A model generated the notes under the pieces. That model saw only the letters and a list, made by a program, of their open reading frames with translations, was not told the DNA's origin and searched no databases. A stretch of DNA of 64,000 nt from Candidatus Saccharimonadota bacterium (GTDB lineage Bacteria; Patescibacteriota; Saccharimonadia; CAILAD01; GCA-016700035), in contig JAXLZV010000001.1 in NCBI GenBank assembly GCA_046350755.1, positions 480,823 through 544,822 of the forward strand. Direction: 5' to 3'. Numbering within the stretch: position 1 is the first letter of the stretch; each line of letters begins with the position of its first letter. Shown one piece after another: positions 1 to 64,000 of the stretch. Position numbers and translations under genes: made by a program.

Positions 1-508
1 ACATGCCCGATGAATAAAACTTTACAGGCGTATCTAAAAACTTTTCTACCTCTGAAAATGCAACGATCTCATCAAACTTGGACTGAATTTCCTTGCGCGA
101 CATCCCTAAAATCGCACCATTAAAATAAACATTCTCACGGCCAGTCAGCTCGGGGTGAAAGCCAGTACCAACTTCAAGCAAACTTGCCACTCGTCCTCGC
201 ATAATGACTTCACCTTTCGTTGGCTCGACTATGCGTGAAAGCACTTTTAGAAGCGTCGATTTACCTGACCCATTGCGACCAATTATGCCTACGACATCGC
301 CTTGCTCTATCTCAAGATTCACATCCTTAAGCGCCCAAAACTTTTCTTTCTTCAGCTGATGTCCGGTGATGAGCTCCAATGGTTTTTTCAGCGTATTCGT
401 GAGAGAGTCACGAAAGGTCATAGTTCCGGCCATCGCTTCTTGCTCATGGCCAATCATGTACGCCTTCGAAAGGCCTTTTATCTCTACTGCTGGCTTAGAC
501 TTGCTCAT
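1..508 (-). CDS. ABC transporter ATP-binding protein, Wzt/TagH-like polysaccharide exporter ATPase, C-terminus cut by the window edge
   Basis: Minus-strand translation from about 508 downward reads MSKSKPAVEIKGL...GDVVGIIGRNGSGKSTLLKVLSRIV... (Walker A) ...FYSSGM. Its ATG overlaps the TGA of the upstream permease as ATGA. Not in the ORF track because it runs off the window. Confidence 0.75.
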   Translation of the reverse strand, partial: MSKSKPAVEIKGLSKAYMIGHEQEAMAGTMTFRDSLTNTLKKPLELITGHQLKKEKFWALKDVNLEIEQGDVVGIIGRNGSGKSTLLKVLSRIVEPTKGEVIMRGRVASLLEVGTGFHPELTGRENVYFNGAILGMSRKEIQSKFDEIVAFSEVEKFLDTPVKFYSSGM

Positions 509-1332
509 ATGATATCCGCAAATTCTTTCTCGCGGCCCTTGAAGTAATATAAGCCGCCGATAAACATAATGATTGCCATCGCCACTGAGAGCATGGTAAG
601 CGGCCAGTCAATTGTGCCAGCTCCGAGAAAACTAGCGCGCACTGCATTTATAACTCCCGTCATAGGGTTTAAGTACAACATCCACTGAAAGCGCTGTGGA
701 ATGGCTGTAACCGGGTATATGACTGGAGTGAGAAAGAGCCCGGTCTGAATAAGGAATGGTAACGCCTGCTTTACATCGCGATATTTTACATTTACGGCAG
801 CCAAAAATAACCCTGGTCCAGTAGCTGTTATAAATGTGACTATAATCGCTGGAATAAGTATTAGCATACCCTGCAGAGTTGGTGGAAACTTGAAATATAT
901 CATTAGCCCAACAAAGATAATCGAAGCAAATCCAAAATCAATAAGCGATACGATCGTAGAGGATATAGGTGGAATTACACGTGGGAAATATACTTTCGTA
1001 ACTACTGACTGATTATCTACCAAGCTATTAGCAGAGCGCTGTAAGGCTTGCGAAAAATAGTTCCAGAAAAGTAAACCAGTATAAGAGAAGATTGCGTATG
1101 GGACATTTGCGGTGCCAGTCTGCACACCAACAGCCTTATTAAAGAATAGCGTGAATACCACCATCTGAATAAACGGCTGCAAGACCGCCCAAAGAATACC
1201 GATAGCTGTCTGCTTATAGCGAACTTTTACGTCACGCCATGCGAAGTAGAAGAAGAGCTCGCGGTACTCCTTGAGCTCTTTCCAATCAATCGTAAGTCGC
1301 TTCTTCGGGCGAATGACAACTACATGTTCCAT
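505..1332 (-). CDS. ABC-2 type polysaccharide/teichoic-acid export permease (Wzm/TagG-like)
   Basis: 275 aa with 6 predicted TM helices and the ABC-2 permease family pattern. Translationally coupled to the downstream ATPase. Confidence 0.8.
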   Translation of the reverse strand: MEHVVVIRPKKRLTIDWKELKEYRELFFYFAWRDVKVRYKQTAIGILWAVLQPFIQMVVFTLFFNKAVGVQTGTANVPYAIFSYTGLLFWNYFSQALQRSANSLVDNQSVVTKVYFPRVIPPISSTIVSLIDFGFASIIFVGLMIYFKFPPTLQGMLILIPAIIVTFITATGPGLFLAAVNVKYRDVKQALPFLIQTGLFLTPVIYPVTAIPQRFQWMLYLNPMTGVINAVRASFLGAGTIDWPLTMLSVAMAIIMFIGGLYYFKGREKEFADII

Positions 1333-1347
1333 CAGTAGATAATTATA

Positions 1348-2421
1348 CTACAGGTGGGAACGGTTTTCTCGATACCAAGTAATGGTTTTTTGCAGTCCTT
1401 CTTGTATCTCGATTTTATGATGCCACCCAAGGCTATGCACCTTACTGACATCCATATAACGTCTGAATGTGCCATCAGGCTTAGATGTGTCGAACTCAAT
1501 CTTCACATCTGTACCGACGATTTCTTTAATCATCTCTACAAGTTCGCGGATTGTGATGTCTTTACCGGTACCTAAATTTATATGGGTATTGCGTACTTCT
1601 TCCATGCCGTGGCTGAGATCTGCAAAATCTACGTTGTTCATTACATACACGCATGCTTCAGCCATGTCGTCTGAATGCATAAATTCGCGATATGGCTTAC
1701 CACTTCCCCACACTTTAAGAACAAATTTATCGCCACTTTTCTCAATTCCATGTTTTTTCAGTTCGCTTAACACTGACTCCTCGGTGGCAGTTTGGAGCTT
1801 GAGATCACGAGCAGCCTCGTCAATATCACCATCTTCCAAATATTTACAGAGTATTAATTTGCGAATGAGTGCTGGAATAACGTGCGACTTCTCAAGATCG
1901 AAGTTATCATTTTCCCCGTATAGATTTGCTGGCATTACGGACACATAATTCGTACCATATTGGAGATTGTAACTCTCAGAGAGTTTAATACCAGCGATTT
2001 TCGCAAGCGCATATGGCTCATTTGTATACTCCAGCTCACCAGTCAATAGACTGTCTTCACGAACTGGTAGAGCTGCGTGCTTAGGATAAATACACACGCT
2101 ACCCAAAAACAAAAGCTTCTTCACATTATTTTTATAACTCGCACTGATAATGCTGTCCTGTATGGCCAGATTGCTATAAATAAAATCGGCGCGATAGGTA
2201 TTATTAGCATTAATCCCACCGACCTTGGCGGCTGCCAAGAACACATACTCAGGCTTTTCTTTTTCAAAAAAACTGTCAACTGCACCCTGATCAATAAGGT
2301 CAAGATCTGCGTGAGTTTTTCCGATTAGGTTTGAATAGCCTTCTTTTTCTAAGTAGCGCCAGATGGCACTTCCCACGAGTCCACGATGACCAGCGATGTA
2401 TATCTTACTATCTTTCTGCAT
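1348..2421 (-). CDS. fcl: GDP-L-fucose synthase (GDP-4-keto-6-deoxy-D-mannose 3,5-epimerase/4-reductase)
   Basis: N-terminal Rossmann motif IYIAGHRGLVGSAI. Extended SDR fold with family-typical motifs (YALAKIAG, catalytic Y..K). Reads as a GMER family protein. Confidence 0.8.
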   Translation of the reverse strand: MQKDSKIYIAGHRGLVGSAIWRYLEKEGYSNLIGKTHADLDLIDQGAVDSFFEKEKPEYVFLAAAKVGGINANNTYRADFIYSNLAIQDSIISASYKNNVKKLLFLGSVCIYPKHAALPVREDSLLTGELEYTNEPYALAKIAGIKLSESYNLQYGTNYVSVMPANLYGENDNFDLEKSHVIPALIRKLILCKYLEDGDIDEAARDLKLQTATEESVLSELKKHGIEKSGDKFVLKVWGSGKPYREFMHSDDMAEACVYVMNNVDFADLSHGMEEVRNTHINLGTGKDITIRELVEMIKEIVGTDVKIEFDTSKPDGTFRRYMDVSKVHSLGWHHKIEIQEGLQKTITWYRENRSHL

Positions 2422-2481
2422 TCCAGGATTATATCAAATACTCTTTGTACTTCCTAAAGTAAGCTCTAATAGAAGTAAAAA

Positions 2482-4143
2482 CTAATTAGCGTAGAAGCCT
2501 ATCCCCTCATAGTTAAAGCCGTTTCTGCGAGCTGCTTCACGCTCATCGATACTTACAGTGTAGAAATGAGTACGGCCATAGGGGTTGTAAAGTCTAAAGA
2601 CTGGAGTACCAGAAGCAGAAGGATTAGAATAATATGCTATGCCTTCGTAGTTATAGCCACTTCTTGCAGCACTATCCCTTTCGTCAGGCCATACCGTGAA
2701 GAAGTGGCGATTAAGGACAGGATTATACAGTCGATAGACTGGCGTAGAAGTGGCTGCAGTTGGCACCGAGTATGCTATGCCCTCATAAGTGTATCCAGCA
2801 GCTGCGGCCGTAGTATCTCGTTCTTGCTTGCTGATGGTGTAGAAGTGGCGATTGAGGACTGGGTTGTAGGAACGATAAACTGGCCGAGTAACTCCGAGTG
2901 GAGGATCGGTGACTGTAACATCAAGATATATACCGGGATCATTCAGTACTCCACCGCCTGAACCTTCTCGTACGAGCATAAACCACTCCCTGTAAACGCC
3001 TGCAGCCAAATCGGCAGGAGCCACGAAGTTAAAGTTGAATCGAGCAATTTGACCATACTGCGCTCGATGCTGATCGGCTGCCAAGGTCACACCGTCTGCT
3101 TCATAGACGGCTGCAAATGTCAGTGCGGGCCTATTCTGAGAACCACCCCATTGCGCGCCGAGCTGGCTTAAGCGATTGACAGGTCTTGCTGTGGCTAAAT
3201 GGATAGGGTTGGTGCCAGCTGGGGCACTTGCTAGACTAACATCGTCATACCATACCTGGTTACCTGTATTTTTTAGGCTTACGTATGCGGCGGCAGACTG
3301 ACCGGCTTGAATAGTAGGATAGGCAGACTGGCCAGCATACACAGAGCTCCAACTCGGCGTGCTTGTACTTCCAGCGCCCCACCAACCTTCCCAGATCGAG
3401 CCAAAAGCCTGACCGAGATATGGCGTGTAGTTATAGAGCGAAGCGGTCGCACCAGTCTCGAGATACACACCCTTCCAGTAGCCATCATAATATACCGCCG
3501 CACAGCTTCCACAGCGCTTACGCGTCCCCTGGGTCATTGGCCCATAATACGTGATGCTCGCATCGTCCGGCACCATCCAGGCCAAGTTGCCATTGGCCCG
3601 CTCCTTACCCCACTTCAATGTCCACATACCCTTCGTGAGTTGGCGCGCCACACCCATATTTTCATCACGATCGACACATGTCTGAATGGTTGTACCGTTA
3701 AAGACTGTTGTGCGTGGGTTCGCTCCGTCAAAACAGTGGAAGCCTACCGCGCTAGCATATCGCCATTGCGCACAGCCAGCATTGCCGGTCACGAGATTCT
3801 CTTCTTGCTCAAGTTTCGTCAACATAACCCGTGGATTGACCCCATAGACGTCAGCTACCCGACGAATGATCTGCGCCACACTCCCTGTGCCTGAGTAATT
3901 AAAGTAGGCCTGGGTCGGATCAGAGCTCGGCATGGAATCGGTGTAGTTTTTCAGACAGCTGTTCGGGAACTGATTCAAGAAAGCTTGGATATCGTTCGCG
4001 CTCATACTGGCCGAAGCGTCAAACACCGCATCGTCAATGATGCGGCCGTTGGTAGTGGCAGCCTGCGCCGTACCGCTAGCCATAAGTGTAACCGCAAACA
4101 ACCCGACCACCATAACGCTCATCTTTTTTAGCAAACTTATCAT
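2482..4143 (-). CDS. secreted protein with signal peptide and four C-terminal ~40-aa tandem repeats
   Basis: N-terminal signal peptide ...MASGTAQAATTNG. The C-terminus carries 4 copies of the motif [RL]YNP-x4-HFYT-x4-ER-x6-GY-x-YEGI. The repeat units are also visible at DNA level between about 2490 and 2950. Confidence 0.5.
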   Translation of the reverse strand: MISLLKKMSVMVVGLFAVTLMASGTAQAATTNGRIIDDAVFDASASMSANDIQAFLNQFPNSCLKNYTDSMPSSDPTQAYFNYSGTGSVAQIIRRVADVYGVNPRVMLTKLEQEENLVTGNAGCAQWRYASAVGFHCFDGANPRTTVFNGTTIQTCVDRDENMGVARQLTKGMWTLKWGKERANGNLAWMVPDDASITYYGPMTQGTRKRCGSCAAVYYDGYWKGVYLETGATASLYNYTPYLGQAFGSIWEGWWGAGSTSTPSWSSVYAGQSAYPTIQAGQSAAAYVSLKNTGNQVWYDDVSLASAPAGTNPIHLATARPVNRLSQLGAQWGGSQNRPALTFAAVYEADGVTLAADQHRAQYGQIARFNFNFVAPADLAAGVYREWFMLVREGSGGGVLNDPGIYLDVTVTDPPLGVTRPVYRSYNPVLNRHFYTISKQERDTTAAAAGYTYEGIAYSVPTAATSTPVYRLYNPVLNRHFFTVWPDERDSAARSGYNYEGIAYYSNPSASGTPVFRLYNPYGRTHFYTVSIDEREAARRNGFNYEGIGFYAN

Positions 4144-4709
4144 CTCACCTCCAATGTCTGGGTTGCGCTACTTTTCTGCGCCCCCTGTGCATCACTTATA
4201 ATCGCGGCCACGGTCCAGCTACCTTTTTCGGCCGCCCAGATCCAGCTGGCGCCAAATTCTCCACGACCGTTATCTGTTAATGTCTTCTTATCAAGATTAA
4301 TAGTTTTCGGCCCAGTCAGTCTGATAGTGCAGCTATAACTTGCCGTTGTTGTGCAGAGAAACTCAATATTTGCACCAGCTGGCACAGAGCCGTTATTACC
4401 ACTTGATTTCGCCAACAATGGTGTCGGTAAAGCATTACTTGTGTTGCCACTCGGACTAGTCGATGTCTGCGAGCCTGACAATTTCTGATTTTGCTCACTC
4501 GTATTGGTCGAAGATTCGTCCGTCGTAGTGTCGTTTCCAAGCTCGGTCTGAGGATTTGGCGACTGCTGTTGAGCTTGAATCAGCTTGCGTTGCTGCCACC
4601 AGCGATAACCAAAAAAACCAACCAAAGCCACCGATACGATGACGATGATGGTAATATAAATCGGTTTTCGCGATTTGGTATTCTTTTTTAGGTTTGGGCC
4701 GTAAACCAT
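4140..4709 (-). CDS. membrane-anchored Ser/Thr/Asn-rich protein, probably translationally coupled with the repeat protein
   Basis: N-terminal TM helix, a long low-complexity S/T/N/Q stretch and a C-terminal beta-rich domain. Its stop overlaps the downstream start as ATGA at 4140-4143. Confidence 0.45.
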   Translation of the reverse strand: MVYGPNLKKNTKSRKPIYITIIVIVSVALVGFFGYRWWQQRKLIQAQQQSPNPQTELGNDTTTDESSTNTSEQNQKLSGSQTSTSPSGNTSNALPTPLLAKSSGNNGSVPAGANIEFLCTTTASYSCTIRLTGPKTINLDKKTLTDNGRGEFGASWIWAAEKGSWTVAAIISDAQGAQKSSATQTLEVR

Positions 4710-4790
4710 AACCCCCCGAATTTACCCTGTCATTATAGCATAAGCACTCGAGGAGCCAGTGAAATATTTCACACCCTCACTGCGAAATTA

Positions 4791-6278
4791 TTACCTAGCG
4801 ACCCTGACGATAAGAAAATCACTATCCCGATACACAGATTCCATCCCGGCTGAAGCATATGATTGCTCGGCAGCGTCGGTTGCCACCTGATCGCCACGGG
4901 TATCAATCACGGCATATTTGAGACCTAAGGGCTGAAGAGAGCGCAGCGCTGTTGGCGACAAATCAGCCAGCGACCAGCCCTTACGATGCGCGAAGTACAG
5001 GAGCTGTGGATTACCACTCCAATTCACCGCAACCAGATCTCTCCTCTCAGAAAGGCGGTCCATTATCTGCTCAAGCCGCAGCGCTGACGTTGAACCAAGC
5101 GCATACCAAGGCTTGATAGTTTGATACGTGTGTTTGGCTGCGGCCGCTACAACCACTATTGATAAAACTACGGCGACCCATCGACTCTCCTTAGCTATAA
5201 CCTGATAGAGCCAAACCGCACCAATTGCCATCACCAAGGCCAATACAGGTGTCAGCGGCAGACTGTAGTAGTTATGATAGAAGCTTTTATTGCCAAAGAT
5301 AAGTAAAAAGGCACCTATCGATCCAGCCCAAATCAGCGGCACCCAATCACGTCGCGCCACCAGCCGAATTAGCCCGAACAACGCAAACACATAGTAGAAG
5401 AACGTGCCCTTAGCAAACGGCAAGCTGTAAAATTGGAGCACCCCAATCAGCCCACCTTGCCTGAGTAGCTCGTAAGACAGTTTGAGACTCAGATCACCGT
5501 AGTAATATTGTCCGAGTCCATAATTCGCGCTCAAATAGGCTGATTGTCGATACCACAAAAGACTTGGTAAAACTACCAGAAGTATCACCCAGCCAACATT
5601 TTGCCAGCTCATAGCCTTTCGAATGCGTCGCCAGCCTATGATCGCCAAAATCACTGGGGCGATAAATACGGCGGGTAACTTCACAAGGCACGCCAGGCTT
5701 AAGAAAATGAGCAACAGAATCAACTGCCGACGCTTCCCGGTTTCACTGAAGCGCTGAGCATAATATATCGCGCCAAGCGACAAGGAGACCATCAGAACAT
5801 CTGGCTGAATGTTGCGTGAAAAATAAAACCACAGTGGTAAAAGCGCCAACCCGCCAGCCGCCACAATCGCCGTCTGTTGATCATAGCGCCGCTTCACAAA
5901 AGCGTAGAAGAAACCCATCCCCATACAGCTGGCTAGTAAAGAAATTGGTCGACCATGCCAATGAGTAAACCCAAATACAGTATTCGTCAGATAAAGAAGA
6001 CCATTGTAGAGCGGGAATTCCATCCCGGTCACGCCACTATACTGGGCTCGCATATCAATTCGCGGCATAAAGATGTTGACCGACTCTTCGCGCAAGTTTC
6101 TCGCCACCGCAGCCGTGTCGGTTTGACGCCATGAATGCAGGTCGAGAGGCGGATTGGTGAGGCCTGGCAGATGGGCTATAATAAATACCGCTAGCAACAC
6201 GCAAAAGGCGATATTATTCTGAATAAAACTACCTACCCTCTGCCAGATCCGTGTCGCAACTTTTTGAAATCGACCCAT
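4791..6278 (-). CDS. GT-C family glycosyltransferase (ArnT/PMT-like, GT39/GT83-type) polytopic membrane protein
   Basis: 495 aa with more than 10 TM helices. Organisation resembles the dolichyl/undecaprenyl-phosphate-sugar-dependent GT-C glycosyltransferases. Confidence 0.6.
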   Translation of the reverse strand: MGRFQKVATRIWQRVGSFIQNNIAFCVLLAVFIIAHLPGLTNPPLDLHSWRQTDTAAVARNLREESVNIFMPRIDMRAQYSGVTGMEFPLYNGLLYLTNTVFGFTHWHGRPISLLASCMGMGFFYAFVKRRYDQQTAIVAAGGLALLPLWFYFSRNIQPDVLMVSLSLGAIYYAQRFSETGKRRQLILLLIFLSLACLVKLPAVFIAPVILAIIGWRRIRKAMSWQNVGWVILLVVLPSLLWYRQSAYLSANYGLGQYYYGDLSLKLSYELLRQGGLIGVLQFYSLPFAKGTFFYYVFALFGLIRLVARRDWVPLIWAGSIGAFLLIFGNKSFYHNYYSLPLTPVLALVMAIGAVWLYQVIAKESRWVAVVLSIVVVAAAAKHTYQTIKPWYALGSTSALRLEQIMDRLSERRDLVAVNWSGNPQLLYFAHRKGWSLADLSPTALRSLQPLGLKYAVIDTRGDQVATDAAEQSYASAGMESVYRDSDFLIVRVAR

Positions 6279-6305
6279 AGTAAAATTAGTATACAGTCAG
6301 CATCG

Positions 6306-7178
6306 CTATCGCCGAAAGCCTAAAACTTGCTGCAGCAAATAGTCACCATAGCCACTCTTTGCCAGCGGCTGAGCTAGTCGCTCGAGCTGGTCGGCCGTGA
6401 TATAGCCTTCGCGATACGCCACCTCTTCGATACAGCCAATCTTGAGGCCGGTCCGTTTTTCGATCACCTCAACAAATTGCGCGGCATCACTCATAGATGC
6501 AAAAGTACCGGTGTCAAGCCAGGCCGAACCTTGATCCATATTTTGCACCGCAAGCTTATTTTGCCGCAGGTAGGCTTCATTCACGGCCGTGATCTCAAGT
6601 TCGCCCCGCGCGCTAGGCTGGATATTGTGGGCTATTTCGACCACAGAGTTGTCGTAAAAATACAGACCAACCACTGCGTAGTTCGACTTCGGCTGAGTCG
6701 GCTTTTCCTCGATGGATATTGCTTTACCTTCAGCATCAAACTCGACGACTCCGTATCTCTCTGGATCCGATACTTGATAAGCAAATATCACCCCACCGTC
6801 AGGATCGGCGCTGGCCTTCAAGCTTTCGCCAAAAACCTGCCCGTAGAAAATATTATCGCCAAGGATCAGCGCCACCTTCTCGCTGCCAATAAACTGCTCC
6901 CCGATGATAAACGCCTGCGCTAACCCACCAGGCTCAGGCTGCACTGCATAATCGAGCCGAATGCCAAGGTCGGAGCCGTCGCCGAGCAATCTCATAAACT
7001 GCTCCCGATCGTGCGGGGTGGTAATAATCAGTACCTCCCGAATCCCAGCCATCATCAGAGTCGACAAGGGATAATAGATCATGGGCTTGTCATAAATCGG
7101 CATCAACTGCTTCGAGATCCCTTTGGTAATCGGGTAGAGGCGCGTCCCCGAACCACCGGCTAGGATTATCCCCTTCAT
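6306..7178 (-). CDS. rmlA: glucose-1-phosphate thymidylyltransferase
   Basis: [39 protein letters not shown] is the canonical RmlA/RfbA N-terminus. 290 aa. Confidence 0.9.
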
Positions 7179-7193
7179 AGTATTGAGAAGCGC

Positions 7194-7595
7194 TTATCGA
7201 CCCGCTGAAGATTTTGTAATTTTTGCATTCAAAACCAACCACAGACCAACAAGCACCAGGATTCCGAACCAAATCAAATCAAAGCTTTCAGCCGAAACGA
7301 TGCCTAAATTGCGCAAAATAAATATCAGGCCAAGTACCATCAAAACTAAGCCTTCGGCAGCTTTGCCACAGCCAGTCATCAGTACACCGCCCAAAAATGC
7401 CAGAATTGGAATCACCTGCCGAGGAATCAAATCAGCGCCAGCTGACTTCGTCATAATCATCGACAAAAAGGCCAATCCGACAATAATAACTACCACTCCA
7501 ATGAGTACAGTTCCTGAGCTACCAGTAGTCTCATGGCGTACCGTCATCTCACGATTCGCTTCCTGTAGTTTTCTGACTTCATCTTCGCGTGACAT
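7194..7595 (-). CDS. small polytopic membrane protein (4 TM)
   Basis: Start refined to the ATG (MSREDEVRKL) at 7595, which has a strong GGAGGAAG RBS. It overlaps the upstream stop as TAATG. 133 aa. Confidence 0.5.
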   Translation of the reverse strand: MSREDEVRKLQEANREMTVRHETTGSSGTVLIGVVVIIVGLAFLSMIMTKSAGADLIPRQVIPILAFLGGVLMTGCGKAAEGLVLMVLGLIFILRNLGIVSAESFDLIWFGILVLVGLWLVLNAKITKSSAGR

Positions 7596-8665
7596 TATGC
7601 TTCCTCCGCTATTAAAGCTAAGTTCTTGAGATAAACCGCTAACCATACAAAACTCAGACCAAAAGCTGAGAGTTCAAAAGCTGTTAGATTCAGATACTCA
7701 AAATAGATAAATCCGACATAACAGCCAACCAAAGCGGCGGCAATACTATACGAGAAGATCATGAATTCACGCGATAACTTCGGCGACGTCCAGCGCAAAG
7801 CTGCGATCAAGAATAGAAAGCCAAGCACAAGCGAACTGGCAGTGAGGTTATGCATCGTCGCCTTATAGGTTCCCTCGACGTAAGGAAACAGTCCGACTCC
7901 TGCCAGAGCGAGGGCGATGAGCACAAACACTGACTTAATGACGTTCAGCTTGAGATCCGTCTGGTGCTTATCAATCGCCGGCGCGAGCGAATTAAACAAA
8001 TTCTCGGTCAGTGCCAGCATAACCAGGCCTGAGAAAATCAGCGTAAAGTTAAAGACCTTAGCAGTGTTCGATTCGGGCATACCTAGATAGCTAAAGTGTA
8101 CCTGCCACCAGTCAGCCTGATTATTTGTCACCATCGCGAGCAAGACGCCGCCGACCAAGATAATGCCCAAAACCGCTACGATCTGATTGATTGTCACACG
8201 GTACGCCTGATTAATGATGATATAGGTGCTCACACCAACAGCTGCACCGACAAAAACACTCGAAATATATGGATCAAGAGCCAGCTCTTTAAAGGCGTTT
8301 GAGAGCACATAAGCTGTCAGTGCTGCAGCTGCACTGGCTAGCACCGTATAGGCAAAGGCCAGCGTCAGCGTATCGCGCCAAAACACCCAGCGCTTTGGCA
8401 GAGTCTGCTTGGTCTTGTCATGCAACCAAACGCGACCTCTTCGATAGAAATAACTAAAGCAAACTAGGGTTGTCAGCGCAATCAGCAGGAGCGCAACCCG
8501 CGCCATCGAGGTACTCCCAGTGATCGGTACCGTACTGACGCCGACACCTAAAAACCAAGCTAGCGCGATAAAGGCCGATACCAGGCCAATTGGCATCGCC
8601 CAGCGCAGTGCAATATGCTCGGCTATCTTGGCTTGTTGAGTGCGTATATCAACTGCTTTTACCAT
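7595..8665 (-). CDS. polytopic integral membrane protein, unknown function
   Basis: Start refined to MVKAVDIRT at 8665. The track start at 8764 would lie only 5 nt from the divergent gene. About 9-10 TM helices. Confidence 0.5.
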   Translation of the reverse strand: MVKAVDIRTQQAKIAEHIALRWAMPIGLVSAFIALAWFLGVGVSTVPITGSTSMARVALLLIALTTLVCFSYFYRRGRVWLHDKTKQTLPKRWVFWRDTLTLAFAYTVLASAAAALTAYVLSNAFKELALDPYISSVFVGAAVGVSTYIIINQAYRVTINQIVAVLGIILVGGVLLAMVTNNQADWWQVHFSYLGMPESNTAKVFNFTLIFSGLVMLALTENLFNSLAPAIDKHQTDLKLNVIKSVFVLIALALAGVGLFPYVEGTYKATMHNLTASSLVLGFLFLIAALRWTSPKLSREFMIFSYSIAAALVGCYVGFIYFEYLNLTAFELSAFGLSFVWLAVYLKNLALIAEEA

Positions 8666-8769
8666 ATCTGCATAGTACACCCAGATGAAAAAAAGGTCTA
8701 TCTGTTGGTACCTGATCCTAGTTATGCTCGTCTTTTTGGCAGCTGGGGGTATAATGATGGGCAAATCCT

Positions 8770-9921
8770 ATGGCTACTCATAAAACCCCTGAACTCGCTG
8801 GCCTAACGCCAGAACTTGCCCTGATTCGCAATGAACGTCGGTCGCTGCTAATCTTTGGTTGCGCCTTCATACTGCTCGGCATTGCCATCGCCCAATCTCC
8901 GGAGATCTTCTTTGCTCCGGCCGCTTTCCTCATGAGCCTAGGCTTAATCGCCAGTGGTTTACTCAAGGCGTTTCAATTTTTCCTCGGCAAGAATAAGCGC
9001 GGTTACAGCTTCAAAAGCGCGGCGCTCATCCTCGGCCAGGTCTTGATCGACATTGGTGTTGGTGTGATTTTCCTCATCAACCAATCAATTTCGTTCAAGG
9101 TCGTCGCCTTCTTCTTAGGCCTCCTTTTTATGACTGACGGCGCCATTCAGCTAGTGGTTGCTTGGCGATCCCGTGGAGTAAAGGCTCGATTGATATTCTT
9201 TATCAACGCTATTTTTACGTTTTCACTCGGAGCGCTGACGATCCTCCTGATTCCCCAACTGAAAATCGGTGGCGTTGCCCTCTTGGTAGCCATCCGCCTA
9301 ATCTCCTTCGGCGCCGTTCTTATCAGTATGTCGATCCGGAGCCGCAATAATGCCCTGCCAGTGATCTACCGAGAAGTTGAGCCGGACGTCCTACACCGCG
9401 AAATCGGCGAGCTCTATGCCTGCTACTTCGGCTCCGGCTTTCACTTAGGCGTCTACATCGGCAATAACGAAGTTGTCCATTATCGCGACGACAGCATCGT
9501 CCACCGCACTAGTTGGGAAGAATTCCTGCGCGGTCGCGAGCCACAACACTGGCGCTATCCCGACATCAAGGTGGCTCCGGTCGATGTCGTGGTGAAGACC
9601 GCAAAGGCGCAGGCTGGGAAGAAGATGAAGTACAACTTAATCACCAACAACTGCGAACACTTCGCAATTTATTGTAAGACCGGTGGCGCACAACGCGACT
9701 CGCGTTACGCTCAAACAAGCTCAGCCATCACCAACCTCAAACAGCGCCCATTTATTGCCGTCTTTGTCGAAGCTTATACTCGTGCCGGGGAATGGCTGGC
9801 CTTCCACTTCGGAGGCACATTTGGCCATAAGGTTTCTTACCGCATTCGTCGTTTCAACTCAATGGTAACTGCCTGGATGCTATCAACCAAGCAGCCTAAG
9901 CCAGCGAAAGTCAAAAGCTAA
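8770..9921 (+). CDS. fusion of an HdeD/DUF308-like six-TM membrane domain with a C-terminal LRAT/H-Rev107 (NlpC/P60 superfamily) acyltransferase/phospholipase-like domain
   Basis: The N-terminus has repeated G-x-L-x-I-x-G motifs typical of HdeD. The C-terminus has HLGVYIGNNEVVH and NCEHFAIYC, the His / Cys(NCEHF) catalytic pair of the LRAT family. Confidence 0.6.
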   Translation: MATHKTPELAGLTPELALIRNERRSLLIFGCAFILLGIAIAQSPEIFFAPAAFLMSLGLIASGLLKAFQFFLGKNKRGYSFKSAALILGQVLIDIGVGVIFLINQSISFKVVAFFLGLLFMTDGAIQLVVAWRSRGVKARLIFFINAIFTFSLGALTILLIPQLKIGGVALLVAIRLISFGAVLISMSIRSRNNALPVIYREVEPDVLHREIGELYACYFGSGFHLGVYIGNNEVVHYRDDSIVHRTSWEEFLRGREPQHWRYPDIKVAPVDVVVKTAKAQAGKKMKYNLITNNCEHFAIYCKTGGAQRDSRYAQTSSAITNLKQRPFIAVFVEAYTRAGEWLAFHFGGTFGHKVSYRIRRFNSMVTAWMLSTKQPKPAKVKS

Positions 9922-10724
9922 ACTGAGATATCGCGCCGATTCCACCACCAGGCGCCGAGCAATGCGCTGATCACAATCACCGCTACAAACAAGCCAATGC
10001 CATTACTCATCACGTTGCCTTTGGCTAATATTCCCGGACCATCATAGTAATAGAAGAATGATGTCAGCCGCAGCCAATCTAGCTTCTCTTGCAGACCGGC
10101 AATCACGCGCACAACATACATCAAGAGCATCAGACCGGCGATCAGGCCGTAGACTTTTGCTCGGTCAGAAAACATCGCCGAGACAGCGTACGCCACACTA
10201 TATATCGCTATCACAAACAGCCAAGACATGGCGCACAACATTAGCCAATGACTTACCACAACATCGGCATTAAAGATCGCCGCGATCGGAATCACGCCCA
10301 AAATAGTCACCACAGTAAATATCGTCAAGCTAATTACCCCGCCGAGATATTTTGAAACATAGGCTTGGGTGCGAGATACCGGCTGTGTCAATTCGAGGCC
10401 GATTGAGCCACTCTCAACCCCGCCCGCCAATGAACGTCCCGCCTGTGAGATCGCGAAGATAATCGCCAAAATCGGCCAGATCAGCGACAAGTATTCGGCG
10501 CTAAAATAGCTCTCAAAGTTATGCATATTGAGCTGCTGAATCCCCATCGCCTCCAACATTCCTTTGGGAAACGACTTGAGTATTTCGTCATAGGAAACCA
10601 TTTGCGATTTAAGCGACGGAAACAGCGATGCATACATCAGCGCAAAAGCTAGCGCCGCAATACAGTAGACCACCAGCGTCACTCGCCGGTCGCGTAGGTA
10701 GCGACGGATAACCACGAGATTCAT
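9918..10724 (-). CDS. ABC-2 family transporter permease
   Basis: 268 aa with 6 TM. ATGA overlap with the upstream ATPase gene. Confidence 0.7.
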   Translation of the reverse strand: MNLVVIRRYLRDRRVTLVVYCIAALAFALMYASLFPSLKSQMVSYDEILKSFPKGMLEAMGIQQLNMHNFESYFSAEYLSLIWPILAIIFAISQAGRSLAGGVESGSIGLELTQPVSRTQAYVSKYLGGVISLTIFTVVTILGVIPIAAIFNADVVVSHWLMLCAMSWLFVIAIYSVAYAVSAMFSDRAKVYGLIAGLMLLMYVVRVIAGLQEKLDWLRLTSFFYYYDGPGILAKGNVMSNGIGLFVAVIVISALLGAWWWNRRDISV

Positions 10725-11593
10725 TGATAGAGCTCCAAAAATATTTCCTCAAGACTGGCATGAGTTACCTCTAGATCAAGCACCGGATGCTTGGCTAAGA
10801 TCTTCAATGCTGGATCGAGTCCACCCTGCACGGTTAACTCAATCGAGTGCTTATCATGCTGTTGGATGGTGAAATTTTTATTCGCAAAGACCGAGCGCGC
10901 CACCGGCCGAGCAAACCGAGCTCGAATAATGTGACGCGACTTCTCACGTAACGAATCAAGGCTCTCTTCGGCGATGAGCTTGCCTTGGCGGATAATGCCT
11001 ACTCGATCACAGATGCGTTGGACTTCGGGTAGATTATGCGATGAGACAAACACCGTACCGCCTTGATTACGAAATTCGCGAAGCAATTGATAAACAGTGT
11101 TCTGAAACAGCGGATCAAGACCTTGCGTCGGTTCGTCCATGACAATCAACTTGGGCTGGCCAATTAGGCCGAGTATAATATTGAGCTTCTGCCGATTGCC
11201 GGTTGATAAGGCTTTAACTTTCTTATCAAGATCAAGCGAAAACTGCTCGATTAAATCATCCGGCAAACTATCGATGCGCCTGAGCTTCGAGACATACACA
11301 ATGTGCTCACGACCCGTCCAATGATCAACCAAGTGATGATCGCTCGGAATGTAGCCAACTAGCTGCTTGACTGCGTCACTTTCAGTTTGCGCATCCTTGC
11401 CAAGGACACGAATCGTACCAGCATCGACTTTCAAAAAATTCATCAAACAGCGCAGCGTCGTTGTCTTACCGGCGCCGTTCGGTCCAAGAAACCCAAATAT
11501 CTCACCTTGCTGCACAGTAAGGCTGACGTCCTCGACTGCCACATGGGAGCCAAACGTCTTCTTGAGACCCTTAATTGCCAGCGCCGTAGTCAT
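10721..11593 (-). CDS. ABC transporter ATP-binding protein
   Basis: Walker A GPNGAGKTT, signature LSTGNRQKL and Walker B IVMDEPTQGLD. Confidence 0.9.
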   Translation of the reverse strand: MTTALAIKGLKKTFGSHVAVEDVSLTVQQGEIFGFLGPNGAGKTTTLRCLMNFLKVDAGTIRVLGKDAQTESDAVKQLVGYIPSDHHLVDHWTGREHIVYVSKLRRIDSLPDDLIEQFSLDLDKKVKALSTGNRQKLNIILGLIGQPKLIVMDEPTQGLDPLFQNTVYQLLREFRNQGGTVFVSSHNLPEVQRICDRVGIIRQGKLIAEESLDSLREKSRHIIRARFARPVARSVFANKNFTIQQHDKHSIELTVQGGLDPALKILAKHPVLDLEVTHASLEEIFLELYQ

Positions 11594-11596
11594 TGG

Positions 11597-11839
11597 CTAA
11601 GTCTCTCGTTCAACCGCGATAACACAATCGCTTGCCAGTGCCACAATCGTACCAATAGCGGCCAATACCGGGGCTAGCAGGGCGCCGACCACGCCTACCG
11701 TCAATGGAAACTCGGCAATTACCTTGCCTGACTTTTCCTTCACGGTAATCTTGCGGACATTCCCAGCCCGCACCACTTCCTTCAGTTTCGACATAATGTC
11801 ATCGCCAGAGATTTTGAACTCTTCTGTACGCTTTGCCAT
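11597..11839 (-). CDS. small DUF4342-like protein preceding the ABC pair
   Basis: 80 aa reading MAKRTEEFKISGDDIMSKLKEVVRAGNVRKITVK... with a hydrophobic C-terminus. Lies 3 nt upstream of the ATPase gene. Confidence 0.45.
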   Translation of the reverse strand: MAKRTEEFKISGDDIMSKLKEVVRAGNVRKITVKEKSGKVIAEFPLTVGVVGALLAPVLAAIGTIVALASDCVIAVERET

Positions 11840-11903
11840 AATCGATTCCTTTCACTACTATTATATACCCTCAGTCCAGGTGTCACATGCTACAATATGC
11901 ACT

Positions 11904-13181
11904 ATGGCGAGCATAAGAGTGATAAAAAATTATCGCAAGTTAGCGACAACAGATTTGCGGCGTGACGCGCTCAATATTGTCGAAGCCGGCTACGAAACCA
12001 TCGACCTCAAGCGTATCTTCGGTCGAGTTCTGCACTTGCGGGATGGAAAATTGACGATTCAGGGCAAAACCTACCACCTCCCCGACTATGACAAGATCTA
12101 TGTCGTTGGTATCGGGAAAGGCAGTGCGCTAGCCGTCGAGGGCTTGCAGAAAGTATTAAAGAATCGCATTGCCCACGGTTTCGCCATCGATATCCGACGG
12201 CGCCTCATCCCGCGCATTAAAGTTTTTACTGGCACACATCCTTTACCCAGTGATAAGAATATCGAAGCGACGAATAAGATCATTGAACTGCTCAAAAACG
12301 CCACCGAACGCGATCTCGTTTTGACTGTCATCTGCGGCGGCGGTAGTTCGCTCTTCTGTCAGCCGGCCGGACTTACCTGCATTCAGCTACAGCAAGTGAC
12401 TGATTACCTGCTCAAGGGCGGCGCGAAAATCCAAGAAATCAACACTGTCCGTAAGCATCTGTCCCTCATACATGGTGGCTTTTTCGCGCAATATGCTTAC
12501 CCGGCAACCGTTGCCGCCATGATTATTTCTGATGTACCGGGTGATGATTTGAACTTTGTAGCCTCCGGTCCAACCGTCCTCGACAAGACCACCAAAGCAG
12601 ACGCCGAAAGGATCGCCCGCAAATATAAGCTCGCCGGCCTTTCGTTCACCGAAACCCCAAAGGACCCCAAGCTCTTCAAGAAAATCACCAACATCATGAT
12701 TGCTAACGGCTCTTCGGTCGTCGACGCTATGGCCGAAAAAGCCCAAGCCCTCGGTTACAAGCCGCGCATATACAGTCGCAATCTATCAGGGCTCGCCAAA
12801 GAAGTTGGTATCAGCATGGCGGCAGCCGTAAAGCCGGGTGAGGCTTTGCTAGCCTGTGGCGAAACCCAAGTTGTCGTTACCCACCCCGGTAAAGGCGGGC
12901 GCAATCAAGACGTAGTGCTCTCGGCAGCTTCATCATTGCCAAATAACGCAGCGATTATCTCCGCCGCCAGCGATGGCAAGGATAATCTGCCAGTCGCCGG
13001 CGCCATCATCGATAACCCTAGTGGTGTACATGCTCTCATGAAAAAACACATCAATTCGCTTGATGCAGTCGACAAAAATGCCGGCTATGCTGCTCTCCAC
13101 AAAATCAATGCTCACCTCCACATCCGTAAAACTACTGCCAATATCTCCGATTTTATCTGCGTTATCAGGAGATCGTCATGA
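11904..13181 (+). CDS. glycerate 2-kinase (MOFRL family)
   Basis: Start refined to MASIRV at 11904. VVGIGKGSALAVEGL and the GKGGRNQD MOFRL signature are present. An extended -10 (TGcTACAAT at 11888-11896) lies only about 8 nt upstream, so the transcript may be leaderless. Confidence 0.7.
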   Translation: MASIRVIKNYRKLATTDLRRDALNIVEAGYETIDLKRIFGRVLHLRDGKLTIQGKTYHLPDYDKIYVVGIGKGSALAVEGLQKVLKNRIAHGFAIDIRRRLIPRIKVFTGTHPLPSDKNIEATNKIIELLKNATERDLVLTVICGGGSSLFCQPAGLTCIQLQQVTDYLLKGGAKIQEINTVRKHLSLIHGGFFAQYAYPATVAAMIISDVPGDDLNFVASGPTVLDKTTKADAERIARKYKLAGLSFTETPKDPKLFKKITNIMIANGSSVVDAMAEKAQALGYKPRIYSRNLSGLAKEVGISMAAAVKPGEALLACGETQVVVTHPGKGGRNQDVVLSAASSLPNNAAIISAASDGKDNLPVAGAIIDNPSGVHALMKKHINSLDAVDKNAGYAALHKINAHLHIRKTTANISDFICVIRRSS

Positions 13182-14398
13182 AAATCGCCAAAGTCCGATC
13201 CCTACAAATCCTTGATTCACGCGGTACGCCTACAATTGACGTTCAGCTCACGAGTAGTAGCGGCAAGACCGCCAGCTTTAGCGTACCGGCTGGAGCTAGT
13301 AAGGGAGAAAATGAAGCTATTGAGCTGCGTGATGGCACGACTTTCTATAAAGGACAAGGTGTTACAAAAGCCATCCAGCTCATCGACAACGAGCTCGCTC
13401 CACTACTCACCAAATCAGACATTTCCGATCAGCTGAGTTTCGATGCCATCCTTCATAACTTTGATAGCTCAACCAATAAAGCAAAGATTGGCGGCAACAC
13501 CGCCCTAGCTCTGAGTGCCGCCTTTCTCAAGCTCTCAGCCGCTGAAGCTGGTTTTCCTATCTGGCAGTTTGTGCGCGATACGCTCGGCACCCATGAAGGT
13601 TTTCCGCGTATCTTTGCCAACCTAGTAAATGGTGGCAAGCATGCTCCCGGACTCGATATCCAAGAATTTATGGTTGTCCCGACAGAGACTGCGCCAGCTA
13701 GTGCGATAGCCCAGATATATGATTTTCACGCCGGGCTCCAATCCATGCTCGAAAAGAAGTATGGCCCAACCGTTAAGCTCACCGGCGACGAAGGTGGTAT
13801 GGCTCCACCTGGAGCTAAGAGCGAGGAGATTTTACAAGCTATGAGCGCACTGCGCCATGATTTCCGCGCGCCGGTCGATATCGCACTTGATGTCGCCGCC
13901 AGCAGCTTTTGCAGCAACGACACCTACCACTACGAGGGTCAATCTCTCTCTACCGCAGCGTGGCTAGAGACATTAAATAAGCTAGCCGACAGCTATGAGA
14001 TATTTTCGATCGAAGACCCGGCCGCCGAGACCGACCGAACAGGTTTTACCGCAGCCATGAATGCCCGAACTCACTATAAAGTCATCGGTGACGATATCAG
14101 TGTCACGAGCCAAGCCCGCATCAAGGAGCTGGCCGACGCCAAGCTGATCTCCGGCGTCATTATCAAACCCAACCAAATCGGTACGATCTCAGAAACCTTT
14201 GGAGCTATCACAACTGCCAGAGAAGCTGGTCTCTTCACTATCATTTCCCACCGCAGCGGTGAGACGAACGACAGCTTGATCGTCGACATTGCGTACGGAG
14301 TTGGCGCCCAGGGCTTGAAGATCGGCGCGCCTCGACGTGGCGAACGGGTTGCCAAGTACAATCGTTTGCTCGAGATCGAACAAGGAGTTAATTTGTAG
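13178..14398 (+). CDS. eno: enolase (phosphopyruvate hydratase)
   Basis: SHRSGETNDSLIVDIAYG and KIGAPRRGERVAKYNRLLEIE match the enolase signature. The ATGA start overlaps the glycerate kinase stop. Confidence 0.85.
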   Translation: MKIAKVRSLQILDSRGTPTIDVQLTSSSGKTASFSVPAGASKGENEAIELRDGTTFYKGQGVTKAIQLIDNELAPLLTKSDISDQLSFDAILHNFDSSTNKAKIGGNTALALSAAFLKLSAAEAGFPIWQFVRDTLGTHEGFPRIFANLVNGGKHAPGLDIQEFMVVPTETAPASAIAQIYDFHAGLQSMLEKKYGPTVKLTGDEGGMAPPGAKSEEILQAMSALRHDFRAPVDIALDVAASSFCSNDTYHYEGQSLSTAAWLETLNKLADSYEIFSIEDPAAETDRTGFTAAMNARTHYKVIGDDISVTSQARIKELADAKLISGVIIKPNQIGTISETFGAITTAREAGLFTIISHRSGETNDSLIVDIAYGVGAQGLKIGAPRRGERVAKYNRLLEIEQGVNL

Positions 14399-14400
14399 TT

Positions 14401-15405
14401 ATGAAAGTCGCCTTTTTTGACGTCGCACCAACCGAATCAGCCCTGATTCGTAAACATTTTCCGCAGGCTACCATCATCGAGGAGCCACTAACTGAAGCCA
14501 CCGCTCACTCAGCCAAAGAGGCTGAGGTTGTATCGATCTTCGTAAGCTCATCGGCTTCGGCCGCCGTCATCAAGCAGCTTCCGCAGCTCCAACACCTAGC
14601 CCTACGCTCAACCGGCTATAATCACGTTGACCTAGCCGCCTGTCGTGAGCGGCACATCAGTATTAGTACTGTACCAACCTATGGCGAAAATACCGTTGCT
14701 GAGTATGCCTTCACCCTCATGCTTGCACTCATCCGCAAACTCCCAGCCACTCTCGAACAAGTCCGAAATGGCGAAATTGACCACACCACTACCATGGGCT
14801 TTGATCTGATGGGCAAAACACTTGGCGTTGTCGGCACCGGACGCATCGGTGGACACGCCGTTTCGATCGGTCGAGGTTTTGGCATGAAGGTTATTGGCTT
14901 CGACCCCTTTCCGCGCATGGAGCTTGAGGGGCAGCTTGGCTTTACCTACGTTGACTTCAATGAACTCCTGAAGACTGCCGATATCATCACTATTCACGCC
15001 CCCCTCACGAGTGGCACTAAACACCTTTTTGATGCTGCCGCCTTACGCAAGCTCAAGTCTAGCGCCATACTGATCAATACGTCACGAGGTGAGATCATCG
15101 ACACCACTGCCCTACTCACGGCTCTCGAAAAACATCAGCTCGCCGGCGTTGGCCTCGACGTGATTGAGGGCGAAGCGATGCTCGAGGTGAGTGAGGAGCT
15201 CCACCTCATTGGCCGACACCCCGGTAAGCGCAACCTCGAGTTGGCCGCCGACATCTCAGCCCTCGAAAAACTACCCAATGCCATCATCACGCCCCACAAC
15301 GCCTTCAACACCGCTGAAGCAGTGCAGCGCATCTGGGACACAACCTACAATAATATTGATGGCTACCTCAGCGGCAAGCCACTCAATCTGCTGACTGCTC
15401 GCTAA
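14401..15405 (+). CDS. D-isomer-specific 2-hydroxyacid dehydrogenase (D-lactate dehydrogenase-like)
   Basis: NAD-binding GVVGTGRIGG with the catalytic R/E/H arrangement. 334 aa. Confidence 0.8.
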   Translation: MKVAFFDVAPTESALIRKHFPQATIIEEPLTEATAHSAKEAEVVSIFVSSSASAAVIKQLPQLQHLALRSTGYNHVDLAACRERHISISTVPTYGENTVAEYAFTLMLALIRKLPATLEQVRNGEIDHTTTMGFDLMGKTLGVVGTGRIGGHAVSIGRGFGMKVIGFDPFPRMELEGQLGFTYVDFNELLKTADIITIHAPLTSGTKHLFDAAALRKLKSSAILINTSRGEIIDTTALLTALEKHQLAGVGLDVIEGEAMLEVSEELHLIGRHPGKRNLELAADISALEKLPNAIITPHNAFNTAEAVQRIWDTTYNNIDGYLSGKPLNLLTAR

Positions 15406-17015
15406 TCGTTGGTCGGTTTAAGCGGAGCCTTAGGTAATTGGGCAGTTGCCATCAAGCCGAAAGCGCCAAGAATCGCAATCACGATAAACGAGTAGCTTAG
15501 AGCTTTATTTCGCGCGGTAGCATTAATCTCCACTATCTGCTGAGCAGCAGCTGGCGGAGCATCAGCCAAAGCTGCCTCGAGCTGCTGATCGCTGACGATG
15601 GCTGCCTTTTGATTAACCGCAGTAGTAACTTGCTGTTTTTGGCTGTCTGTTAGGACGGTGTTTTCTTGAATTAATTGCGTGCTCGAACCAATCAGAATTG
15701 CAGTCAACGCTACACCAGCGATGGCAGTACCCAGCGACATGCCGAGATTCTGAAAAGTCGACATCAGACCCGAAGTTTCACTCGACTGTTCTTTTGTCAC
15801 CGATGACTGCACAAGATTCTGTAACTGCGAGCTCACCAGGCCGATGCCGGTACCAGTAATTGCCAGTGAGACTAAAAAGGTCGGATCACTAGCACTGTCT
15901 AGCGACCGGAAAGCAATTATTAATACACCTACGAGAATTAACAGATAGCCCATCCGAATAATCCCCCGTGGCGAAAACCGCGGCACGAGCCTTGCTCCCT
16001 GCGATGCTGCAACTAGTAGCATCAGCGACAGCGGCAAGAGCACTACGCCGGTTTGAAAGGCTGATTTTCCGAGCTCAATCTGCAAATACAGCGCCATGAC
16101 GTACATCATGCCACCGAGTACAAACTGCTGCGACAAGATCGTCAATGTACCGCCACCAACAGCTGGGCGCTGGAAAAGCTTCAGATTTACTAACATGTCC
16201 TTACCCTGACGCGATCGATTACCTTCCCAGGCTGCGAACCCAAGCAGGAGAGCGATGCCAAGCCCAATAAACACAATCGATGGCGATATTTGTCCGGCAT
16301 TGAGGGTTAAGATACCACCAATTGAGGTGTAGGACTGACGGGCCACCAGCAGTCCATAAGTACTAGCCAACAATATCCCCTGCACCATTGTGCCTAGTCC
16401 AGCAACCGACAGGATCACTCCACCGACATCTAGCTTGGCGGTAGGGCCTTCTAACTTCACATCCTTAATGAGACCGCGTCGGAGCAGAATCCAAATCACT
16501 ATCACAACCTCGGCCGCAAAAGCATAGCGCCAAGATGCATAGCTCGTCAAAAATCCGCCGATAATCGGCCCAAGTCCGGCCGCTACACCCGCCATCGCGG
16601 CGACAGTACCATAGGCCTTGATCCGATCTTTCGGCACGGTGTAATTACCGGCGATCAACGATAGCATCGCCGGGATTGCCAGGGCTGCCCCAAGCCCTTC
16701 AAGAAGAGACCAACCGAACTTTAAGACCTGAACATTTGGCGCAATTGAAGTAATAAAACTGCCGATGCCGTAAATAATCATGCCGATGATAAAGGCTTTC
16801 TTGCGGCCAATGATGTCGCCAATCTTCGCACCGGCCACCATGAAGGCTGCCATGACGAGTGAGTAAAAGGCGATGGCGGACTGAATCTGAGTTACGGTGG
16901 TGTTGAGATCTTTCACAAGCGTCGAAATAGACACGTTCATAACTGTCGAATCGAGCGTAAAGATAAACTGAGCGGCTGCCAGAATAATGAGGAGTTGTTT
17001 GGCTTTCTTACTCAT
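15402..17015 (-). CDS. MFS transporter, DHA2/EmrB-like 14-TM type
   Basis: 537 aa with an MFS signature region and 14 predicted TM helices. Confidence 0.8.
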   Translation of the reverse strand: MSKKAKQLLIILAAAQFIFTLDSTVMNVSISTLVKDLNTTVTQIQSAIAFYSLVMAAFMVAGAKIGDIIGRKKAFIIGMIIYGIGSFITSIAPNVQVLKFGWSLLEGLGAALAIPAMLSLIAGNYTVPKDRIKAYGTVAAMAGVAAGLGPIIGGFLTSYASWRYAFAAEVVIVIWILLRRGLIKDVKLEGPTAKLDVGGVILSVAGLGTMVQGILLASTYGLLVARQSYTSIGGILTLNAGQISPSIVFIGLGIALLLGFAAWEGNRSRQGKDMLVNLKLFQRPAVGGGTLTILSQQFVLGGMMYVMALYLQIELGKSAFQTGVVLLPLSLMLLVAASQGARLVPRFSPRGIIRMGYLLILVGVLIIAFRSLDSASDPTFLVSLAITGTGIGLVSSQLQNLVQSSVTKEQSSETSGLMSTFQNLGMSLGTAIAGVALTAILIGSSTQLIQENTVLTDSQKQQVTTAVNQKAAIVSDQQLEAALADAPPAAAQQIVEINATARNKALSYSFIVIAILGAFGLMATAQLPKAPLKPTND

Positions 17016-17017
17016 CG

Positions 17018-17755
17018 TTAGCGGCTATTATTAATTACTGCTAGCAAGCGCAGGATTGATATATATAGCCAGACTAAGGTCACCATGAGGCCAAAAGCCC
17101 CATACCACTCAAAGTCTTCCGGCAGCTCGGCGGCCACTGCCTTATCGATAAAATCCAGATCCAGTACGAGATTGAGCGCCGCCACCACGACAATGATTCC
17201 AGCAATACCGATCGCCCACGGGCCAGCGATAGTAATAGCCGGTAGCACGATGCCAAACAGGCTCAACACCAGAATCACCAGATAAAAGAGGGCGATACCA
17301 ATCGTCGCGCCAATTACCCCAGCCCGAAACCTGGCCGTCGGCTTTATTAAGCCTGAAGAATAGGCCCCAAACATGGCTAGTGAAATTGTAAATGTCAGCA
17401 AGACAGCGCGTACCACAATGCCGCTGTAAACCTCTCCGAGAAAATAAGAAATCCCACCGAGCATCAACCCCTCACATATGGCGTAGAGGATGATCAGCAT
17501 CGGATTCGGGCGGCGAGCTAAGATAATGGCAAAGGACAAGATAAGCGCAGTGATACTTCCGCCCCACATGAGAGTAATGGCAAAAGGGTTACTGGCGGCC
17601 GCGAGCTGCCAATTGGCGAAGGCCGCGCCTACTACAAACAAGAGGAGAAGGAGCGTTTTTCCCATGGTTCCCGGCTTAGTCATGGCGCGCTTGGAGGTCA
17701 GCTCAGTCATACGCTCAACCGCTTTTTTACTAAAGGCCGGGTTCGAAGTTTCCAC
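17018..17755 (-). CDS. Bax inhibitor-1/YccA family membrane protein
   Basis: Seven TM helices and the C-terminal pattern DLDFIDKA...YISILRLLA typical of BI-1/YccA. Confidence 0.6.
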   Translation of the reverse strand: METSNPAFSKKAVERMTELTSKRAMTKPGTMGKTLLLLLFVVGAAFANWQLAAASNPFAITLMWGGSITALILSFAIILARRPNPMLIILYAICEGLMLGGISYFLGEVYSGIVVRAVLLTFTISLAMFGAYSSGLIKPTARFRAGVIGATIGIALFYLVILVLSLFGIVLPAITIAGPWAIGIAGIIVVVAALNLVLDLDFIDKAVAAELPEDFEWYGAFGLMVTLVWLYISILRLLAVINNSR

Positions 17756-17828
17756 TATCTCTTACTCCATTTCTTGATTATGAGTATACAGCAATCGCCA
17801 CCACACCAACAAAAACCTCATGCTTGTA

Positions 17829-17857
17829 TTGACTTTTTATACTTTTAGTAGTATAAC
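17829..17857 (+). promoter_or_regulatory. sigma-70-like promoter: TTGACT, 17-nt spacer, TATAAC
   Basis: TTGACT at 17829-17834 and TATAAC at 17852-17857. An AAGGAG RBS sits at about 17869 and the ATG at 17882. Confidence 0.55.
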
Positions 17858-17881
17858 AAACCTAATACAAGGAGTCACATT

Positions 17882-19096
17882 ATGGCAGCAAAAACACCGG
17901 CCCACAAAGCCACCCCGCAACACGTAGAGAATTCTAAATGGCGAACCTTCGTCGTCAGCTTTTTGATCGCCCTCGGCACAATCGCACTCTTAAACTGGTT
18001 AATTGTACGCTGGACCGAGAAATACCTCCTGACCACTGACAATTTCGTTGCCACTGTCGCCCCTCTATCGCGGAATGAGACGGTCGCGAGCGCTGTCAGC
18101 AACTACGCTGTCGGTAAGCTTTACGAGGATATCAATCTCGAAGCCAAAGTACGTGAAGCTCTGCCAGAAAGGGCGACTTTCTTAGCTGCACCTCTCTCAT
18201 CGCAGATCACCACCACTTCTCAGAACGCCGGTACCAAAATCATCATGAGCGACCAATTCAGCGGCATCTGGGAAACTAGCTTGCGCACCGCGCATGCCAA
18301 ATTACTAACTGAGCTCCGTAAGCCGGCTAATGCTGCTGAAACCGCCAGCCCACCACCGGAGCGGACTGTCTTTGGAGTGAATATCACACCACTCTTGCAG
18401 CAAATTCGTGAACGCGTCAGCGCTGCTGCCACGACCAATGTAGCTAGCGAGAACAAAGATAAAGCCACCGAAATCGCCATCTCTCTGAAGAACCAATTCA
18501 ATCAGGCCCGTCTAGCGATTCGCTTGACCGATGCTCTCTACAGCATCCTGCTGGTCACTGTTATCGCCTGTTACCTGGGTGCTGTCGCCGTCGCCAATAG
18601 CCGATGGAAGACCACATTGGCAATCGGCCTGAGCGTCACGGTAGTTACCGCTCTCGAGCTCATCTTCCTCAAAGCCGCCCGGCCAGAAATTATCGGCCAA
18701 GTCGCCACCGCCAATCAAGCAGCAGCCGGCGTGATTTGGGATGCTTTAACGAAAGGCTTTGTTTCCGTCACAACCAATACTTTGATCCTAGGACTGATAT
18801 TGACTGCAATCACGATTTTCGCCGGACCGTTTGCATGGGCACGGCGAGTTCGAGGCTGGATCGGCCTGGAAGCCCTCAGTAAAACTAAGTTCTTTGACTG
18901 GATTCGCAGCGGTCGCCGATGGCTCCGAAGCCACATTAGCTATGCTCGCATCGGCGGTGTGGTGGTGAGCTTCGTGTATCTCATCGCTTCATCAAACATT
19001 ACCTGGCAGACTATCGTGCAGACTATCTTTGCCTACTTTATCTTTGTCTCTATCGTCGAACTATTAGCCATGCGATCGAAGGTTTCTCATGGCTAA
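17882..19096 (+). CDS. integral membrane protein, unknown function
   Basis: 404 aa with several TM segments and a charged N-terminus. Confidence 0.5.
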   Translation: MAAKTPAHKATPQHVENSKWRTFVVSFLIALGTIALLNWLIVRWTEKYLLTTDNFVATVAPLSRNETVASAVSNYAVGKLYEDINLEAKVREALPERATFLAAPLSSQITTTSQNAGTKIIMSDQFSGIWETSLRTAHAKLLTELRKPANAAETASPPPERTVFGVNITPLLQQIRERVSAAATTNVASENKDKATEIAISLKNQFNQARLAIRLTDALYSILLVTVIACYLGAVAVANSRWKTTLAIGLSVTVVTALELIFLKAARPEIIGQVATANQAAAGVIWDALTKGFVSVTTNTLILGLILTAITIFAGPFAWARRVRGWIGLEALSKTKFFDWIRSGRRWLRSHISYARIGGVVVSFVYLIASSNITWQTIVQTIFAYFIFVSIVELLAMRSKVSHG

Positions 19097-19256
19097 GTCC
19101 GAAACCAAGGCTTGCACCCGGGGCCAAGCCTATGCTATTGCCGGCACGCTCATAGCGCTAGCAGCAGTCATTGGCGCTGGTCTCTATATCATCGGTCGAT
19201 CAACACCAGAACCAACAGCTAAGCCAAAGGCAACCTCAAAAAGGTCAGCTAAGTAG
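19089..19256 (+). CDS. unannotated small single-TM peptide (55 aa)
   Basis: ATG at 19089 overlaps the TAA of the upstream gene (ATGGCTAA). Encodes MAKSETKACTRGQAYAIAGTLIALAAVIGAGLYIIGRSTPEPTAKPKATSKRSAK and stops at 19254-19256. A GAAGG motif lies 9 nt upstream. Confidence 0.3.
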   Translation: MAKSETKACTRGQAYAIAGTLIALAAVIGAGLYIIGRSTPEPTAKPKATSKRSAK

Positions 19257-20463
19257 TCGCAGCTGCGTAAACTTTCAAATAATCAGCCAGCATGACTGGG
19301 GTGATAAACTGCCTCTCAACGATCTCATGAGCAGCCCGTCCGAGACGATCACGGAGACCTGCGGTCTCGAGCGCTCGAGTTAAAATCTTAGCATCGGCTT
19401 CGTGGCTACCATTAAAATAGAGGCCGGTTCGACGGTTCTTAACCTGTAGAACGATTCCACCGACGGGCCGAGCACAGACCAGCGCCCGTTTCCACATCGC
19501 TTCGGTCACCGTTAGTCCAAAACCTTCGCGATTTGAGTTCTGTACGACGACGTCAGCTCGACTCTGCAAAGCATTTACGAGCTCGTCGTTGTCTTTGGCA
19601 TTAACGATGAGAAATGTATTTGGTTTATCGCCGGCTGCCCGAACGACTTCTTCATACACTACCGAGCCTTCGGGGTCATCAGTCGCATAATTACCCAACA
19701 AAACACATTGCAGCTGAGGAATTTTCCGCCGCGCTAGCTCACATATCTCGAGCACCCCCAGCGGATCCTTAAAGCGATCATAGCGTGATATCTGAGTAAC
19801 TATAGGCTGATCAGCCTTAATGCCATGCCGCTGTAAAACCTTTTCCGCTGCGACTCTGGCCATCGGCTGATTTTTTGGTGCAAGCGGATCGATCGAAGGA
19901 TAAACGATTGCTGTCTGAGGCATCCCAGCAGTATAGCTTTGTAATGAAAATATCGAGGTTTGCACCGAGCGAAGGCGGCGGCGTACCCAAGCTAAAGTGC
20001 GTGGCTCAGCATTCGTCAGGTCAATATGACAGCGCCATATAACGGTCTTCCCCGCAAGAAAAGGAATAAAGCCGAGAGTCTGCGGATCATGCAAGATATA
20101 TATATCGCCATCACGCGGTAGCGACTTAGCCGCTTGCTGGGTATATTCGTCATAGTATTCGATATCATCGGGTGGATCGTCTCTACCGCCCTGTAAAGCG
20201 TTATGAAACTGCTTAGTTATCGTAAAAAAGCGCTCGTCCGGCGGAAGTACCAGCCAATGGGCGTCCAGCCCCAAGCCCATCATGAGCGGCACCTGTGATT
20301 GCAGCAGCTCAACTACTCCACCACCAATGGCGGTAGCATTAATCTCGTAGATTTTTTTACCCTTGAGTTGGCCGGCTAACTTCTCTAGCTCAACTATTTT
20401 GCGCTGCGTAAGCCACTGACGATACTCTGCAATGCGGCGCGCGGTGAGTATCTGTTCTTGCAT
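19249..20463 (-). CDS. GT4 family glycosyltransferase
   Basis: C-terminal EGFGLTVTEAMWKRALVCARPVGG (GT4 E-x7-E motif region). 404 aa. Confidence 0.75.
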   Translation of the reverse strand: MQEQILTARRIAEYRQWLTQRKIVELEKLAGQLKGKKIYEINATAIGGGVVELLQSQVPLMMGLGLDAHWLVLPPDERFFTITKQFHNALQGGRDDPPDDIEYYDEYTQQAAKSLPRDGDIYILHDPQTLGFIPFLAGKTVIWRCHIDLTNAEPRTLAWVRRRLRSVQTSIFSLQSYTAGMPQTAIVYPSIDPLAPKNQPMARVAAEKVLQRHGIKADQPIVTQISRYDRFKDPLGVLEICELARRKIPQLQCVLLGNYATDDPEGSVVYEEVVRAAGDKPNTFLIVNAKDNDELVNALQSRADVVVQNSNREGFGLTVTEAMWKRALVCARPVGGIVLQVKNRRTGLYFNGSHEADAKILTRALETAGLRDRLGRAAHEIVERQFITPVMLADYLKVYAAATT

Positions 20464-20534
20464 AAGCTTTATTGTAGCGGCTTTTTCACAAAGCGGCGAT
20501 GGTCAACCGAGCAGCGGGGAGTAGCGAGGATATA

Positions 20535-20849
20535 CTAAACGTCGATAACGTCGTTACTGGAGCTCTTGCCAGTAGAATACTTGCGATAGGCGTTTCCGCC
20601 GTAAGCACTCAAGTCCACAATCAGCGCCAAGATGATCCAAATCCAACCAAAGGCGCTGATTTGACCTGTCAACGGATTGACCGCAAAGATGTAGATGAGA
20701 GTCGTAAATGGCAGAAAGAGAAAGCCCAAGAGCGGTAGGAAGATGCCATTATCAAAAACCAAGTCCCAGCGTGTTCGATTAAAGACCCAGACCAAAAACA
20801 CGACCAGGCGCGGCGAAATCATTGTTAGCAATAAAATAATACAACCCAT
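20535..20849 (-). CDS. small hypothetical membrane protein
   Basis: 104 aa with 3 hydrophobic segments and no recognisable family. Confidence 0.35.
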   Translation of the reverse strand: MGCIILLLTMISPRLVVFLVWVFNRTRWDLVFDNGIFLPLLGFLFLPFTTLIYIFAVNPLTGQISAFGWIWIILALIVDLSAYGGNAYRKYSTGKSSSNDVIDV

Positions 20850-20933
20850 AACATAACTCCTTATTTGCGCACATTATATACCCATTTATTAAAAAGTGCG
20901 CACATTTCTCTATACTCAGCGTATAATCACACT

Positions 20934-21395
20934 ATGATAGAAAGCTTACTCAACGCCCTGCTTCAGATCCTTCTCAGCGTTGGACTGACCCTGATTATCG
21001 CCTACTGCGTGTATATGTTTGGTTTGTCGCTGGTGTTTCGTCGGCTCGGCACAAAAGCTTGGCCAGCCTATGTCCCAGCCTATAACTATCTGGTACTCAT
21101 TCGAGTCCTTGGGCTACCAAAGTCCTGGCAGGCTGTAGCCTTTGTGCCTTACGTCGGCCAGATTTACTCGGTAGCGATTGGTATTCGGCTAGGTAAAATC
21201 TTTGGTAAAGGAATAGCCTTCTCATCCTTCTGGCTCACCCTGGGGGCACCGATCGGCATGATTGTCCTGGCTTTCTCGCGCAAACCGCTCGATATGTCGG
21301 TCATTAAAGAACCGGCTCCTCACATCGACACAAAGAAGCTCCAAAAAGCTATGCAGGGAAAAAAGAAGGCTAAAGTTACCCTGCCGACAGATTAG
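20934..21395 (+). CDS. hypothetical membrane protein
   Basis: Start refined to MIESLL at 20934. 4 TM segments and a Lys-rich C-terminus. Confidence 0.4.
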   Translation: MIESLLNALLQILLSVGLTLIIAYCVYMFGLSLVFRRLGTKAWPAYVPAYNYLVLIRVLGLPKSWQAVAFVPYVGQIYSVAIGIRLGKIFGKGIAFSSFWLTLGAPIGMIVLAFSRKPLDMSVIKEPAPHIDTKKLQKAMQGKKKAKVTLPTD

Positions 21396-21397
21396 TT

Positions 21398-21811
21398 TTA
21401 GAGATTAAATGGTTTGGTTGGAGCAGTAATCAGCTCCGGATGCGCCTGCCAGTCAACCCCCGGCACATCAACATAGAGCTCGATTTGATTCCCATCCGGA
21501 TCAGTAATGTACAGACTATGCGTTACAGTGTGGTCTGACATACCGGTCAGCGTAATATCGTACTGAGCGATGACCTGCAGTGCAGCGCGCAAGTCATCAT
21601 CGCTGTCGCCAATCTTGAGTCCAAAATGATAGAGACCAGCTCGATGACCGCGGCTAGCTGGAGCCGCAGATTTGCCAATCTCAATTAATAAAAGCTCGTG
21701 ATGCGTGCGCCCGCTCGAAAAGGCTGCGGCCGGCATCCCAGCTGGCATCGGCAAAGACTGCCAACCTAGCAACTGGCCATAAAACTCGGCCGAGCGCTCA
21801 AGCTCTCGCAC
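21398..21811 (-). CDS. VOC/glyoxalase-bleomycin resistance family protein
   Basis: GLYHFGLKIGDSDDD and HSLYITDPDGNQIELY are the paired beta-alpha-beta-beta-beta VOC motifs. Confidence 0.7.
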   Translation of the reverse strand: MRELERSAEFYGQLLGWQSLPMPAGMPAAAFSSGRTHHELLLIEIGKSAAPASRGHRAGLYHFGLKIGDSDDDLRAALQVIAQYDITLTGMSDHTVTHSLYITDPDGNQIELYVDVPGVDWQAHPELITAPTKPFNL

Positions 21812-21871
21812 GTACAGTACGATATGCCCAAGCTCTCGGACGCGAATTTGTGGACGAGATGCGGAAATTCC

Positions 21872-22282
21872 CTACTCCAACTCGGCGGCGGCTTCTTTGC
21901 CGTGTACGACCAGAGCGTAGATAACGAGTGCGCTTACTACGACCATGATGACCGACCAGATTGGATAAACCGGTATAAAAGCAAAGTTGGCGATTAAGGC
22001 CAATGCCGCAATCAGGACGCCCACTACTCGTCCCCACATCTTACCGGCCATCACCGCGCCACCTGCGAACAGCAGGATAATACCAATAAACAGATGGATC
22101 CAGCCCCAAGTTGTTACATCTACGATCCAGAGTCTTTCTACTCCGAGAACATACAGTTGATCATTCACAAGTGCGACAGTACCAGCAATCAGCTGGAAAA
22201 TCGCCTCAATGATCATAAAAATACCAGCAAAGTAGACCCAGCCTACCCAGCCGGAGACATCAGTTGCACTTTTAGTTGCCAT
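21872..22282 (-). CDS. small membrane protein (4 TM)
   Basis: 136 aa, hydrophobic, no recognisable family. Confidence 0.4.
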   Translation of the reverse strand: MATKSATDVSGWVGWVYFAGIFMIIEAIFQLIAGTVALVNDQLYVLGVERLWIVDVTTWGWIHLFIGIILLFAGGAVMAGKMWGRVVGVLIAALALIANFAFIPVYPIWSVIMVVVSALVIYALVVHGKEAAAELE

Positions 22283-22368
22283 CTAAAACCTCCACACAGT
22301 TAATTATTCCTACCTCTATTATACTCCCCCTATTCAAGCAGAAACATATTTTTATAAAGTTGCAACCC

Positions 22369-24099
22369 CTAATGTGATTTGTGCTTGGCGGCGACAAGGG
22401 CAGGCAAAGATATTTCAAATTCTTTTGTATAGGCTCGATAGGCCTGGCCAAGCGTTGAGTAATGTGGGCAATGGCGTAGTGCTGACTCTACATTTGTACC
22501 GCGTAATGTATCTCTAGCTGGCCCCTTGAGACGAGCCACCACAAACACTATCCGACGGTCACGGACTTCAGCTATCACCGACCGCAGCACCTCGCCTGCC
22601 GTCGAATCTAAACTCGTGATCGTCTCACAGTCCCAAACAAACCAACGGACAGGACCTTCGTGCTTATCTATCAATTCAAATACGCGATCACGAAAGAAAT
22701 TGGCATTCCCAAAATACAGCGGAGCATCAAAGCGATACATGACGATACCTGGCGTCGCAACCGTCTTTGGCGGCCGACTACGATCACGGTAGCTTTTCCC
22801 ATCAACCGTCACCTGCAGCTCGGCATCATTCGGAAACGCACTGCGCCGTACCAGATTTAAAATCGCGAGAAATATTGCCACTGCCAGTCCTGGCAGGATA
22901 CCAAATGCCGCTACGCCGATGGCAGTTATGATCGTCAAGATAGCCTCACTACGCCAGCCTCGCCAGATATTCTTCAACTCACCAAAATCAAACAGCCGAA
23001 ACGCAGCCAGCACTACAATCACTGCCAGCACCGCCCGCGGAATATACTTGAGAAATCCAGAAAATGCCACTAGCACCAGTCCAATAATGAGCGCTCCATA
23101 AATCTGTGACCATTGTGAATGCGCACCCATATCGTCATTGACAGCCGTACGAGTGCCACTCGCCGAAACCGGTAGCGCACCAAACGCACCAGTAGCCAGA
23201 TTTGCCACTCCCAGCGCAGTCAACTCTGCCTCAGTATCGATCGATTCTTTATGCTTCGCGGCAAACGATCGGGCGGTAGCTACCGTATCCGCAAAACCAA
23301 TCAGTGCCATCGCTAACGCCGAAAACAACAGATCCCGAGCTTCGTCCCAGCCAAAGCTTGGTGTATTCACGGCCGGAAGTCCAGCCGGAACGTCGCCGAC
23401 GGTCTTAATGCCAATGTGTGTGAAACCAATCCACGCCGAAGCAACAGTAGCCAGTACGAGCAGGATAACTGGTGACGGAACCTTCGGTGCAAACTTGCGC
23501 AACAGTAGGGCCACAATAATCAACAGCAGACTCAGCAATAAGGTAGCGGCATGAATTTTCCCGAAGTTACTCACCGTATTGACCACGTTCTCTAGAGCAT
23601 TCTCACCGCCAAAAGACAGCCCCAGCATCTTTGGAACTTGGTCAGTAATAATCACAATCGCGATACCAAACATATAGCCGAGTAAAATCGGCCGTGACAA
23701 AAACTCGGCCAAAAAATGCAATCGCAATCCAGCACCAATCAGTGAAAATATGCCGATCAAAATCGCTAGTACCGCTACTAAAACCGTCGACCGCCCGATA
23801 TCTGCGCCGGCCAGCGGTAAGACAGCCGCCCCTGCCATGGCTGACATCGCGGTATCTGGACCAACAATCATACGTGGCGTCGAGGTAAATAGGGCATACA
23901 CCAACATAGCGACCAGCGCAGCATACAGTCCGGCAACTACTTCAGTCCGGGCTAAAACGGTGTAGGCCATGCCTTGCGGTATGGCGATAGCCGCTACCGT
24001 AGCACCAGCTAAGAGATCAACTTGCCAACCTCGATTGCGCCAAGTCTTCAGGAATTTCCCTGGTCGAGTGAATAATGCCGAGACCTTCTCCATACCCAC
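22369..24099 (-). CDS. SulP family anion (sulfate/bicarbonate) transporter with C-terminal STAS domain
   Basis: 576 aa. N-terminal SulP signature region, about 11 TM helices and a C-terminal STAS-like domain. Confidence 0.85.
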   Translation of the reverse strand: MGMEKVSALFTRPGKFLKTWRNRGWQVDLLAGATVAAIAIPQGMAYTVLARTEVVAGLYAALVAMLVYALFTSTPRMIVGPDTAMSAMAGAAVLPLAGADIGRSTVLVAVLAILIGIFSLIGAGLRLHFLAEFLSRPILLGYMFGIAIVIITDQVPKMLGLSFGGENALENVVNTVSNFGKIHAATLLLSLLLIIVALLLRKFAPKVPSPVILLVLATVASAWIGFTHIGIKTVGDVPAGLPAVNTPSFGWDEARDLLFSALAMALIGFADTVATARSFAAKHKESIDTEAELTALGVANLATGAFGALPVSASGTRTAVNDDMGAHSQWSQIYGALIIGLVLVAFSGFLKYIPRAVLAVIVVLAAFRLFDFGELKNIWRGWRSEAILTIITAIGVAAFGILPGLAVAIFLAILNLVRRSAFPNDAELQVTVDGKSYRDRSRPPKTVATPGIVMYRFDAPLYFGNANFFRDRVFELIDKHEGPVRWFVWDCETITSLDSTAGEVLRSVIAEVRDRRIVFVVARLKGPARDTLRGTNVESALRHCPHYSTLGQAYRAYTKEFEISLPALVAAKHKSH

Positions 24100-24142
24100 T
24101 TATTGTAGTGCTGGTAAAGCGTTTATGCTACAAAATCGACAG

Positions 24143-24343
24143 TTAGTTGCCAAAAATATTGAAAATATTTGCCAGCCAAAACATTGCAAACGTTAGTGGC
24201 ACAAAAATTATGAAGGCAATAATGATCACCCATATCAGCGTGCGATGCTTCTCACCGAAAGTTGGGCCGTAATCATCACTCTCAACCACGTTCTCGTGAT
24301 GATGCTCTTTTTGCTCATGCTTAGCGTGGGAATTCTTACTCAT
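24143..24343 (-). CDS. small membrane peptide
   Basis: Start refined to MSKNSHAKHEQ. His/Glu-rich N-terminus followed by one TM helix. Confidence 0.3.
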   Translation of the reverse strand: MSKNSHAKHEQKEHHHENVVESDDYGPTFGEKHRTLIWVIIIAFIIFVPLTFAMFWLANIFNIFGN

Positions 24344-24386
24344 GGCTTCATGATACCAGAGTGCACTATTTCGTGTTGGCAAAAAG

Positions 24387-25922
24387 TCATTTTGTAGCCC
24401 CCACAAACGCATCATCACCGAAGTACTTTTTTATCCGAGCCCGTACCCCGCCTGGCTGTCGACCAAGCTCAGCGCTGATATCATCGACGCTTTGTCCAGC
24501 TTCATGCATGGCTTTGAGCTTAGCATCATCTTCTGTTTTCCAGGGCCGAAAGGCTTGCGGATACGTCTTGCGCATTTCGGCCACGCGTTCAGACCAGTCA
24601 GACTTTGGCTTGGTAGCCTCATCAAGCTCTGGCGCAACGGCTCGACGGGCCGCCGCCGGGCGCAAGTGGACGAAGCGCTCTGCATCAACCGCTGAACGGG
24701 CCCGCAATTCAGCATCAATCTCAAGCGCAGCTGGACTGACTTTAATGGCCATTGAGTTTATGCCAGTTAAGCTGAGTGTACCTAGGCTACGGACACGCGA
24801 TAAGGCGACATAACCCATGCCTTCGACAAAGGCCCGCCGCAAATCTATTCGGGCTGCATCCAGCGTCATACCCTGACTTTTATGTACCGTAATCGCCCAC
24901 GCTAATCGCAAGGGAATCTGCATGAGGGCGGCACGTTTTTTATCGCCATCCCGCAACTCCCAGCTAGTTGGCTCAAGGGTGATCGTCCGTCCATCGCGCA
25001 GCTCAACTACTGGGTAGCCAGTCTCGTCTTCAAAATCTTTCACAAAACCCAATGATCCGTTCACATACTTTTTATCCGGACTATTCTTAATGCACATTAC
25101 CAGCGCCCCTTTTTTGAGAACCAGCTGCTCGACCGCCAAACATGATCGCTTCAGAGTGTCGACATAATTTGCTTTGCCTGTCGTCTCCATCGCAAAAACG
25201 TGTGGTACCTCATCGAGCTCGGCTAGCTTGCGAGCGTTCATCGCGTCAACATCGACATTAGTAGTATGGAGCTCGGTCACCTCGTTCCCATAACCGAGCT
25301 CGGCGTGCTGCTGCTCCAGCAAGCGCTCAACGTGCCCTCGCCGCACATCGCCGGCACGCATGGCATTCAAAATCGAGAGATACTCAGTGTCTTGCTGACG
25401 ATGCTGCTCGTCTAAGTAGCAAATTACCGGGTTAAGACTCTGCCAGGCTTCAGAATTCACGACAAATCCCCCTTCGCGCTCACCGCTGCGATTGATTGGA
25501 GGCAGCTGAAAAAAATCTCCACAGAGAATCACCTGCAAACCTCCAAAGGCCGCATCATTGTTGCGAACTTTTCGGGTTATTTCGTCAATCAAGTCGAGCC
25601 GATAGTCGTGTAGCATCGAGACTTCGTCAATGATTAGTACGTCAGCTGCCTCAATCGTATCTTTACGTGATTGAGCCAGCGATTCGACAAAGCGTGGCGG
25701 CAGTACATTATGTATCCCCATGCCCGTCCATGAGTGAATCGTCGTGCCACCAAGATGTGTGGCGGCAAGGCCGGTCGTCGCCGTCACTGCGACAGTCTTA
25801 CCGCTGCGTTTTGCCGCCCGAATAAACTTATTGAGCACATAGGTCTTCCCAGAGCCAGCGGCACCGGTCAGCAATACGCTCTCGCCTGACAACATGATTT
25901 CGAGGGCTAATGATTGATTCAT
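24387..25922 (-). CDS. PIF1/RecD-family SF1B helicase with a C-terminal helical extension
   Basis: Walker A GAAGSGKTY, Walker B LIIDEVSM, motif III ILCGDFFQLPPI and motif VI-like TVHKSQGMT. About 90 extra C-terminal residues. Confidence 0.8.
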   Translation of the reverse strand: MNQSLALEIMLSGESVLLTGAAGSGKTYVLNKFIRAAKRSGKTVAVTATTGLAATHLGGTTIHSWTGMGIHNVLPPRFVESLAQSRKDTIEAADVLIIDEVSMLHDYRLDLIDEITRKVRNNDAAFGGLQVILCGDFFQLPPINRSGEREGGFVVNSEAWQSLNPVICYLDEQHRQQDTEYLSILNAMRAGDVRRGHVERLLEQQHAELGYGNEVTELHTTNVDVDAMNARKLAELDEVPHVFAMETTGKANYVDTLKRSCLAVEQLVLKKGALVMCIKNSPDKKYVNGSLGFVKDFEDETGYPVVELRDGRTITLEPTSWELRDGDKKRAALMQIPLRLAWAITVHKSQGMTLDAARIDLRRAFVEGMGYVALSRVRSLGTLSLTGINSMAIKVSPAALEIDAELRARSAVDAERFVHLRPAAARRAVAPELDEATKPKSDWSERVAEMRKTYPQAFRPWKTEDDAKLKAMHEAGQSVDDISAELGRQPGGVRARIKKYFGDDAFVGATK

Positions 25923-25961
25923 AGACCTTCTAGTATACAGGTTCGAAGGCCATCGATGCGT

Positions 25962-25970
25962 CTGCTATAA
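25962..25970 (+). promoter_or_regulatory. extended -10 promoter element (TGcTATAAT)
   Basis: TGCTATAAT lies about 38 nt upstream of the ATG at 26008. Confidence 0.4.
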
Positions 25971-26007
25971 TCACGCTTAAGCGTACCTAGAAATCAGGGG
26001 GGTAGAC

Positions 26008-26805
26008 ATGACAGACCCAGAGGTTCAGCCAGACAATGTCCCGGCTAGCAGTAGCTCGGTCGTGGCTGTTCGATGGCAGTATGGACCGCAGCCATCGTTC
26101 TACTACTTCGTCCGCCGACTGCTCAAGATCGTGTTCGCACCGCTCTATCGCTGGGAGGTCAACGGCTATGAGCATGTGCCGATCGAGCGAACTGTCAGTT
26201 CAGAGCCAGGCCTCGACACCATCGAGGCCAAGCCGGTGCCGATGATCATCGCGCCCAATCACAGCTCGATGCTCGATGTTTTCGCCGTCGGCTTGGTGAT
26301 GCCACGACCTCAGACTTGGATGGGCAAAGCTCCGGTCATGAAGTATCGATTGCTGGCAGCCATCTTCCGACGACTGGGAGCTATTCCAGTCCTGCGCAAG
26401 CAAGATCTCGAGCGGCAACACGAGTTTCGTGAGGCTCACGATCCCGAGGTTGCACTCGTGTTGATGGAGCCGCATCTCGAAGCCGGATATGCAGCCGTCA
26501 TCTTTCCGGGCGGCACACGTCGGCATGGCGGCGAGAAGGGTGAGATCAAGACGGGTGCTGCCCGATTGGCACTCAAGACCGGAGTCATCATTCTGCCATA
26601 CGGCATCGCCGGCATCGACAAGGCTGAGCTGCGGCGTCGATCAGCGTGGCCACCTTTTCGTCGCCGGGTGGTCTGCCATATCGGTGAGCCGATCGATCCA
26701 GCTCACTTTCGGCACCATGCCGATCCGGTACGAGCCCTCACTGCCACCCTTGGCGAATCGCTCGAAGCCTGTCGACTGGCAGCCTACGAGCAGCTGCAAG
26801 GCTAA
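26008..26805 (+). CDS. 1-acyl-sn-glycerol-3-phosphate acyltransferase-like (PlsC family)
   Basis: The H-x4-D acyltransferase motif (NHSSMLD) and a FPGGTR motif are present. Confidence 0.75.
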   Translation: MTDPEVQPDNVPASSSSVVAVRWQYGPQPSFYYFVRRLLKIVFAPLYRWEVNGYEHVPIERTVSSEPGLDTIEAKPVPMIIAPNHSSMLDVFAVGLVMPRPQTWMGKAPVMKYRLLAAIFRRLGAIPVLRKQDLERQHEFREAHDPEVALVLMEPHLEAGYAAVIFPGGTRRHGGEKGEIKTGAARLALKTGVIILPYGIAGIDKAELRRRSAWPPFRRRVVCHIGEPIDPAHFRHHADPVRALTATLGESLEACRLAAYEQLQG

Positions 26806-26812
26806 TGCCAGC

Positions 26813-26880
26813 CTACCCTGCCTCATCCCGAGGCAGGGTACATTATTGCTCACTATAAAAAATGCCCTCAGAAAACCATA
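26813..26880 (+). terminator. two consecutive stem-loops downstream of the acyltransferase gene
   Basis: CCCTGCCTCATCCCGAGGCAGGG followed by CCTCAGAAAACCATATGTTTCCTGAGG. The flanks are A/T-poor, so intrinsic-terminator strength is uncertain. Confidence 0.35.
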
Positions 26881-26898
26881 TGTTTCCTGAGGACATAT

Positions 26899-27075
26899 CT
26901 ACCAGGTGCGTCGGCGCGGCTGCTCATTCCACTGAAAGCGCGGGCAGAGCGACTTCGTGCTGTCATAACTACGAGCTTGGTCGCACTTTCGACAGCGGCC
27001 ATCGCCGTTCCGGTGTGCTGAAACGGGATGACCACAGGTGCAGACATCTTCTGTCCAAGACTGTGGCTCAGCCAT
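26899..27075 (-). CDS. small Cys-rich zinc-ribbon-like protein (58 aa)
   Basis: Start refined to MAEPQSW. Reads C-x-C-x14-C-x2-C (CTCGHPVSAHRNGDGRCRKC). Overlaps the 3' end of the upstream membrane-protein gene by about 8 nt, which suggests coupling. Confidence 0.3.
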   Translation of the reverse strand: MAEPQSWTEDVCTCGHPVSAHRNGDGRCRKCDQARSYDSTKSLCPRFQWNEQPRRRTW

Positions 27076-27382
27076 TATCTCGCTCCAACCACCTGTACTC
27101 GCGCTCCAGTCGCCGCTCCTCACGGTCGGCCTCGATACGCATGCGCAGATATTCGTTCGCCGGACCAGCGAACAGAATAGCCGCACTCACGAAGGCTGCA
27201 GCAATGACGATGTAGCCGACGGCATTCTCGAGCGAGACCTGCTGCTCACCAGTGTAGTTGGCGACCAACAGCCCCAGCATCAACGCAGCTGAAGCCCACA
27301 CGGCAATGATCGCGAGTAGATCGAAGAAGTTCAGTGAGCCAAACGGCTTGTCGTCTGTGTCAGGCTCTTCTCGATTTTTCAT
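27068..27382 (-). CDS. small membrane protein (2 TM) with an Arg/Glu-rich C-terminal helix
   Basis: Start refined to MKNREEP at 27382, which has a GAGAAAGG RBS. Confidence 0.4.
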   Translation of the reverse strand: MKNREEPDTDDKPFGSLNFFDLLAIIAVWASAALMLGLLVANYTGEQQVSLENAVGYIVIAAAFVSAAILFAGPANEYLRMRIEADREERRLEREYRWLERDNG

Positions 27383-27460
27383 GATGGGGCCTTTCTCTAG
27401 AAGGTACGCTGCATCGATTATGCCAGAGTGTCGATGTTTTTCAAGGACAAGCAATATAGG

Positions 27461-28156
27461 CTAGGCGAGATCAAATAGGATAAATTCGGACTTCTCCCGG
27501 GCCTTGACCTGCAGGTTCGGGAGATGTTCAGCGACGATCGCATCACCAGCTTGAACTAGTATAGTATTCACCTCTAACTTACCGGTGATAATTTGCAGCC
27601 AAGCGCCACGACCTGTTTGTATCGCGTGTTCGACTGCTTCTTCAGCGCCCAAAATACTAGCATATAGACGCGTGTCTTGTCGGAGCTGAATCGGCGCGTC
27701 CGCTTCGCCACTCGCAATAAGCTTAAGGGTATTATGTTTGGCATCATTAGTGATACTCACCTGTCCGTAGCGCGGCTTGGCATCGCGCACATTCGGCACG
27801 ATCCAGATCTGCAGGAGGTGGGCTGCCTCAGACCGAGAATGATTAAATTCACTATGCTCCACGCCTGAACCGGCCGACATATATTGCACATCGCCGGCCC
27901 GGATCACCGAACCATTCCCCATACTATCCTTGTGTTCTAGAGCACCCGAGACAACATAGGTAAGGATCTCCATATTGTTATGAGCGTGCATCGGAAAACC
28001 ACCGCCACCGGCGATACGATCTTCATTGATGACGCGTAAGCTCCGAAAACCCATCCTCCGAGGGTCATAATACTGCGCAAATGAAAAGCTATGCCAAGTA
28101 TCGAGCCAGTCATGATCGGCATGACCCCGCTCTTGAGACCGTCGGATGCTAAGCAT
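27461..28156 (-). CDS. pirin family cupin protein
   Basis: FPMHAHNNMEILTYVVSGALEHKDSMGN is the pirin N-terminal cupin metal-binding motif. 231 aa. Confidence 0.85.
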   Translation of the reverse strand: MLSIRRSQERGHADHDWLDTWHSFSFAQYYDPRRMGFRSLRVINEDRIAGGGGFPMHAHNNMEILTYVVSGALEHKDSMGNGSVIRAGDVQYMSAGSGVEHSEFNHSRSEAAHLLQIWIVPNVRDAKPRYGQVSITNDAKHNTLKLIASGEADAPIQLRQDTRLYASILGAEEAVEHAIQTGRGAWLQIITGKLEVNTILVQAGDAIVAEHLPNLQVKAREKSEFILFDLA

Positions 28157-28185
28157 TTTTCATATTACCAACTACGCCGCCTCAG

Positions 28186-28503
28186 CTATCGACCCGGCTG
28201 GTCGCTTGCACCGTTTATTTGAGTAGGGTCAGGCGCTGATTGTTGTTCTTTTTTCTCCAGATTCACAGTAGTGTCGGCTTTGATCTCCGCACTAGCCGAT
28301 GGCCGTTCTGATCGGCTGACCACCAAGCTAATCCGGTACCGAAAAAGCGGCAAAGTTACGACCCTCAGATGATGCAAAAATGTATAATGATTCGTTGGAT
28401 TTTCTGCCGCTAAAGGTGCGCGGTGGCGGCGCCAATCCCAGACCACGTAGATAAAGGCAGCGACCAGGCCAAGCGGTATTGGTAGAAGGTAATACGGCAG
28501 CAT
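28186..28503 (-). CDS. hypothetical protein
   Basis: 105 aa with an N-terminal hydrophobic segment. Weak call. Confidence 0.25.
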   Translation of the reverse strand: MLPYYLLPIPLGLVAAFIYVVWDWRRHRAPLAAENPTNHYTFLHHLRVVTLPLFRYRISLVVSRSERPSASAEIKADTTVNLEKKEQQSAPDPTQINGASDQPGR

Positions 28504-28560
28504 AACTTATATTGTACAGCTTCTCAGGTTGCTATACAGAATAAAGCAGCCGTGCTTCGC

Positions 28561-28995
28561 CTAGCTCTTATAAACGATGCGAGTGGCGGCGCCGTCTTGC
28601 CCAACAAATACAGTTACTTTATCACCCTTTTTGAGGCTGGTAACTGGTAGTGTTTCTGTTTTGCGCGTCAGCTTGGTCTTGTCACTAATCGTAATCTTCT
28701 CAGTTTTCTCTGGAGTCTTGACTTCAATCGAACTTTTGCTAACCGCAATTACTTCACCCGTCTTGTACTTTGGAATGAACTGATTGCCGTTCGGAATATT
28801 TGAGAATGGATTAGTATTGGCCTTCTTGGCGACCTCCATGCCATGCTTTTCGCCCTTTTTGTAGCCGCCGTAATAGGCCCCTCCGATGGCGGCAACTACC
28901 AAAATGGCACTCACTACACTCAATATCAGCTTTTTACTGACCGTTTTCCTTTTTTTTGGACCACTTGCACTATGATCATTCACAATATCATTCAT
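28561..28995 (-). CDS. secreted/membrane-anchored Lys-rich protein (DUF5666-like)
   Basis: N-terminal TM anchor and a C-terminal beta-rich domain ending KGDKVTVFVGQDGAATRIVYKS. Confidence 0.4.
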   Translation of the reverse strand: MNDIVNDHSASGPKKRKTVSKKLILSVVSAILVVAAIGGAYYGGYKKGEKHGMEVAKKANTNPFSNIPNGNQFIPKYKTGEVIAVSKSSIEVKTPEKTEKITISDKTKLTRKTETLPVTSLKKGDKVTVFVGQDGAATRIVYKS

Positions 28996-29124
28996 GATCT
29001 ACTCCGTTTCTTACAAACCTATATGCAACACCCCTATGCGGAGCACTGTTCATAAGCATTATATAGCAGAACTATAGTTTTTTCATTCAAAGACAGAACA
29101 GGGCCATAATGCATTAGTATAAGA

Positions 29125-32100
29125 TTGAATACAGATCAGCGACAACCTATACTTAAGGATAAGCATTTAGTGCGGTCAATACACGTACTTGTGTGGAGGA
29201 GAAATTATTTACGAGTATACGTGCATCACAGATGTACTGTCCGAATCGATGCTATGAATACTGAAAAAGCATCGATTCTTAGGGCTATCCAAAAACAGAT
29301 TCAGGTCGAAAAACGCAAGACCCTTTCCGGACCAACCATGGCCCAAAGAATCTACGTAATATTTGCCCTGATAGTTATAAGTAGTGTAACCCTTGTCTAC
29401 GCTGGGTTTGTGAATGATCGCCATAGTGGCAAAGCGCTTTCAGCTATTTCAACCGGTTCGGCGACAAATATTTCTCAAACCTCTGCCACAGTCAACGGAA
29501 CAGTCTCCCCTCTAGGCGTTGTAGAGAGAGGTTTTGCGTACGGTGCCGACACCAATTATGGCACAAACGTGACGGATACTGGTCCGCTAGCTTACACCTA
29601 TTTAGGTCAATGGGGTTCTACCGGAAATGGAAGTAATCAATTCAGCTCACCAAAAGGTATCACTATCAGTCCGCAGGATTACGTGTATGTCGTAGACCAG
29701 TCAAATAATCGCGTGCAGAAATTTAATGCTAATGGCACCTTTCAACAAGCTTTCGGCACGTATGGCACAGCGGATGGACAATTTAGTGGCCCCACCAGCG
29801 TCACCGCCAATAACAATAGCGATATCTACATCACAGATACTGTCAACCATCGCATCCAAAAGTTTGATAGTAACGGAAACTTCATAACGAAATGGGGTGT
29901 GGCTGGGTCGGGCGATGGAGAGTTTCAATTCCCTGCAGGGCTTGCTAGTGACTCCAGTGGCAATATCTACGTTACAGACACGCTCAATAATCGTATCCAA
30001 AAGTTTGATAGTAATGGCAATTTCATAACGAAATGGGGTGTGGCTGGGTCGGGCGATGGAGAGTTTAGTCAGCCAGTCGACATAGCTGCCGACTCGAATA
30101 ACGATATCTTAGTTAGTGATGGCAGCAATCGTATCCAAAAGTTTGATAGTAATGGCAATTTCATTACGAAATGGGGCTCAACGGGAACAGGTGATGGAGC
30201 ATTTCAATATCCCTATGGGATCAGTACCGATGCGCAAAACAATGTCTATATAGTTGATAGTTATAACAATCGTATCCAAAAGTTTGATAGTAACGGAAAC
30301 TTCATAACGAAATGGGGTGTGGCTGGGTCGGGCGATGGAGCGCTTTCATTCCCGCGAAATTTGGTGGTTCGCCCCACAGATGCAACTGTATACCTAGCCG
30401 ACAGTGGCAATGATCGCGTACAAGTATTTAGCGGCTCAATCACCGCAGAGATACAGGGGCTTAGCTGTGAAACCACCTACCATTACCGAGCCTATGCAAC
30501 AAACGGCATGAGCACCACGTATGGCGAAGATGCAACTTTTACGACCGCTAATTGCGTAACGAACCTCGAAGACCCACAAAATCTCACTGCCAACCCTCGT
30601 GCGAAAAGTGTTGAGCTAGACTGGGGTGATGTATCAGCGGTAGATTATTACAAAATTGAATACAAGCCATCATCTGAAAGCACTTGGCTGACAGCGAACA
30701 ACTCCTATAGCTCTTCAGCTATCATCTCTGGACTCACCTCAGAAACCTCGTATGACTTTCGCATAGCAGCTGCCAGCAATTCACTAAACACTCAAAGTAA
30801 CTGGGTAGCCATAACAACTTCGACAATTGCGCAACAAACATACCATATAACTAATTGTGTCGAGCTGCAGTCAATAGCACTGAATCCATACACATTTGAG
30901 CCAGGCGACATGGCCGGGAAGTATATCCTGGATAATGACATCGATTGCTCAGAATCAGCCTCATGGACATGGGAGGGATTGATACCACCTCAATATCAGG
31001 GCATAATGAGCGGCTTCATCGCCATCATAGATATCTTCAATGGAGGGCCTTTTGTGGGAGATTTTGATGGTCAGGGCCACACGATATCAAACATGCATCA
31101 ACAAGTTGCAACTGGTGGCGGTCTATTTGCTGTCACCTCCGGCTCAGTTCTGCAAGATGTGACTCTCAACAATAGCGATATTAATAATATAGTAGGCGTG
31201 CCCTTTGTTGGTGGGTTTGTCACACGAGCAACTAACTCCACTATCTCCAAGGTAAATGTCACGGGGCTAAACCTAACGAGTATTACCGGTGCCACGGGTG
31301 GCGTAGCGGGTGGCGTAGAAGGCACAACAACTATCACGCAAAGCCGAGCAACGGGATCCATCGATGCCCAAAATAGTGGCACTGGAAACGAGACAGTGAT
31401 ATCGGGAGGACTAGTTGGTGGCGCTGGATTTGGTGCTACCCCGCTTTCAATCACCGAATCCTATGCTGATGTGGATATTAATATAGCAATCACTTCCAAT
31501 GGCAGCAATATAGGCGTTATGGCTGGAGGGCTTACCGGCGGAACGCCACAAGGCTACGCAATAATTAATGACTCCTACTCGATAGGAAGCATTAATATTG
31601 ACGCCACCGATGAAATCACTGGTGGCCTGCTAGTTGGTGGCCTGTCGGGATCCATGGTCACGGTAAGCAATTCATATGCAGCAACGCCGATCACAATACT
31701 GTCGAATGGATTTGGCCAATCGACAGAAATAGCTATCGGCGGATTAATCGGCTTTAATCCCGATGTCAATCTCCAAAATTCTTTTGCCACCGGATCAATT
31801 TCCGTAGATGATAGCCTCTTAAATCCTGGGGGCTTAGTCGGAGTGATCCAAGTAAACCCAGACTATGCGGGAAGCATCAGTATTGCAAACAGTTATTACA
31901 ACCAGGGAGTAAGTGGTGCTGCAACGTGCGTGAACAGATTTTTGAACGATAATGGTAACTCAGATATTACGCCAGCACCAAGTGTCGATTGCGCCGCCGT
32001 CAACACAGGCGGCAGCCAGTCTAATTACTTCATAAATAATCAGTCAAATCCACCGCTTGATGTGTGGAATTTCGATACGATCTGGAAGACTAATACGGCC

Positions 32101-35100
32101 ACACCGCCAACCTTCATAGGAAGTGCCCCGCCAAGCCAAAGTGCCCCGGGCGTACCCCGAAACCTGACAGCCAACAATCCAAGCAATACTACACTCGACA
32201 TCAGCTGGCTGACACCAACTTCAACCGGCAACAGCCCAATTACTGATTATATTATTCAATACAAGTTAACTAGCAGTGGAACCTGGCTGACATTCAATGA
32301 TGGCGTAAATACAAGCCTCGGTGTAACGCTGGCCGGCTTAACAGTCGATAAAAATTATGACATCCGCGTAGCAGCTATTAACGCGGTTGGGCAAGGCCCC
32401 TACACTACGCCGATTACAGCTGGGACACTGAGTCCACCGAGTGCGGTTCAAAACCTGGCTGGGAATGAAACAGGGCCAACTTCGATTGATCTCACTTGGG
32501 ATGCACCATCCTCAGATGGTGGCTCAGCTATCACCGACTACGTCGTGCAGTACAAGCTATCAAGCAATGCCGGATGGACGGCGTTCACTGACGGTATTTC
32601 AAGCTCAACTGGTGCCTCTGTCAGCGGCTTAACGGATAGTACTAATTACGACTTGCGCGTAGCCGCTGTTAATGTAGCCGGCCAAGGCCCCTGGGCAACC
32701 ATAACCAATATACCAACCGGAACCCTCCTCCCGACTGCGCCAAGAAATCTTGTGGCTACACCCTACCAATATACTCACCCGCAAATTGGTCCGACTATCT
32801 ATGCTCTTCCCAACCTAAGTTGGCAGCCCCCAATCACCGGCTCACCTTTCACCGACTACGTCGTCGAATACCGTCTCACGGGAGAAACTAACTGGCGCGA
32901 ATACAGCGACGGCACCTCGGCTAGTAACCAGCTTGATTTTGATTTTGGATTTTCTAATTTTGATTTTCTTGACAGCAATAATAATAGCCCTGAACAGACG
33001 GCTCTCATTGATGAGCTTTTACAAGCGATGATGCTTGGCCAAAGTTATGAGTTTCGCGTAGCAGCAGTCAATAGTAACGGGCAGGGACCATTTAGTGACC
33101 CCGCCAACTTCACCCCTTCATTCACGGCCGATGACTGCTCATTGTTACACTGGGTTCTACAAACCTTAGGGACTGGAAGCCCTAGCGCCAATCTCAATCC
33201 CCACTTCCTTCTCGTGCAAGATATTGATTGCTCCGACACAATTAGCTGGAATAATGGCGCGGGCTGGGAGCCAGTCGGTTCAGATCCTGCATACTTTTTC
33301 ATAGGCCAACTCGATGGCCGAGGTCACAGCGTTAGCAATATGTTTATTGACGATAGCGAGAACCTACCAGTAGGAATGTTTGGAGTCCTCCAGAACGCCC
33401 AAGTATCAAACCTTAATCTCGTCAATAGCTCAGTTAGCGGCCGAATCTATATATACGCAGATGGAGGCGACTCGGGATCGCGGGTTGGCGCCCTAGCCGG
33501 GATCGCCTACTCTAATACTAGTATCTCGAATGTAATCGCCAGTGGCTCAGTTTACTCTGACTGGTCAGGAGGTGGCATTATCGGCTACACACAAGCCTCT
33601 GAGGCTGACGTGACTATCAGTAACACTACCTCGCATGTTAATGTCAGCGCTGCCAAAGAAGGCTTTGGCGGCGGACCTGTCGGCGGCATTATCGGAGACG
33701 TCTATGGTGGCGATAGCTCACTTGGTAGATTCTATGGTGACAAATTTGCTATTGATTCACAAGGTTACACATATGTGGTGGATCCAACCTGGTCGGGCCA
33801 CAAAATACTAAAATTCAACCCCGGAGGTCGGCTCGTACAGTCATGGGGCAATACTGGCAGCGGCGATGACGAGTTTAGTACCTACGGCCCGAGCGAGATC
33901 GTCATCGATTCACAAGATAATCTTTACCTACTTGATAATGGAGTCAAAAAATTTAGCAACAGTGGTCAATTTATAGCTAAATATAATTACTCTGGCAGCA
34001 GCCTCAATATCGATCGTGACGATAACCTTTATTTAACGGGGGCAACTGAGTATTTCTATAATGGCACGCCGCTAGCAATTCAAAAGGTCAGCAGTAGCGG
34101 CAACCTACTAGCATCATTCTTCTCGATGAATGACGTGCCGGGCCACGAAGACGCGCAAATTGGCAAAGTAGCCGTAGCACCCAGCGGCAATATTTATGTT
34201 TCAGAAGTATATAGCGATCTGGTTCGCCGCTACAGTCCATCTGGCAATTTTCTTGGCAGCTTCACAACCTCAAATGGTAATACTTCTGAGATGATTATTG
34301 CTGATGACAATCGTTTATACACAATTAGTAATGGCAATATTTACCAATACGATCTATTGGGCAATCAACAATTATCGATTCCCTACTCAACAGCAGACTA
34401 TCTAGCAACCGATGACCTCAGTAATCTATATGTCTCAAGCTCGTATTCACATAGTGTTACAAAATATGCGTCGGATGGTACCGAGTTGGGTCAACTTGAG
34501 CCCGGCTATGGCCAGGGCCAAGTACTGAGCCCTAGTAAGTTAGTGATTGCCGGCAACACACTACATGTCCGCAGCACGAACACTTATAGCGGCGCGGTTA
34601 TTAAGCACTTCGACAGTAGCTCTCTGGTATATACCGGCAAAGTTGATGGCCTTGATGATGATAACCCCTACAAAACACTAATCGCCAGTAGTGGGGCCGA
34701 TGGAGATCTTGATGCCAAGTGGGTTGGCGGGCTAGTTGGCTATGTGCTGGGCGCCTATATCGACGACCCGCTTGAAACCCCGGGGCTCGTTATTGAAGAT
34801 TCAAGCTCTCAAAACGCGATTAATACAGCCTGCCATTTTGCCGGTGGACTCCTCGGCTCTACAAATGTCGGCACATTAATCACCGGTTCACACGCTCAAG
34901 GCAACATAGCCTGCGAGGGCGGCAGTTTCCTTGATATCTATGACTCATCGTACACGCAGGTTTCAGCTGGCGGTTTAGTGGGTCGTCAAAATGGTACGTC
35001 CCTGTTGCGCATCAATGACTCGTCATTTACTGGCGAAATTGACGCGGCTCCGCATAATTCATTGGCAAACACCGTCAGTGCCGGCGGCTTAGTTGGCTAC

Positions 35101-38100
35101 TCCGAGGTATGGATACCATACATCGACCCCGCAGATCTAGATCCACAAAGCTACCTCGGGACAAAAGGCATTGTAATTAATGGCGGCTCCGTCTCGGCTA
35201 ATGTTCATGCAGCAGTTGGAAAAAGAGGTGGGGGTGGGGGTGGCTTAGCAGGCATCACTGACGTTCTAGCTGTCGACAGCTCTGTCATCCACGGGAGCGT
35301 GTCTGTCGACCAACTCGATTCTCCAAATACTAACGGCACGTCGTATTACGCAGGGGGAGGCGCGGCGACAGCCAAAGTGGCTGATATTCAGTCAACAACA
35401 GCCGACAACACAATCAATCTAACAGCCTCGACCGGAAGAACCTACCTCTACGCTGGTGGCCTACTTGGGATGGGTACCACCTTTCAAGCCTTTGACGCCG
35501 TCGGGCGCTCTGGTAGCATTGCCGTCCGAGGCCGCGCCGATATTCCCAGCCCAAGCGTAGACAGCGCAATTTTTGCTGGCGGCTTAGCTGGCGAAGCTAT
35601 CAGCTACGAAGCGCTCAATGTCACAAATAGCACCTCGGCAAGTAGCATTAGCATTGAAGGTATCAGAGGCGGCAATAATGTCTTATATGGCAACCGCAAT
35701 GGCGCTGCAGGAGGCCTCTTCGGGATCGCCCAAAGTAATACCTCACTTACGGTCAGTAATAGCTCGACTAGTGGCAATATCACCAACTCTTCGGGACTCA
35801 CAAATCCGCCTCCAGAAGCATCGTTCCTCTCAGCTGCATCGCTTGGCGGGCTTATTGGAAGCTTTAGTGGAAGTGTCAATTATTACGCAACCCAAACAGG
35901 AAAACTGAACATTTTTGACTCCCACAGTAGCGCGAATGTGTCGGGTCCTTCCTACTCGCTTGGTGGCGCATATATGAGCTTTAATGGCGGAGCCGGTGGA
36001 TTGGTCGGCTACTTCGCTGCCATGGGTGGCAGCATCGAACGCTCCTTCGCAACTGGTAACGCTACCAGCACAAATGCCGGTGGCTTAATAGGTACCGGCA
36101 TATCGGGCAGCATGGATACTATATTCACCATCAAAAACACCTACGCCACAGGACAGGTCACTGGACAAAGCCTTATAGCTACAGCTGATTTAAATGGACC
36201 CCCTACTAATATTGGCTTCGCCGGTGTAGCTGGTGGTTTGCTGGGCAATTCTTGGGGTATTAATCTAGAAGATTCCTATGCCTCTGGTCAAGTCAGAGCC
36301 TCAGAAGCTGTTGACCAGGTAGGCTTCAATTCCAACACTTCATTCCTTGGGGCCTTTGGCGGTAAAAATGGTGTAGCCGGTGGACTAATTGGCCGCTTCA
36401 CGCAAAACTTCTATGCAGGTAGCCCCCCAAATTTTATCGTTGATAACTCGTATATCACGAATTCCTTTGCAGCCACTACTGTGTCTGGACCGAGCAGTAG
36501 CTACCGGGGAGCAATCGTCGGTGAGTTTATCGACTTTCTAAACCTATACTCTATTTTTACCGATCAGTATACTATCAACCCTGACGACTTCATTACTCCT
36601 GAGATGTCGCTGGTGGGCAACTATTATGACGCGAGTCGCTCACAAGCAACTCCTTGTGGTACCGAGCTTTACATCGCCAGCTACGATCCGCCTGAAACAG
36701 AGGGTGGTATGCCTACAAATATCGTAGACGCACATAGCAATGTTGCGAATTGTACACCCGTCAACAGCGATGGCTTACAGCCAAACTATTTCATCAACAA
36801 CGCAACCAACCCCCCTCTTGATAAATGGAATTTTGTGAGCATATGGAAGACAAACTACAACAATTACCCAGACTTTGTTGGCAGCATCACACCACCACCT
36901 CCTTCAGGCCCCGGAGCTACGACTGGACCCGCTCCAACGACCACACCCACCAATCCACCTAGTGCACCAACAACAACGAGTAATACACCTTCGCCGAGTG
37001 AGTCCACCCTCACGAGTCCTAACGCCTCGGGCAGTGGTAAAGCCGGCCAACAGCAGCCATCAAAAAGCCCCGAATCTAACTTAGGCGCTGGAGACACCGG
37101 CACACTGCTTGATCGGTTGCGACGTAGCATTGGATCCCTCAGTCCAGGTATCCTATATGCCCCTGGGAGCCTCATCATCCTATTGATTGCTTTAGCGATC
37201 TTTTACGCCTACCAAAGCTGGCGAGAGTATCAGCTACAAAAGAAGCTTGAGGACTTATTGAAACGATACCGCGTTACACAGCGACTAAGAAGCGACTTTG
37301 TAAACCTTACGTCCCACTATCTCAATACCCCGGTTCAGATAATGCGCAGTGGTGTCGAGCTGGCGCAAACACAAATACCGGCAATGAGGCCGACGGTTAT
37401 AGCTCTAGCAGCTTCACTAGAGATTATGTCGGAAGATCTAAATCAGCTTCTTCATAGCTCACAAGCTAGTAGCCAAACCTCTCACACTCTTCAGGAGCTT
37501 GATAACCAGGACGTCCGCCATCTATTGAAACGGACTGGCGTATGGCTGCCAATCGTTAGCACTACCCTACTCATGCTAGCATTTGAAATTATATTGTTGA
37601 CGGTGGGTAATATTGGTTTTAATCCTTATACAGTTGGAGTTTTCATCAGCCTGTTGGTTTTTGCCAGCGCGATGGTGGCCTTCACCTACCGGGCTCGGTG
37701 GCGTCTCAAGACATTAACCCAACGATCCAAATCAGCGCTCGACTACGAGCGAGGCCTGGACGCAGAACGCATGCGCTTCATAACGACTGCCGCCCATGAA
37801 CTACAGTCTCACATTGCTGCCTTGCGGATACCGGCCGAACGACTTATCAGCACTGGGAAGGTACCAGCATTTGCGAATGGTCTAGCAATGATGAATCAGA
37901 CAGCCTCGAAACTTGAACAAATCCAAACACTAAGTAACTTACCTGCCGATAACCCCCCGACCGCCATGAAACCGTGGCTAGATAAGCATGTGCCTACCCT
38001 AAAGCAGTTCGCAGAGAGTCAACAGCTCACTTTCTCATCACGGATCGATCCAAACGTGGCAGTCAACCTTGATGTACCGGCTTTAGCGCAATTGGTCAGT

Positions 38101-38412
38101 TCATTAGTTGGGAATGCAGTGAAGTTTACCAAAGCGGGTGGGTCTGTGTCTCTTCAGCTCATGCAGAAAGCCCATACGGTTCAACTCGTCGTGCAGGATA
38201 CGGGGATTGGCATCGAGAAAGATAAACTAGAACAACTCATGCAACCATTCTCACGAGGCACCGATGTGCTGACCTTTGATTATGAAGGAATCGGCTTGTC
38301 TCTCTATATCGATCGCTTGATTGCCGAGCGAATTGGCGGAACCATGCAGATAGCCTCGAAAGTCGGACGAGGAACTATTGTGACGGTAGAGCTACCAGGG
38401 GCTGGAGAGTAG
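29125..38412 (+). CDS. giant (~3,095 aa) cell-surface multidomain protein with NHL beta-propellers, FN3 domains and long GLUG-type repeat arrays, ending in a transmembrane C-terminal histidine kinase (HisKA + HATPase_c)
   Basis: Single uninterrupted ORF. Signal-anchor MAQRIYVIFALIVISSVTLVYAG. At least 6 NHL repeats (NRIQKFDSNGNFITKWG...). FN3 domains with W...Y..Y.V signatures. Two F-x-G-x-[FL]-DG-x-GH-x-[IV]-SNM modules, each followed by long GGL[VIL]G arrays. A degenerate second propeller. A P/T-rich linker (about 36890-37080). TM1 at about 37165-37215, an H-box-like LTSHYLNTPV, a TM2/3 hairpin, then ITTAAHELQSHIAAL plus the N-box LVGNAVKFT, G1 DTGIGI and G2 GIGLSL. The track start is a TTG at 29125; more likely starts are a GTG near 29170 or the ATGs at 29254 and 29338. 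Confidence 0.85.
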   Translation: MNTDQRQPILKDKHLVRSIHVLVWRRNYLRVYVHHRCTVRIDAMNTEKASILRAIQKQIQVEKRKTLSGPTMAQRIYVIFALIVISSVTLVYAGFVNDRHSGKALSAISTGSATNISQTSATVNGTVSPLGVVERGFAYGADTNYGTNVTDTGPLAYTYLGQWGSTGNGSNQFSSPKGITISPQDYVYVVDQSNNRVQKFNANGTFQQAFGTYGTADGQFSGPTSVTANNNSDIYITDTVNHRIQKFDSNGNFITKWGVAGSGDGEFQFPAGLASDSSGNIYVTDTLNNRIQKFDSNGNFITKWGVAGSGDGEFSQPVDIAADSNNDILVSDGSNRIQKFDSNGNFITKWGSTGTGDGAFQYPYGISTDAQNNVYIVDSYNNRIQKFDSNGNFITKWGVAGSGDGALSFPRNLVVRPTDATVYLADSGNDRVQVFSGSITAEIQGLSCETTYHYRAYATNGMSTTYGEDATFTTANCVTNLEDPQNLTANPRAKSVELDWGDVSAVDYYKIEYKPSSESTWLTANNSYSSSAIISGLTSETSYDFRIAAASNSLNTQSNWVAITTSTIAQQTYHITNCVELQSIALNPYTFEPGDMAGKYILDNDIDCSESASWTWEGLIPPQYQGIMSGFIAIIDIFNGGPFVGDFDGQGHTISNMHQQVATGGGLFAVTSGSVLQDVTLNNSDINNIVGVPFVGGFVTRATNSTISKVNVTGLNLTSITGATGGVAGGVEGTTTITQSRATGSIDAQNSGTGNETVISGGLVGGAGFGATPLSITESYADVDINIAITSNGSNIGVMAGGLTGGTPQGYAIINDSYSIGSINIDATDEITGGLLVGGLSGSMVTVSNSYAATPITILSNGFGQSTEIAIGGLIGFNPDVNLQNSFATGSISVDDSLLNPGGLVGVIQVNPDYAGSISIANSYYNQGVSGAATCVNRFLNDNGNSDITPAPSVDCAAVNTGGSQSNYFINNQSNPPLDVWNFDTIWKTNTATPPTFIGSAPPSQSAPGVPRNLTANNPSNTTLDISWLTPTSTGNSPITDYIIQYKLTSSGTWLTFNDGVNTSLGVTLAGLTVDKNYDIRVAAINAVGQGPYTTPITAGTLSPPSAVQNLAGNETGPTSIDLTWDAPSSDGGSAITDYVVQYKLSSNAGWTAFTDGISSSTGASVSGLTDSTNYDLRVAAVNVAGQGPWATITNIPTGTLLPTAPRNLVATPYQYTHPQIGPTIYALPNLSWQPPITGSPFTDYVVEYRLTGETNWREYSDGTSASNQLDFDFGFSNFDFLDSNNNSPEQTALIDELLQAMMLGQSYEFRVAAVNSNGQGPFSDPANFTPSFTADDCSLLHWVLQTLGTGSPSANLNPHFLLVQDIDCSDTISWNNGAGWEPVGSDPAYFFIGQLDGRGHSVSNMFIDDSENLPVGMFGVLQNAQVSNLNLVNSSVSGRIYIYADGGDSGSRVGALAGIAYSNTSISNVIASGSVYSDWSGGGIIGYTQASEADVTISNTTSHVNVSAAKEGFGGGPVGGIIGDVYGGDSSLGRFYGDKFAIDSQGYTYVVDPTWSGHKILKFNPGGRLVQSWGNTGSGDDEFSTYGPSEIVIDSQDNLYLLDNGVKKFSNSGQFIAKYNYSGSSLNIDRDDNLYLTGATEYFYNGTPLAIQKVSSSGNLLASFFSMNDVPGHEDAQIGKVAVAPSGNIYVSEVYSDLVRRYSPSGNFLGSFTTSNGNTSEMIIADDNRLYTISNGNIYQYDLLGNQQLSIPYSTADYLATDDLSNLYVSSSYSHSVTKYASDGTELGQLEPGYGQGQVLSPSKLVIAGNTLHVRSTNTYSGAVIKHFDSSSLVYTGKVDGLDDDNPYKTLIASSGADGDLDAKWVGGLVGYVLGAYIDDPLETPGLVIEDSSSQNAINTACHFAGGLLGSTNVGTLITGSHAQGNIACEGGSFLDIYDSSYTQVSAGGLVGRQNGTSLLRINDSSFTGEIDAAPHNSLANTVSAGGLVGYSEVWIPYIDPADLDPQSYLGTKGIVINGGSVSANVHAAVGKRGGGGGGLAGITDVLAVDSSVIHGSVSVDQLDSPNTNGTSYYAGGGAATAKVADIQSTTADNTINLTASTGRTYLYAGGLLGMGTTFQAFDAVGRSGSIAVRGRADIPSPSVDSAIFAGGLAGEAISYEALNVTNSTSASSISIEGIRGGNNVLYGNRNGAAGGLFGIAQSNTSLTVSNSSTSGNITNSSGLTNPPPEASFLSAASLGGLIGSFSGSVNYYATQTGKLNIFDSHSSANVSGPSYSLGGAYMSFNGGAGGLVGYFAAMGGSIERSFATGNATSTNAGGLIGTGISGSMDTIFTIKNTYATGQVTGQSLIATADLNGPPTNIGFAGVAGGLLGNSWGINLEDSYASGQVRASEAVDQVGFNSNTSFLGAFGGKNGVAGGLIGRFTQNFYAGSPPNFIVDNSYITNSFAATTVSGPSSSYRGAIVGEFIDFLNLYSIFTDQYTINPDDFITPEMSLVGNYYDASRSQATPCGTELYIASYDPPETEGGMPTNIVDAHSNVANCTPVNSDGLQPNYFINNATNPPLDKWNFVSIWKTNYNNYPDFVGSITPPPPSGPGATTGPAPTTTPTNPPSAPTTTSNTPSPSESTLTSPNASGSGKAGQQQPSKSPESNLGAGDTGTLLDRLRRSIGSLSPGILYAPGSLIILLIALAIFYAYQSWREYQLQKKLEDLLKRYRVTQRLRSDFVNLTSHYLNTPVQIMRSGVELAQTQIPAMRPTVIALAASLEIMSEDLNQLLHSSQASSQTSHTLQELDNQDVRHLLKRTGVWLPIVSTTLLMLAFEIILLTVGNIGFNPYTVGVFISLLVFASAMVAFTYRARWRLKTLTQRSKSALDYERGLDAERMRFITTAAHELQSHIAALRIPAERLISTGKVPAFANGLAMMNQTASKLEQIQTLSNLPADNPPTAMKPWLDKHVPTLKQFAESQQLTFSSRIDPNVAVNLDVPALAQLVSSLVGNAVKFTKAGGSVSLQLMQKAHTVQLVVQDTGIGIEKDKLEQLMQPFSRGTDVLTFDYEGIGLSLYIDRLIAERIGGTMQIASKVGRGTIVTVELPGAGE
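29851..30345 (+). repeat. four near-identical ~75-80-bp DNA units at ~140-bp spacing inside the NHL-repeat coding region
   Basis: aatcgtatccaaaagtttgatagtaa[tc]gg[ca]aa[tc]ttcat[at]acgaaatggggtgtggctgggtcgggcgatggag occurs near 29851, 29989, 30127 (shorter match) and 30268. Confidence 0.8.
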
Positions 38413-38431
38413 CTAAGGTGTCGACGACTAG

Positions 38432-39691
38432 CTAGCGCTTGATGTCTATAAAATCTCGGCAAAACCGCTCAAAAATCGCATTCGTCCAGCCGAAGCCGAC
38501 TTGAGTAGGATACACCCCTTTGACCGGTGGCTTACCAGGCTGCACGACGTTGTATTTCTCAATGAAGTTACCATGCTCATTAAACCAGTCGAGATTTGTC
38601 CGTAGCCATTTAATCGCAATGCGGCGCGCCTCCCGCTGATAGCCGTAGCGCTGGAGGCCCTTCACTACCAAAAAATGTAGTGGCGCCCAACCGTTTGGAT
38701 GAGCCCATTGGGTCGGCACCGAGCCGGGCAATTTTGCGATCGCCGGCAGCTCGGTCGTTGCAAGTCCACCCTTATGCTCAAAGCGCCGCAAGTTTTTTAC
38801 TAAATATGCCGCCTGTTCTGTACTCGCCATGCCAGCCCACATTGGATAGTAGCCGGCTAGGGAATTCACCTTTGAACGAGCTTTCTTCACGTAATTATAA
38901 TCAAAATACGTTTTTTGTAAGCGATCCCACATCAACTGATTCATCGTCTGTTTACGATCTTCGGCGATCCGACGCCAGGCTATCTCGCCGTGGCTATCAC
39001 CGAGAATATGCGCCGTCTCGGCAAAATCGACCTCATATTTATACAGCAAAGCGTTCAGATCTACTGGCAAATAATTCAACGCGTGACGACTAAACCGCGT
39101 AGTCATGTCCCAACCGCTCTCAGCTTCGGCTAGGTCATGCAGTACATTGATGTCATAGTAGCGACTTAAGCCGTAGTAGACCCTGCGATCATGCGGCTTA
39201 TGGGTGCCAAGCCAGACAGAATGATATTCCGCTTGGGCCACCTTCATGCTAGTTTTGAGCCAGGTTGATGACATACCGAATGCTCGATACACATCCATAA
39301 TGTAACTCGATAGCAGGGGTGGATGCGACCGCCCCATCAGATAAGTACGACTAGCGTTGGGTATAATATGAAACCGCTCGTACATATGAATGAGGTTCTC
39401 CAGCATACCGAGCACCAAATCCTTGTGCCGAGCATCAAGCAGCCCTTGGGCGATAAAATAGCTATCCCAATAATACTGCTCAGGAAAATCAAACTCTCTG
39501 CCCGGCTCATAGGCTGGTACGATATATGGCTTTGGCAAAGCGATGAGCGTTGACTCTTGCTTTGGATTGAAGCGCGTCAGATGATCCCAGTAGTGGGCGA
39601 TGTGTTGACGAGCGGCGGCGACATCACGCGATGAGAGATTCCCTCCAGGGCGCTGAAAGGCATGAATGAGTTGTCTTGTTCGGCCGAGCAT
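38432..39691 (-). CDS. treA: trehalase (glycoside hydrolase family 37)
   Basis: Trehalase signature 2 QWAHPNGWAPL. A signature-1-like PGREFDFPEQYYWDSYF. 419 aa. Confidence 0.8.
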   Translation of the reverse strand: MLGRTRQLIHAFQRPGGNLSSRDVAAARQHIAHYWDHLTRFNPKQESTLIALPKPYIVPAYEPGREFDFPEQYYWDSYFIAQGLLDARHKDLVLGMLENLIHMYERFHIIPNASRTYLMGRSHPPLLSSYIMDVYRAFGMSSTWLKTSMKVAQAEYHSVWLGTHKPHDRRVYYGLSRYYDINVLHDLAEAESGWDMTTRFSRHALNYLPVDLNALLYKYEVDFAETAHILGDSHGEIAWRRIAEDRKQTMNQLMWDRLQKTYFDYNYVKKARSKVNSLAGYYPMWAGMASTEQAAYLVKNLRRFEHKGGLATTELPAIAKLPGSVPTQWAHPNGWAPLHFLVVKGLQRYGYQREARRIAIKWLRTNLDWFNEHGNFIEKYNVVQPGKPPVKGVYPTQVGFGWTNAIFERFCRDFIDIKR

Positions 39692-39733
39692 AAGCCCATT
39701 ATACTAGCAATCTGAAAGTGTGCTGCCTACCAA

Positions 39734-40384
39734 GTGGCACGTCAATTTGCGATAATGTTACTTAGGCATCATTTAAGCACTTATACGGAGGCTATCATCC
39801 GCTTACCTTTTCGGCGCAAGCCGGCTTCACCAGTCAATCTCTCAGAGCTGGTCAAATACGACCCCACCACCGAGTATCTACGTGACTATCCGACAACTGA
39901 ACGCACTTTCGCCTTTGTCGACGTATCGGAGTTCACAAATTACACACAAAAGTATGGCATCCACGCCGCGGCACAGATGCTGACTAAGTTTCGCGGAGCC
40001 GTTCGAATCGTCGTCGGACGTCACCGGGTGCGAGTCGCCAAATGGCTCGGTGATGGAGTGATGTTGGTTGGTGTACATTCCCAGCCAGTATGTGAAGCCG
40101 TTATGGAGCTCAATGAGCTGTTTCGTGGCGATGAATTTTTCATCCACTCCGGTATCTGCCAGGGATCAGTGATTATTTTTGAAGGTGATGATTATGTCGG
40201 TAGAACGGTCAATATCGCGTCGCGACTGTCTGATCACGCCCGACCGTCCGAAATATGTGTCTACAATCTCAAGTCGACAAATATCCCAAAGAACATGAAG
40301 CTCGAGAAACTCAACGACACAGTCATGATCCGGGGCGTAGGCGAGCTCGAGGGAGTCGCCTCACTCCACTATCGTCGGCGCTAA
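39734..40384 (+). CDS. stand-alone class III nucleotidyl (adenylate/guanylate-type) cyclase catalytic domain
   Basis: FVDVSEFT (metal-binding Asp), KWLGDGVM, IHSGICQGSV and VGRTVNIASRL align to the CHD cyclase motifs. GTG start at 39734, or an ATG at 39755. Confidence 0.7.
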   Translation: MARQFAIMLLRHHLSTYTEAIIRLPFRRKPASPVNLSELVKYDPTTEYLRDYPTTERTFAFVDVSEFTNYTQKYGIHAAAQMLTKFRGAVRIVVGRHRVRVAKWLGDGVMLVGVHSQPVCEAVMELNELFRGDEFFIHSGICQGSVIIFEGDDYVGRTVNIASRLSDHARPSEICVYNLKSTNIPKNMKLEKLNDTVMIRGVGELEGVASLHYRRR

Positions 40385-40422
40385 ATGAATCCTATTTAAG
40401 CGGCTTCTGTCGCAACCTGCCT

Positions 40423-40698
40423 TTAGCTCACAACCCCGTAAAATGATTCAAGTAATTTATAGACGATATAGGCCGGCCAGACGATGGATTTTAGTATGGC
40501 AGTAACTACCGCCCCAAAGCCGGCCGCTGCTTGCAGCCAATACACCAGCGATCCTATGAGCCCGAGACCATAGACCGCCCCGCCAGTGCCATGAGCAGCC
40601 GTATTTTTTTTCGACTCTTGTTTACACCAGTTTTTCCAGTCTTCAGCTCCGGTGATATCAGCCTTGATTTCAATCTTTGGTTCTTGAGATTTTGCCAT
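40423..40698 (-). CDS. small 2-TM membrane protein
   Basis: 91 aa. Charged N-terminus followed by a Gly-rich TM hairpin (GTGGAVYGLGLIGSLVYWL...). Confidence 0.45.
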   Translation of the reverse strand: MAKSQEPKIEIKADITGAEDWKNWCKQESKKNTAAHGTGGAVYGLGLIGSLVYWLQAAAGFGAVVTAILKSIVWPAYIVYKLLESFYGVVS

Positions 40699-40764
40699 GA
40701 GAGTCCTCCACTTTTCTAGCTTTATTATAGACCTATCGACAAGCCCGCAATAATGAAGTGAGCC

Positions 40765-41028
40765 CTATGAAGATTTGTCGCGATGCGGGCAGCCAGCCCA
40801 GCAACACGGTCGCCGCTTGCCCGTCACAAGCTCTTCAGTCACGCGACGTACATGATCAGCTCTGGTCTCAGCCCGCTTTACCGACACAGTCCAACAGATC
40901 CACTCATTGCGCGCGAGCGGCGTGATGTCTTCCCATTCTGCGAGTGCGTCTGGAGAACTAGCGAGAGCCTTACGCAAATCATCAGGTAAGTCGTGTACTA
41001 CGCCGCCGGCAATTGTCGCTGTTTTCAT
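40765..41028 (-). CDS. YdeI/OmpD-associated family protein
   Basis: DLPDDLRKALASSPDALAEWEDITPLARNEWICWTVSVKRAETRADHVRRVTEEL matches the YdeI pattern. Confidence 0.5.
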   Translation of the reverse strand: MKTATIAGGVVHDLPDDLRKALASSPDALAEWEDITPLARNEWICWTVSVKRAETRADHVRRVTEELVTGKRRPCCWAGCPHRDKSS

Positions 41029-41067
41029 AAAAATATTATCTCATAATAACATGTAGATATGGATCTC

Positions 41068-41109
41068 TTGACATTTTTCATTGACAATTAATAGCTTGAC
41101 TGCTAACAT
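41068..41109 (+). promoter_or_regulatory. promoter with tandem TTGACA motifs and a -10 TAACAT
   Basis: TTGACA at 41068 and 41081, TTGACT at 41096, and -10 TAACAT at 41104-41109 spaced 17 nt from the second TTGACA. AAGGAG RBS at about 41129 and ATG at 41141. Confidence 0.5.
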
Positions 41110-41140
41110 CTCCATACCGTACCTCAAAAAGGAGTGTGAA

Positions 41141-41620
41141 ATGGCCAGTCTGGCTATTACCCGTCAAGAAGTCAGCCCGCTCGGCTTCGAGAAAATCGAC
41201 GCCATTCTGGCATTTTGTGAGCCCGCTGTCATTCAGCGGTTTGCTCTCGATCAGCATGTCAGTTACGAGGAGGCAGATGCAGTCTTCCTGGGGCTGATGC
41301 AGTTCTTCGTGGCAAGCTCGTTCATGTCGGGCTACAAAACCCCATCGATGGCCATCGATGACATGTGGCACACCTTCGTGCTGCACATGCGTGAGTATGA
41401 GCGATTCTGCTTCGAGATCATGAACGGCACCGTGTACCACAGTCCGGGAACAGACGACAGTGCGTTCGCGTTCTACCCAGCCACTCGAGCCGTCGCCGCC
41501 GAGCTGTGTGGTGAGCTCAACGAGAGTGTGTGGCCCTCAGAACATGCTCCTCACCCGGAGGCGCGCTGCATTTCCTGCGACTTCACACCAGAAGCTCGGT
41601 TCGCCGCTTTGATGCGGTAG
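41141..41620 (+). CDS. hypothetical cytoplasmic protein
   Basis: Start refined to MASLAITRQ at 41141. The track start is the TTG inside the -35 box. No recognisable family. Confidence 0.45.
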   Translation: MASLAITRQEVSPLGFEKIDAILAFCEPAVIQRFALDQHVSYEEADAVFLGLMQFFVASSFMSGYKTPSMAIDDMWHTFVLHMREYERFCFEIMNGTVYHSPGTDDSAFAFYPATRAVAAELCGELNESVWPSEHAPHPEARCISCDFTPEARFAALMR

Positions 41621-41637
41621 GAGTCCGACATTTTATA

Positions 41638-41676
41638 CCGCAGCCTGATAACCCTTAGGCTGCGGGTTTTATTTCT
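41638..41676 (+). terminator. rho-independent terminator
   Basis: CCGCAGCCTGATAACCCTTAGGCTGCGGG followed by TTTTATTTC. Confidence 0.7.
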
Positions 41677-41799
41677 ACAAAGATAGAAAACATTCATTAT
41701 GAACCTCAATCTCCTCTCAAAAAGCCGGGGCAAGTGGCTATGTCTTCTCCATCTTGTCTCTCCGAACCTCCGGTTCGAGCCTGCTTCACAGGTCAATGC

Positions 41800-41826
41800 A
41801 AAAAGCCGCCACAATGTGACGGCTCT
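41800..41826 (-). terminator. rho-independent terminator of the tRNA-Asn transcript
   Basis: On the minus strand, GCCGTCACattGTGGCGGC followed by TTTTT, directly 3' of the tRNA. Confidence 0.6.
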
Positions 41827-41831
41827 TTGCA

Positions 41832-41906
41832 TGGCTCCGGGGGCCGGATTCGAACCGGCGGCCAATTGGTTAACAGCCAACTGCTCTACCGCTGAGCTAC
41901 CCCGGA
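41832..41906 (-). tRNA. tRNA-Asn (anticodon GUU), CCA encoded
   Basis: Manual fold of the 75-nt sequence gives a 7-bp acceptor stem, U8, D-stem gctc/gagc with an agcggta loop, anticodon stem gttgg/ccaat with loop cuGUUaa, T-arm gccgg-TTCGAAT-ccggc, discriminator G and CCA. Confidence 0.8.
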
Positions 41907-41982
41907 ATACCGCGTAATTATACCTTTTCACCAGATAAGGCGTCAATCGTAGTGCATCGCCCAACGCGGTATACTATACATA

Positions 41983-43026
41983 ATGAAGCGTCGGAACCAT
42001 CAAACTACCCTACTTGCCCCGATTTTGAAATGGTCGGCAATCAGCCTAACCCTGCTTTTTGTGGTCAGTGTCATTCTCATGATGAGCTTTGCTGAGCGCC
42101 ATAAAAATGATCCTGAAGTCATCGGTGTGAGTTTCTCGCAAGTACAAGCTGAGCGGTTTGGCCTGAATTGGCGTGAAGTCTATCTGGCGACAATGGATGA
42201 TCTGGGTTTTCGGCACCTCCGTCTCGCGACGTACTGGGATCGAATAGAGAAATCGCCTGGCCAATACGATTTCTCGGAGCTAGATTTTATGGTGCGCGAA
42301 GCCGAAAAGCGTAACGCCAAAATCAAACTCGTCGTCGGCCAAAAAGTCATTCGCTATCCGGAATGCTTTTATCCAGATTGGCTCGATCGTAACGACCCAC
42401 AAGCTGTCGCCACCGGAGCCAATCAGCTAATTAGTAAAACTGTCGAACGCTACCGCGACAGCCCAGCCATCGAGGTGTGGCAGGTAGAAAACGAATTTCT
42501 CCTCAAAACTTTTGGTGTCTGCCCGAAGCAAAATCTCACCAACGCCGCCCTGAAACGCGAAATCTCGACCGTCCGTAGTCTCGACCCGAACCGTCCAATT
42601 GAGCTCTCACAGTCCAACCAGAATGGCTTCCCAGCTCTCGGGCCAAATACTGAATTCTTTGGCTTCTCGATGTATCGCATCGTTCACAATAATGTCTTCG
42701 GCTACTTCGTGTATCCACAAAATGGTATCTACAATTGGTGGAAGGCGGCCTTGATTGAAGCCTACCGTGGCACCACCGTCACTATTCACGAATTGCAAGG
42801 TGAGGCCTGGGGATCGAAGGGTAATGAAGAATTATCCTGGGAGGAGGCTCGGATGTCGATGAACCCGGACCAACTGCGTGATAATATCGCTTACGCCCGG
42901 GAAACTCGCATAAAGAAAATGTATCTCTGGGGCACTGAGTGGTGGTACTACCTCAAAGTAAAACAAGATAATCTACAGATGTGGGAAGCGGCGCGGTCAA
43001 TCATCACCGAAAGTCAGAATCAGTAG
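41983..43026 (+). CDS. membrane-anchored TIM-barrel glycoside hydrolase (GH5/clan GH-A-like)
   Basis: N-terminal TM anchor. WQVENEF (NEP-like acid/base motif) and a later E-containing strand. 347 aa. Confidence 0.5.
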   Translation: MKRRNHQTTLLAPILKWSAISLTLLFVVSVILMMSFAERHKNDPEVIGVSFSQVQAERFGLNWREVYLATMDDLGFRHLRLATYWDRIEKSPGQYDFSELDFMVREAEKRNAKIKLVVGQKVIRYPECFYPDWLDRNDPQAVATGANQLISKTVERYRDSPAIEVWQVENEFLLKTFGVCPKQNLTNAALKREISTVRSLDPNRPIELSQSNQNGFPALGPNTEFFGFSMYRIVHNNVFGYFVYPQNGIYNWWKAALIEAYRGTTVTIHELQGEAWGSKGNEELSWEEARMSMNPDQLRDNIAYARETRIKKMYLWGTEWWYYLKVKQDNLQMWEAARSIITESQNQ

Positions 43027-44184
43027 CTACTTCTTCAGCGCCTGTCGATAACCCTTGATAATCTCTCCGGCTGACTGAGCCCAGGAGTATTGCTTCACTT
43101 GAGCATAGCCGAGTTTTACCAGCTCAGCCTGGCGCTGCTTGCTGCTCAGCACTTTTATAATCGCATCGGCAATTGCCTGTGGATTCTTCGGGTCAAAATA
43201 TTCAACTGCCTCACCATAGATTTCTGGCAAACAGGTGGCATTTGAGCTGACAACCGGCAAGCCCCAAGCCATCGCCTCGAGGCCGGGAATCCCAAAACCT
43301 TCTGACAATGAGGGGAAAACGTATAAACTAGCACGGCGATACAGCTCGGCCAGCTCCTCATCAGTAACGTAGTCGGTAAAAATAATATGATCTTGAAGTT
43401 TGCGTTTTTTAACTAACTTTTCCAGCCTCAGATGAAACTCATCTTTACGGCCAGCTAAAACCAGCTTGTGCTCAAAACTGGCATCTTTTATGAGCTTTTG
43501 ATAAGCGGCAATCAGTCGCTCAAGGTTTTTGTGTGGGTAGGCGTTACCTACGTATAAAAGGAATCTATCTGTCGATTTCAGATTAAAACGCTTTAAGTTA
43601 ACTGGCTGCTTTGGGTGCGGCTTGTCGGCAGCATTATGAGTGACAATTAACTTCTTCTGCTCCTTTACTCGATAGCGCTTGGCGATGTCCTGCTTCACAA
43701 ACTCAGATGGCGTAAAAATGACTCGGCTACGTTTGACGGCTGTTTTGAGTACATGCCTCATCACTACGTCTTTGAGTCGGTAGGTAAACGGCGCCAGCAA
43801 TCCCCCGCGAATGTTCTTAAAACGCAGTAGCGTCAGGTCATGTACTGTGACTACGTAGGGCTTTCGATAGCCCAGCGGCACGTTAAAATTCGTAAAATGC
43901 ACGAGGTCAGGATTGAGTGTATCAAGTAACTTAGGGAGAGCAATTTGCTCTTGCGGGGTATACCAGACGATGTCCGTCTCGACATACTCAACTCGACCTT
44001 TTGGTAATGGCAGGCAATTTGATTCACCTGGTCGAACCAAGATAATGTAGTGGTTTTTCGGGTCCTGACGAATTATCTCTATCAAGAGATTCTCCACATA
44101 GCGACCGATACCGCTATATTTTATCCACCGTCCATCGACTACTATGCGCTTCATGCTCATCATTATACCTGGAAGCTGTGTCAC
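43027..44184 (-). CDS. GT4 family glycosyltransferase
   Basis: EGFGIPGLEAMAWGLPVVSS is the GT4 catalytic motif. 385 aa. Confidence 0.8.
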   Translation of the reverse strand: MTQLPGIMMSMKRIVVDGRWIKYSGIGRYVENLLIEIIRQDPKNHYIILVRPGESNCLPLPKGRVEYVETDIVWYTPQEQIALPKLLDTLNPDLVHFTNFNVPLGYRKPYVVTVHDLTLLRFKNIRGGLLAPFTYRLKDVVMRHVLKTAVKRSRVIFTPSEFVKQDIAKRYRVKEQKKLIVTHNAADKPHPKQPVNLKRFNLKSTDRFLLYVGNAYPHKNLERLIAAYQKLIKDASFEHKLVLAGRKDEFHLRLEKLVKKRKLQDHIIFTDYVTDEELAELYRRASLYVFPSLSEGFGIPGLEAMAWGLPVVSSNATCLPEIYGEAVEYFDPKNPQAIADAIIKVLSSKQRQAELVKLGYAQVKQYSWAQSAGEIIKGYRQALKK

Positions 44185-44296
44185 CGTCTCGCCAAGCTGC
44201 TAGGTAGGCATAGTGAAATTGGCCGTGCTTGCACGGGTTAATTACTGTTCGGTAAACTGTTTGGCATTCCCATCCACGACTCACAGGGGGTGAATC

Positions 44297-45496
44297 ATGG
44301 GAATCAGGAGGGTAAGTCTACGAGCACTGATTGCAGTTCTCGTTGGGATGTTCTTCGTCTCGGTTCCCGTTGGTGTGGCCAGCGCAACCGAGGTCAGATC
44401 AGGCGCCAGCTGGAACTGGCGAGCACCTTGGATAGATGCCTATAGCCGCATTGGCGGCGCGACCGCTATTGGCTCTCCGGAGAATACGGTCCACAGCTGG
44501 GCACATGGTTGCTTGCAGGATTACGGCGGCGGTCAATATTTCGACTCCGCCCTAATGTCACCAGGTTGCACTACAGGCCGGGTTTACCCAGTTATCGGTC
44601 AGCACTGGCAGTTCGTCGCAGCAGTCGGCGCCAGTACCATTGGCTATCCGCAAAACGACTCTCATCGCTGGGGAGCGGGGTGGACTCAAGATTTCGACGG
44701 CGGAGACTGGGGACCATCACTACTTATGCGGGGTGATGCCGTAGGGCAGGTCCACGCTGTGCATACTGGCTTTCGGGATTACTACCTATCACAAAGTGGC
44801 CCTGGTGGCTGGCTCGGCTACCCGACTAGCGACGAGTACATCTGGGCAAACAATTCTCGACAAGACTTTCAGGGTGGGTCAATTGTTTGGGCACCGTATC
44901 TTGGCGTCAGGCCCGTCCCCATCTGGAATGAACGCGCTACCTACCACGGAGTCAGTGATCCAACTGTCTATGTAGTTATAAATGGTCGTAGCTACGGCGT
45001 AACCAGTCCAGAGCAACTAACCACTTGCTACGGCGGCTGGGGGCCGGTTCGCTGGATCAGCGATGACGCTACCAATCTCTCACTATCAGCCTACCCCTAC
45101 TCTGGAGCTGCACCCGCATGCATAGCTCCGCGCGAGGCGCATGCGGCAACCTGGGCTCAAGCTCAGCTCGGCCGCACCGACCGCAATGGCTGGTGTGAGC
45201 TGTTTGTCGAAGAAGCCTTCGCAACTCACGGCCGCTATATCTCGGCGGCCGCCCATCTAGCCCAGAAGCGTGCGAGCAATCAGCTTCACGCCGGCGATAC
45301 GGCGGTACCAGTTGGTGCTATCGCCTTCTTCGCCCCAAGTTGGCAAAACGGCTACAATGGGCACGTCATGATATCGATTGGCAATGGTCAATTCGTCAGT
45401 ACTGGCGCGCGCGTCTTCATTACCGGCATCAATCAAACACTGTTTGGTCCTTACGCGGGCTGGACTTACGCCGATAGCACTTGGCCGAGCCGCTAA
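44297..45496 (+). CDS. secreted cell-wall hydrolase with three LGFP repeats and a C-terminal NlpC/P60- or CHAP-like Cys/His domain
   Basis: Signal peptide. LGFP-type repeats G[GA]..IG.P.....W..G..Q.F.GG. C-terminal NGWCELFVEEAF ... NGHVMISIGNG, a Cys...His pair. Confidence 0.6.
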   Translation: MGIRRVSLRALIAVLVGMFFVSVPVGVASATEVRSGASWNWRAPWIDAYSRIGGATAIGSPENTVHSWAHGCLQDYGGGQYFDSALMSPGCTTGRVYPVIGQHWQFVAAVGASTIGYPQNDSHRWGAGWTQDFDGGDWGPSLLMRGDAVGQVHAVHTGFRDYYLSQSGPGGWLGYPTSDEYIWANNSRQDFQGGSIVWAPYLGVRPVPIWNERATYHGVSDPTVYVVINGRSYGVTSPEQLTTCYGGWGPVRWISDDATNLSLSAYPYSGAAPACIAPREAHAATWAQAQLGRTDRNGWCELFVEEAFATHGRYISAAAHLAQKRASNQLHAGDTAVPVGAIAFFAPSWQNGYNGHVMISIGNGQFVSTGARVFITGINQTLFGPYAGWTYADSTWPSR

Positions 45497-45503
45497 TATT
45501 TCT

Positions 45504-45533
45504 CCCCCGTCAGAAATGGCGGGGTATTTTATT
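45504..45533 (+). terminator. rho-independent terminator
   Basis: CCCCCGTCAGAAATGGCGGGG followed by TATTTTATT. Confidence 0.6.
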
Positions 45534-45599
45534 GCCTGTAGTTTCGCTGCCGAACAAAAACCGGGTATACTAGAGACGAAAAGCATTCCTTTCATATAT

Positions 45600-47366
45600 A
45601 TGCAGTCTGATAAATTTACCATCCCTAATCCAAAGCATCTCGAACTTTGGCAGAAGCTTCTGCTAGGTTTCTTGATCGTTGGCTTATCGATATTAGCTGT
45701 CCTAGCAGCAATGCGCATCGCCTACAATGGGCGTCTTTTGCCAGGAACAAAAGCCTACGGCATATATGTCGGCGGCATGACAAAAGCCGATGCAATAAGT
45801 CTTTTGCAACGCGAGACCGATCAATATGTGAGCTCGTCGACCATTATCGTAAACGCCCCGGGAGTAAACCCACTATCCATTCCCGCAAGTGAGGTTGAGG
45901 TTCAATACAATCCCGAAGCTATCGTCGACGAGCTTTATAAGCTCGGACGTGATGGTCAGCTCATGAATCAGCTGAGTGAGCAAGCTCTACTCCTCGTTGG
46001 CGCCCAGCAGCTGCCGACCGGGCAAGTGAGCTATAACCCGTCTAAACTATACGCCACTATTCAGCCCGCTTATGCCGCCCTCAATAAGCCAGCACAAAAT
46101 GCCAATTACGCAATTTCAAAAACCGGCGCACTCATCATTAACCCCGAAAAGTCCGGCCAACGACTCAACCTAGTGGCTTTTATCGGGAATTATGAAGCAC
46201 TCATCACCAACCTCGAACGAGGCGCCACCACCATACAGGCTAAATCACAGGCCGCTGCCATACCAAGTAGTGCTTTAGAATCCAAGCGCAATGCGCTTAC
46301 TCCCTTCATCTCATCACCACTCACACTCACTTATAGCTCAAAGACTTGGAAAATCCCGACCGCCGAGGTGCTGGGCTGGTTGAGTTACTCAGCTCAACAA
46401 GGTCCGGAGAAAAGCGATCTCTTGAATAATTATTACGCAAGCACACGGGTATCGCGAGCCGACGTCGACTTTGATACTGCCCGCATCAGCAGCTACCTTG
46501 GCGTCATTGCTAAAGACGTCAATCAGCCAGCCGTTGATGCCAAGCTTACTATTTCCGGTGACCGAGCCAGCATCTTCCAACAGAGTCAGGATGGTAGGGC
46601 TTTGGATACTGCTACCACATCAAAGACTATTATTGAGAATTTTCGAGCCAGCCAGCCGGCCTCCACTCTACCAGCTACCGTCGTCGTCACGAAGGCTGAT
46701 GTAAATGACAGTAATATCGATCGACTCGGCATTAAAGAATTGCTGTCTGAGGGGGTTACCTATTTCCCAGGCTCGAGCGCAAATCGCATTGTCAACGTCC
46801 GCGTTGGGTCGAGTAAATTCAATGGAGTCCTCCTCAAGCCTGGCCAAGTATTTAGCTTTGGACAACTCTTAGGTGACGTCGGCCCCGAGCAGGGCTATAG
46901 AGAGGGTCGGGTCATCCTGGAGGGCCGTCAGGAGAGTCAGTATGGTGGTGGCTTATGCCAAGTGAGCTCAACGGCGTTTCGAGCGGCCCTACTCGCCGGT
47001 TTACCAATACTTGAGCGCTACAACCACTCATTTGCTGTCAGCTACTACACTGCCCCATATGGCGTTCCCGGAATTGATGCCACTATCTACTATCCCCAAG
47101 TTGATTTTAAATTCCGCAATGACACCGATGCGTATATTCTCATTCAAACCGAGATGGTTGGCACCACTCTAAAATTCCGCTTCTTTGGCACTAAGAAAAA
47201 AGAGGGAGTTATTCGCGGACCAAACTTCATCTATGGATCAAACGACCCTAACCAACCTTCAAAGACCGTGTTCTATCGAGATATTAAGGTCGGAAATACC
47301 GTCGTCAAAACTGATACTTTTTACACGACCTATAAGTCTGCCGCTGATTTTCCAGCAGTCAATTAG
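45600..47366 (+). CDS. VanW family protein
   Basis: Start refined to MQSDKF at about 45600. The track TTG start at 45378 overlaps the upstream gene and its terminator. N-terminal TM. GGGLCQVSSTAFRAALLAGL and the C-terminal YYPQVDFKFRNDTD... are typical of VanW. Confidence 0.65.
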   Translation: MQSDKFTIPNPKHLELWQKLLLGFLIVGLSILAVLAAMRIAYNGRLLPGTKAYGIYVGGMTKADAISLLQRETDQYVSSSTIIVNAPGVNPLSIPASEVEVQYNPEAIVDELYKLGRDGQLMNQLSEQALLLVGAQQLPTGQVSYNPSKLYATIQPAYAALNKPAQNANYAISKTGALIINPEKSGQRLNLVAFIGNYEALITNLERGATTIQAKSQAAAIPSSALESKRNALTPFISSPLTLTYSSKTWKIPTAEVLGWLSYSAQQGPEKSDLLNNYYASTRVSRADVDFDTARISSYLGVIAKDVNQPAVDAKLTISGDRASIFQQSQDGRALDTATTSKTIIENFRASQPASTLPATVVVTKADVNDSNIDRLGIKELLSEGVTYFPGSSANRIVNVRVGSSKFNGVLLKPGQVFSFGQLLGDVGPEQGYREGRVILEGRQESQYGGGLCQVSSTAFRAALLAGLPILERYNHSFAVSYYTAPYGVPGIDATIYYPQVDFKFRNDTDAYILIQTEMVGTTLKFRFFGTKKKEGVIRGPNFIYGSNDPNQPSKTVFYRDIKVGNTVVKTDTFYTTYKSAADFPAVN

Positions 47367-47368
47367 TA

Positions 47369-47848
47369 TTATTCAGCAGACGCTTCAGCGCGGGGTCGCA
47401 CGACCACTTTACGATGTGGATCTTCGCCAACACTTTCAGTCTCAAGATCTGACTTATCAGCCAATACCATATGGACAATCCGCCGCTCAAAGGCATTCAT
47501 AGGATTTAAGCTATATTCCTTGCCATAGTCTTGAACCTTTTGGGCGGCGTCTTCGGCAATCCGCATCACTTTCTCAATCCGGTCCTTCTTGTAATTAGCC
47601 ACATCGATCGTGATATAGGGTGCGCTCGGATCTTTATGCTTGAGAAGGGCATTAAACAGCTGCTGAAGTGCATGCAGATTATCACCGCGTCGACCAATCA
47701 AGACCGCATGATCCTCGACGGCAATTGCCAAGATTTGCCGACTCTCTAACTGATCTTCATAGATGGTGTATTCGGAGAAACCCATCGCCTCTATAAGGCC
47801 CTCAAGAATTTCTTTTCCGAGTTTGAGCTGCTCTGCCGAAATCGTCAT
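47369..47848 (-). CDS. jag: Jag/KhpB-like RNA-binding protein (KH + R3H)
   Basis: LIGRRGDNLHALQ (KH-like) and ERRIVHMVLAD (R3H). Sits downstream of yidC as in the conserved oriC-region cluster. Confidence 0.75.
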   Translation of the reverse strand: MTISAEQLKLGKEILEGLIEAMGFSEYTIYEDQLESRQILAIAVEDHAVLIGRRGDNLHALQQLFNALLKHKDPSAPYITIDVANYKKDRIEKVMRIAEDAAQKVQDYGKEYSLNPMNAFERRIVHMVLADKSDLETESVGEDPHRKVVVRPRAEASAE

Positions 47849-47849
47849 T

Positions 47850-48671
47850 CTACCCCCGTTTCTTCTTTTTCTTGTCCGATCCGCTAGTGAGCTTTTTTGT
47901 TCCCGAGTCAGCAGTTCGAACTTTCGTCACCACTGTTGCTTCTTCCATCTTATCAACTTCTTCGCGCATGATAATAGTCTGCTGCAAGATACTCACACTG
48001 TTTGAGACTGCCCAGTACAGCGGCAAGGCAGCAATCAGTGTATAGCCGATCCAAGCTGTCAGCAGTGGGAACATCCAGACCATAATCTTATTAGCGCTAG
48101 CAGTCGGGTCATTCGGGTCAGTCACTTTAGGCGTAATCTGATAAACCTGGTAATACTGAGTAGCCCCAGCTAGAACTGCCAGAATAATATTCTTTTTGGC
48201 TGCCAAATCAACAACACCGAAGAGCGTGGCGCTAAAGAGTGAAGGGTCCTGAATAACCTGCTGGATATACGGCAGATTCTTAATCGGGGCGTAGAGCAAA
48301 GGCTCCCATACATTTACACCCTGAGTAACTCTCGAGAAGACAGCGAAAAGCCCAATCAAGAAAGGTAGCTGGATCAGCAATGGCAGACAAGAGGCTAATG
48401 GATTAATCTCTTTTTCTCGGTAAAGCTCCATTAATGCAGCGCTTTCTTTCTGCTTATCACCCTTTGTCTCGGCGCGGATACGAGCAATCTCGGGTTGCAA
48501 AGCCTGCATCTTCTTTTGAGAATGAAGCTGTTTGGCGAGCACCGGCCAGAGCGCGAAGCGAATCAGCATCGTGAGAATAATAATCGCCACACCAAAGTCG
48601 TGACCCGGGATAAGCCCGTAAATTAAAAACAGTACATTCGTTAGTGGTTGAACAAAAATCGCATTAAACAT
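47850..48671 (-). CDS. yidC: membrane protein insertase YidC (short Gram-positive/Oxa1 type)
   Basis: 273 aa with 5 TM, a YidC/Oxa1 conserved core and a Lys-rich C-terminal tail. Confidence 0.85.
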   Translation of the reverse strand: MFNAIFVQPLTNVLFLIYGLIPGHDFGVAIIILTMLIRFALWPVLAKQLHSQKKMQALQPEIARIRAETKGDKQKESAALMELYREKEINPLASCLPLLIQLPFLIGLFAVFSRVTQGVNVWEPLLYAPIKNLPYIQQVIQDPSLFSATLFGVVDLAAKKNIILAVLAGATQYYQVYQITPKVTDPNDPTASANKIMVWMFPLLTAWIGYTLIAALPLYWAVSNSVSILQQTIIMREEVDKMEEATVVTKVRTADSGTKKLTSGSDKKKKKRG

Positions 48672-48934
48672 TACTTCGCTCTCGCCTCTTTCTTTAGATT
48701 ATGTGGCACCGGATCAAAACCACCAGCCGCCCACGGATGACAGCGGCCAATCCGTCGCGCTGCCAGGGCTGAGCCTTTCAGCGCGCCATGTTTTTCGATG
48801 GCCTCATGAGCGTATTCGCTACAAGTCGGATGATATCGGCAACAGCCGTACGGGTAAAAGACCCTGAATAAACCATGGTCCGGCGATAGCGTCTTCTGGT
48901 AGGCCCGGATAGCGCCCTGTAAAACTCGCTTCAT
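48671..48934 (-). CDS. yidD: membrane protein insertion efficiency factor YidD
   Basis: [11 protein letters not shown] is the YidD signature. Confidence 0.8.
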
Positions 48935-49275
48935 AATCCCTTAACTCCTAACTTCGTGATCAGCTGAGATATTTCTTGCTTGAGATTTACGGCCGACTGC
49001 TCACGAATATCAGTCTTGATAGTTATTAGTATATCAAAGCCGGTAGCTAGTTTGGGGAGCTCGAGGCGTAAGCTTTCACTGACGCGACGACGGCAACGGT
49101 TGCGAACCACCGCCCGCTTATCAACTTTCTTCGAAATCACCACCACCGCGCGACTGACTGGCAAATGGGTAGCGAGTGAATAGCCGAGCAAATGCTGAGT
49201 ATGCGCTCGCCGACCCTTCTTATATAAACGAAGAATATCTGAGTTTTTGCGCAGACGATGCTGACGCGCCAGCAT
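48931..49275 (-). CDS. rnpA: ribonuclease P protein component
   Basis: Basic 114-aa protein in the conserved position after rpmH. Confidence 0.8.
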
Positions 49276-49284
49276 GAGTACTAC

Positions 49285-49419
49285 CTAAATAGCAACGCGC
49301 GCGCGGCCTTTGAGGCGGCGGCGCTTTAAGACAGCACGGCCCACACGGGTCTTCATGCGAGACATGAAGCCGTGCACGCGCTGCCGGCGGCGTTTCTTGG
49401 GCTGATGAGTCCTTTTCAT
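49285..49419 (-). CDS. rpmH: 50S ribosomal protein L34
   Basis: [44 protein letters not shown]. Start refined from the track's longer ORF. Confidence 0.9.
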
Positions 49420-49469
49420 ATCCGTCGTATTATACGGGTTTATCGAGAGTTTTTCAAGATATTTTCTCC

Positions 49470-49540
49470 ACATATCCACAAGTGGCCCCAAAACTGTGGG
49501 TGACATGTGGAAAACCCCTTGGCAAAGCCTGTGGAAAACC
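49470..49540. promoter_or_regulatory. DnaA-box cluster in the rpmH-dnaA divergent intergenic region
   Basis: aTATCCACA at 49472-49480, TGTGGGTGA at about 49495, TGTGGAAAA at about 49507 and TGTGGAAAA at about 49530. Each is 7-8 of 9 matches to TTATCCACA or its complement. Confidence 0.6.
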
Positions 49541-49577
49541 GTAAACTACAGATAAGACGAATGTGAGGAGGGTGAGT

Positions 49578-50981
49578 ATGGGGCAAGCGCTCCCAGACTA
49601 TAATTCAATTTGGCAATCTGTCCTTGGTGAACTCGAGGTCACGATTAGTGGTAATAGTTTTAAGACATTTCTCGAGCCAACCCGGCTTGAAACCCTTGAA
49701 GGTGATCAGGCGACGATAGCTGTACCTAATCCATTTTCAAGTGCTCAGATCAAAGCGCGCTTCGAGGCTGATCTGATTCAAGCCCTTCAGCAACATGCCC
49801 CTCAGATAAAAAGTCTCGAGTATGTCGTGCGAGCCGACCAAACCACGGAACTACCAAAAGAAATGTCAGCTTCGCGCAGTAGTCGGACTTCAAAATCTAA
49901 ACCCAGCCAGTCGACTCCACAACCAAACCTTTTTAATCAACAGCAACATCTTGTCGATCGCTATCACTTCGAGAACTTTGTAGTCGGCAGCTCAAACCGG
50001 CTCGCCTACTCGGCTGCTCGCTTGGTCGCTGAAAAACCCGGTACAGACTACAATCCACTCTTCCTATACGGACCAGCCGGAGTCGGTAAGACTCATCTGA
50101 TGTGGGGGGTCTATGGTGAACTCAAGCGCCGCAATCCTAATCTTGAGCTGATGTATATTACTATTGAAGAGTTTTATAAGTCATTTGTTGATTCAGTCCG
50201 TAAGTCCGAAGCCTTTACGACAAAATATCGTGAGGTCGACGTATTATTCGTAGATGATATTCAATTCATTAAGAAAAAAGAAACCACCCAAGAGGAGTTC
50301 TTCCACACCTTTAACTCACTCCACCAGGCTAACAAACAAATAGTCATCTGCTCTGACCGACCACCGAAAGAAATCCCCGAACTCGAAGAACGTCTGCGAA
50401 GTCGGTTTGAATGGGGTATGGTGGTCGACATTCAGCCACCTGATCTAGAAACCCGCGTCGCTATCATTCAGTCCAAAGCCGAGGCAAAGAACTTTGCCAT
50501 CCCGATGGAAGTAGCTGAAGCAATCGCTGAGAGGATCTCAACCAATATTCGCGAGCTAGAGGGTGGCTTTAATAAGGTGGTCATGCAGTGTGAATTACAC
50601 GGTGATACCCCAACCATCGAACTCGTCGATCAGATTCTTGGCGGTACCTCGACACCAACAACTGGTCGCCGCAAACCAAGTCCTAAGCAAGTCATCGATG
50701 AAGTCGCCGGCTATTACGGGCTCTCAACTACCGATCTCTCGGGTAAACGCAGGAGTAAGGATATCGTTATGCCGCGCCAAATCGCGATGTATCTCTTACG
50801 GTCGGAGCTAGAGCTGTCATTTCCGCAGATCGGCGGACACCTCGGTGGGCGCGACCATACCACTATCATGTATGGCTGCGAGAAAATCACTCTTCTTATA
50901 AAAGCAAAGGATCCAGTCACTCATGACATATCTGAAGTTCGTCAACGACTTCATCACGAGTTTGCGGGAGCTAATTCATGA
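49578..50981 (+). CDS. dnaA: chromosomal replication initiator DnaA
   Basis: ATG at 49578 preceded by GAGGAGGGTGA. The track GTG at 49563 sits inside the RBS. AAA+ Walker A GPAGVGKTH and a domain IV helix-turn-helix. Confidence 0.9.
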   Translation: MGQALPDYNSIWQSVLGELEVTISGNSFKTFLEPTRLETLEGDQATIAVPNPFSSAQIKARFEADLIQALQQHAPQIKSLEYVVRADQTTELPKEMSASRSSRTSKSKPSQSTPQPNLFNQQQHLVDRYHFENFVVGSSNRLAYSAARLVAEKPGTDYNPLFLYGPAGVGKTHLMWGVYGELKRRNPNLELMYITIEEFYKSFVDSVRKSEAFTTKYREVDVLFVDDIQFIKKKETTQEEFFHTFNSLHQANKQIVICSDRPPKEIPELEERLRSRFEWGMVVDIQPPDLETRVAIIQSKAEAKNFAIPMEVAEAIAERISTNIRELEGGFNKVVMQCELHGDTPTIELVDQILGGTSTPTTGRRKPSPKQVIDEVAGYYGLSTTDLSGKRRSKDIVMPRQIAMYLLRSELELSFPQIGGHLGGRDHTTIMYGCEKITLLIKAKDPVTHDISEVRQRLHHEFAGANS

Positions 50982-51019
50982 ACTCAGCCGGCAGAATAAA
51001 AGCGTATTTCGGGCAAACA

Positions 51020-51335
51020 TTCGGTTTTTGTCCACAGCTTACTTGTGGACAACCTATGGATAACTCCGTGGATAGTGTGTGGAAGAAATGTAGAGAAGCT
51101 GTCGACAACTCCCTTTCCCCTCCCCAGCTTATCCCCCGCGCGAACCGGCTCTTCCCCAGTTCGCGACTTGTCCCCAGTCTTATCCGCAACTGCACACACA
51201 GCTTATCCAGAGTCACACAACGAGCCAATAACAGGTTTAAAATCCGCCCATTATCAACTTATCCCCGCTTTCCACAGCACCCATTACTACCACTACCATA
51301 TAGTTATATAAGTATAAGAAAGAATCGAAGAGGAT
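51020..51335. other. probable oriC: dense DnaA-box array plus an AT-rich unwinding element between dnaA and dnaN
   Basis: At least 8 boxes with 7-8 of 9 matches, including TTGTCCACA, TGTGGACAA, TATGGATAA, TTATCCGCA, TTATCCAGA, TTATCAACT and TTATCCCCG. An AT-rich stretch ccatatagttatataagtataagaaagaa lies at about 51295-51330. Confidence 0.6.
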
Positions 51336-51341
51336 AGAATT

Positions 51342-52439
51342 ATGAAAGTTTCAGTCATGCAAGACAACTTTGCCAAAGCCGTTGCTACAGTTAGCCGAGT
51401 AGTTGGATCACGTACTAGTTTACCGATTCTTGCAAATGTACTTATTCAAGCCGAAGGTTCCAAGTTATCAATCTCAGCAACAAATCTTGAGATTGCTTTG
51501 ACGGCCGTTATAAATTGTAAAGTTGAGCAGCCTGGGGCAGTTTCGGTACCGGCTCGCCTACTTCTTGAAATAACCCAAGGCTTACAGAGCGAGAAGATCC
51601 AGCTTACCAGTGAGGATACTCAGCTTGAGCTCGCGGCTGCCGGTGCCCAGGCCACTCTTCAGGGGATGCCAGCCGATGAATTTCCGGTGATTCCTGAGGT
51701 GAGCTCTGGTCAGAAGATTATGCTCTCCACTCAGGTTCTTAATGATACCCTTACGAAAGTTGCCATTGCGGCTTCACTCGATGAGTCGCGACCAGTCTTA
51801 GCGGGGGTTTTCATTCGCGCCCAGGGAGATAAGCTGACCTTTGCGGCCACCGATAGCTATCGCTTAGCTGAGGCTACCGTGCAGGACGCAAAGCTCAAGG
51901 ATTTCTCACTCATCCTACCTCTCCGCACTGTCCAAGAAGTCTTGCGCCTGATTGGTCAAGCTCATGAAGCCGAAGTAGGCTTTGAGTTTGGAACTAGCGA
52001 AGCCCGCATCACAGTTGGCGAGACTACTCTCGTTACCCGTCTGATCGAGGGAAGTTTTCCCAATTATGCACAGATTATCCCCGATAAATCGGCTAGTACT
52101 ATTCGCTGCGCGCGCAGTGAGCTGACTCAGGCCGTGCGTCTAGCGAGTGTGTTTGCTCGCGAGAGCGCTCACACCATTACACTTGATGCCGGTAAAGACA
52201 GGATTAAGCTACATGCAGAAGCGGCTCAAGTCGGCGAAAATACTTCCGAGGTTACTGCTAAGCTAACTGGTGGAGGCGGCATTATCTCACTCAACTCTCG
52301 GTTTCTTCTGGACGTACTCGGAGTCATTACGAGTGATGAGGTGGAGCTCAAGCTGAATGACAAGCTTGATCCTTGCCTCGTGGTACCGGTTGGTGATGAC
52401 GGTCACTATCTCCATCTGATTATGCCGTTACGGAGCTGA
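51342..52439 (+). CDS. dnaN: DNA polymerase III beta sliding clamp
   Basis: 365 aa in the canonical position and three-domain length. N-terminus MKVSVMQDNFAKAV. Confidence 0.9.
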   Translation: MKVSVMQDNFAKAVATVSRVVGSRTSLPILANVLIQAEGSKLSISATNLEIALTAVINCKVEQPGAVSVPARLLLEITQGLQSEKIQLTSEDTQLELAAAGAQATLQGMPADEFPVIPEVSSGQKIMLSTQVLNDTLTKVAIAASLDESRPVLAGVFIRAQGDKLTFAATDSYRLAEATVQDAKLKDFSLILPLRTVQEVLRLIGQAHEAEVGFEFGTSEARITVGETTLVTRLIEGSFPNYAQIIPDKSASTIRCARSELTQAVRLASVFARESAHTITLDAGKDRIKLHAEAAQVGENTSEVTAKLTGGGGIISLNSRFLLDVLGVITSDEVELKLNDKLDPCLVVPVGDDGHYLHLIMPLRS

Positions 52440-52448
52440 ACTTGACGC

Positions 52449-53498
52449 ATGCTCAAGCAGCTACATCTGTCGCATTTTCGCTCCTATAGTAGTTTGGAGC
52501 TAGAGCTGTCCGAGCAGGTACTGTTGATTCTCGGCCCGAATGCAACCGGCAAGACGAATATCCTCGAAGCAATGTATGTGGCGGCAACTGGTCGATCGTT
52601 TCGTGGCAATGATGAAGAGCTCGTGCAGCACAGTGCGCCTGGCTTCCGCGTAGATGCCACTCATGACGACGAAGTGATTACGATTACCTACCAGGCCACT
52701 CTTAAGAAAAAAACACTCCAGCGCGACGCTGTGCGCCTGAGCCGTGCTACCCTACTAGGACGTCATCCGGTCGTGCTGTTTGAACCAAATGATTTATTAT
52801 TACTTTCCGGCCCACCAGAGCGTCGCCGTCGCTACCTCGACCTGATTCTTGCTCAGACAGATAGCCAGTATCGTCGAGAACTCCAACTCTATAAGCGCCT
52901 ACTGAGACAACGTAATGCCCTCCTCTGGCGGAATCGACGCGACACGATTAGCCGGCTTGATGATCAGCTTTTCATCCTTGAGACCCAGATGGCTGGGCCG
53001 GCTGAGAATATTTCTCAAGCGCGGGTTGAGTTCATTCGCCAGCTCACGCAGCTACTGAATGAACTAGTTGGTCGCATCTCAGAGAGGTCCCATAGCCTGG
53101 CGGTGCATTTTAGTGAAAAGAGTTCAGATATCTTAACTCGTTATCAAGAGCGACGAGAGCGAGACATAGTGCTTGGTACGACATCAGTTGGGCCACATCG
53201 CGAAGATTGGACTATCGAGTTTGATGGTCATCCCCTAACCGCGACTGCTTCACGCGGCGAGGTGCGGACGACACTTCTGGCTCTGAAATTAGCTGAGCTT
53301 GATTATGTGCGGGCTCATACACAGGGAGGCGCCCCGACTCTCCTGCTAGACGATGTCTTTAGTGAGCTCGATGAAGCTCGTCGGCGCGCTTTGATCCGTG
53401 AGCTCGATGCGGTGCAGACGATCATCACCAGTACTGATATCGATCGTCGCCTCAAGCTACCCGCTCAGACGCTCGATCTCACGAGGCCGAGTTCATGA
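52449..53498 (+). CDS. recF: DNA replication and repair protein RecF
   Basis: Walker A GPNATGKTN and the SMC-like signature. 349 aa. Confidence 0.9.
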   Translation: MLKQLHLSHFRSYSSLELELSEQVLLILGPNATGKTNILEAMYVAATGRSFRGNDEELVQHSAPGFRVDATHDDEVITITYQATLKKKTLQRDAVRLSRATLLGRHPVVLFEPNDLLLLSGPPERRRRYLDLILAQTDSQYRRELQLYKRLLRQRNALLWRNRRDTISRLDDQLFILETQMAGPAENISQARVEFIRQLTQLLNELVGRISERSHSLAVHFSEKSSDILTRYQERRERDIVLGTTSVGPHREDWTIEFDGHPLTATASRGEVRTTLLALKLAELDYVRAHTQGGAPTLLLDDVFSELDEARRRALIRELDAVQTIITSTDIDRRLKLPAQTLDLTRPSS

Positions 53499-53767
53499 GT
53501 TTTGAAAGGCTTGGCGACGCCCTGAATCGTAAGGATATTGATCAGCATGAGGATCTGCTGGCTTTCTTTGATCTGGCGAAATCAGTGATTGCTCGTCGCA
53601 GTGGCGTGAAAGTCGATGCGGTGAGTTTTAAAAATGATATTTTGCGTATCGCGGTATCGCACCCGGTTGAAGCTAGCGAGATTCGCTTACGTCACATACA
53701 GATAGAGCGTGAAATTTCCAAAAAATCCGGACGTAAGCTCGAGCGGTTACAGGTCCGCGTTTTATAA
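53495..53767 (+). CDS. DUF721 (DciA-like) protein
   Basis: 90 aa reading MSFERLGDALNRKD... ATGA overlap with the recF stop, in the usual post-recF position. Confidence 0.65.
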   Translation: MSFERLGDALNRKDIDQHEDLLAFFDLAKSVIARRSGVKVDAVSFKNDILRIAVSHPVEASEIRLRHIQIEREISKKSGRKLERLQVRVL

Positions 53768-55090
53768 CTTAAGCTGATATATTTTACCAACCAAACCTTC
53801 TCCGAGCGTATAGGTACTGACAGTTAATGAGTTATTAATCTTGTCGAAGTACGCATCATATACGCCAACGTTACTGTAGTTAAAAGTGGCTTGCTTGATG
53901 GCTATCTGAGTCTGAGAGTCGTAAATCCAGATCGCACCTTTTTCGACGTAGCTCAGCTTGGTATTGCTGACCCAGCGGATAGAGTTATTCTCAGCTCCGG
54001 TTTGGGCGAGCACGGTAGTAATGTTGCCAGTATTGATATCGAGGATATGTACGGTTTGGTCGGTAATAAAGGCGAGCTTATTGCCGTCGAGAGACCAGCT
54101 AGAGCCCTCCTCTGTCGTCGCGTCTTTATCGGTGATTTGCTGGACGGTTTTTCGGTTTTTCACATCGTAGATACTCATCTTCAGTGGCTCGCGTGGAGTT
54201 TCCTTTTGGTTAGGTTGATTATCGACAACCCCTTCTTCGCCGATAGTTATTTCCGGCTGTGAAAAGAGTACGATCAGGCCGTTTTTAGACAGAGTAAAAC
54301 TCGAGTTAATGCTTTGGCCGTCAATCTGGATTTCTTCTGCATATTCGTCTGTCGAGCCCTGATAGTAGAGCTTATCGAGGTGACGCATGACTCGATCGCC
54401 ATTTTCATTGACGGCAATGTCATCGATCGAGAGCGTATCCGCTTCACCGCCGGGACCTTCTTCTGCAGCTTCTTTCGGATCGTTGGCGGGGGCCTCTTTT
54501 AGGCGGATTCCAAAGCTTGTGACGACTCCCCCGGGACTGAGCTTGTAGCTATTGTTAGTAGTGTCGCGGAAATAACCGAGGCCGTACTGCACCCAGTCAA
54601 GCTGAGTAATCGTATAGTCTTCGATGTAGGGTGCCCCCTCAGTTTGCGCATCGGGAATCGTGTAGATCGATTGGAAAGGAATATTGAGAAACTCTACCTT
54701 TGCGCCCTCGGTGACGATATCTTTCGCCTGGTAGTTGGCATACTCGCTGAGGTTCTGCGGATTAGTGAGATCAAGGGTGGTTTTTTGGGTTTGTCGAGCT
54801 TCAAGCTTTGTTGTGTAGCAGCTTTCTGCAGAGTCTGCCGAAGCAGTAATGGTATAGTCTCCAGGAGGCAGGCGCTTATCGACCTTCCCTTTGCCGATAA
54901 CTTCAGCCGATTGATTTTTTCGATTGACGATTGTCAGCTTAGCATTTGGTTGGTTAGTCTGAATGATGACGCGGCCAGTCGTGAAGTATTCGTAGATGAA
55001 TTGCGCGAGCAGGATGAGTAGGATTACCCCAGCTAGTCCAAGGATGATTCGGATGATGAGTGTGCGGTTGAGGGTTATAGTGGGCTGCAT
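53762..55090 (-). CDS. membrane-anchored secreted protein with a PEGA-like Ig domain and a PD40/TolB-like beta-propeller
   Basis: N-terminal TM, then LPPGDYTITAS (PEGA-like), then a beta-propeller-like C-terminus (SWSLDGNKLAF...). It is the last gene of the T4SS-like operon, 3 nt from the upstream gene. Confidence 0.45.
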   Translation of the reverse strand: MQPTITLNRTLIIRIILGLAGVILLILLAQFIYEYFTTGRVIIQTNQPNAKLTIVNRKNQSAEVIGKGKVDKRLPPGDYTITASADSAESCYTTKLEARQTQKTTLDLTNPQNLSEYANYQAKDIVTEGAKVEFLNIPFQSIYTIPDAQTEGAPYIEDYTITQLDWVQYGLGYFRDTTNNSYKLSPGGVVTSFGIRLKEAPANDPKEAAEEGPGGEADTLSIDDIAVNENGDRVMRHLDKLYYQGSTDEYAEEIQIDGQSINSSFTLSKNGLIVLFSQPEITIGEEGVVDNQPNQKETPREPLKMSIYDVKNRKTVQQITDKDATTEEGSSWSLDGNKLAFITDQTVHILDINTGNITTVLAQTGAENNSIRWVSNTKLSYVEKGAIWIYDSQTQIAIKQATFNYSNVGVYDAYFDKINNSLTVSTYTLGEGLVGKIYQLKL

Positions 55091-55093
55091 AGT

Positions 55094-56986
55094 TTACTCC
55101 GGTAATTTCGCAAATGCTTGAATGAGTATCGGCTGTGGATTTATGAGGGTGGCGCATTGCGCAGCACAGTTATCGCGCCCTCGACTAAAGCCATTTGGTA
55201 CCGGGCTAATATCGAAGTGTAAGTGTGGGCCGGTATTTTGTGCATCGGCGGCGGTGCCAACTACTCCAATAGCTTGCCCGGCCTGAACGACATTCCCTTT
55301 GTTCGCCTTATTCGAACCCTGTGGCATATGGGTGTAGAAGTACCATTTACCATCATTGCCGCGAATTCTCATATTTTGCCCATTTTTACTTGAGTAATTA
55401 CTCCCTTCGACGACTCCTCCGACCGCTGCCACGACCTCAGTACCAGTTGGAGCACCGATGTCGGCGGCATTATAGTCGTGGTGACAATTCGCCTGACTGG
55501 TATAACACCACTTAACTGGTGAGGCGTTCTTGATAGCTGTTTTAGTTGTTTTAAGCGGGAAGATAAAACCATCAGCGCTCACGCCGAGCCCACCAGCTTG
55601 GCCAGTTGTGGTCGCGATGGTTCCAGCTGCTATACAGTCTTGTCCGACTGCTGTAGCAGGTGCGGCAGCACCAATTCCACCCTGCAAGCTCAGATAAAAC
55701 GGTATCGCGCGGGTGATATAATTTTGCGTTTCTTTAGGAAGATTGGCGAGAGTATTCGCACCGGCAATCCGTCCGCCACCAGCATTGTAGGCTATGAGTA
55801 CGGTTACGACTGATGGATTAATGCTGTTTGGTCGTTCAATACTACCGACGGGAATACCGGCCTTACCACCACTATTGGCGATGTAGTTGGCAGCCCCGAA
55901 GGCGGCATCGGTAAGGTCTTGGATATCTTTTACTCCATCGCCATTGCCGTCTTGACCACTCGAGGCCCAAGTGGAGTTGAGGAATTGAAATGGCCCATTT
56001 GCCCCTTTATTCGAGCTGGCCCAGGCCTTGCCAGTGCCATATGGTGGTGGAGGATTTGGAAAGCCGCCCCCGTGCTCGATCCAGAAAATGGCTGTCAGGA
56101 TGCCAACATCGGTGCCAAATTTCGCCGCCGCTTTAGGGAAAATTGAGCGATACGGCTCGGGAATACTGGCGGGTAAGCTGGTGAGTGTACCGGTTGCCGC
56201 TGGGTCGGCCGGTTGAGCGGCGACATCGGTATTCGGTGGGGTCGAGCCACTGAATGTACTGTAGAGTACGACGCTATTAACGACCAGCTCAGCGAGGGCT
56301 TTATAGCCTGCAGCATCTGTGTGTACTCCATAGCTCGTTATCGGAAAAGCTGTCGTGGTCGGTGTCAGATTCTGTGGATCGGCCGTTGGGGCAATGAGTT
56401 TTGACCAGCTAATGACTTTATAGCCGAGGGATTGATTACTATAGATAGTCTTATTGACTTGTGAGTAAGCAGCTTGGTTATCTGAAGAGTAAACATCGAC
56501 CCAGAGCAGCTGGGCATCGGGGTTGATGCCACGGATTTTCTGAATCAATTGCGATTGTAGGGATGAAAAATTATTCTCGAGATTAGTGCCTAACTCGATC
56601 ACGATATACTTTGCTGATTTTACAAACTCCGTATCAGCGGTCACAGCATCAAGTCCACTCGGGGCGGCACTCTGCCCTCCCCTTTGAATACCTCGTGACG
56701 TAGCGACATTTAGTCGTGGAGTAAAGCCTTTCGAGCTGAACATACTTTCTATCCCGGCCGACTGCATACCAACGCCAATTGAATCACCCAGCAGGTATAC
56801 CGGCCCAGGGCCACCGGCTCCACGTCCTACCTGTTCATCGACGCCGCCAAAGCCACACAGCTCAGCATATTTATCGTAAAAAGGATAGCGTTCAATTCCC
56901 TGTCTTTGCTCGGAAGCCGCTAGGGCTGCAGTCGGTGAAAAGAATAGCGCCGCCAGAGTTATGAGCGTGAAGAGTTTTTTCATCAT
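55094..56986 (-). CDS. secreted triple-domain peptidoglycan hydrolase: SGNH/GDSL esterase, lytic transglycosylase (SLT) and M23 peptidase
   Basis: Signal peptide. VYLLGDSIGVG (GDSL) with a later DxxH-like motif. IEHGG...GANGPFQFLNSTW (SLT catalytic Glu plus the GxxQ motif). HHDYNAADIG...GPHLHFDIS (M23 HxxxD and HxH). Confidence 0.65.
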   Translation of the reverse strand: MMKKLFTLITLAALFFSPTAALAASEQRQGIERYPFYDKYAELCGFGGVDEQVGRGAGGPGPVYLLGDSIGVGMQSAGIESMFSSKGFTPRLNVATSRGIQRGGQSAAPSGLDAVTADTEFVKSAKYIVIELGTNLENNFSSLQSQLIQKIRGINPDAQLLWVDVYSSDNQAAYSQVNKTIYSNQSLGYKVISWSKLIAPTADPQNLTPTTTAFPITSYGVHTDAAGYKALAELVVNSVVLYSTFSGSTPPNTDVAAQPADPAATGTLTSLPASIPEPYRSIFPKAAAKFGTDVGILTAIFWIEHGGGFPNPPPPYGTGKAWASSNKGANGPFQFLNSTWASSGQDGNGDGVKDIQDLTDAAFGAANYIANSGGKAGIPVGSIERPNSINPSVVTVLIAYNAGGGRIAGANTLANLPKETQNYITRAIPFYLSLQGGIGAAAPATAVGQDCIAAGTIATTTGQAGGLGVSADGFIFPLKTTKTAIKNASPVKWCYTSQANCHHDYNAADIGAPTGTEVVAAVGGVVEGSNYSSKNGQNMRIRGNDGKWYFYTHMPQGSNKANKGNVVQAGQAIGVVGTAADAQNTGPHLHFDISPVPNGFSRGRDNCAAQCATLINPQPILIQAFAKLPE

Positions 56987-59900
56987 CTAGTCTCCATGCC
57001 CGATACTTGGACAATAGAGGAAGGTCGGTAGTCGATATTGATTCTCGATGCGCACGTGGAAGTGATTATCGTGATTGACGAGTGACTGCATTTTAAAGTT
57101 CACACCCTTCTGCTGCGCGTAGGTATTTGAGGCATTGATAACGTATGGATCATTAAAGAAGATATTGGTGACGATCCCGGTATCGACAAACATCTTGGCG
57201 AGTTCGAGGGTTTTTTCGCGCGAATAGCCCGGTCGCGGGATGTCAGCTACCCATTCATTGCCAACCCGTCCATCGAGGTCGACATCAACACCATTCTTAT
57301 GAGAAGCGTGCCCATCGGACGTAATTTCACCTATTTGTAAGTAGCCGTTAGGATATGTTTTTCTAAACTGCTGCGCTACTGTATAGATCATATCGATCAT
57401 CGCTTTATTGCCGCACATATCCCATTCTTGGCCAAAGCCAGTACCATTATCCCCGTCATAGATATATGAGCCGTCGACCGACCGAGGGAGCTTGTATGAG
57501 CCATTTGATTCGACCGGCCCGAGGTTGGGTGGTGAAATGAGGCCGGTGATAGTGGATCCTGTGCCCGTCCCTCCGGTCGCAGGAGCAGGACCTTCACCTG
57601 GTAGTGACGAATTGGCGTTCAGGCTGGTATCCTCTTTATCTGGATTTGATAGGTAGACCAGAGCATCGGCTTGCAGGTTGTAGAAGTGGTAGGCACCATA
57701 TCGAGTCTCGAGACTGTTGAGATTAGGGCTATTTGTGCTCTCAAACAGAGGCTTACAGTACTTGTCATACAGATCTTTTTTATCATCATCGGGGTATAGG
57801 AGATGGAAGCGACTCGGAATGAATTCCCGGTAGCAGAGCTCATAGTAGTAGAACTTCTGTAAGAGATCGGGGCGAGCCAGCTTTAAGCCTTCGATGAAGC
57901 GGGCATTTTGGACGGGGTCTATTTGACTGTAGATCTCCGGGATGCCGGCTGGATCAAGCTTGAGATTTTGGGAGTCGTATATCGAGGCGGCCATGGCGAC
58001 GCGTGATTTACCAGTCAGTAAAGCAGCAATGGTCCCCCGCTCGCCAGCTAGGTTGCGGATCGGACTAGCAACTGTTGCGATGACTGAGCCAACATTGCTG
58101 GCGACTTTTTGAGGCTTATCGGTGAAGGCAACGCGCAGACGACTCGTTAGTGAGCCGGGATTTTCTAGGTCAAACAGTCGGTAAGCCAGTCCCCGAGTTT
58201 GTTCGTCATAACTGCGAGCTAATTGAATAGATTCATCACGGGCGACAGCCTCGTTATTGGTGAGGAACTTACCACCCATGGCGAGTGATATGCCGTTCAT
58301 GTAGGCCTTCATACCGAAGTTCATGCGGTTGAAGTTTTGAGGACCATCTTCCGTGCCGGCAGTCGCAACGTTTGATTCGAGTCGGGTAGCTCGAAACAGA
58401 ATATCTTCATAGGTGAGATTATTATAGATCTGACTAATCGATTGAGATTTTTCTGGTCGAGAATAGTAATCGATGCTGGCCATCGCCTTTTTAAATATCG
58501 GATAGGCGTCATTCCAGAAGGCATTAGTGGCTTGAATCGAGGCCGGTGAGCTGTACTGACTCTTGTCTTGAGCAGCTTCACAGGGGCTCAGTCCATTTAC
58601 TGGTCGATTGACGTAGGCGAAGATTGCATCTAGCCCTTTTGTATATTGATCATCAATCTGTAATAGATTTTTGTCGCCAGTTGAATTATAGTAACCGACG
58701 ATTCTTGATACGGCATCAGGTTCGATAGCGATGCCGGTCGCTCGCCCGTCTAAGCTGTGATTGTATTCCTGCCCCGACTGCATGCCGGCAATCTTATAGA
58801 AGTCCTTATTTAGCTCATTAATATTGAGAAAACGCGCACGATTTGTATCGGCGTACGTCACTGCCTGCCAGCCAGCCACTGCTGCTGAGTTGATGCGATT
58901 CTTCACGCGAGCCCGATAGGTTTTTGTGGCTTCGGCTTCTGGCTTGAGGAGTCGATCGTAGAGATCGCAGACTGTATTGAGAGCTGCGCGCTTTGGTCGA
59001 ATCGCCAAGTCAGGATTTGGGTCATTAGCTGTCGATTCATCAGGGAGGGTTGTATAGAGTAAGAGATTTTTTGGTTCGATACCGCATTGGAGATCGTGAT
59101 TCATCTTATCGACGTCCTTATCCCAAAACTTGTCACCTTGTGGAACATAATTATTCGCGCAGTCGATAATGTCCTGACTATAGAGCCCTGCTGAGTATTT
59201 CTGCACACTTCTAGTACCGCCGAAAAATTCAAGCACTGCATCATCACTCGCTTTTACTTGTTCGGGTGTGGCTTGGCCGGCGACCTCATATTTACCACCA
59301 CGATTCCAGATGCGAGTCAGGGTTTTTTCACGCAGGGCTTTTTGAAGCTCAGAAGGTGGTTTATCGAGGTTGGCTGATTCTTCTGGCTCGGCATAGGCAT
59401 AGCGAACATTAAGATTCTTATTAACGCCATCGCGCACGAATTGGGAGCGCATCATCGCGTTGAAGATTGGGTATGAGTTGTTGATGCAGTTCGCGCGCGC
59501 CACCCCATCGAGCTCCTTACCGGGGTTAGTATTGAGTTGGATAGACTCGATGACGGAGCGTTTTTTGCCATCGACTGTTGAGACTACCTCTTTGGTCTTA
59601 ATTACACAGCGACTGTCATTTGGTAGGGTTTGGTATTTGGCCTTCTCCCAATCGATTTGCGAAAGCTTGTACTCATAAGTATCGATCGCCGGCTTCGCCG
59701 CAATGGCAGTTGCCGCAACGGCCGTCGGCGTGCCGGGCTTAACATCTACTTCGTAGGCAAGCTTACCAGCGCCACCATAGCTAATAACCGCCCCAACCAT
59801 ACCACCGATACCAGCTTTCATACCTGCCCAACCTAAGCTCAAGATGGCGCGCGGGTTATCCCAAGCGAAGAAGATAACCAGGAAGAAGATAATTATCGGC

Positions 59901-60457
59901 AGGAATGAGAGGAATATACCGAAAAAGATAATGTAGAGCCAGTAGCTTTGTTTGAATTTCTTGCCAGTTATCTTCTGAACGCCGGCCTCTACGGCATTTT
60001 TGGCCGCGACTACGGCGGTACCGATACCGGTTTTTGAAGCGGCGGCCTCGCCAACCTTGACCCCAGCTTCGAGCGCCGCTTCTCCCTTACCGTCTTCGCG
60101 AGCGGTGCGGCGGACATCATCTATCTCGCGTTTGGCGTTGAGGCCCTTTGTGGCGGATTTACCGATGGCACCACTGATCGATTTATTGGCTGCCTTAGTT
60201 GCTTCTCCACTGGTCTCATTAGCGATCTTAGTAGCTTCGCCACCTTTATTGGCAACCTTGGTAGCCTCCCCGCCTGTATTGGCGGTCTTAGTGGCTTCGC
60301 CGCCCTTACTGCTTCCGCCAGTATTGGTGGGGGTTGTACCGCCGCGGGCTTGGTCGGCGAATGATCCGCCGCTATTGGGTCCACCTGGCTTTGGCGCTTC
60401 GCGATAGTGTCGCCGTTGACCGTCCGAATGTATTGCTTCGTCCACCCTCCAGATCAT
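56987..60457 (-). CDS. VirB6-like polytopic protein (1,156 aa) with N-terminal GGEATKxAN repeats and a C-terminal LAS/M15-like zinc-peptidase domain
   Basis: Four tandem 11-aa KxGGEATKxAN repeats (DNA at about 60175-60320). TM helices YWLYIIFFGIFLSFLPIIIFFLVIFFAW and GWAGMKAGIGGMVGAVISYGG. A large extracytoplasmic region. C-terminal SDGHASHKNGVDVDLD ... NHDNHFHV (H-x6-D and H-x-H). Confidence 0.55.
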   Translation of the reverse strand: MIWRVDEAIHSDGQRRHYREAPKPGGPNSGGSFADQARGGTTPTNTGGSSKGGEATKTANTGGEATKVANKGGEATKIANETSGEATKAANKSISGAIGKSATKGLNAKREIDDVRRTAREDGKGEAALEAGVKVGEAAASKTGIGTAVVAAKNAVEAGVQKITGKKFKQSYWLYIIFFGIFLSFLPIIIFFLVIFFAWDNPRAILSLGWAGMKAGIGGMVGAVISYGGAGKLAYEVDVKPGTPTAVAATAIAAKPAIDTYEYKLSQIDWEKAKYQTLPNDSRCVIKTKEVVSTVDGKKRSVIESIQLNTNPGKELDGVARANCINNSYPIFNAMMRSQFVRDGVNKNLNVRYAYAEPEESANLDKPPSELQKALREKTLTRIWNRGGKYEVAGQATPEQVKASDDAVLEFFGGTRSVQKYSAGLYSQDIIDCANNYVPQGDKFWDKDVDKMNHDLQCGIEPKNLLLYTTLPDESTANDPNPDLAIRPKRAALNTVCDLYDRLLKPEAEATKTYRARVKNRINSAAVAGWQAVTYADTNRARFLNINELNKDFYKIAGMQSGQEYNHSLDGRATGIAIEPDAVSRIVGYYNSTGDKNLLQIDDQYTKGLDAIFAYVNRPVNGLSPCEAAQDKSQYSSPASIQATNAFWNDAYPIFKKAMASIDYYSRPEKSQSISQIYNNLTYEDILFRATRLESNVATAGTEDGPQNFNRMNFGMKAYMNGISLAMGGKFLTNNEAVARDESIQLARSYDEQTRGLAYRLFDLENPGSLTSRLRVAFTDKPQKVASNVGSVIATVASPIRNLAGERGTIAALLTGKSRVAMAASIYDSQNLKLDPAGIPEIYSQIDPVQNARFIEGLKLARPDLLQKFYYYELCYREFIPSRFHLLYPDDDKKDLYDKYCKPLFESTNSPNLNSLETRYGAYHFYNLQADALVYLSNPDKEDTSLNANSSLPGEGPAPATGGTGTGSTITGLISPPNLGPVESNGSYKLPRSVDGSYIYDGDNGTGFGQEWDMCGNKAMIDMIYTVAQQFRKTYPNGYLQIGEITSDGHASHKNGVDVDLDGRVGNEWVADIPRPGYSREKTLELAKMFVDTGIVTNIFFNDPYVINASNTYAQQKGVNFKMQSLVNHDNHFHVRIENQYRLPTFLYCPSIGHGD

Positions 60458-60460
60458 GTA

Positions 60461-62386
60461 CTAGACTCCCGGTGCCGTTCCGGACGCACCCGGTTCGTAC
60501 TGATTAGCTACCTGACTCGCATCGGCCACCCCAACAGTTCCCTGCTGGACTGCCTCCTCGGTGTTCTCAAGCCGTGATTGAGCATTTTGCATATCGCGTT
60601 CGAGTAATACCTGTGGGTTGGTGGTAATGAGCTGCTCTTCCATCGGGCTGGCAAGGATGCGGATAACAACGTGGTTTGAACCAGCAAAGAATAGCCCTTC
60701 ACCGACTGGGAACTGACTGAGGCGAGATTTTTCTTCGCTCGTTAGTTTGAAGGTTTCAGCGACGATATCGGCGGCTGATGGTGCTTGCTTGAGCAGTAGT
60801 TGCAGCGAGCTATTATTGACGACGGCTCGACCGAGTCGGTCTGACAGGAAGTCTTCTACGTCTTGTGAGATGGTGGTCAGTCCGAGGTAATACTTACGGG
60901 CACGCTTAGCAATCGAGAACATAAATGAAGCTGAGTCGGGGTGCTTCATGAGCTGCCAGGCCTCGTCGACGGCTAGGATTCGCCTGCGCTTATCAGTTTT
61001 TACGCGATTCCAGATGTAATTGAGGGTGATATACATACCGATCGGGCGTAGTTCATCCTCGAGGTCGCGGATATTAAAGACCACAAACTTATTATTTAGC
61101 TGAACATTTGACTGCTGAGAGAAGATACCTGAGAAGGTACCTTCGGTATAGCGGCGTAGCCGCGAGGCGATTTGTGGGCCGCTACCACCCATCGTGATGA
61201 GCGTGTTGTAAAGGTCACTCATAACTGGTGGCTGACTGCGGTGTGTGAGTGGGTCGTTCGTGATCCCCTTTTGGGCGTAGGTATTGATGAGGGCGAGGTC
61301 GAGATCTGATTCTTCGGCCGCCGAGAGCTCACCACACATTAGACGAATCAGGCCGTGTAGCATGATGATGTTGGCGCGCAGGGCATTATCAGCTTCTTCG
61401 GGGTCGATGACGATCGGGATGTCGAATGGATTGATGCGTGTATTGCTGGCTAGGGAGAGGTGTACGAAGCTCCCGCCGACAGCATCGCAGAGCGTGCGGT
61501 ATTCGTTTTCTGGGTCGATGATGATAACATCGGTGCCCATCATCAGCGATCGCAGGCATTCTAGTTTGACGGTAAAACTCTTACCGGCACCAGACTTAGC
61601 AAAGACCACCATATTAGCGTTTTCTAAGCTGAAACGGTCAAACAGGACGAGACCATTATTATGACGGTTGAGGCCGTAGAGGACTCCTTCATTGCGTGAT
61701 AGCTCAGCTGAGGTGAATGGGAAGCTGGTTGAGAGCGAGCCGGTATTCATATTCCGGTAGATGCCGAGCTGATCAGTACCGATCGGCAAGGTAGAGTTGA
61801 AGCCTTGCTCCATCTGAACGGTGGCAGGCTTGGTGTATACCAGGCTTGTGCCTAGAATGGACTCAATCTTCCGCTGGATAAGGTCGAGCTCCTCAACATC
61901 CTTACCATAGACTGTTAGGTAGAGGCCAAAGCGGAAGAAGCGCTCTTCACCAACTTGGAGTTTGTCGCGTAATTCTTCAGCATCGCCGATGGCTGCTTCA
62001 AGACCCGGATCACGAATCTTACCCTTTTCGGCATTGATCTGCACTGAGGCCTCGAGCTGACCAACTTTTTTCTTGAGGTTCTCGAGAACAACCCGACTTT
62101 CGACCGGCATAATATTGAGCGAGATATCGATGATCTCATCGAGATTGATAATTGGTGACAGCCAACCAGTGAAGAGAGTCCGTGGGTAGCCGTAGACGAA
62201 GAGAGTGCGGACGTAGCGCGTACCGACGATAAGATAATTATTCTCGATGGTGAATGAGCTCGGAGCAATAATGTCGCGCAGAGTTAAGATGCCTTCGCGG
62301 TAGGCCCGTTCGGCTTCCTGTTGCTGAGCCGCTGCCATATCAACAGCTGCTTGCTGAGCTGGATCGACTTTTGGTTTGCGGGCCAT
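60461..62386 (-). CDS. type IV secretion ATPase, VirB4/TraE/PrgJ-like (Gram-positive type)
   Basis: Walker A VFAKSGAGKSF (DNA at about 61567-61611) and Walker B ILAVDEAW. N-terminal pattern Y.R.LFVYGYPRTL..GWL typical of TraE/TcpF-type VirB4. 641 aa. Confidence 0.85.
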   Translation of the reverse strand: MARKPKVDPAQQAAVDMAAAQQQEAERAYREGILTLRDIIAPSSFTIENNYLIVGTRYVRTLFVYGYPRTLFTGWLSPIINLDEIIDISLNIMPVESRVVLENLKKKVGQLEASVQINAEKGKIRDPGLEAAIGDAEELRDKLQVGEERFFRFGLYLTVYGKDVEELDLIQRKIESILGTSLVYTKPATVQMEQGFNSTLPIGTDQLGIYRNMNTGSLSTSFPFTSAELSRNEGVLYGLNRHNNGLVLFDRFSLENANMVVFAKSGAGKSFTVKLECLRSLMMGTDVIIIDPENEYRTLCDAVGGSFVHLSLASNTRINPFDIPIVIDPEEADNALRANIIMLHGLIRLMCGELSAAEESDLDLALINTYAQKGITNDPLTHRSQPPVMSDLYNTLITMGGSGPQIASRLRRYTEGTFSGIFSQQSNVQLNNKFVVFNIRDLEDELRPIGMYITLNYIWNRVKTDKRRRILAVDEAWQLMKHPDSASFMFSIAKRARKYYLGLTTISQDVEDFLSDRLGRAVVNNSSLQLLLKQAPSAADIVAETFKLTSEEKSRLSQFPVGEGLFFAGSNHVVIRILASPMEEQLITTNPQVLLERDMQNAQSRLENTEEAVQQGTVGVADASQVANQYEPGASGTAPGV

Positions 62387-63351
62387 TAGACTCCCCCTCC
62401 AACTAATGGATTCTGTGGTGGGGCCGGCGGCGTTGGTGGGATTTGCTGAGGTGGTACGACTGGTGCTGGCTGGGCGGCCGTCGGTGGTGCCGACACCGGA
62501 CTCGACGCCTGGCTCCCAACGCCGTTACGCATGCCGCTGGTGTACATATCGTCTGGCTCAGGCTCAGGAGTTGCGTTATAGCTTCCATCTGGTATTGGCG
62601 GGTCATCCCCGCGCATAACAACCGGCGTAGTCATCTGATCGATGTCGACGAGATTTTGATTGACTGCTTCGTCTTGATTGTAAGCGGTGTAGAAGAGTTC
62701 GGTGATTTCCTGAGTGCTTAAGACGGCAGCTCGGATACCCATCTGAGCAAGCCCTTGCGCCACGAGGTTGGTGCGTTGAATCAGATCGCGTTTGCGCTGC
62801 TCAAACATCTCGGTTGTCTGTGTCTCATCAGAATTACTCTTAAATAAATCAGCCAGCTTAACGCCAGCGTTGTCGCGCTTCTTGCCTTTGAGCTCGAGAT
62901 AATACGGAACGACAATGTAGAACTCCTTGTTCATAATGTTGACCTGCTCGAGGAGACCGCGAATATTGTAGATGTAGTCTTCCATTAGCCCGGCAATCAA
63001 CGGATTTTCCTGGTTGGCTTGGAGGACCTCTAGGTTGTCGAGATAGTTGTCGAGCTCGAGCTTACGACTCCGGACGATGATTTGGATCGGAAAGTGGAGG
63101 CCGTTGAGAAAGCCCTGATAGGCATACTCGATAGCATCTTGCTCTTGGGGCGACTTGAGGTCGAAATTCAAGGCGCTACCGAGAATGATCATACGCAAAG
63201 AACCATCACGCATCACCACGATCCCGTCTTTAATCTCGGTAAACATCAGGTGGTTTTGCGTACTGGCACGCTGATCCTTCACGTCCTTAGGCGGCGTGAT
63301 GGATTTCGTAAATTCAGCTTGTTCGGGCGTCTGGGCAGCTTGATCTGCCAT
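62386..63351 (-). CDS. T4SS-associated protein of unknown function with a Pro-rich C-terminus, translationally coupled to virB4
   Basis: Start refined to the ATG (MADQAAQ) at 63351, which has a GGTAGGTG RBS. The track GTG at 63363 directly follows an in-frame TAG. Its stop and the virB4 start overlap as TAATG at 62384-62388. The N-terminal segment IKDGIVVMRDGSL...IVRSR is reminiscent of VirB4/TrbE N-terminal domains, but this is unverified. Confidence 0.45.
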   Translation of the reverse strand: MADQAAQTPEQAEFTKSITPPKDVKDQRASTQNHLMFTEIKDGIVVMRDGSLRMIILGSALNFDLKSPQEQDAIEYAYQGFLNGLHFPIQIIVRSRKLELDNYLDNLEVLQANQENPLIAGLMEDYIYNIRGLLEQVNIMNKEFYIVVPYYLELKGKKRDNAGVKLADLFKSNSDETQTTEMFEQRKRDLIQRTNLVAQGLAQMGIRAAVLSTQEITELFYTAYNQDEAVNQNLVDIDQMTTPVVMRGDDPPIPDGSYNATPEPEPDDMYTSGMRNGVGSQASSPVSAPPTAAQPAPVVPPQQIPPTPPAPPQNPLVGGGV

Positions 63352-63400
63352 AGGAGATAACACCTACCTTGTAATTAGTCTGTTTTAGAGACATCCATCC

Positions 63401-63423
63401 CCTGCAAGTAAATGACTTGCAGG
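63401..63423. promoter_or_regulatory. perfect 9-bp inverted repeat (CCTGCAAGT-n5-ACTTGCAGG) in the T4SS-operon upstream region
   Basis: Palindrome about 25-45 nt upstream of the first operon gene. A candidate operator. Confidence 0.4.
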
Positions 63424-63445
63424 TAGTGACGAATATATCATCATA

Positions 63446-63508
63446 CCAAAAAGAGACAGTTCACTGGAGGTATTCCACTGTCTCTTTATTTTGGTAGTTG
63501 GTTTTTTA
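63446..63508. terminator. bidirectional rho-independent terminator-like hairpin
   Basis: AAAGAGACAGT-n16-ACTGTCTCTTT is a perfect 11-bp stem. It is flanked by an AAAAA run on the low-coordinate side (read as TTTTT on the minus strand) and by the T-rich stretch ATTTTGGTAGTTGGTTTTTT on the high-coordinate side. Confidence 0.6.
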
Positions 63509-63529
63509 TAAGAACTTTTTGGTTGCGGC

Positions 63530-63991
63530 CTAGCGAACCTGTACACTTTCGCCGGCCTGTAACTGGCCGCGGCTGGCTACCTGCGCCACCTGAGCGACGC
63601 TCAAATGCGAGGCATCCATAACCTTTTTCAGTATAGCATTATCGGGTGTTGCCTGGGAGGTCTGAGCGGCGGTTTGTGGGGCTGGAACATCGGGGTTATT
63701 GAGCTGCTCCGTCATCTGTTGGCGAGCTTGTTCACGAATATCATGCTCGACGTTTTGGAGCATCTCCCCTACCCGCTGAGCTTGGGGAGCATTTTCGGCT
63801 TGAGCGATGACATCATCGCTGACTTGCATATCCTCGGCAGGCAGGATGGTTTTGGTAAGTTCGTCGGGCGTGAAGACACGTTCTGAAAATTGTGCCGCCC
63901 GATTCGTCTCGTCTGGGAGTTGAATCGACTCTGGCTTGGCATGGCCACGAGTATCGACGACGAGTGAGATCTGCTGGAGACGGCTGCGCAC
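63530..63991 (-). CDS. hypothetical acidic/Gln-rich protein, probably N-terminally incomplete at the window edge
   Basis: The reading frame stays open to the window edge (codons LDH precede the track's GTG). No recognisable domain. Confidence 0.3.
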   Translation of the reverse strand: MRSRLQQISLVVDTRGHAKPESIQLPDETNRAAQFSERVFTPDELTKTILPAEDMQVSDDVIAQAENAPQAQRVGEMLQNVEHDIREQARQQMTEQLNNPDVPAPQTAAQTSQATPDNAILKKVMDASHLSVAQVAQVASRGQLQAGESVQVR

Positions 63992-64000
63992 GTGGTCTAA

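Follow-up and report, generated by a model that had tools for sequence, protein, structure and literature searches.

The type IV secretion locus and its genes

We have analysed a stretch of 64,000 nucleotides (the window) from a member of the Saccharibacteria, an ultra-small epibiotic bacterium. The gene which concerns us codes for a protein of 1156 aa, identical to entry P0041 of our protein set and, except for the annotated start, to NCBI MFO0955470.1. It lies in an operon formed by PrgI, TrsD, VirB4, the gene itself and a lysozyme/M23 hydrolase, which adjoins dnaA-dnaN-recF. It is spaced 0–3 nt from its neighbours: in the junction sequence the VirB4-like gene stops 3 nt ahead of its ATG, and the ATG of the hydrolase directly abuts its stop. 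The positions of all features are given in Table 1.

The PrgI-family gene continues past the end of the window; the part present is 60% identical to residues 126–277 of the PrgI protein of another locus (L002). The orthologue of the TrsD/TraC-like gene bears the PF26593 TraC-like domain. The hydrolase has three modules: a SGNH/GDSL-like N-domain, a SLT_2 lytic transglycosylase and a M23 peptidase. The last gene of the operon has no similarity to the Big_5 protein which occupies that slot in other loci. In the loci that we inspected closely (L002, L007, L009–L015) the order TrbL_3, PrgI, TrsD/TraC-like, VirB4, target protein, hydrolase, recF-dnaN-dnaA recurs, in full wherever the contig is long enough. 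As part of the joint explanation given below, the gene probably belongs to a type IV secretion system (T4SS) which this bacterium encodes in its chromosome, close to the origin.

Table 1. Features of the locus, with positions in the window
Feature	Residues (aa)	Position	Strand	Basis or remark
Last operon gene		53762..55090	(-)	N-terminal TM helix, CarboxypepD_reg/PEGA-like domain, beta-propeller-like domain; Pfam matches weak
Secreted three-module wall hydrolase, downstream of target		55094..56986	(-)	Pfam + NCBIfam
Whole target ORF: T4SS-locus membrane-anchored LAS peptidase	1–1156	56987..60457	(-)	1156 aa + stop, ATG start
MepA-like (M74) LAS zinc peptidase cassette (putative)	986–1156	56990..57502	(-)	Pfam PF03411, PDB profile, Foldseek
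LAS motif 2, H1129-D-N-H1132-F-H1134		57056..57073	(-)	Aligns with MepA H206/H209/H211
LAS motif 1, H1050-A-S-H1053-x6-D1060		57278..57310	(-)	Aligns with MepA H110/H113/D120
Gly/Thr/Pro-rich linker	946–985	57503..57622	(-)	pLDDT <50; cassette-exchange recombination junction
Conserved ectodomain (about 720 aa)	228–945	57623..59776	(-)	AF2 pLDDT mostly 70–92
Juxtamembrane amphipathic helix, not TM	200–226	59780..59860	(-)	AF2 helix 200–226, pLDDT about 84
Transmembrane helix (signal-anchor), single conserved one	172–198	59864..59944	(-)	Mean Kyte-Doolittle 2.55
N-terminal tail	1–170	59948..60457	(-)	Ala/Gly/Lys/Thr-rich; predicted disordered or loosely helical
Four imperfect tandem units, core GEATK-x-AN	51–91	60185..60307	(-)	Units of 10, 10, 10 and 11 aa
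VirB4-like ATPase (CD1110 family), upstream of target		60461..62386	(-)	NCBIfam NF045971, 376.8 bits; Pfam P-loop_TraG
TrsD/TraC-like protein (VirB4 N-domain homologue)		62386..63363	(-)	NCBIfam NF041427, weak
PrgI-family (VirB3-like) protein, C-terminal part		63530..63991	(-)	Gene continues past window end

By position, length and domain layout the protein corresponds to SEML1_0007 of Candidatus Southlakia epibionticum ML1, which has 1113 aa and is encoded directly downstream of virB4 (PMC10633639, Tables S1/S2). SEML1_0007 belongs to the T4SS cluster on which epibiotic growth depends. It was annotated as a 'hypothetical' protein in which one domain alone is recognised, a Hedgehog/DD-peptidase (aa 951–1105), and it was scored essential (Wang et al. 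2023, PMC10633639). It has also been labelled an essential 'peptidase homologue' downstream of virB4 (PMC12102498). Both proteins have about 1100 aa and are placed downstream of virB4, upstream of a multi-domain lysozyme and beside dnaA-dnaN-recF. They differ in their peptidase: the best structural neighbour of SEML1_0007 is a M15B (VanY-type) protein, whereas the protein in the window has the rarer MepA-like M74 cassette.

Membrane topology and the N-terminal tail

A single strongly hydrophobic helix (aa 172–198; 171–197 in the AF2 model) is present in the protein. It is kept in all full-length homologues, with a mean Kyte-Doolittle value of 1.6–3.0, and it is the only hydrophobic helix conserved throughout the family. 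The first-pass annotation had described two long transmembrane segments. The second of them is the helix at aa 200–226, with a mean Kyte-Doolittle value of 1.0 in this protein and about 0–1.1 in homologues; it contains 5–11 charged or polar residues in most homologues and 2–3 in our protein and the relatives nearest to it. Two segments would also clash with the topology proposed in that same annotation, N-terminus inside and ectodomain outside. Instead, the protein would cross the membrane once, as a type II protein (N-in, C-out).

The same annotation took the protein for a VirB6-like subunit of the translocation channel fused to a peptidoglycan peptidase, which we regard as very improbable. 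In ICEBs1-/Tn916-type operons of monoderm T4SSs the gene for a VirB6-like protein (ConG/Orf15) lies between virB4 and the wall hydrolase, so the position of our gene matches that slot; the protein is also large and membrane-associated. What it has in common with VirB6/TrbL/ConG/PrgH subunits ends with its size and its virB4 neighbourhood. VirB6 proteins are polytopic, with at least five TM helices, against one here. No match to TrbL, TrbL_3, VirB6 or PrgH appears in Pfam or NCBIfam with E up to 10, and an hhalign comparison with the VirB6-like protein of the locus gives a probability of 1%. The orthologous loci have a separate PF19590 TrbL_3 protein, encoded upstream of PrgI, and the VirB6-like genes of ML1 are SEML1_0011 and SEML1_0013, not 0007 (PMC10633639).

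The N-terminal tail is plausibly cytoplasmic and flexible, as had been suggested: the AF2 pLDDT is below 50 over aa 1–153, and a positive flank (KITGKKFKQSY) places four Lys within the 12 residues ahead of the TM helix. The tail contains four tandem units, KGGEATKTAN / TGGEATKVAN / KGGEATKIAN / ETSGEATKAAN. The pentapeptide GEATK is thus found four times within 45 aa, far beyond chance. The number and the N-terminal location of the repeats agree with the first-pass annotation, although they are neither perfect nor of 11 aa each: their spacing is 10, 10 and 11 aa, and TRF gives a period of 30 with 2.7 copies and 73% matches in the DNA. They are not an assembly artefact, because the array is found in 13 close relatives (>90% identical) from independent ENA, JGI, NCBI and Logan assemblies.

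In-frame tandem repeats within a disordered tail recall a phase-variable or length-variable contingency element, which had been put forward for this array. The repeat region does evolve faster: in the four close relatives that diverge most its identity is 59–93%, against 96–98% for the rest of the protein. However, four units are present in each of the 13 close relatives, which range from 1152 to 1157 aa in length; they differ by point substitutions and by indels of 1–3 aa, and the survey found no variation in repeat number. DNA units with 73% matches are a poor substrate for slippage, and the repeat is altogether absent from more distant homologues. A contingency function of the array appears to us hardly credible.

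A conserved ectodomain with an exchangeable peptidase

No other part of the protein is as well conserved as the ectodomain or comes near it in size. An outside region of about 700 aa had been proposed from the sequence; a domain of this size is indeed present, and it would be placed outside. In the AF2 model a small beta unit (aa 284–308) is followed by about 30 helices. A strongly conserved segment, ESN-ATAG-EDGPQNFNRM, is found at about aa 693–712. Eight Cys are invariant in A1; in A2 three are invariant and four near-invariant. This mostly helical, Cys-containing domain is new, with no relative detected in Pfam, PHROGs, PDB sequences, PDB folds or BFVD. The conserved scaffold ends with YLSNPDKED and is followed by the linker.

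The C-terminal domain bears out the LAS/M15-like peptidase with H-x6-D and H-x-H motifs recognised in the first-pass annotation, and several comparisons narrow it to the MepA-like M74 branch of LAS enzymes. Scanned alone, it scores 28.3 bits with Pfam PF03411 (M74), where the cut-off is 25; with the full-length protein the score is 21.8, below the cut-off, and the best stretch aligns with only some 60 of the profile's 240 positions. The best match in both sequence and fold is E. coli MepA, the penicillin-insensitive murein endopeptidase (MEROPS M74; PDB 1tzp, 1u10). A profile of type-A cassettes finds MepA 1tzp first among PDB sequences, with both motifs aligned, at 18–20% identity between MepA and the cassette. 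A Foldseek search with the domain model puts MepA in the first five ranks (E 1.6e-5 to 6e-5, probability 1.0) and about 30 Hedgehog N-domains after it; the TM-scores to MepA are modest (0.40–0.48). The model itself has pLDDT 79 and pTM 0.79, with pLDDT below 50 in the loop of motif 1 (domain residues 97–103). The two motifs read GHASHKNGVDVD (aa 1049–1060) and HDNHFHVR (aa 1129–1136). All six catalytic and zinc-binding residues of MepA (H110, H113, D120, H206, H209, H211) have counterparts in the protein, and these (H1050, H1053, D1060, H1129, H1132, H1134) are invariant across type-A cassettes. One JGI fragment that falls into the same 90% cluster carries the name 'murein endopeptidase'.

A further new feature of this family is that scaffolds which are nearly identical carry different peptidases, exchanged as cassettes at the Gly-rich linker. 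VanY, M74-like, PF26571, M23 and other LAS types are found on family scaffolds, and they are scattered over the scaffold tree. Two proteins with 93% identical scaffolds have different cassettes, VanY in one and M74-like in the other (P0027 and P0029); three others (P0020, P0021, P0023) are 76–79% identical and have three different cassettes. In the pairs P0027/P0029 and P0020/P0021 identity collapses within the equivalent Gly-rich linker. Between the two clades the cassette types are 48–66% identical, against 33–35% for the scaffold. The alternative cassettes keep their metal-binding motifs: SNHE..GEAID...WHW in VanY, HLHFE in M23 and H-x6-D...H-x-H in the others. Among clade-2 loci, the ORF immediately downstream of the target gene changes along with the cassette, unlike VirB4, the hydrolase and the Big_5 gene, which follow the scaffold. 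Neither the window locus nor the other clade-1 locus with a type-A cassette (L014) has an extra ORF between the target gene and the hydrolase. In the literature we found no publication that describes a single-pass topology for this protein, its orphan ectodomain or an exchange of cassettes.

Wall opening and other possible roles

On the whole, the best explanation is probably that this protein is a T4SS-associated, wall-breaching endopeptidase. The disordered tail of about 170 aa, rich in Ala, Gly and Lys, would be kept in the cytoplasm; the signal-anchor would fix the protein in the membrane with the helical ectodomain pointing outward, and the flexible linker of about 40 aa would tether the zinc peptidase distally. 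The peptidase may cut the peptide cross-links or stems of peptidoglycan, and the hydrolase encoded next to it (SGNH esterase-like, lytic transglycosylase, M23) would cut glycan strands and other peptide bonds. Between them the two enzymes could then make a local gap through which the T4SS and its VirB2-like pilus pass, be it in the wall of the epibiont, in that of its host or in both. Throughout the family the ectodomain would be the part that stays constant, a scaffold which presumably docks to the T4SS, and the catalytic domain would be an exchangeable cassette.

MepA has about 270 aa and is found free in the periplasm as a soluble protein, whereas here a compact cassette of about 170 aa is placed on a membrane-anchored scaffold of 950 aa in a T4SS operon. 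VirB1-like wall hydrolases (PrgK of pCF10, TraG of pIP501, CwlT of ICEBs1, TcpG of pCW3) are also encoded in T4SS operons, and two of them, PrgK and TraG, are anchored in the membrane near the N-terminus, as our protein is. They join a glycosidase (SLT or lysozyme) to a CHAP, NlpC/P60 or LytM peptidase, and no further large domain is present. In our case the glycosidase is found in the next gene, and the LAS peptidase stands alone with a 720-aa ectodomain and a 170-aa cytoplasmic tail. The peptidoglycan-hydrolase domains of VirB1-like proteins in monoderm T4SSs are generally credited with clearing a way through the wall for the secretion apparatus (PMC12102498).

The protein might instead be a polymorphic effector directed at the host, a possibility which we consider rather unlikely. 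The tail, TM helix and ectodomain would then form a scaffold for T4SS delivery or presentation, and the peptidase would act where the two cells touch, on the peptidoglycan of the actinobacterial host, with a cassette type matched to the chemistry of the host wall. The family does resemble CdiA-CT, Rhs and LXG toxins, in which a conserved N-terminal scaffold carries an exchanged C-terminal enzymatic domain at a defined junction. The scattered cassette types, the break in the linker and the cassettes more conserved across clades than their scaffold point in this direction. Close relatives should have the same wall chemistry, so a switch of specificity among them would suggest an external substrate. 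The T4SS has no relaxase and is essential for epibiotic growth (PMC10633639; PMC12102498). In some lineages a membrane protein encoded just downstream and swapped together with the cassette could be a cognate inhibitor, immunity factor or regulator; T6SS Tae/Tse and Xanthomonas T4SS X-Tfe effectors have immunity partners, and in one clade of our family the adjacent ORF changes with the cassette. Such a partner is not general, since it is missing from the window locus and from L014, and the co-variation could reflect mere length of the recombination tract. The family cassettes are all wall metallopeptidases (LAS types or M23) of similar action, unlike the broad repertoire of toxins, and redundancy, with any one peptidase sufficing, explains their swapping equally well. 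The TM anchor, a further difference from the polymorphic toxins and effectors, speaks for a protein that stays on the cell which makes it, except if it is cleaved or gets to the host across the contact.

It is less probable still that this protein is mainly a structural stalk or adaptor which spans the wall in place of VirB8/VirB10-type parts, which are not detected in Saccharibacteria, with the LAS domain serving chiefly as a peptidoglycan-binding anchor and not as an enzyme. LAS folds can be non-catalytic binding modules, as in Hedgehog, and the Foldseek matches to Hedgehog domains are consistent with binding without catalysis. The size and conservation of the ectodomain agree with such a role; homologues of VirB8 are seldom seen in Patescibacteria, and ML1 yielded none (PMC12102498). 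On the other hand, the invariant residues of the type-A cassettes and the metal-binding motifs retained in each alternative type argue for an enzyme, and the repeated replacement by active-looking peptidases speaks for selection on catalysis.

The catalytic domain and the ectodomain

The open reading frame between the VirB4 gene and the wall hydrolase gene is real and codes for 1156 amino acids. Its product is identical to Logan protein P0041 and, except for the annotated start codon, to NCBI MFO0955470.1, from a 644-kb contig of a Candidatus Saccharibacteria MAG. It is organized as a scaffold (tail, transmembrane (TM) helix and ectodomain) and a C-terminal peptidase cassette (aa 986–1156), which are joined by a Gly-rich linker.

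The first-pass annotation had proposed a LAS/M15-like peptidase at the C-terminus. LAS is a fold group of zinc peptidases which includes VanY/M15 and Hedgehog. We applied as criterion its zinc-binding and catalytic motifs, H-x(3-6)-D plus H-x-H, and both are present: G-H1050-A-S-H1053-K-N-G-V-D-V-D1060 and H1129-D-N-H1132-F-H1134. Residues 953–1156 alone match Pfam Peptidase_M74 (PF03411) with 28.3 bits (gathering threshold 25) over part of its 240-position profile; the full-length protein gives 21.8 bits, below the 25-bit threshold. The protein is not an equivalog of MepA, the penicillin-insensitive murein endopeptidase of E. coli (M74), because it reaches only 20 bits with NCBIfam PRK09429, where 272 are required. 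The best PDB sequence for a profile of five M74-like (type A) cassettes is MepA (1tzp/1u10). Both motif regions are aligned: H1050, H1053, D1060, H1129, H1132 and H1134 correspond to H110, H113, D120, H206, H209 and H211 of MepA. All six active-site residues are invariant in the five cassettes.

The AF2 model of the C-terminal domain has pLDDT 79 and pTM 0.79. Its five best Foldseek matches in the PDB are MepA (E 1.6e-5 to 6e-5, probability 1.0); they are followed by about 30 Hedgehog N-terminal domains (probability 0.92–1.0), the other classic LAS fold. With the full-length model MepA is the sole high-probability match in the PDB. The TM-scores of the domain model to MepA are modest (0.40–0.48) and its motif-1 loop is of low confidence. 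Since similarity to LAS structures is found, the LAS assignment stands. Its branch has to be corrected: the predicted LAS fold is of the M74 (MepA) type, not VanY.

The conserved ectodomain makes up about 60% of the protein. In the AF2 model, built from a 32-sequence alignment, residues 228–940 have pLDDT values mostly of 70–92: a small beta unit (aa 284–308) is followed by about 30 helices. The tail (aa 1–153) and the linker (aa 941–1021) are disordered. The ectodomain has no relative in Pfam or PHROGs, the family profile does not match it to any PDB sequence, and its best Foldseek probability in the PDB is 0.12. In BFVD the best matches are tape measure proteins, at probabilities of 0.15 or less which are not significant. 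They have TM-scores of about 0.07 and are of a generic long-helix type; with PHROGs also null, we have rejected a phage tape-measure reading. A second candidate came from the stretch ESN...GPQNF...AYMNG, which we take to resemble the motifs ES / GLMQ / AYNxG of SLT enzymes. We set aside a lysozyme or lytic transglycosylase as unsupported: the Glu of ES varies (Asn in homologues P0017 and P0019, Thr in P0020), and neither Foldseek against the PDB, nor the PDB-sequence profile, nor Pfam gives a lysozyme-like fold or profile for the ectodomain.

The profile search for homologues gave the same 19 proteins, probably due to low-complexity words filling the candidate list; the productive search was seeded with the ectodomain of the related locus L010. 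An exhaustive HMM search gave 292 cluster representatives with E < 1e-30. Of the 150 of them which were listed, over 80 proteins with a length of 850 aa or more have a peptidase cassette at their end; a single N-terminal TM helix is present in most of these, and 59 match the central scaffold as well. On these counts the family is widespread but uncharacterised.

The membrane anchor and the N-terminal tail

The protein had also been described as VirB6-like, with two long TM segments. A Kyte-Doolittle scan gives a single strongly hydrophobic stretch (aa 172–198); residues 200–226 are Gly-rich and weakly hydrophobic. The same is found throughout 31 full-length homologues: they share a single conserved TM helix, with a mean hydropathy of 1.6–3.0, and the helix after it has a mean hydropathy of about 0–1.1, with 5–11 charged or polar residues in most of them. 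The second segment thus disappears; with two TM helices the peptidase would end up in the cytoplasm. The TM helix is preceded by a Lys-rich flank, KITGKKFKQSY. Because there is a single helix with a positive-inside flank, the predicted topology is N-in, C-out. Conserved cysteines are located in the large domain. These features agree with a type II membrane protein, in which the tail would be inside and the rest of the protein outside.

VirB6/TrbL proteins are polytopic, with at least five TM helices. We found no match to TrbL (PF04610), TrbL_3 (PF19590), VirB6 or PrgH in Pfam/NCBIfam, either with the full-length protein (E<=0.1) or with pieces of it (E<=10). Comparison by hhalign with the VirB6-like protein of the related locus L002 gives a probability of 1%. 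A PF19590 TrbL_3 protein is encoded separately, upstream of PrgI, in the orthologous loci L011 and L013; the equivalent position in the window falls beyond base 64000. A VirB6 identity is therefore rejected on the number of TM helices, the null profile scans, hhalign and the separate TrbL_3 gene: instead of a channel subunit, the protein is predicted to be a LAS peptidase which crosses the membrane once and faces outward. In Southlakia epibionticum ML1 the VirB6-like genes are SEML1_0011 and SEML1_0013 (PMC10633639).

Four perfect 11-aa repeats, possibly phase-variable, had been reported in the N-terminal tail. The repeats exist, in residues 51–91: KGGEATKTAN, TGGEATKVAN, KGGEATKIAN and ETSGEATKAAN. 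They are neither perfect nor 11-mers, since their spacing is 10, 10 and 11 aa and Tandem Repeats Finder gives a period of 30, with 2.7 copies and 73% matches at the DNA level. All 13 proteins more than 90% identical to ours, which come from separate assemblies, have four units and lengths of 1152–1157 aa, so that the array is not an assembly artefact. In the four most divergent of them the repeat region differs by substitutions and indels of 1–3 aa, with an identity of 59–93% versus 96–98% elsewhere. A contingency locus needs near-perfect DNA repeats and copy-number differences between strains; neither is seen in this survey, and phase variation is discarded. The GEATK-type repeat is absent from more distant homologues, which have a low-complexity tail of Ala, Gly, Lys and Ser. 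It is specific to one lineage, within a disordered tail which evolves fast.

Short conserved motifs are found within this otherwise disordered, presumably cytoplasmic tail, in residues 1–40 (window 60457 region) and in homologues P0001–P0031 and P0046–P0101. In clade 1 they are R-x-Y-[RK], around aa 15–20, and GS[FM]AD, around aa 30; in other clades the motif is [LM]P[VI]SP. [quoted passage not shown]

Exchange of the catalytic cassette

The homologues form two clades, with a scaffold identity of about 25–35% between them. Most end in a VanY/M15B domain, which is found in both clades. Our protein belongs to a smaller group with an M74-like ending, together with P0001, P0002, P0022, P0023 and P0029; a PF26571-type ending with H-x6-D...H-x-H is present in P0014 and P0020. 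Both groups have members in both clades. P0031 and at least five further representatives end in M23, and yet other homologues in different H-x6-D...H-x-H domains, so that the wider family has at least four cassette types.

These types are interleaved on the neighbour-joining tree of the scaffolds. P0027 (VanY) and P0029 (M74-like) have scaffolds which are 93% identical but different cassettes; P0020, P0021 and P0023 have three different cassettes on scaffolds 76–79% identical. The identity drops sharply inside the Gly-rich linker, immediately past the conserved scaffold end ...LS-P-KED. Between clades each cassette type is conserved at 48–66%, versus 33–35% for the scaffold. The cassette in the window has no GC or GC3 anomaly relative to its scaffold and thus no compositional sign of a recent foreign origin. 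On sequence comparison, closely related proteins have exchanged their catalytic domain at one fixed junction, which is a new observation. Polymorphic toxins and effectors share this feature: a constant scaffold with a C-terminal domain swapped at a fixed junction.

In five clade-2 loci the homologue and the hydrolase are separated by an additional membrane-anchored ORF, which varies together with the cassette. Its identity is 31–40% among VanY loci and 23–26% between VanY and PF26571 loci, including a case in which the scaffolds share 78% identity. In the M74 locus of clade 2 an unrelated 200-aa ORF replaces it. In these loci VirB4, the hydrolase and the Big_5 gene follow the scaffold, not the cassette. 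The pattern resembles that of a toxin–immunity module, as far as sequences can suggest it. It is to be taken as a lead rather than as a rule, since no ORF is found at this place in the window or in L014, the other clade-1 M74 locus.

The operon and its secretion system

Features of the window and of related loci
Feature	Sequence	Position	Strand	Remarks
PrgI-family protein, C-terminal half	window	63530-63991	-	60% identical to L002 PrgI protein
TrsD/TraC-like protein	window	62386-63363	-	
VirB4 ATPase, CD1110 family	window	60461-62386	-	NCBIfam 377 bits
Anchored LAS protein	window	56987-60457	-	1156 aa
Repeat array of this protein	window	60185-60307	-	four units
Secreted hydrolase	window	55094-56986	-	three modules: SGNH-like, SLT_2, M23
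Last operon gene	window	53762-55090	-	442 aa; TM helix, CarboxypepD_reg/PEGA-like, WD40/PD40-like beta-propeller region
dnaA-dnaN-recF	window	49563-53498	+	abut T4SS operon
VanW + PG_binding_4 protein	window	45378-47366	+	
Trehalase-family glycosidase	window	38432-39691	-	
Giant ORF	window	29125-38412	+	3095 aa
Hydrolase	L002	13376-15286		
Hydrolase	L010	13716-15464		
Hydrolase	L011	9875-11107		
ORF co-varying with cassette	L009	12771-13796		
ORF co-varying with cassette	L010	12766-13719		
ORF co-varying with cassette	L011	9276-9878		
ORF co-varying with cassette	L012	5396-6358		
ORF co-varying with cassette	L013	9215-10159		
ORF co-varying with cassette	L015	5306-5887		

The genes of the T4SS operon are separated by 0–3 nt: 3 nt between VirB4 and our gene, 0 nt between the latter and the hydrolase. 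The ten related genomic loci are all from MAGs of Saccharibacteria or Patescibacteria. In those examined in detail (L002, L007, L009–L015) the gene order recurs and, wherever the contig is long enough, a TrbL_3 (VirB6-like) protein and VirB2-like pilins precede. An origin-proximal MPF-FATA-like T4SS of Patescibacteria has been described by Quinonero-Coronel et al. (PMC12102498); the locus in the window is this system, with its dnaA-dnaN-recF placement reproduced.

The downstream hydrolase has a mosaic structure. It keeps a conserved SGNH/GDSL-like N-domain, 37% identical to that of L002; the middle glycosidase is SLT_2 in the window and Phage_lysozyme2 elsewhere, and at the C-terminus the loci have an M23 peptidase, a CHAP peptidase or none. 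BLAST gives no similarity between the last gene of the operon and the 224–264-aa Big_5-type protein found at that position in L002, L007 and L009–L013. We have also rejected this last gene as a counterpart of the co-varying ORF, to which BLAST similarity is likewise null.

VirB1-like hydrolases have an SLT/lysozyme glycosidase, usually with a CHAP, NlpC/P60 or LytM peptidase. Those of Gram-positive T4SSs (PrgK, TraG), which are membrane-anchored, are the closest likeness in function. Like PrgK, TraG and CwlT, our protein is encoded within a T4SS operon beside virB4; the single helix and its flank would also give it an N-terminal anchor with the catalytic domain outside, as in VirB1-type enzymes. 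It differs from them in several ways. It has no glycosidase domain according to Pfam, the PDB-sequence profile and Foldseek against the PDB; its peptidase is LAS, not CHAP or NlpC/P60; SLT_2 and M23 are found in the next gene; and it adds a very large domain without a recognised fold.

A positional counterpart is found in S. epibionticum ML1, whose T4SS is essential for epibiotic growth according to Wang et al. (PMC10633639). SEML1_0007 lies directly downstream of virB4, has 3342 nt and is annotated as hypothetical; its sole assigned domain is Hedgehog/DD-peptidase (aa 951–1105), and it is scored essential, with GD/ES/ES in Tn-seq (PMC10633639). The correspondence is one of position, size and layout. 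Our protein would accordingly add to the uncharacterised family of SEML1_0007 a new member with the rarer M74-type cassette, and by analogy it would be essential too. The Saccharibacteria T4SS is the first one shown to be essential for its own carrier bacterium (PMC10633639, PMC12857230), and it is poorly understood; this family would be an essential, unannotated component of it.

The reading with most support is that of a peptidoglycan endopeptidase, anchored in the membrane and associated with the T4SS, whose activity and substrate we infer. The conserved ectodomain would be part of the extracytoplasmic T4SS machine, or docked on it. The tethered LAS cassette would act with the neighbouring esterase/transglycosylase/M23 enzyme, and peptidoglycan would be opened for the secretion channel and the pilus. 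The main rival is that the wall attacked belongs to the host, with the chemistry of that wall reflected in the exchange of cassettes. Neither reading is clearly favoured by the evidence. A stronger form of the rival appears unlikely to us: a host-facing "warhead" of the essential Patescibacteria T4SS, in which the anchored orphan-fold scaffold would present an exchangeable wall-peptidase cassette matched to host peptidoglycan chemistry, would contribute to determining which hosts these obligate epibionts can use, and would have its partner gene co-swapped in some lineages. Should cassette type follow the chemistry of the host wall, research on host specificity in the candidate phyla radiation would gain a rare molecular handle. 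With these results a hypothetical protein becomes testable in the genetically tractable S. epibionticum as an outward LAS peptidase with an orphan ectodomain and a shuffled catalytic domain. It is these last two features which merit experimental follow-up; the VirB6 fusion and the phase-variable perfect repeat fail.

The window has other genes of interest. In the giant ORF, NHL beta-propeller repeats are joined to several FN3 domains and to a C-terminal HATPase_c; its product resembles a very large histidine-kinase-like protein exposed at the surface. A protein with VanW and PG_binding_4 and a trehalase-family glycosidase are encoded near the origin region. The hosts of Saccharibacteria are Actinobacteria, which have trehalose-containing envelopes, a connection of our own which would make the trehalase worth noting.
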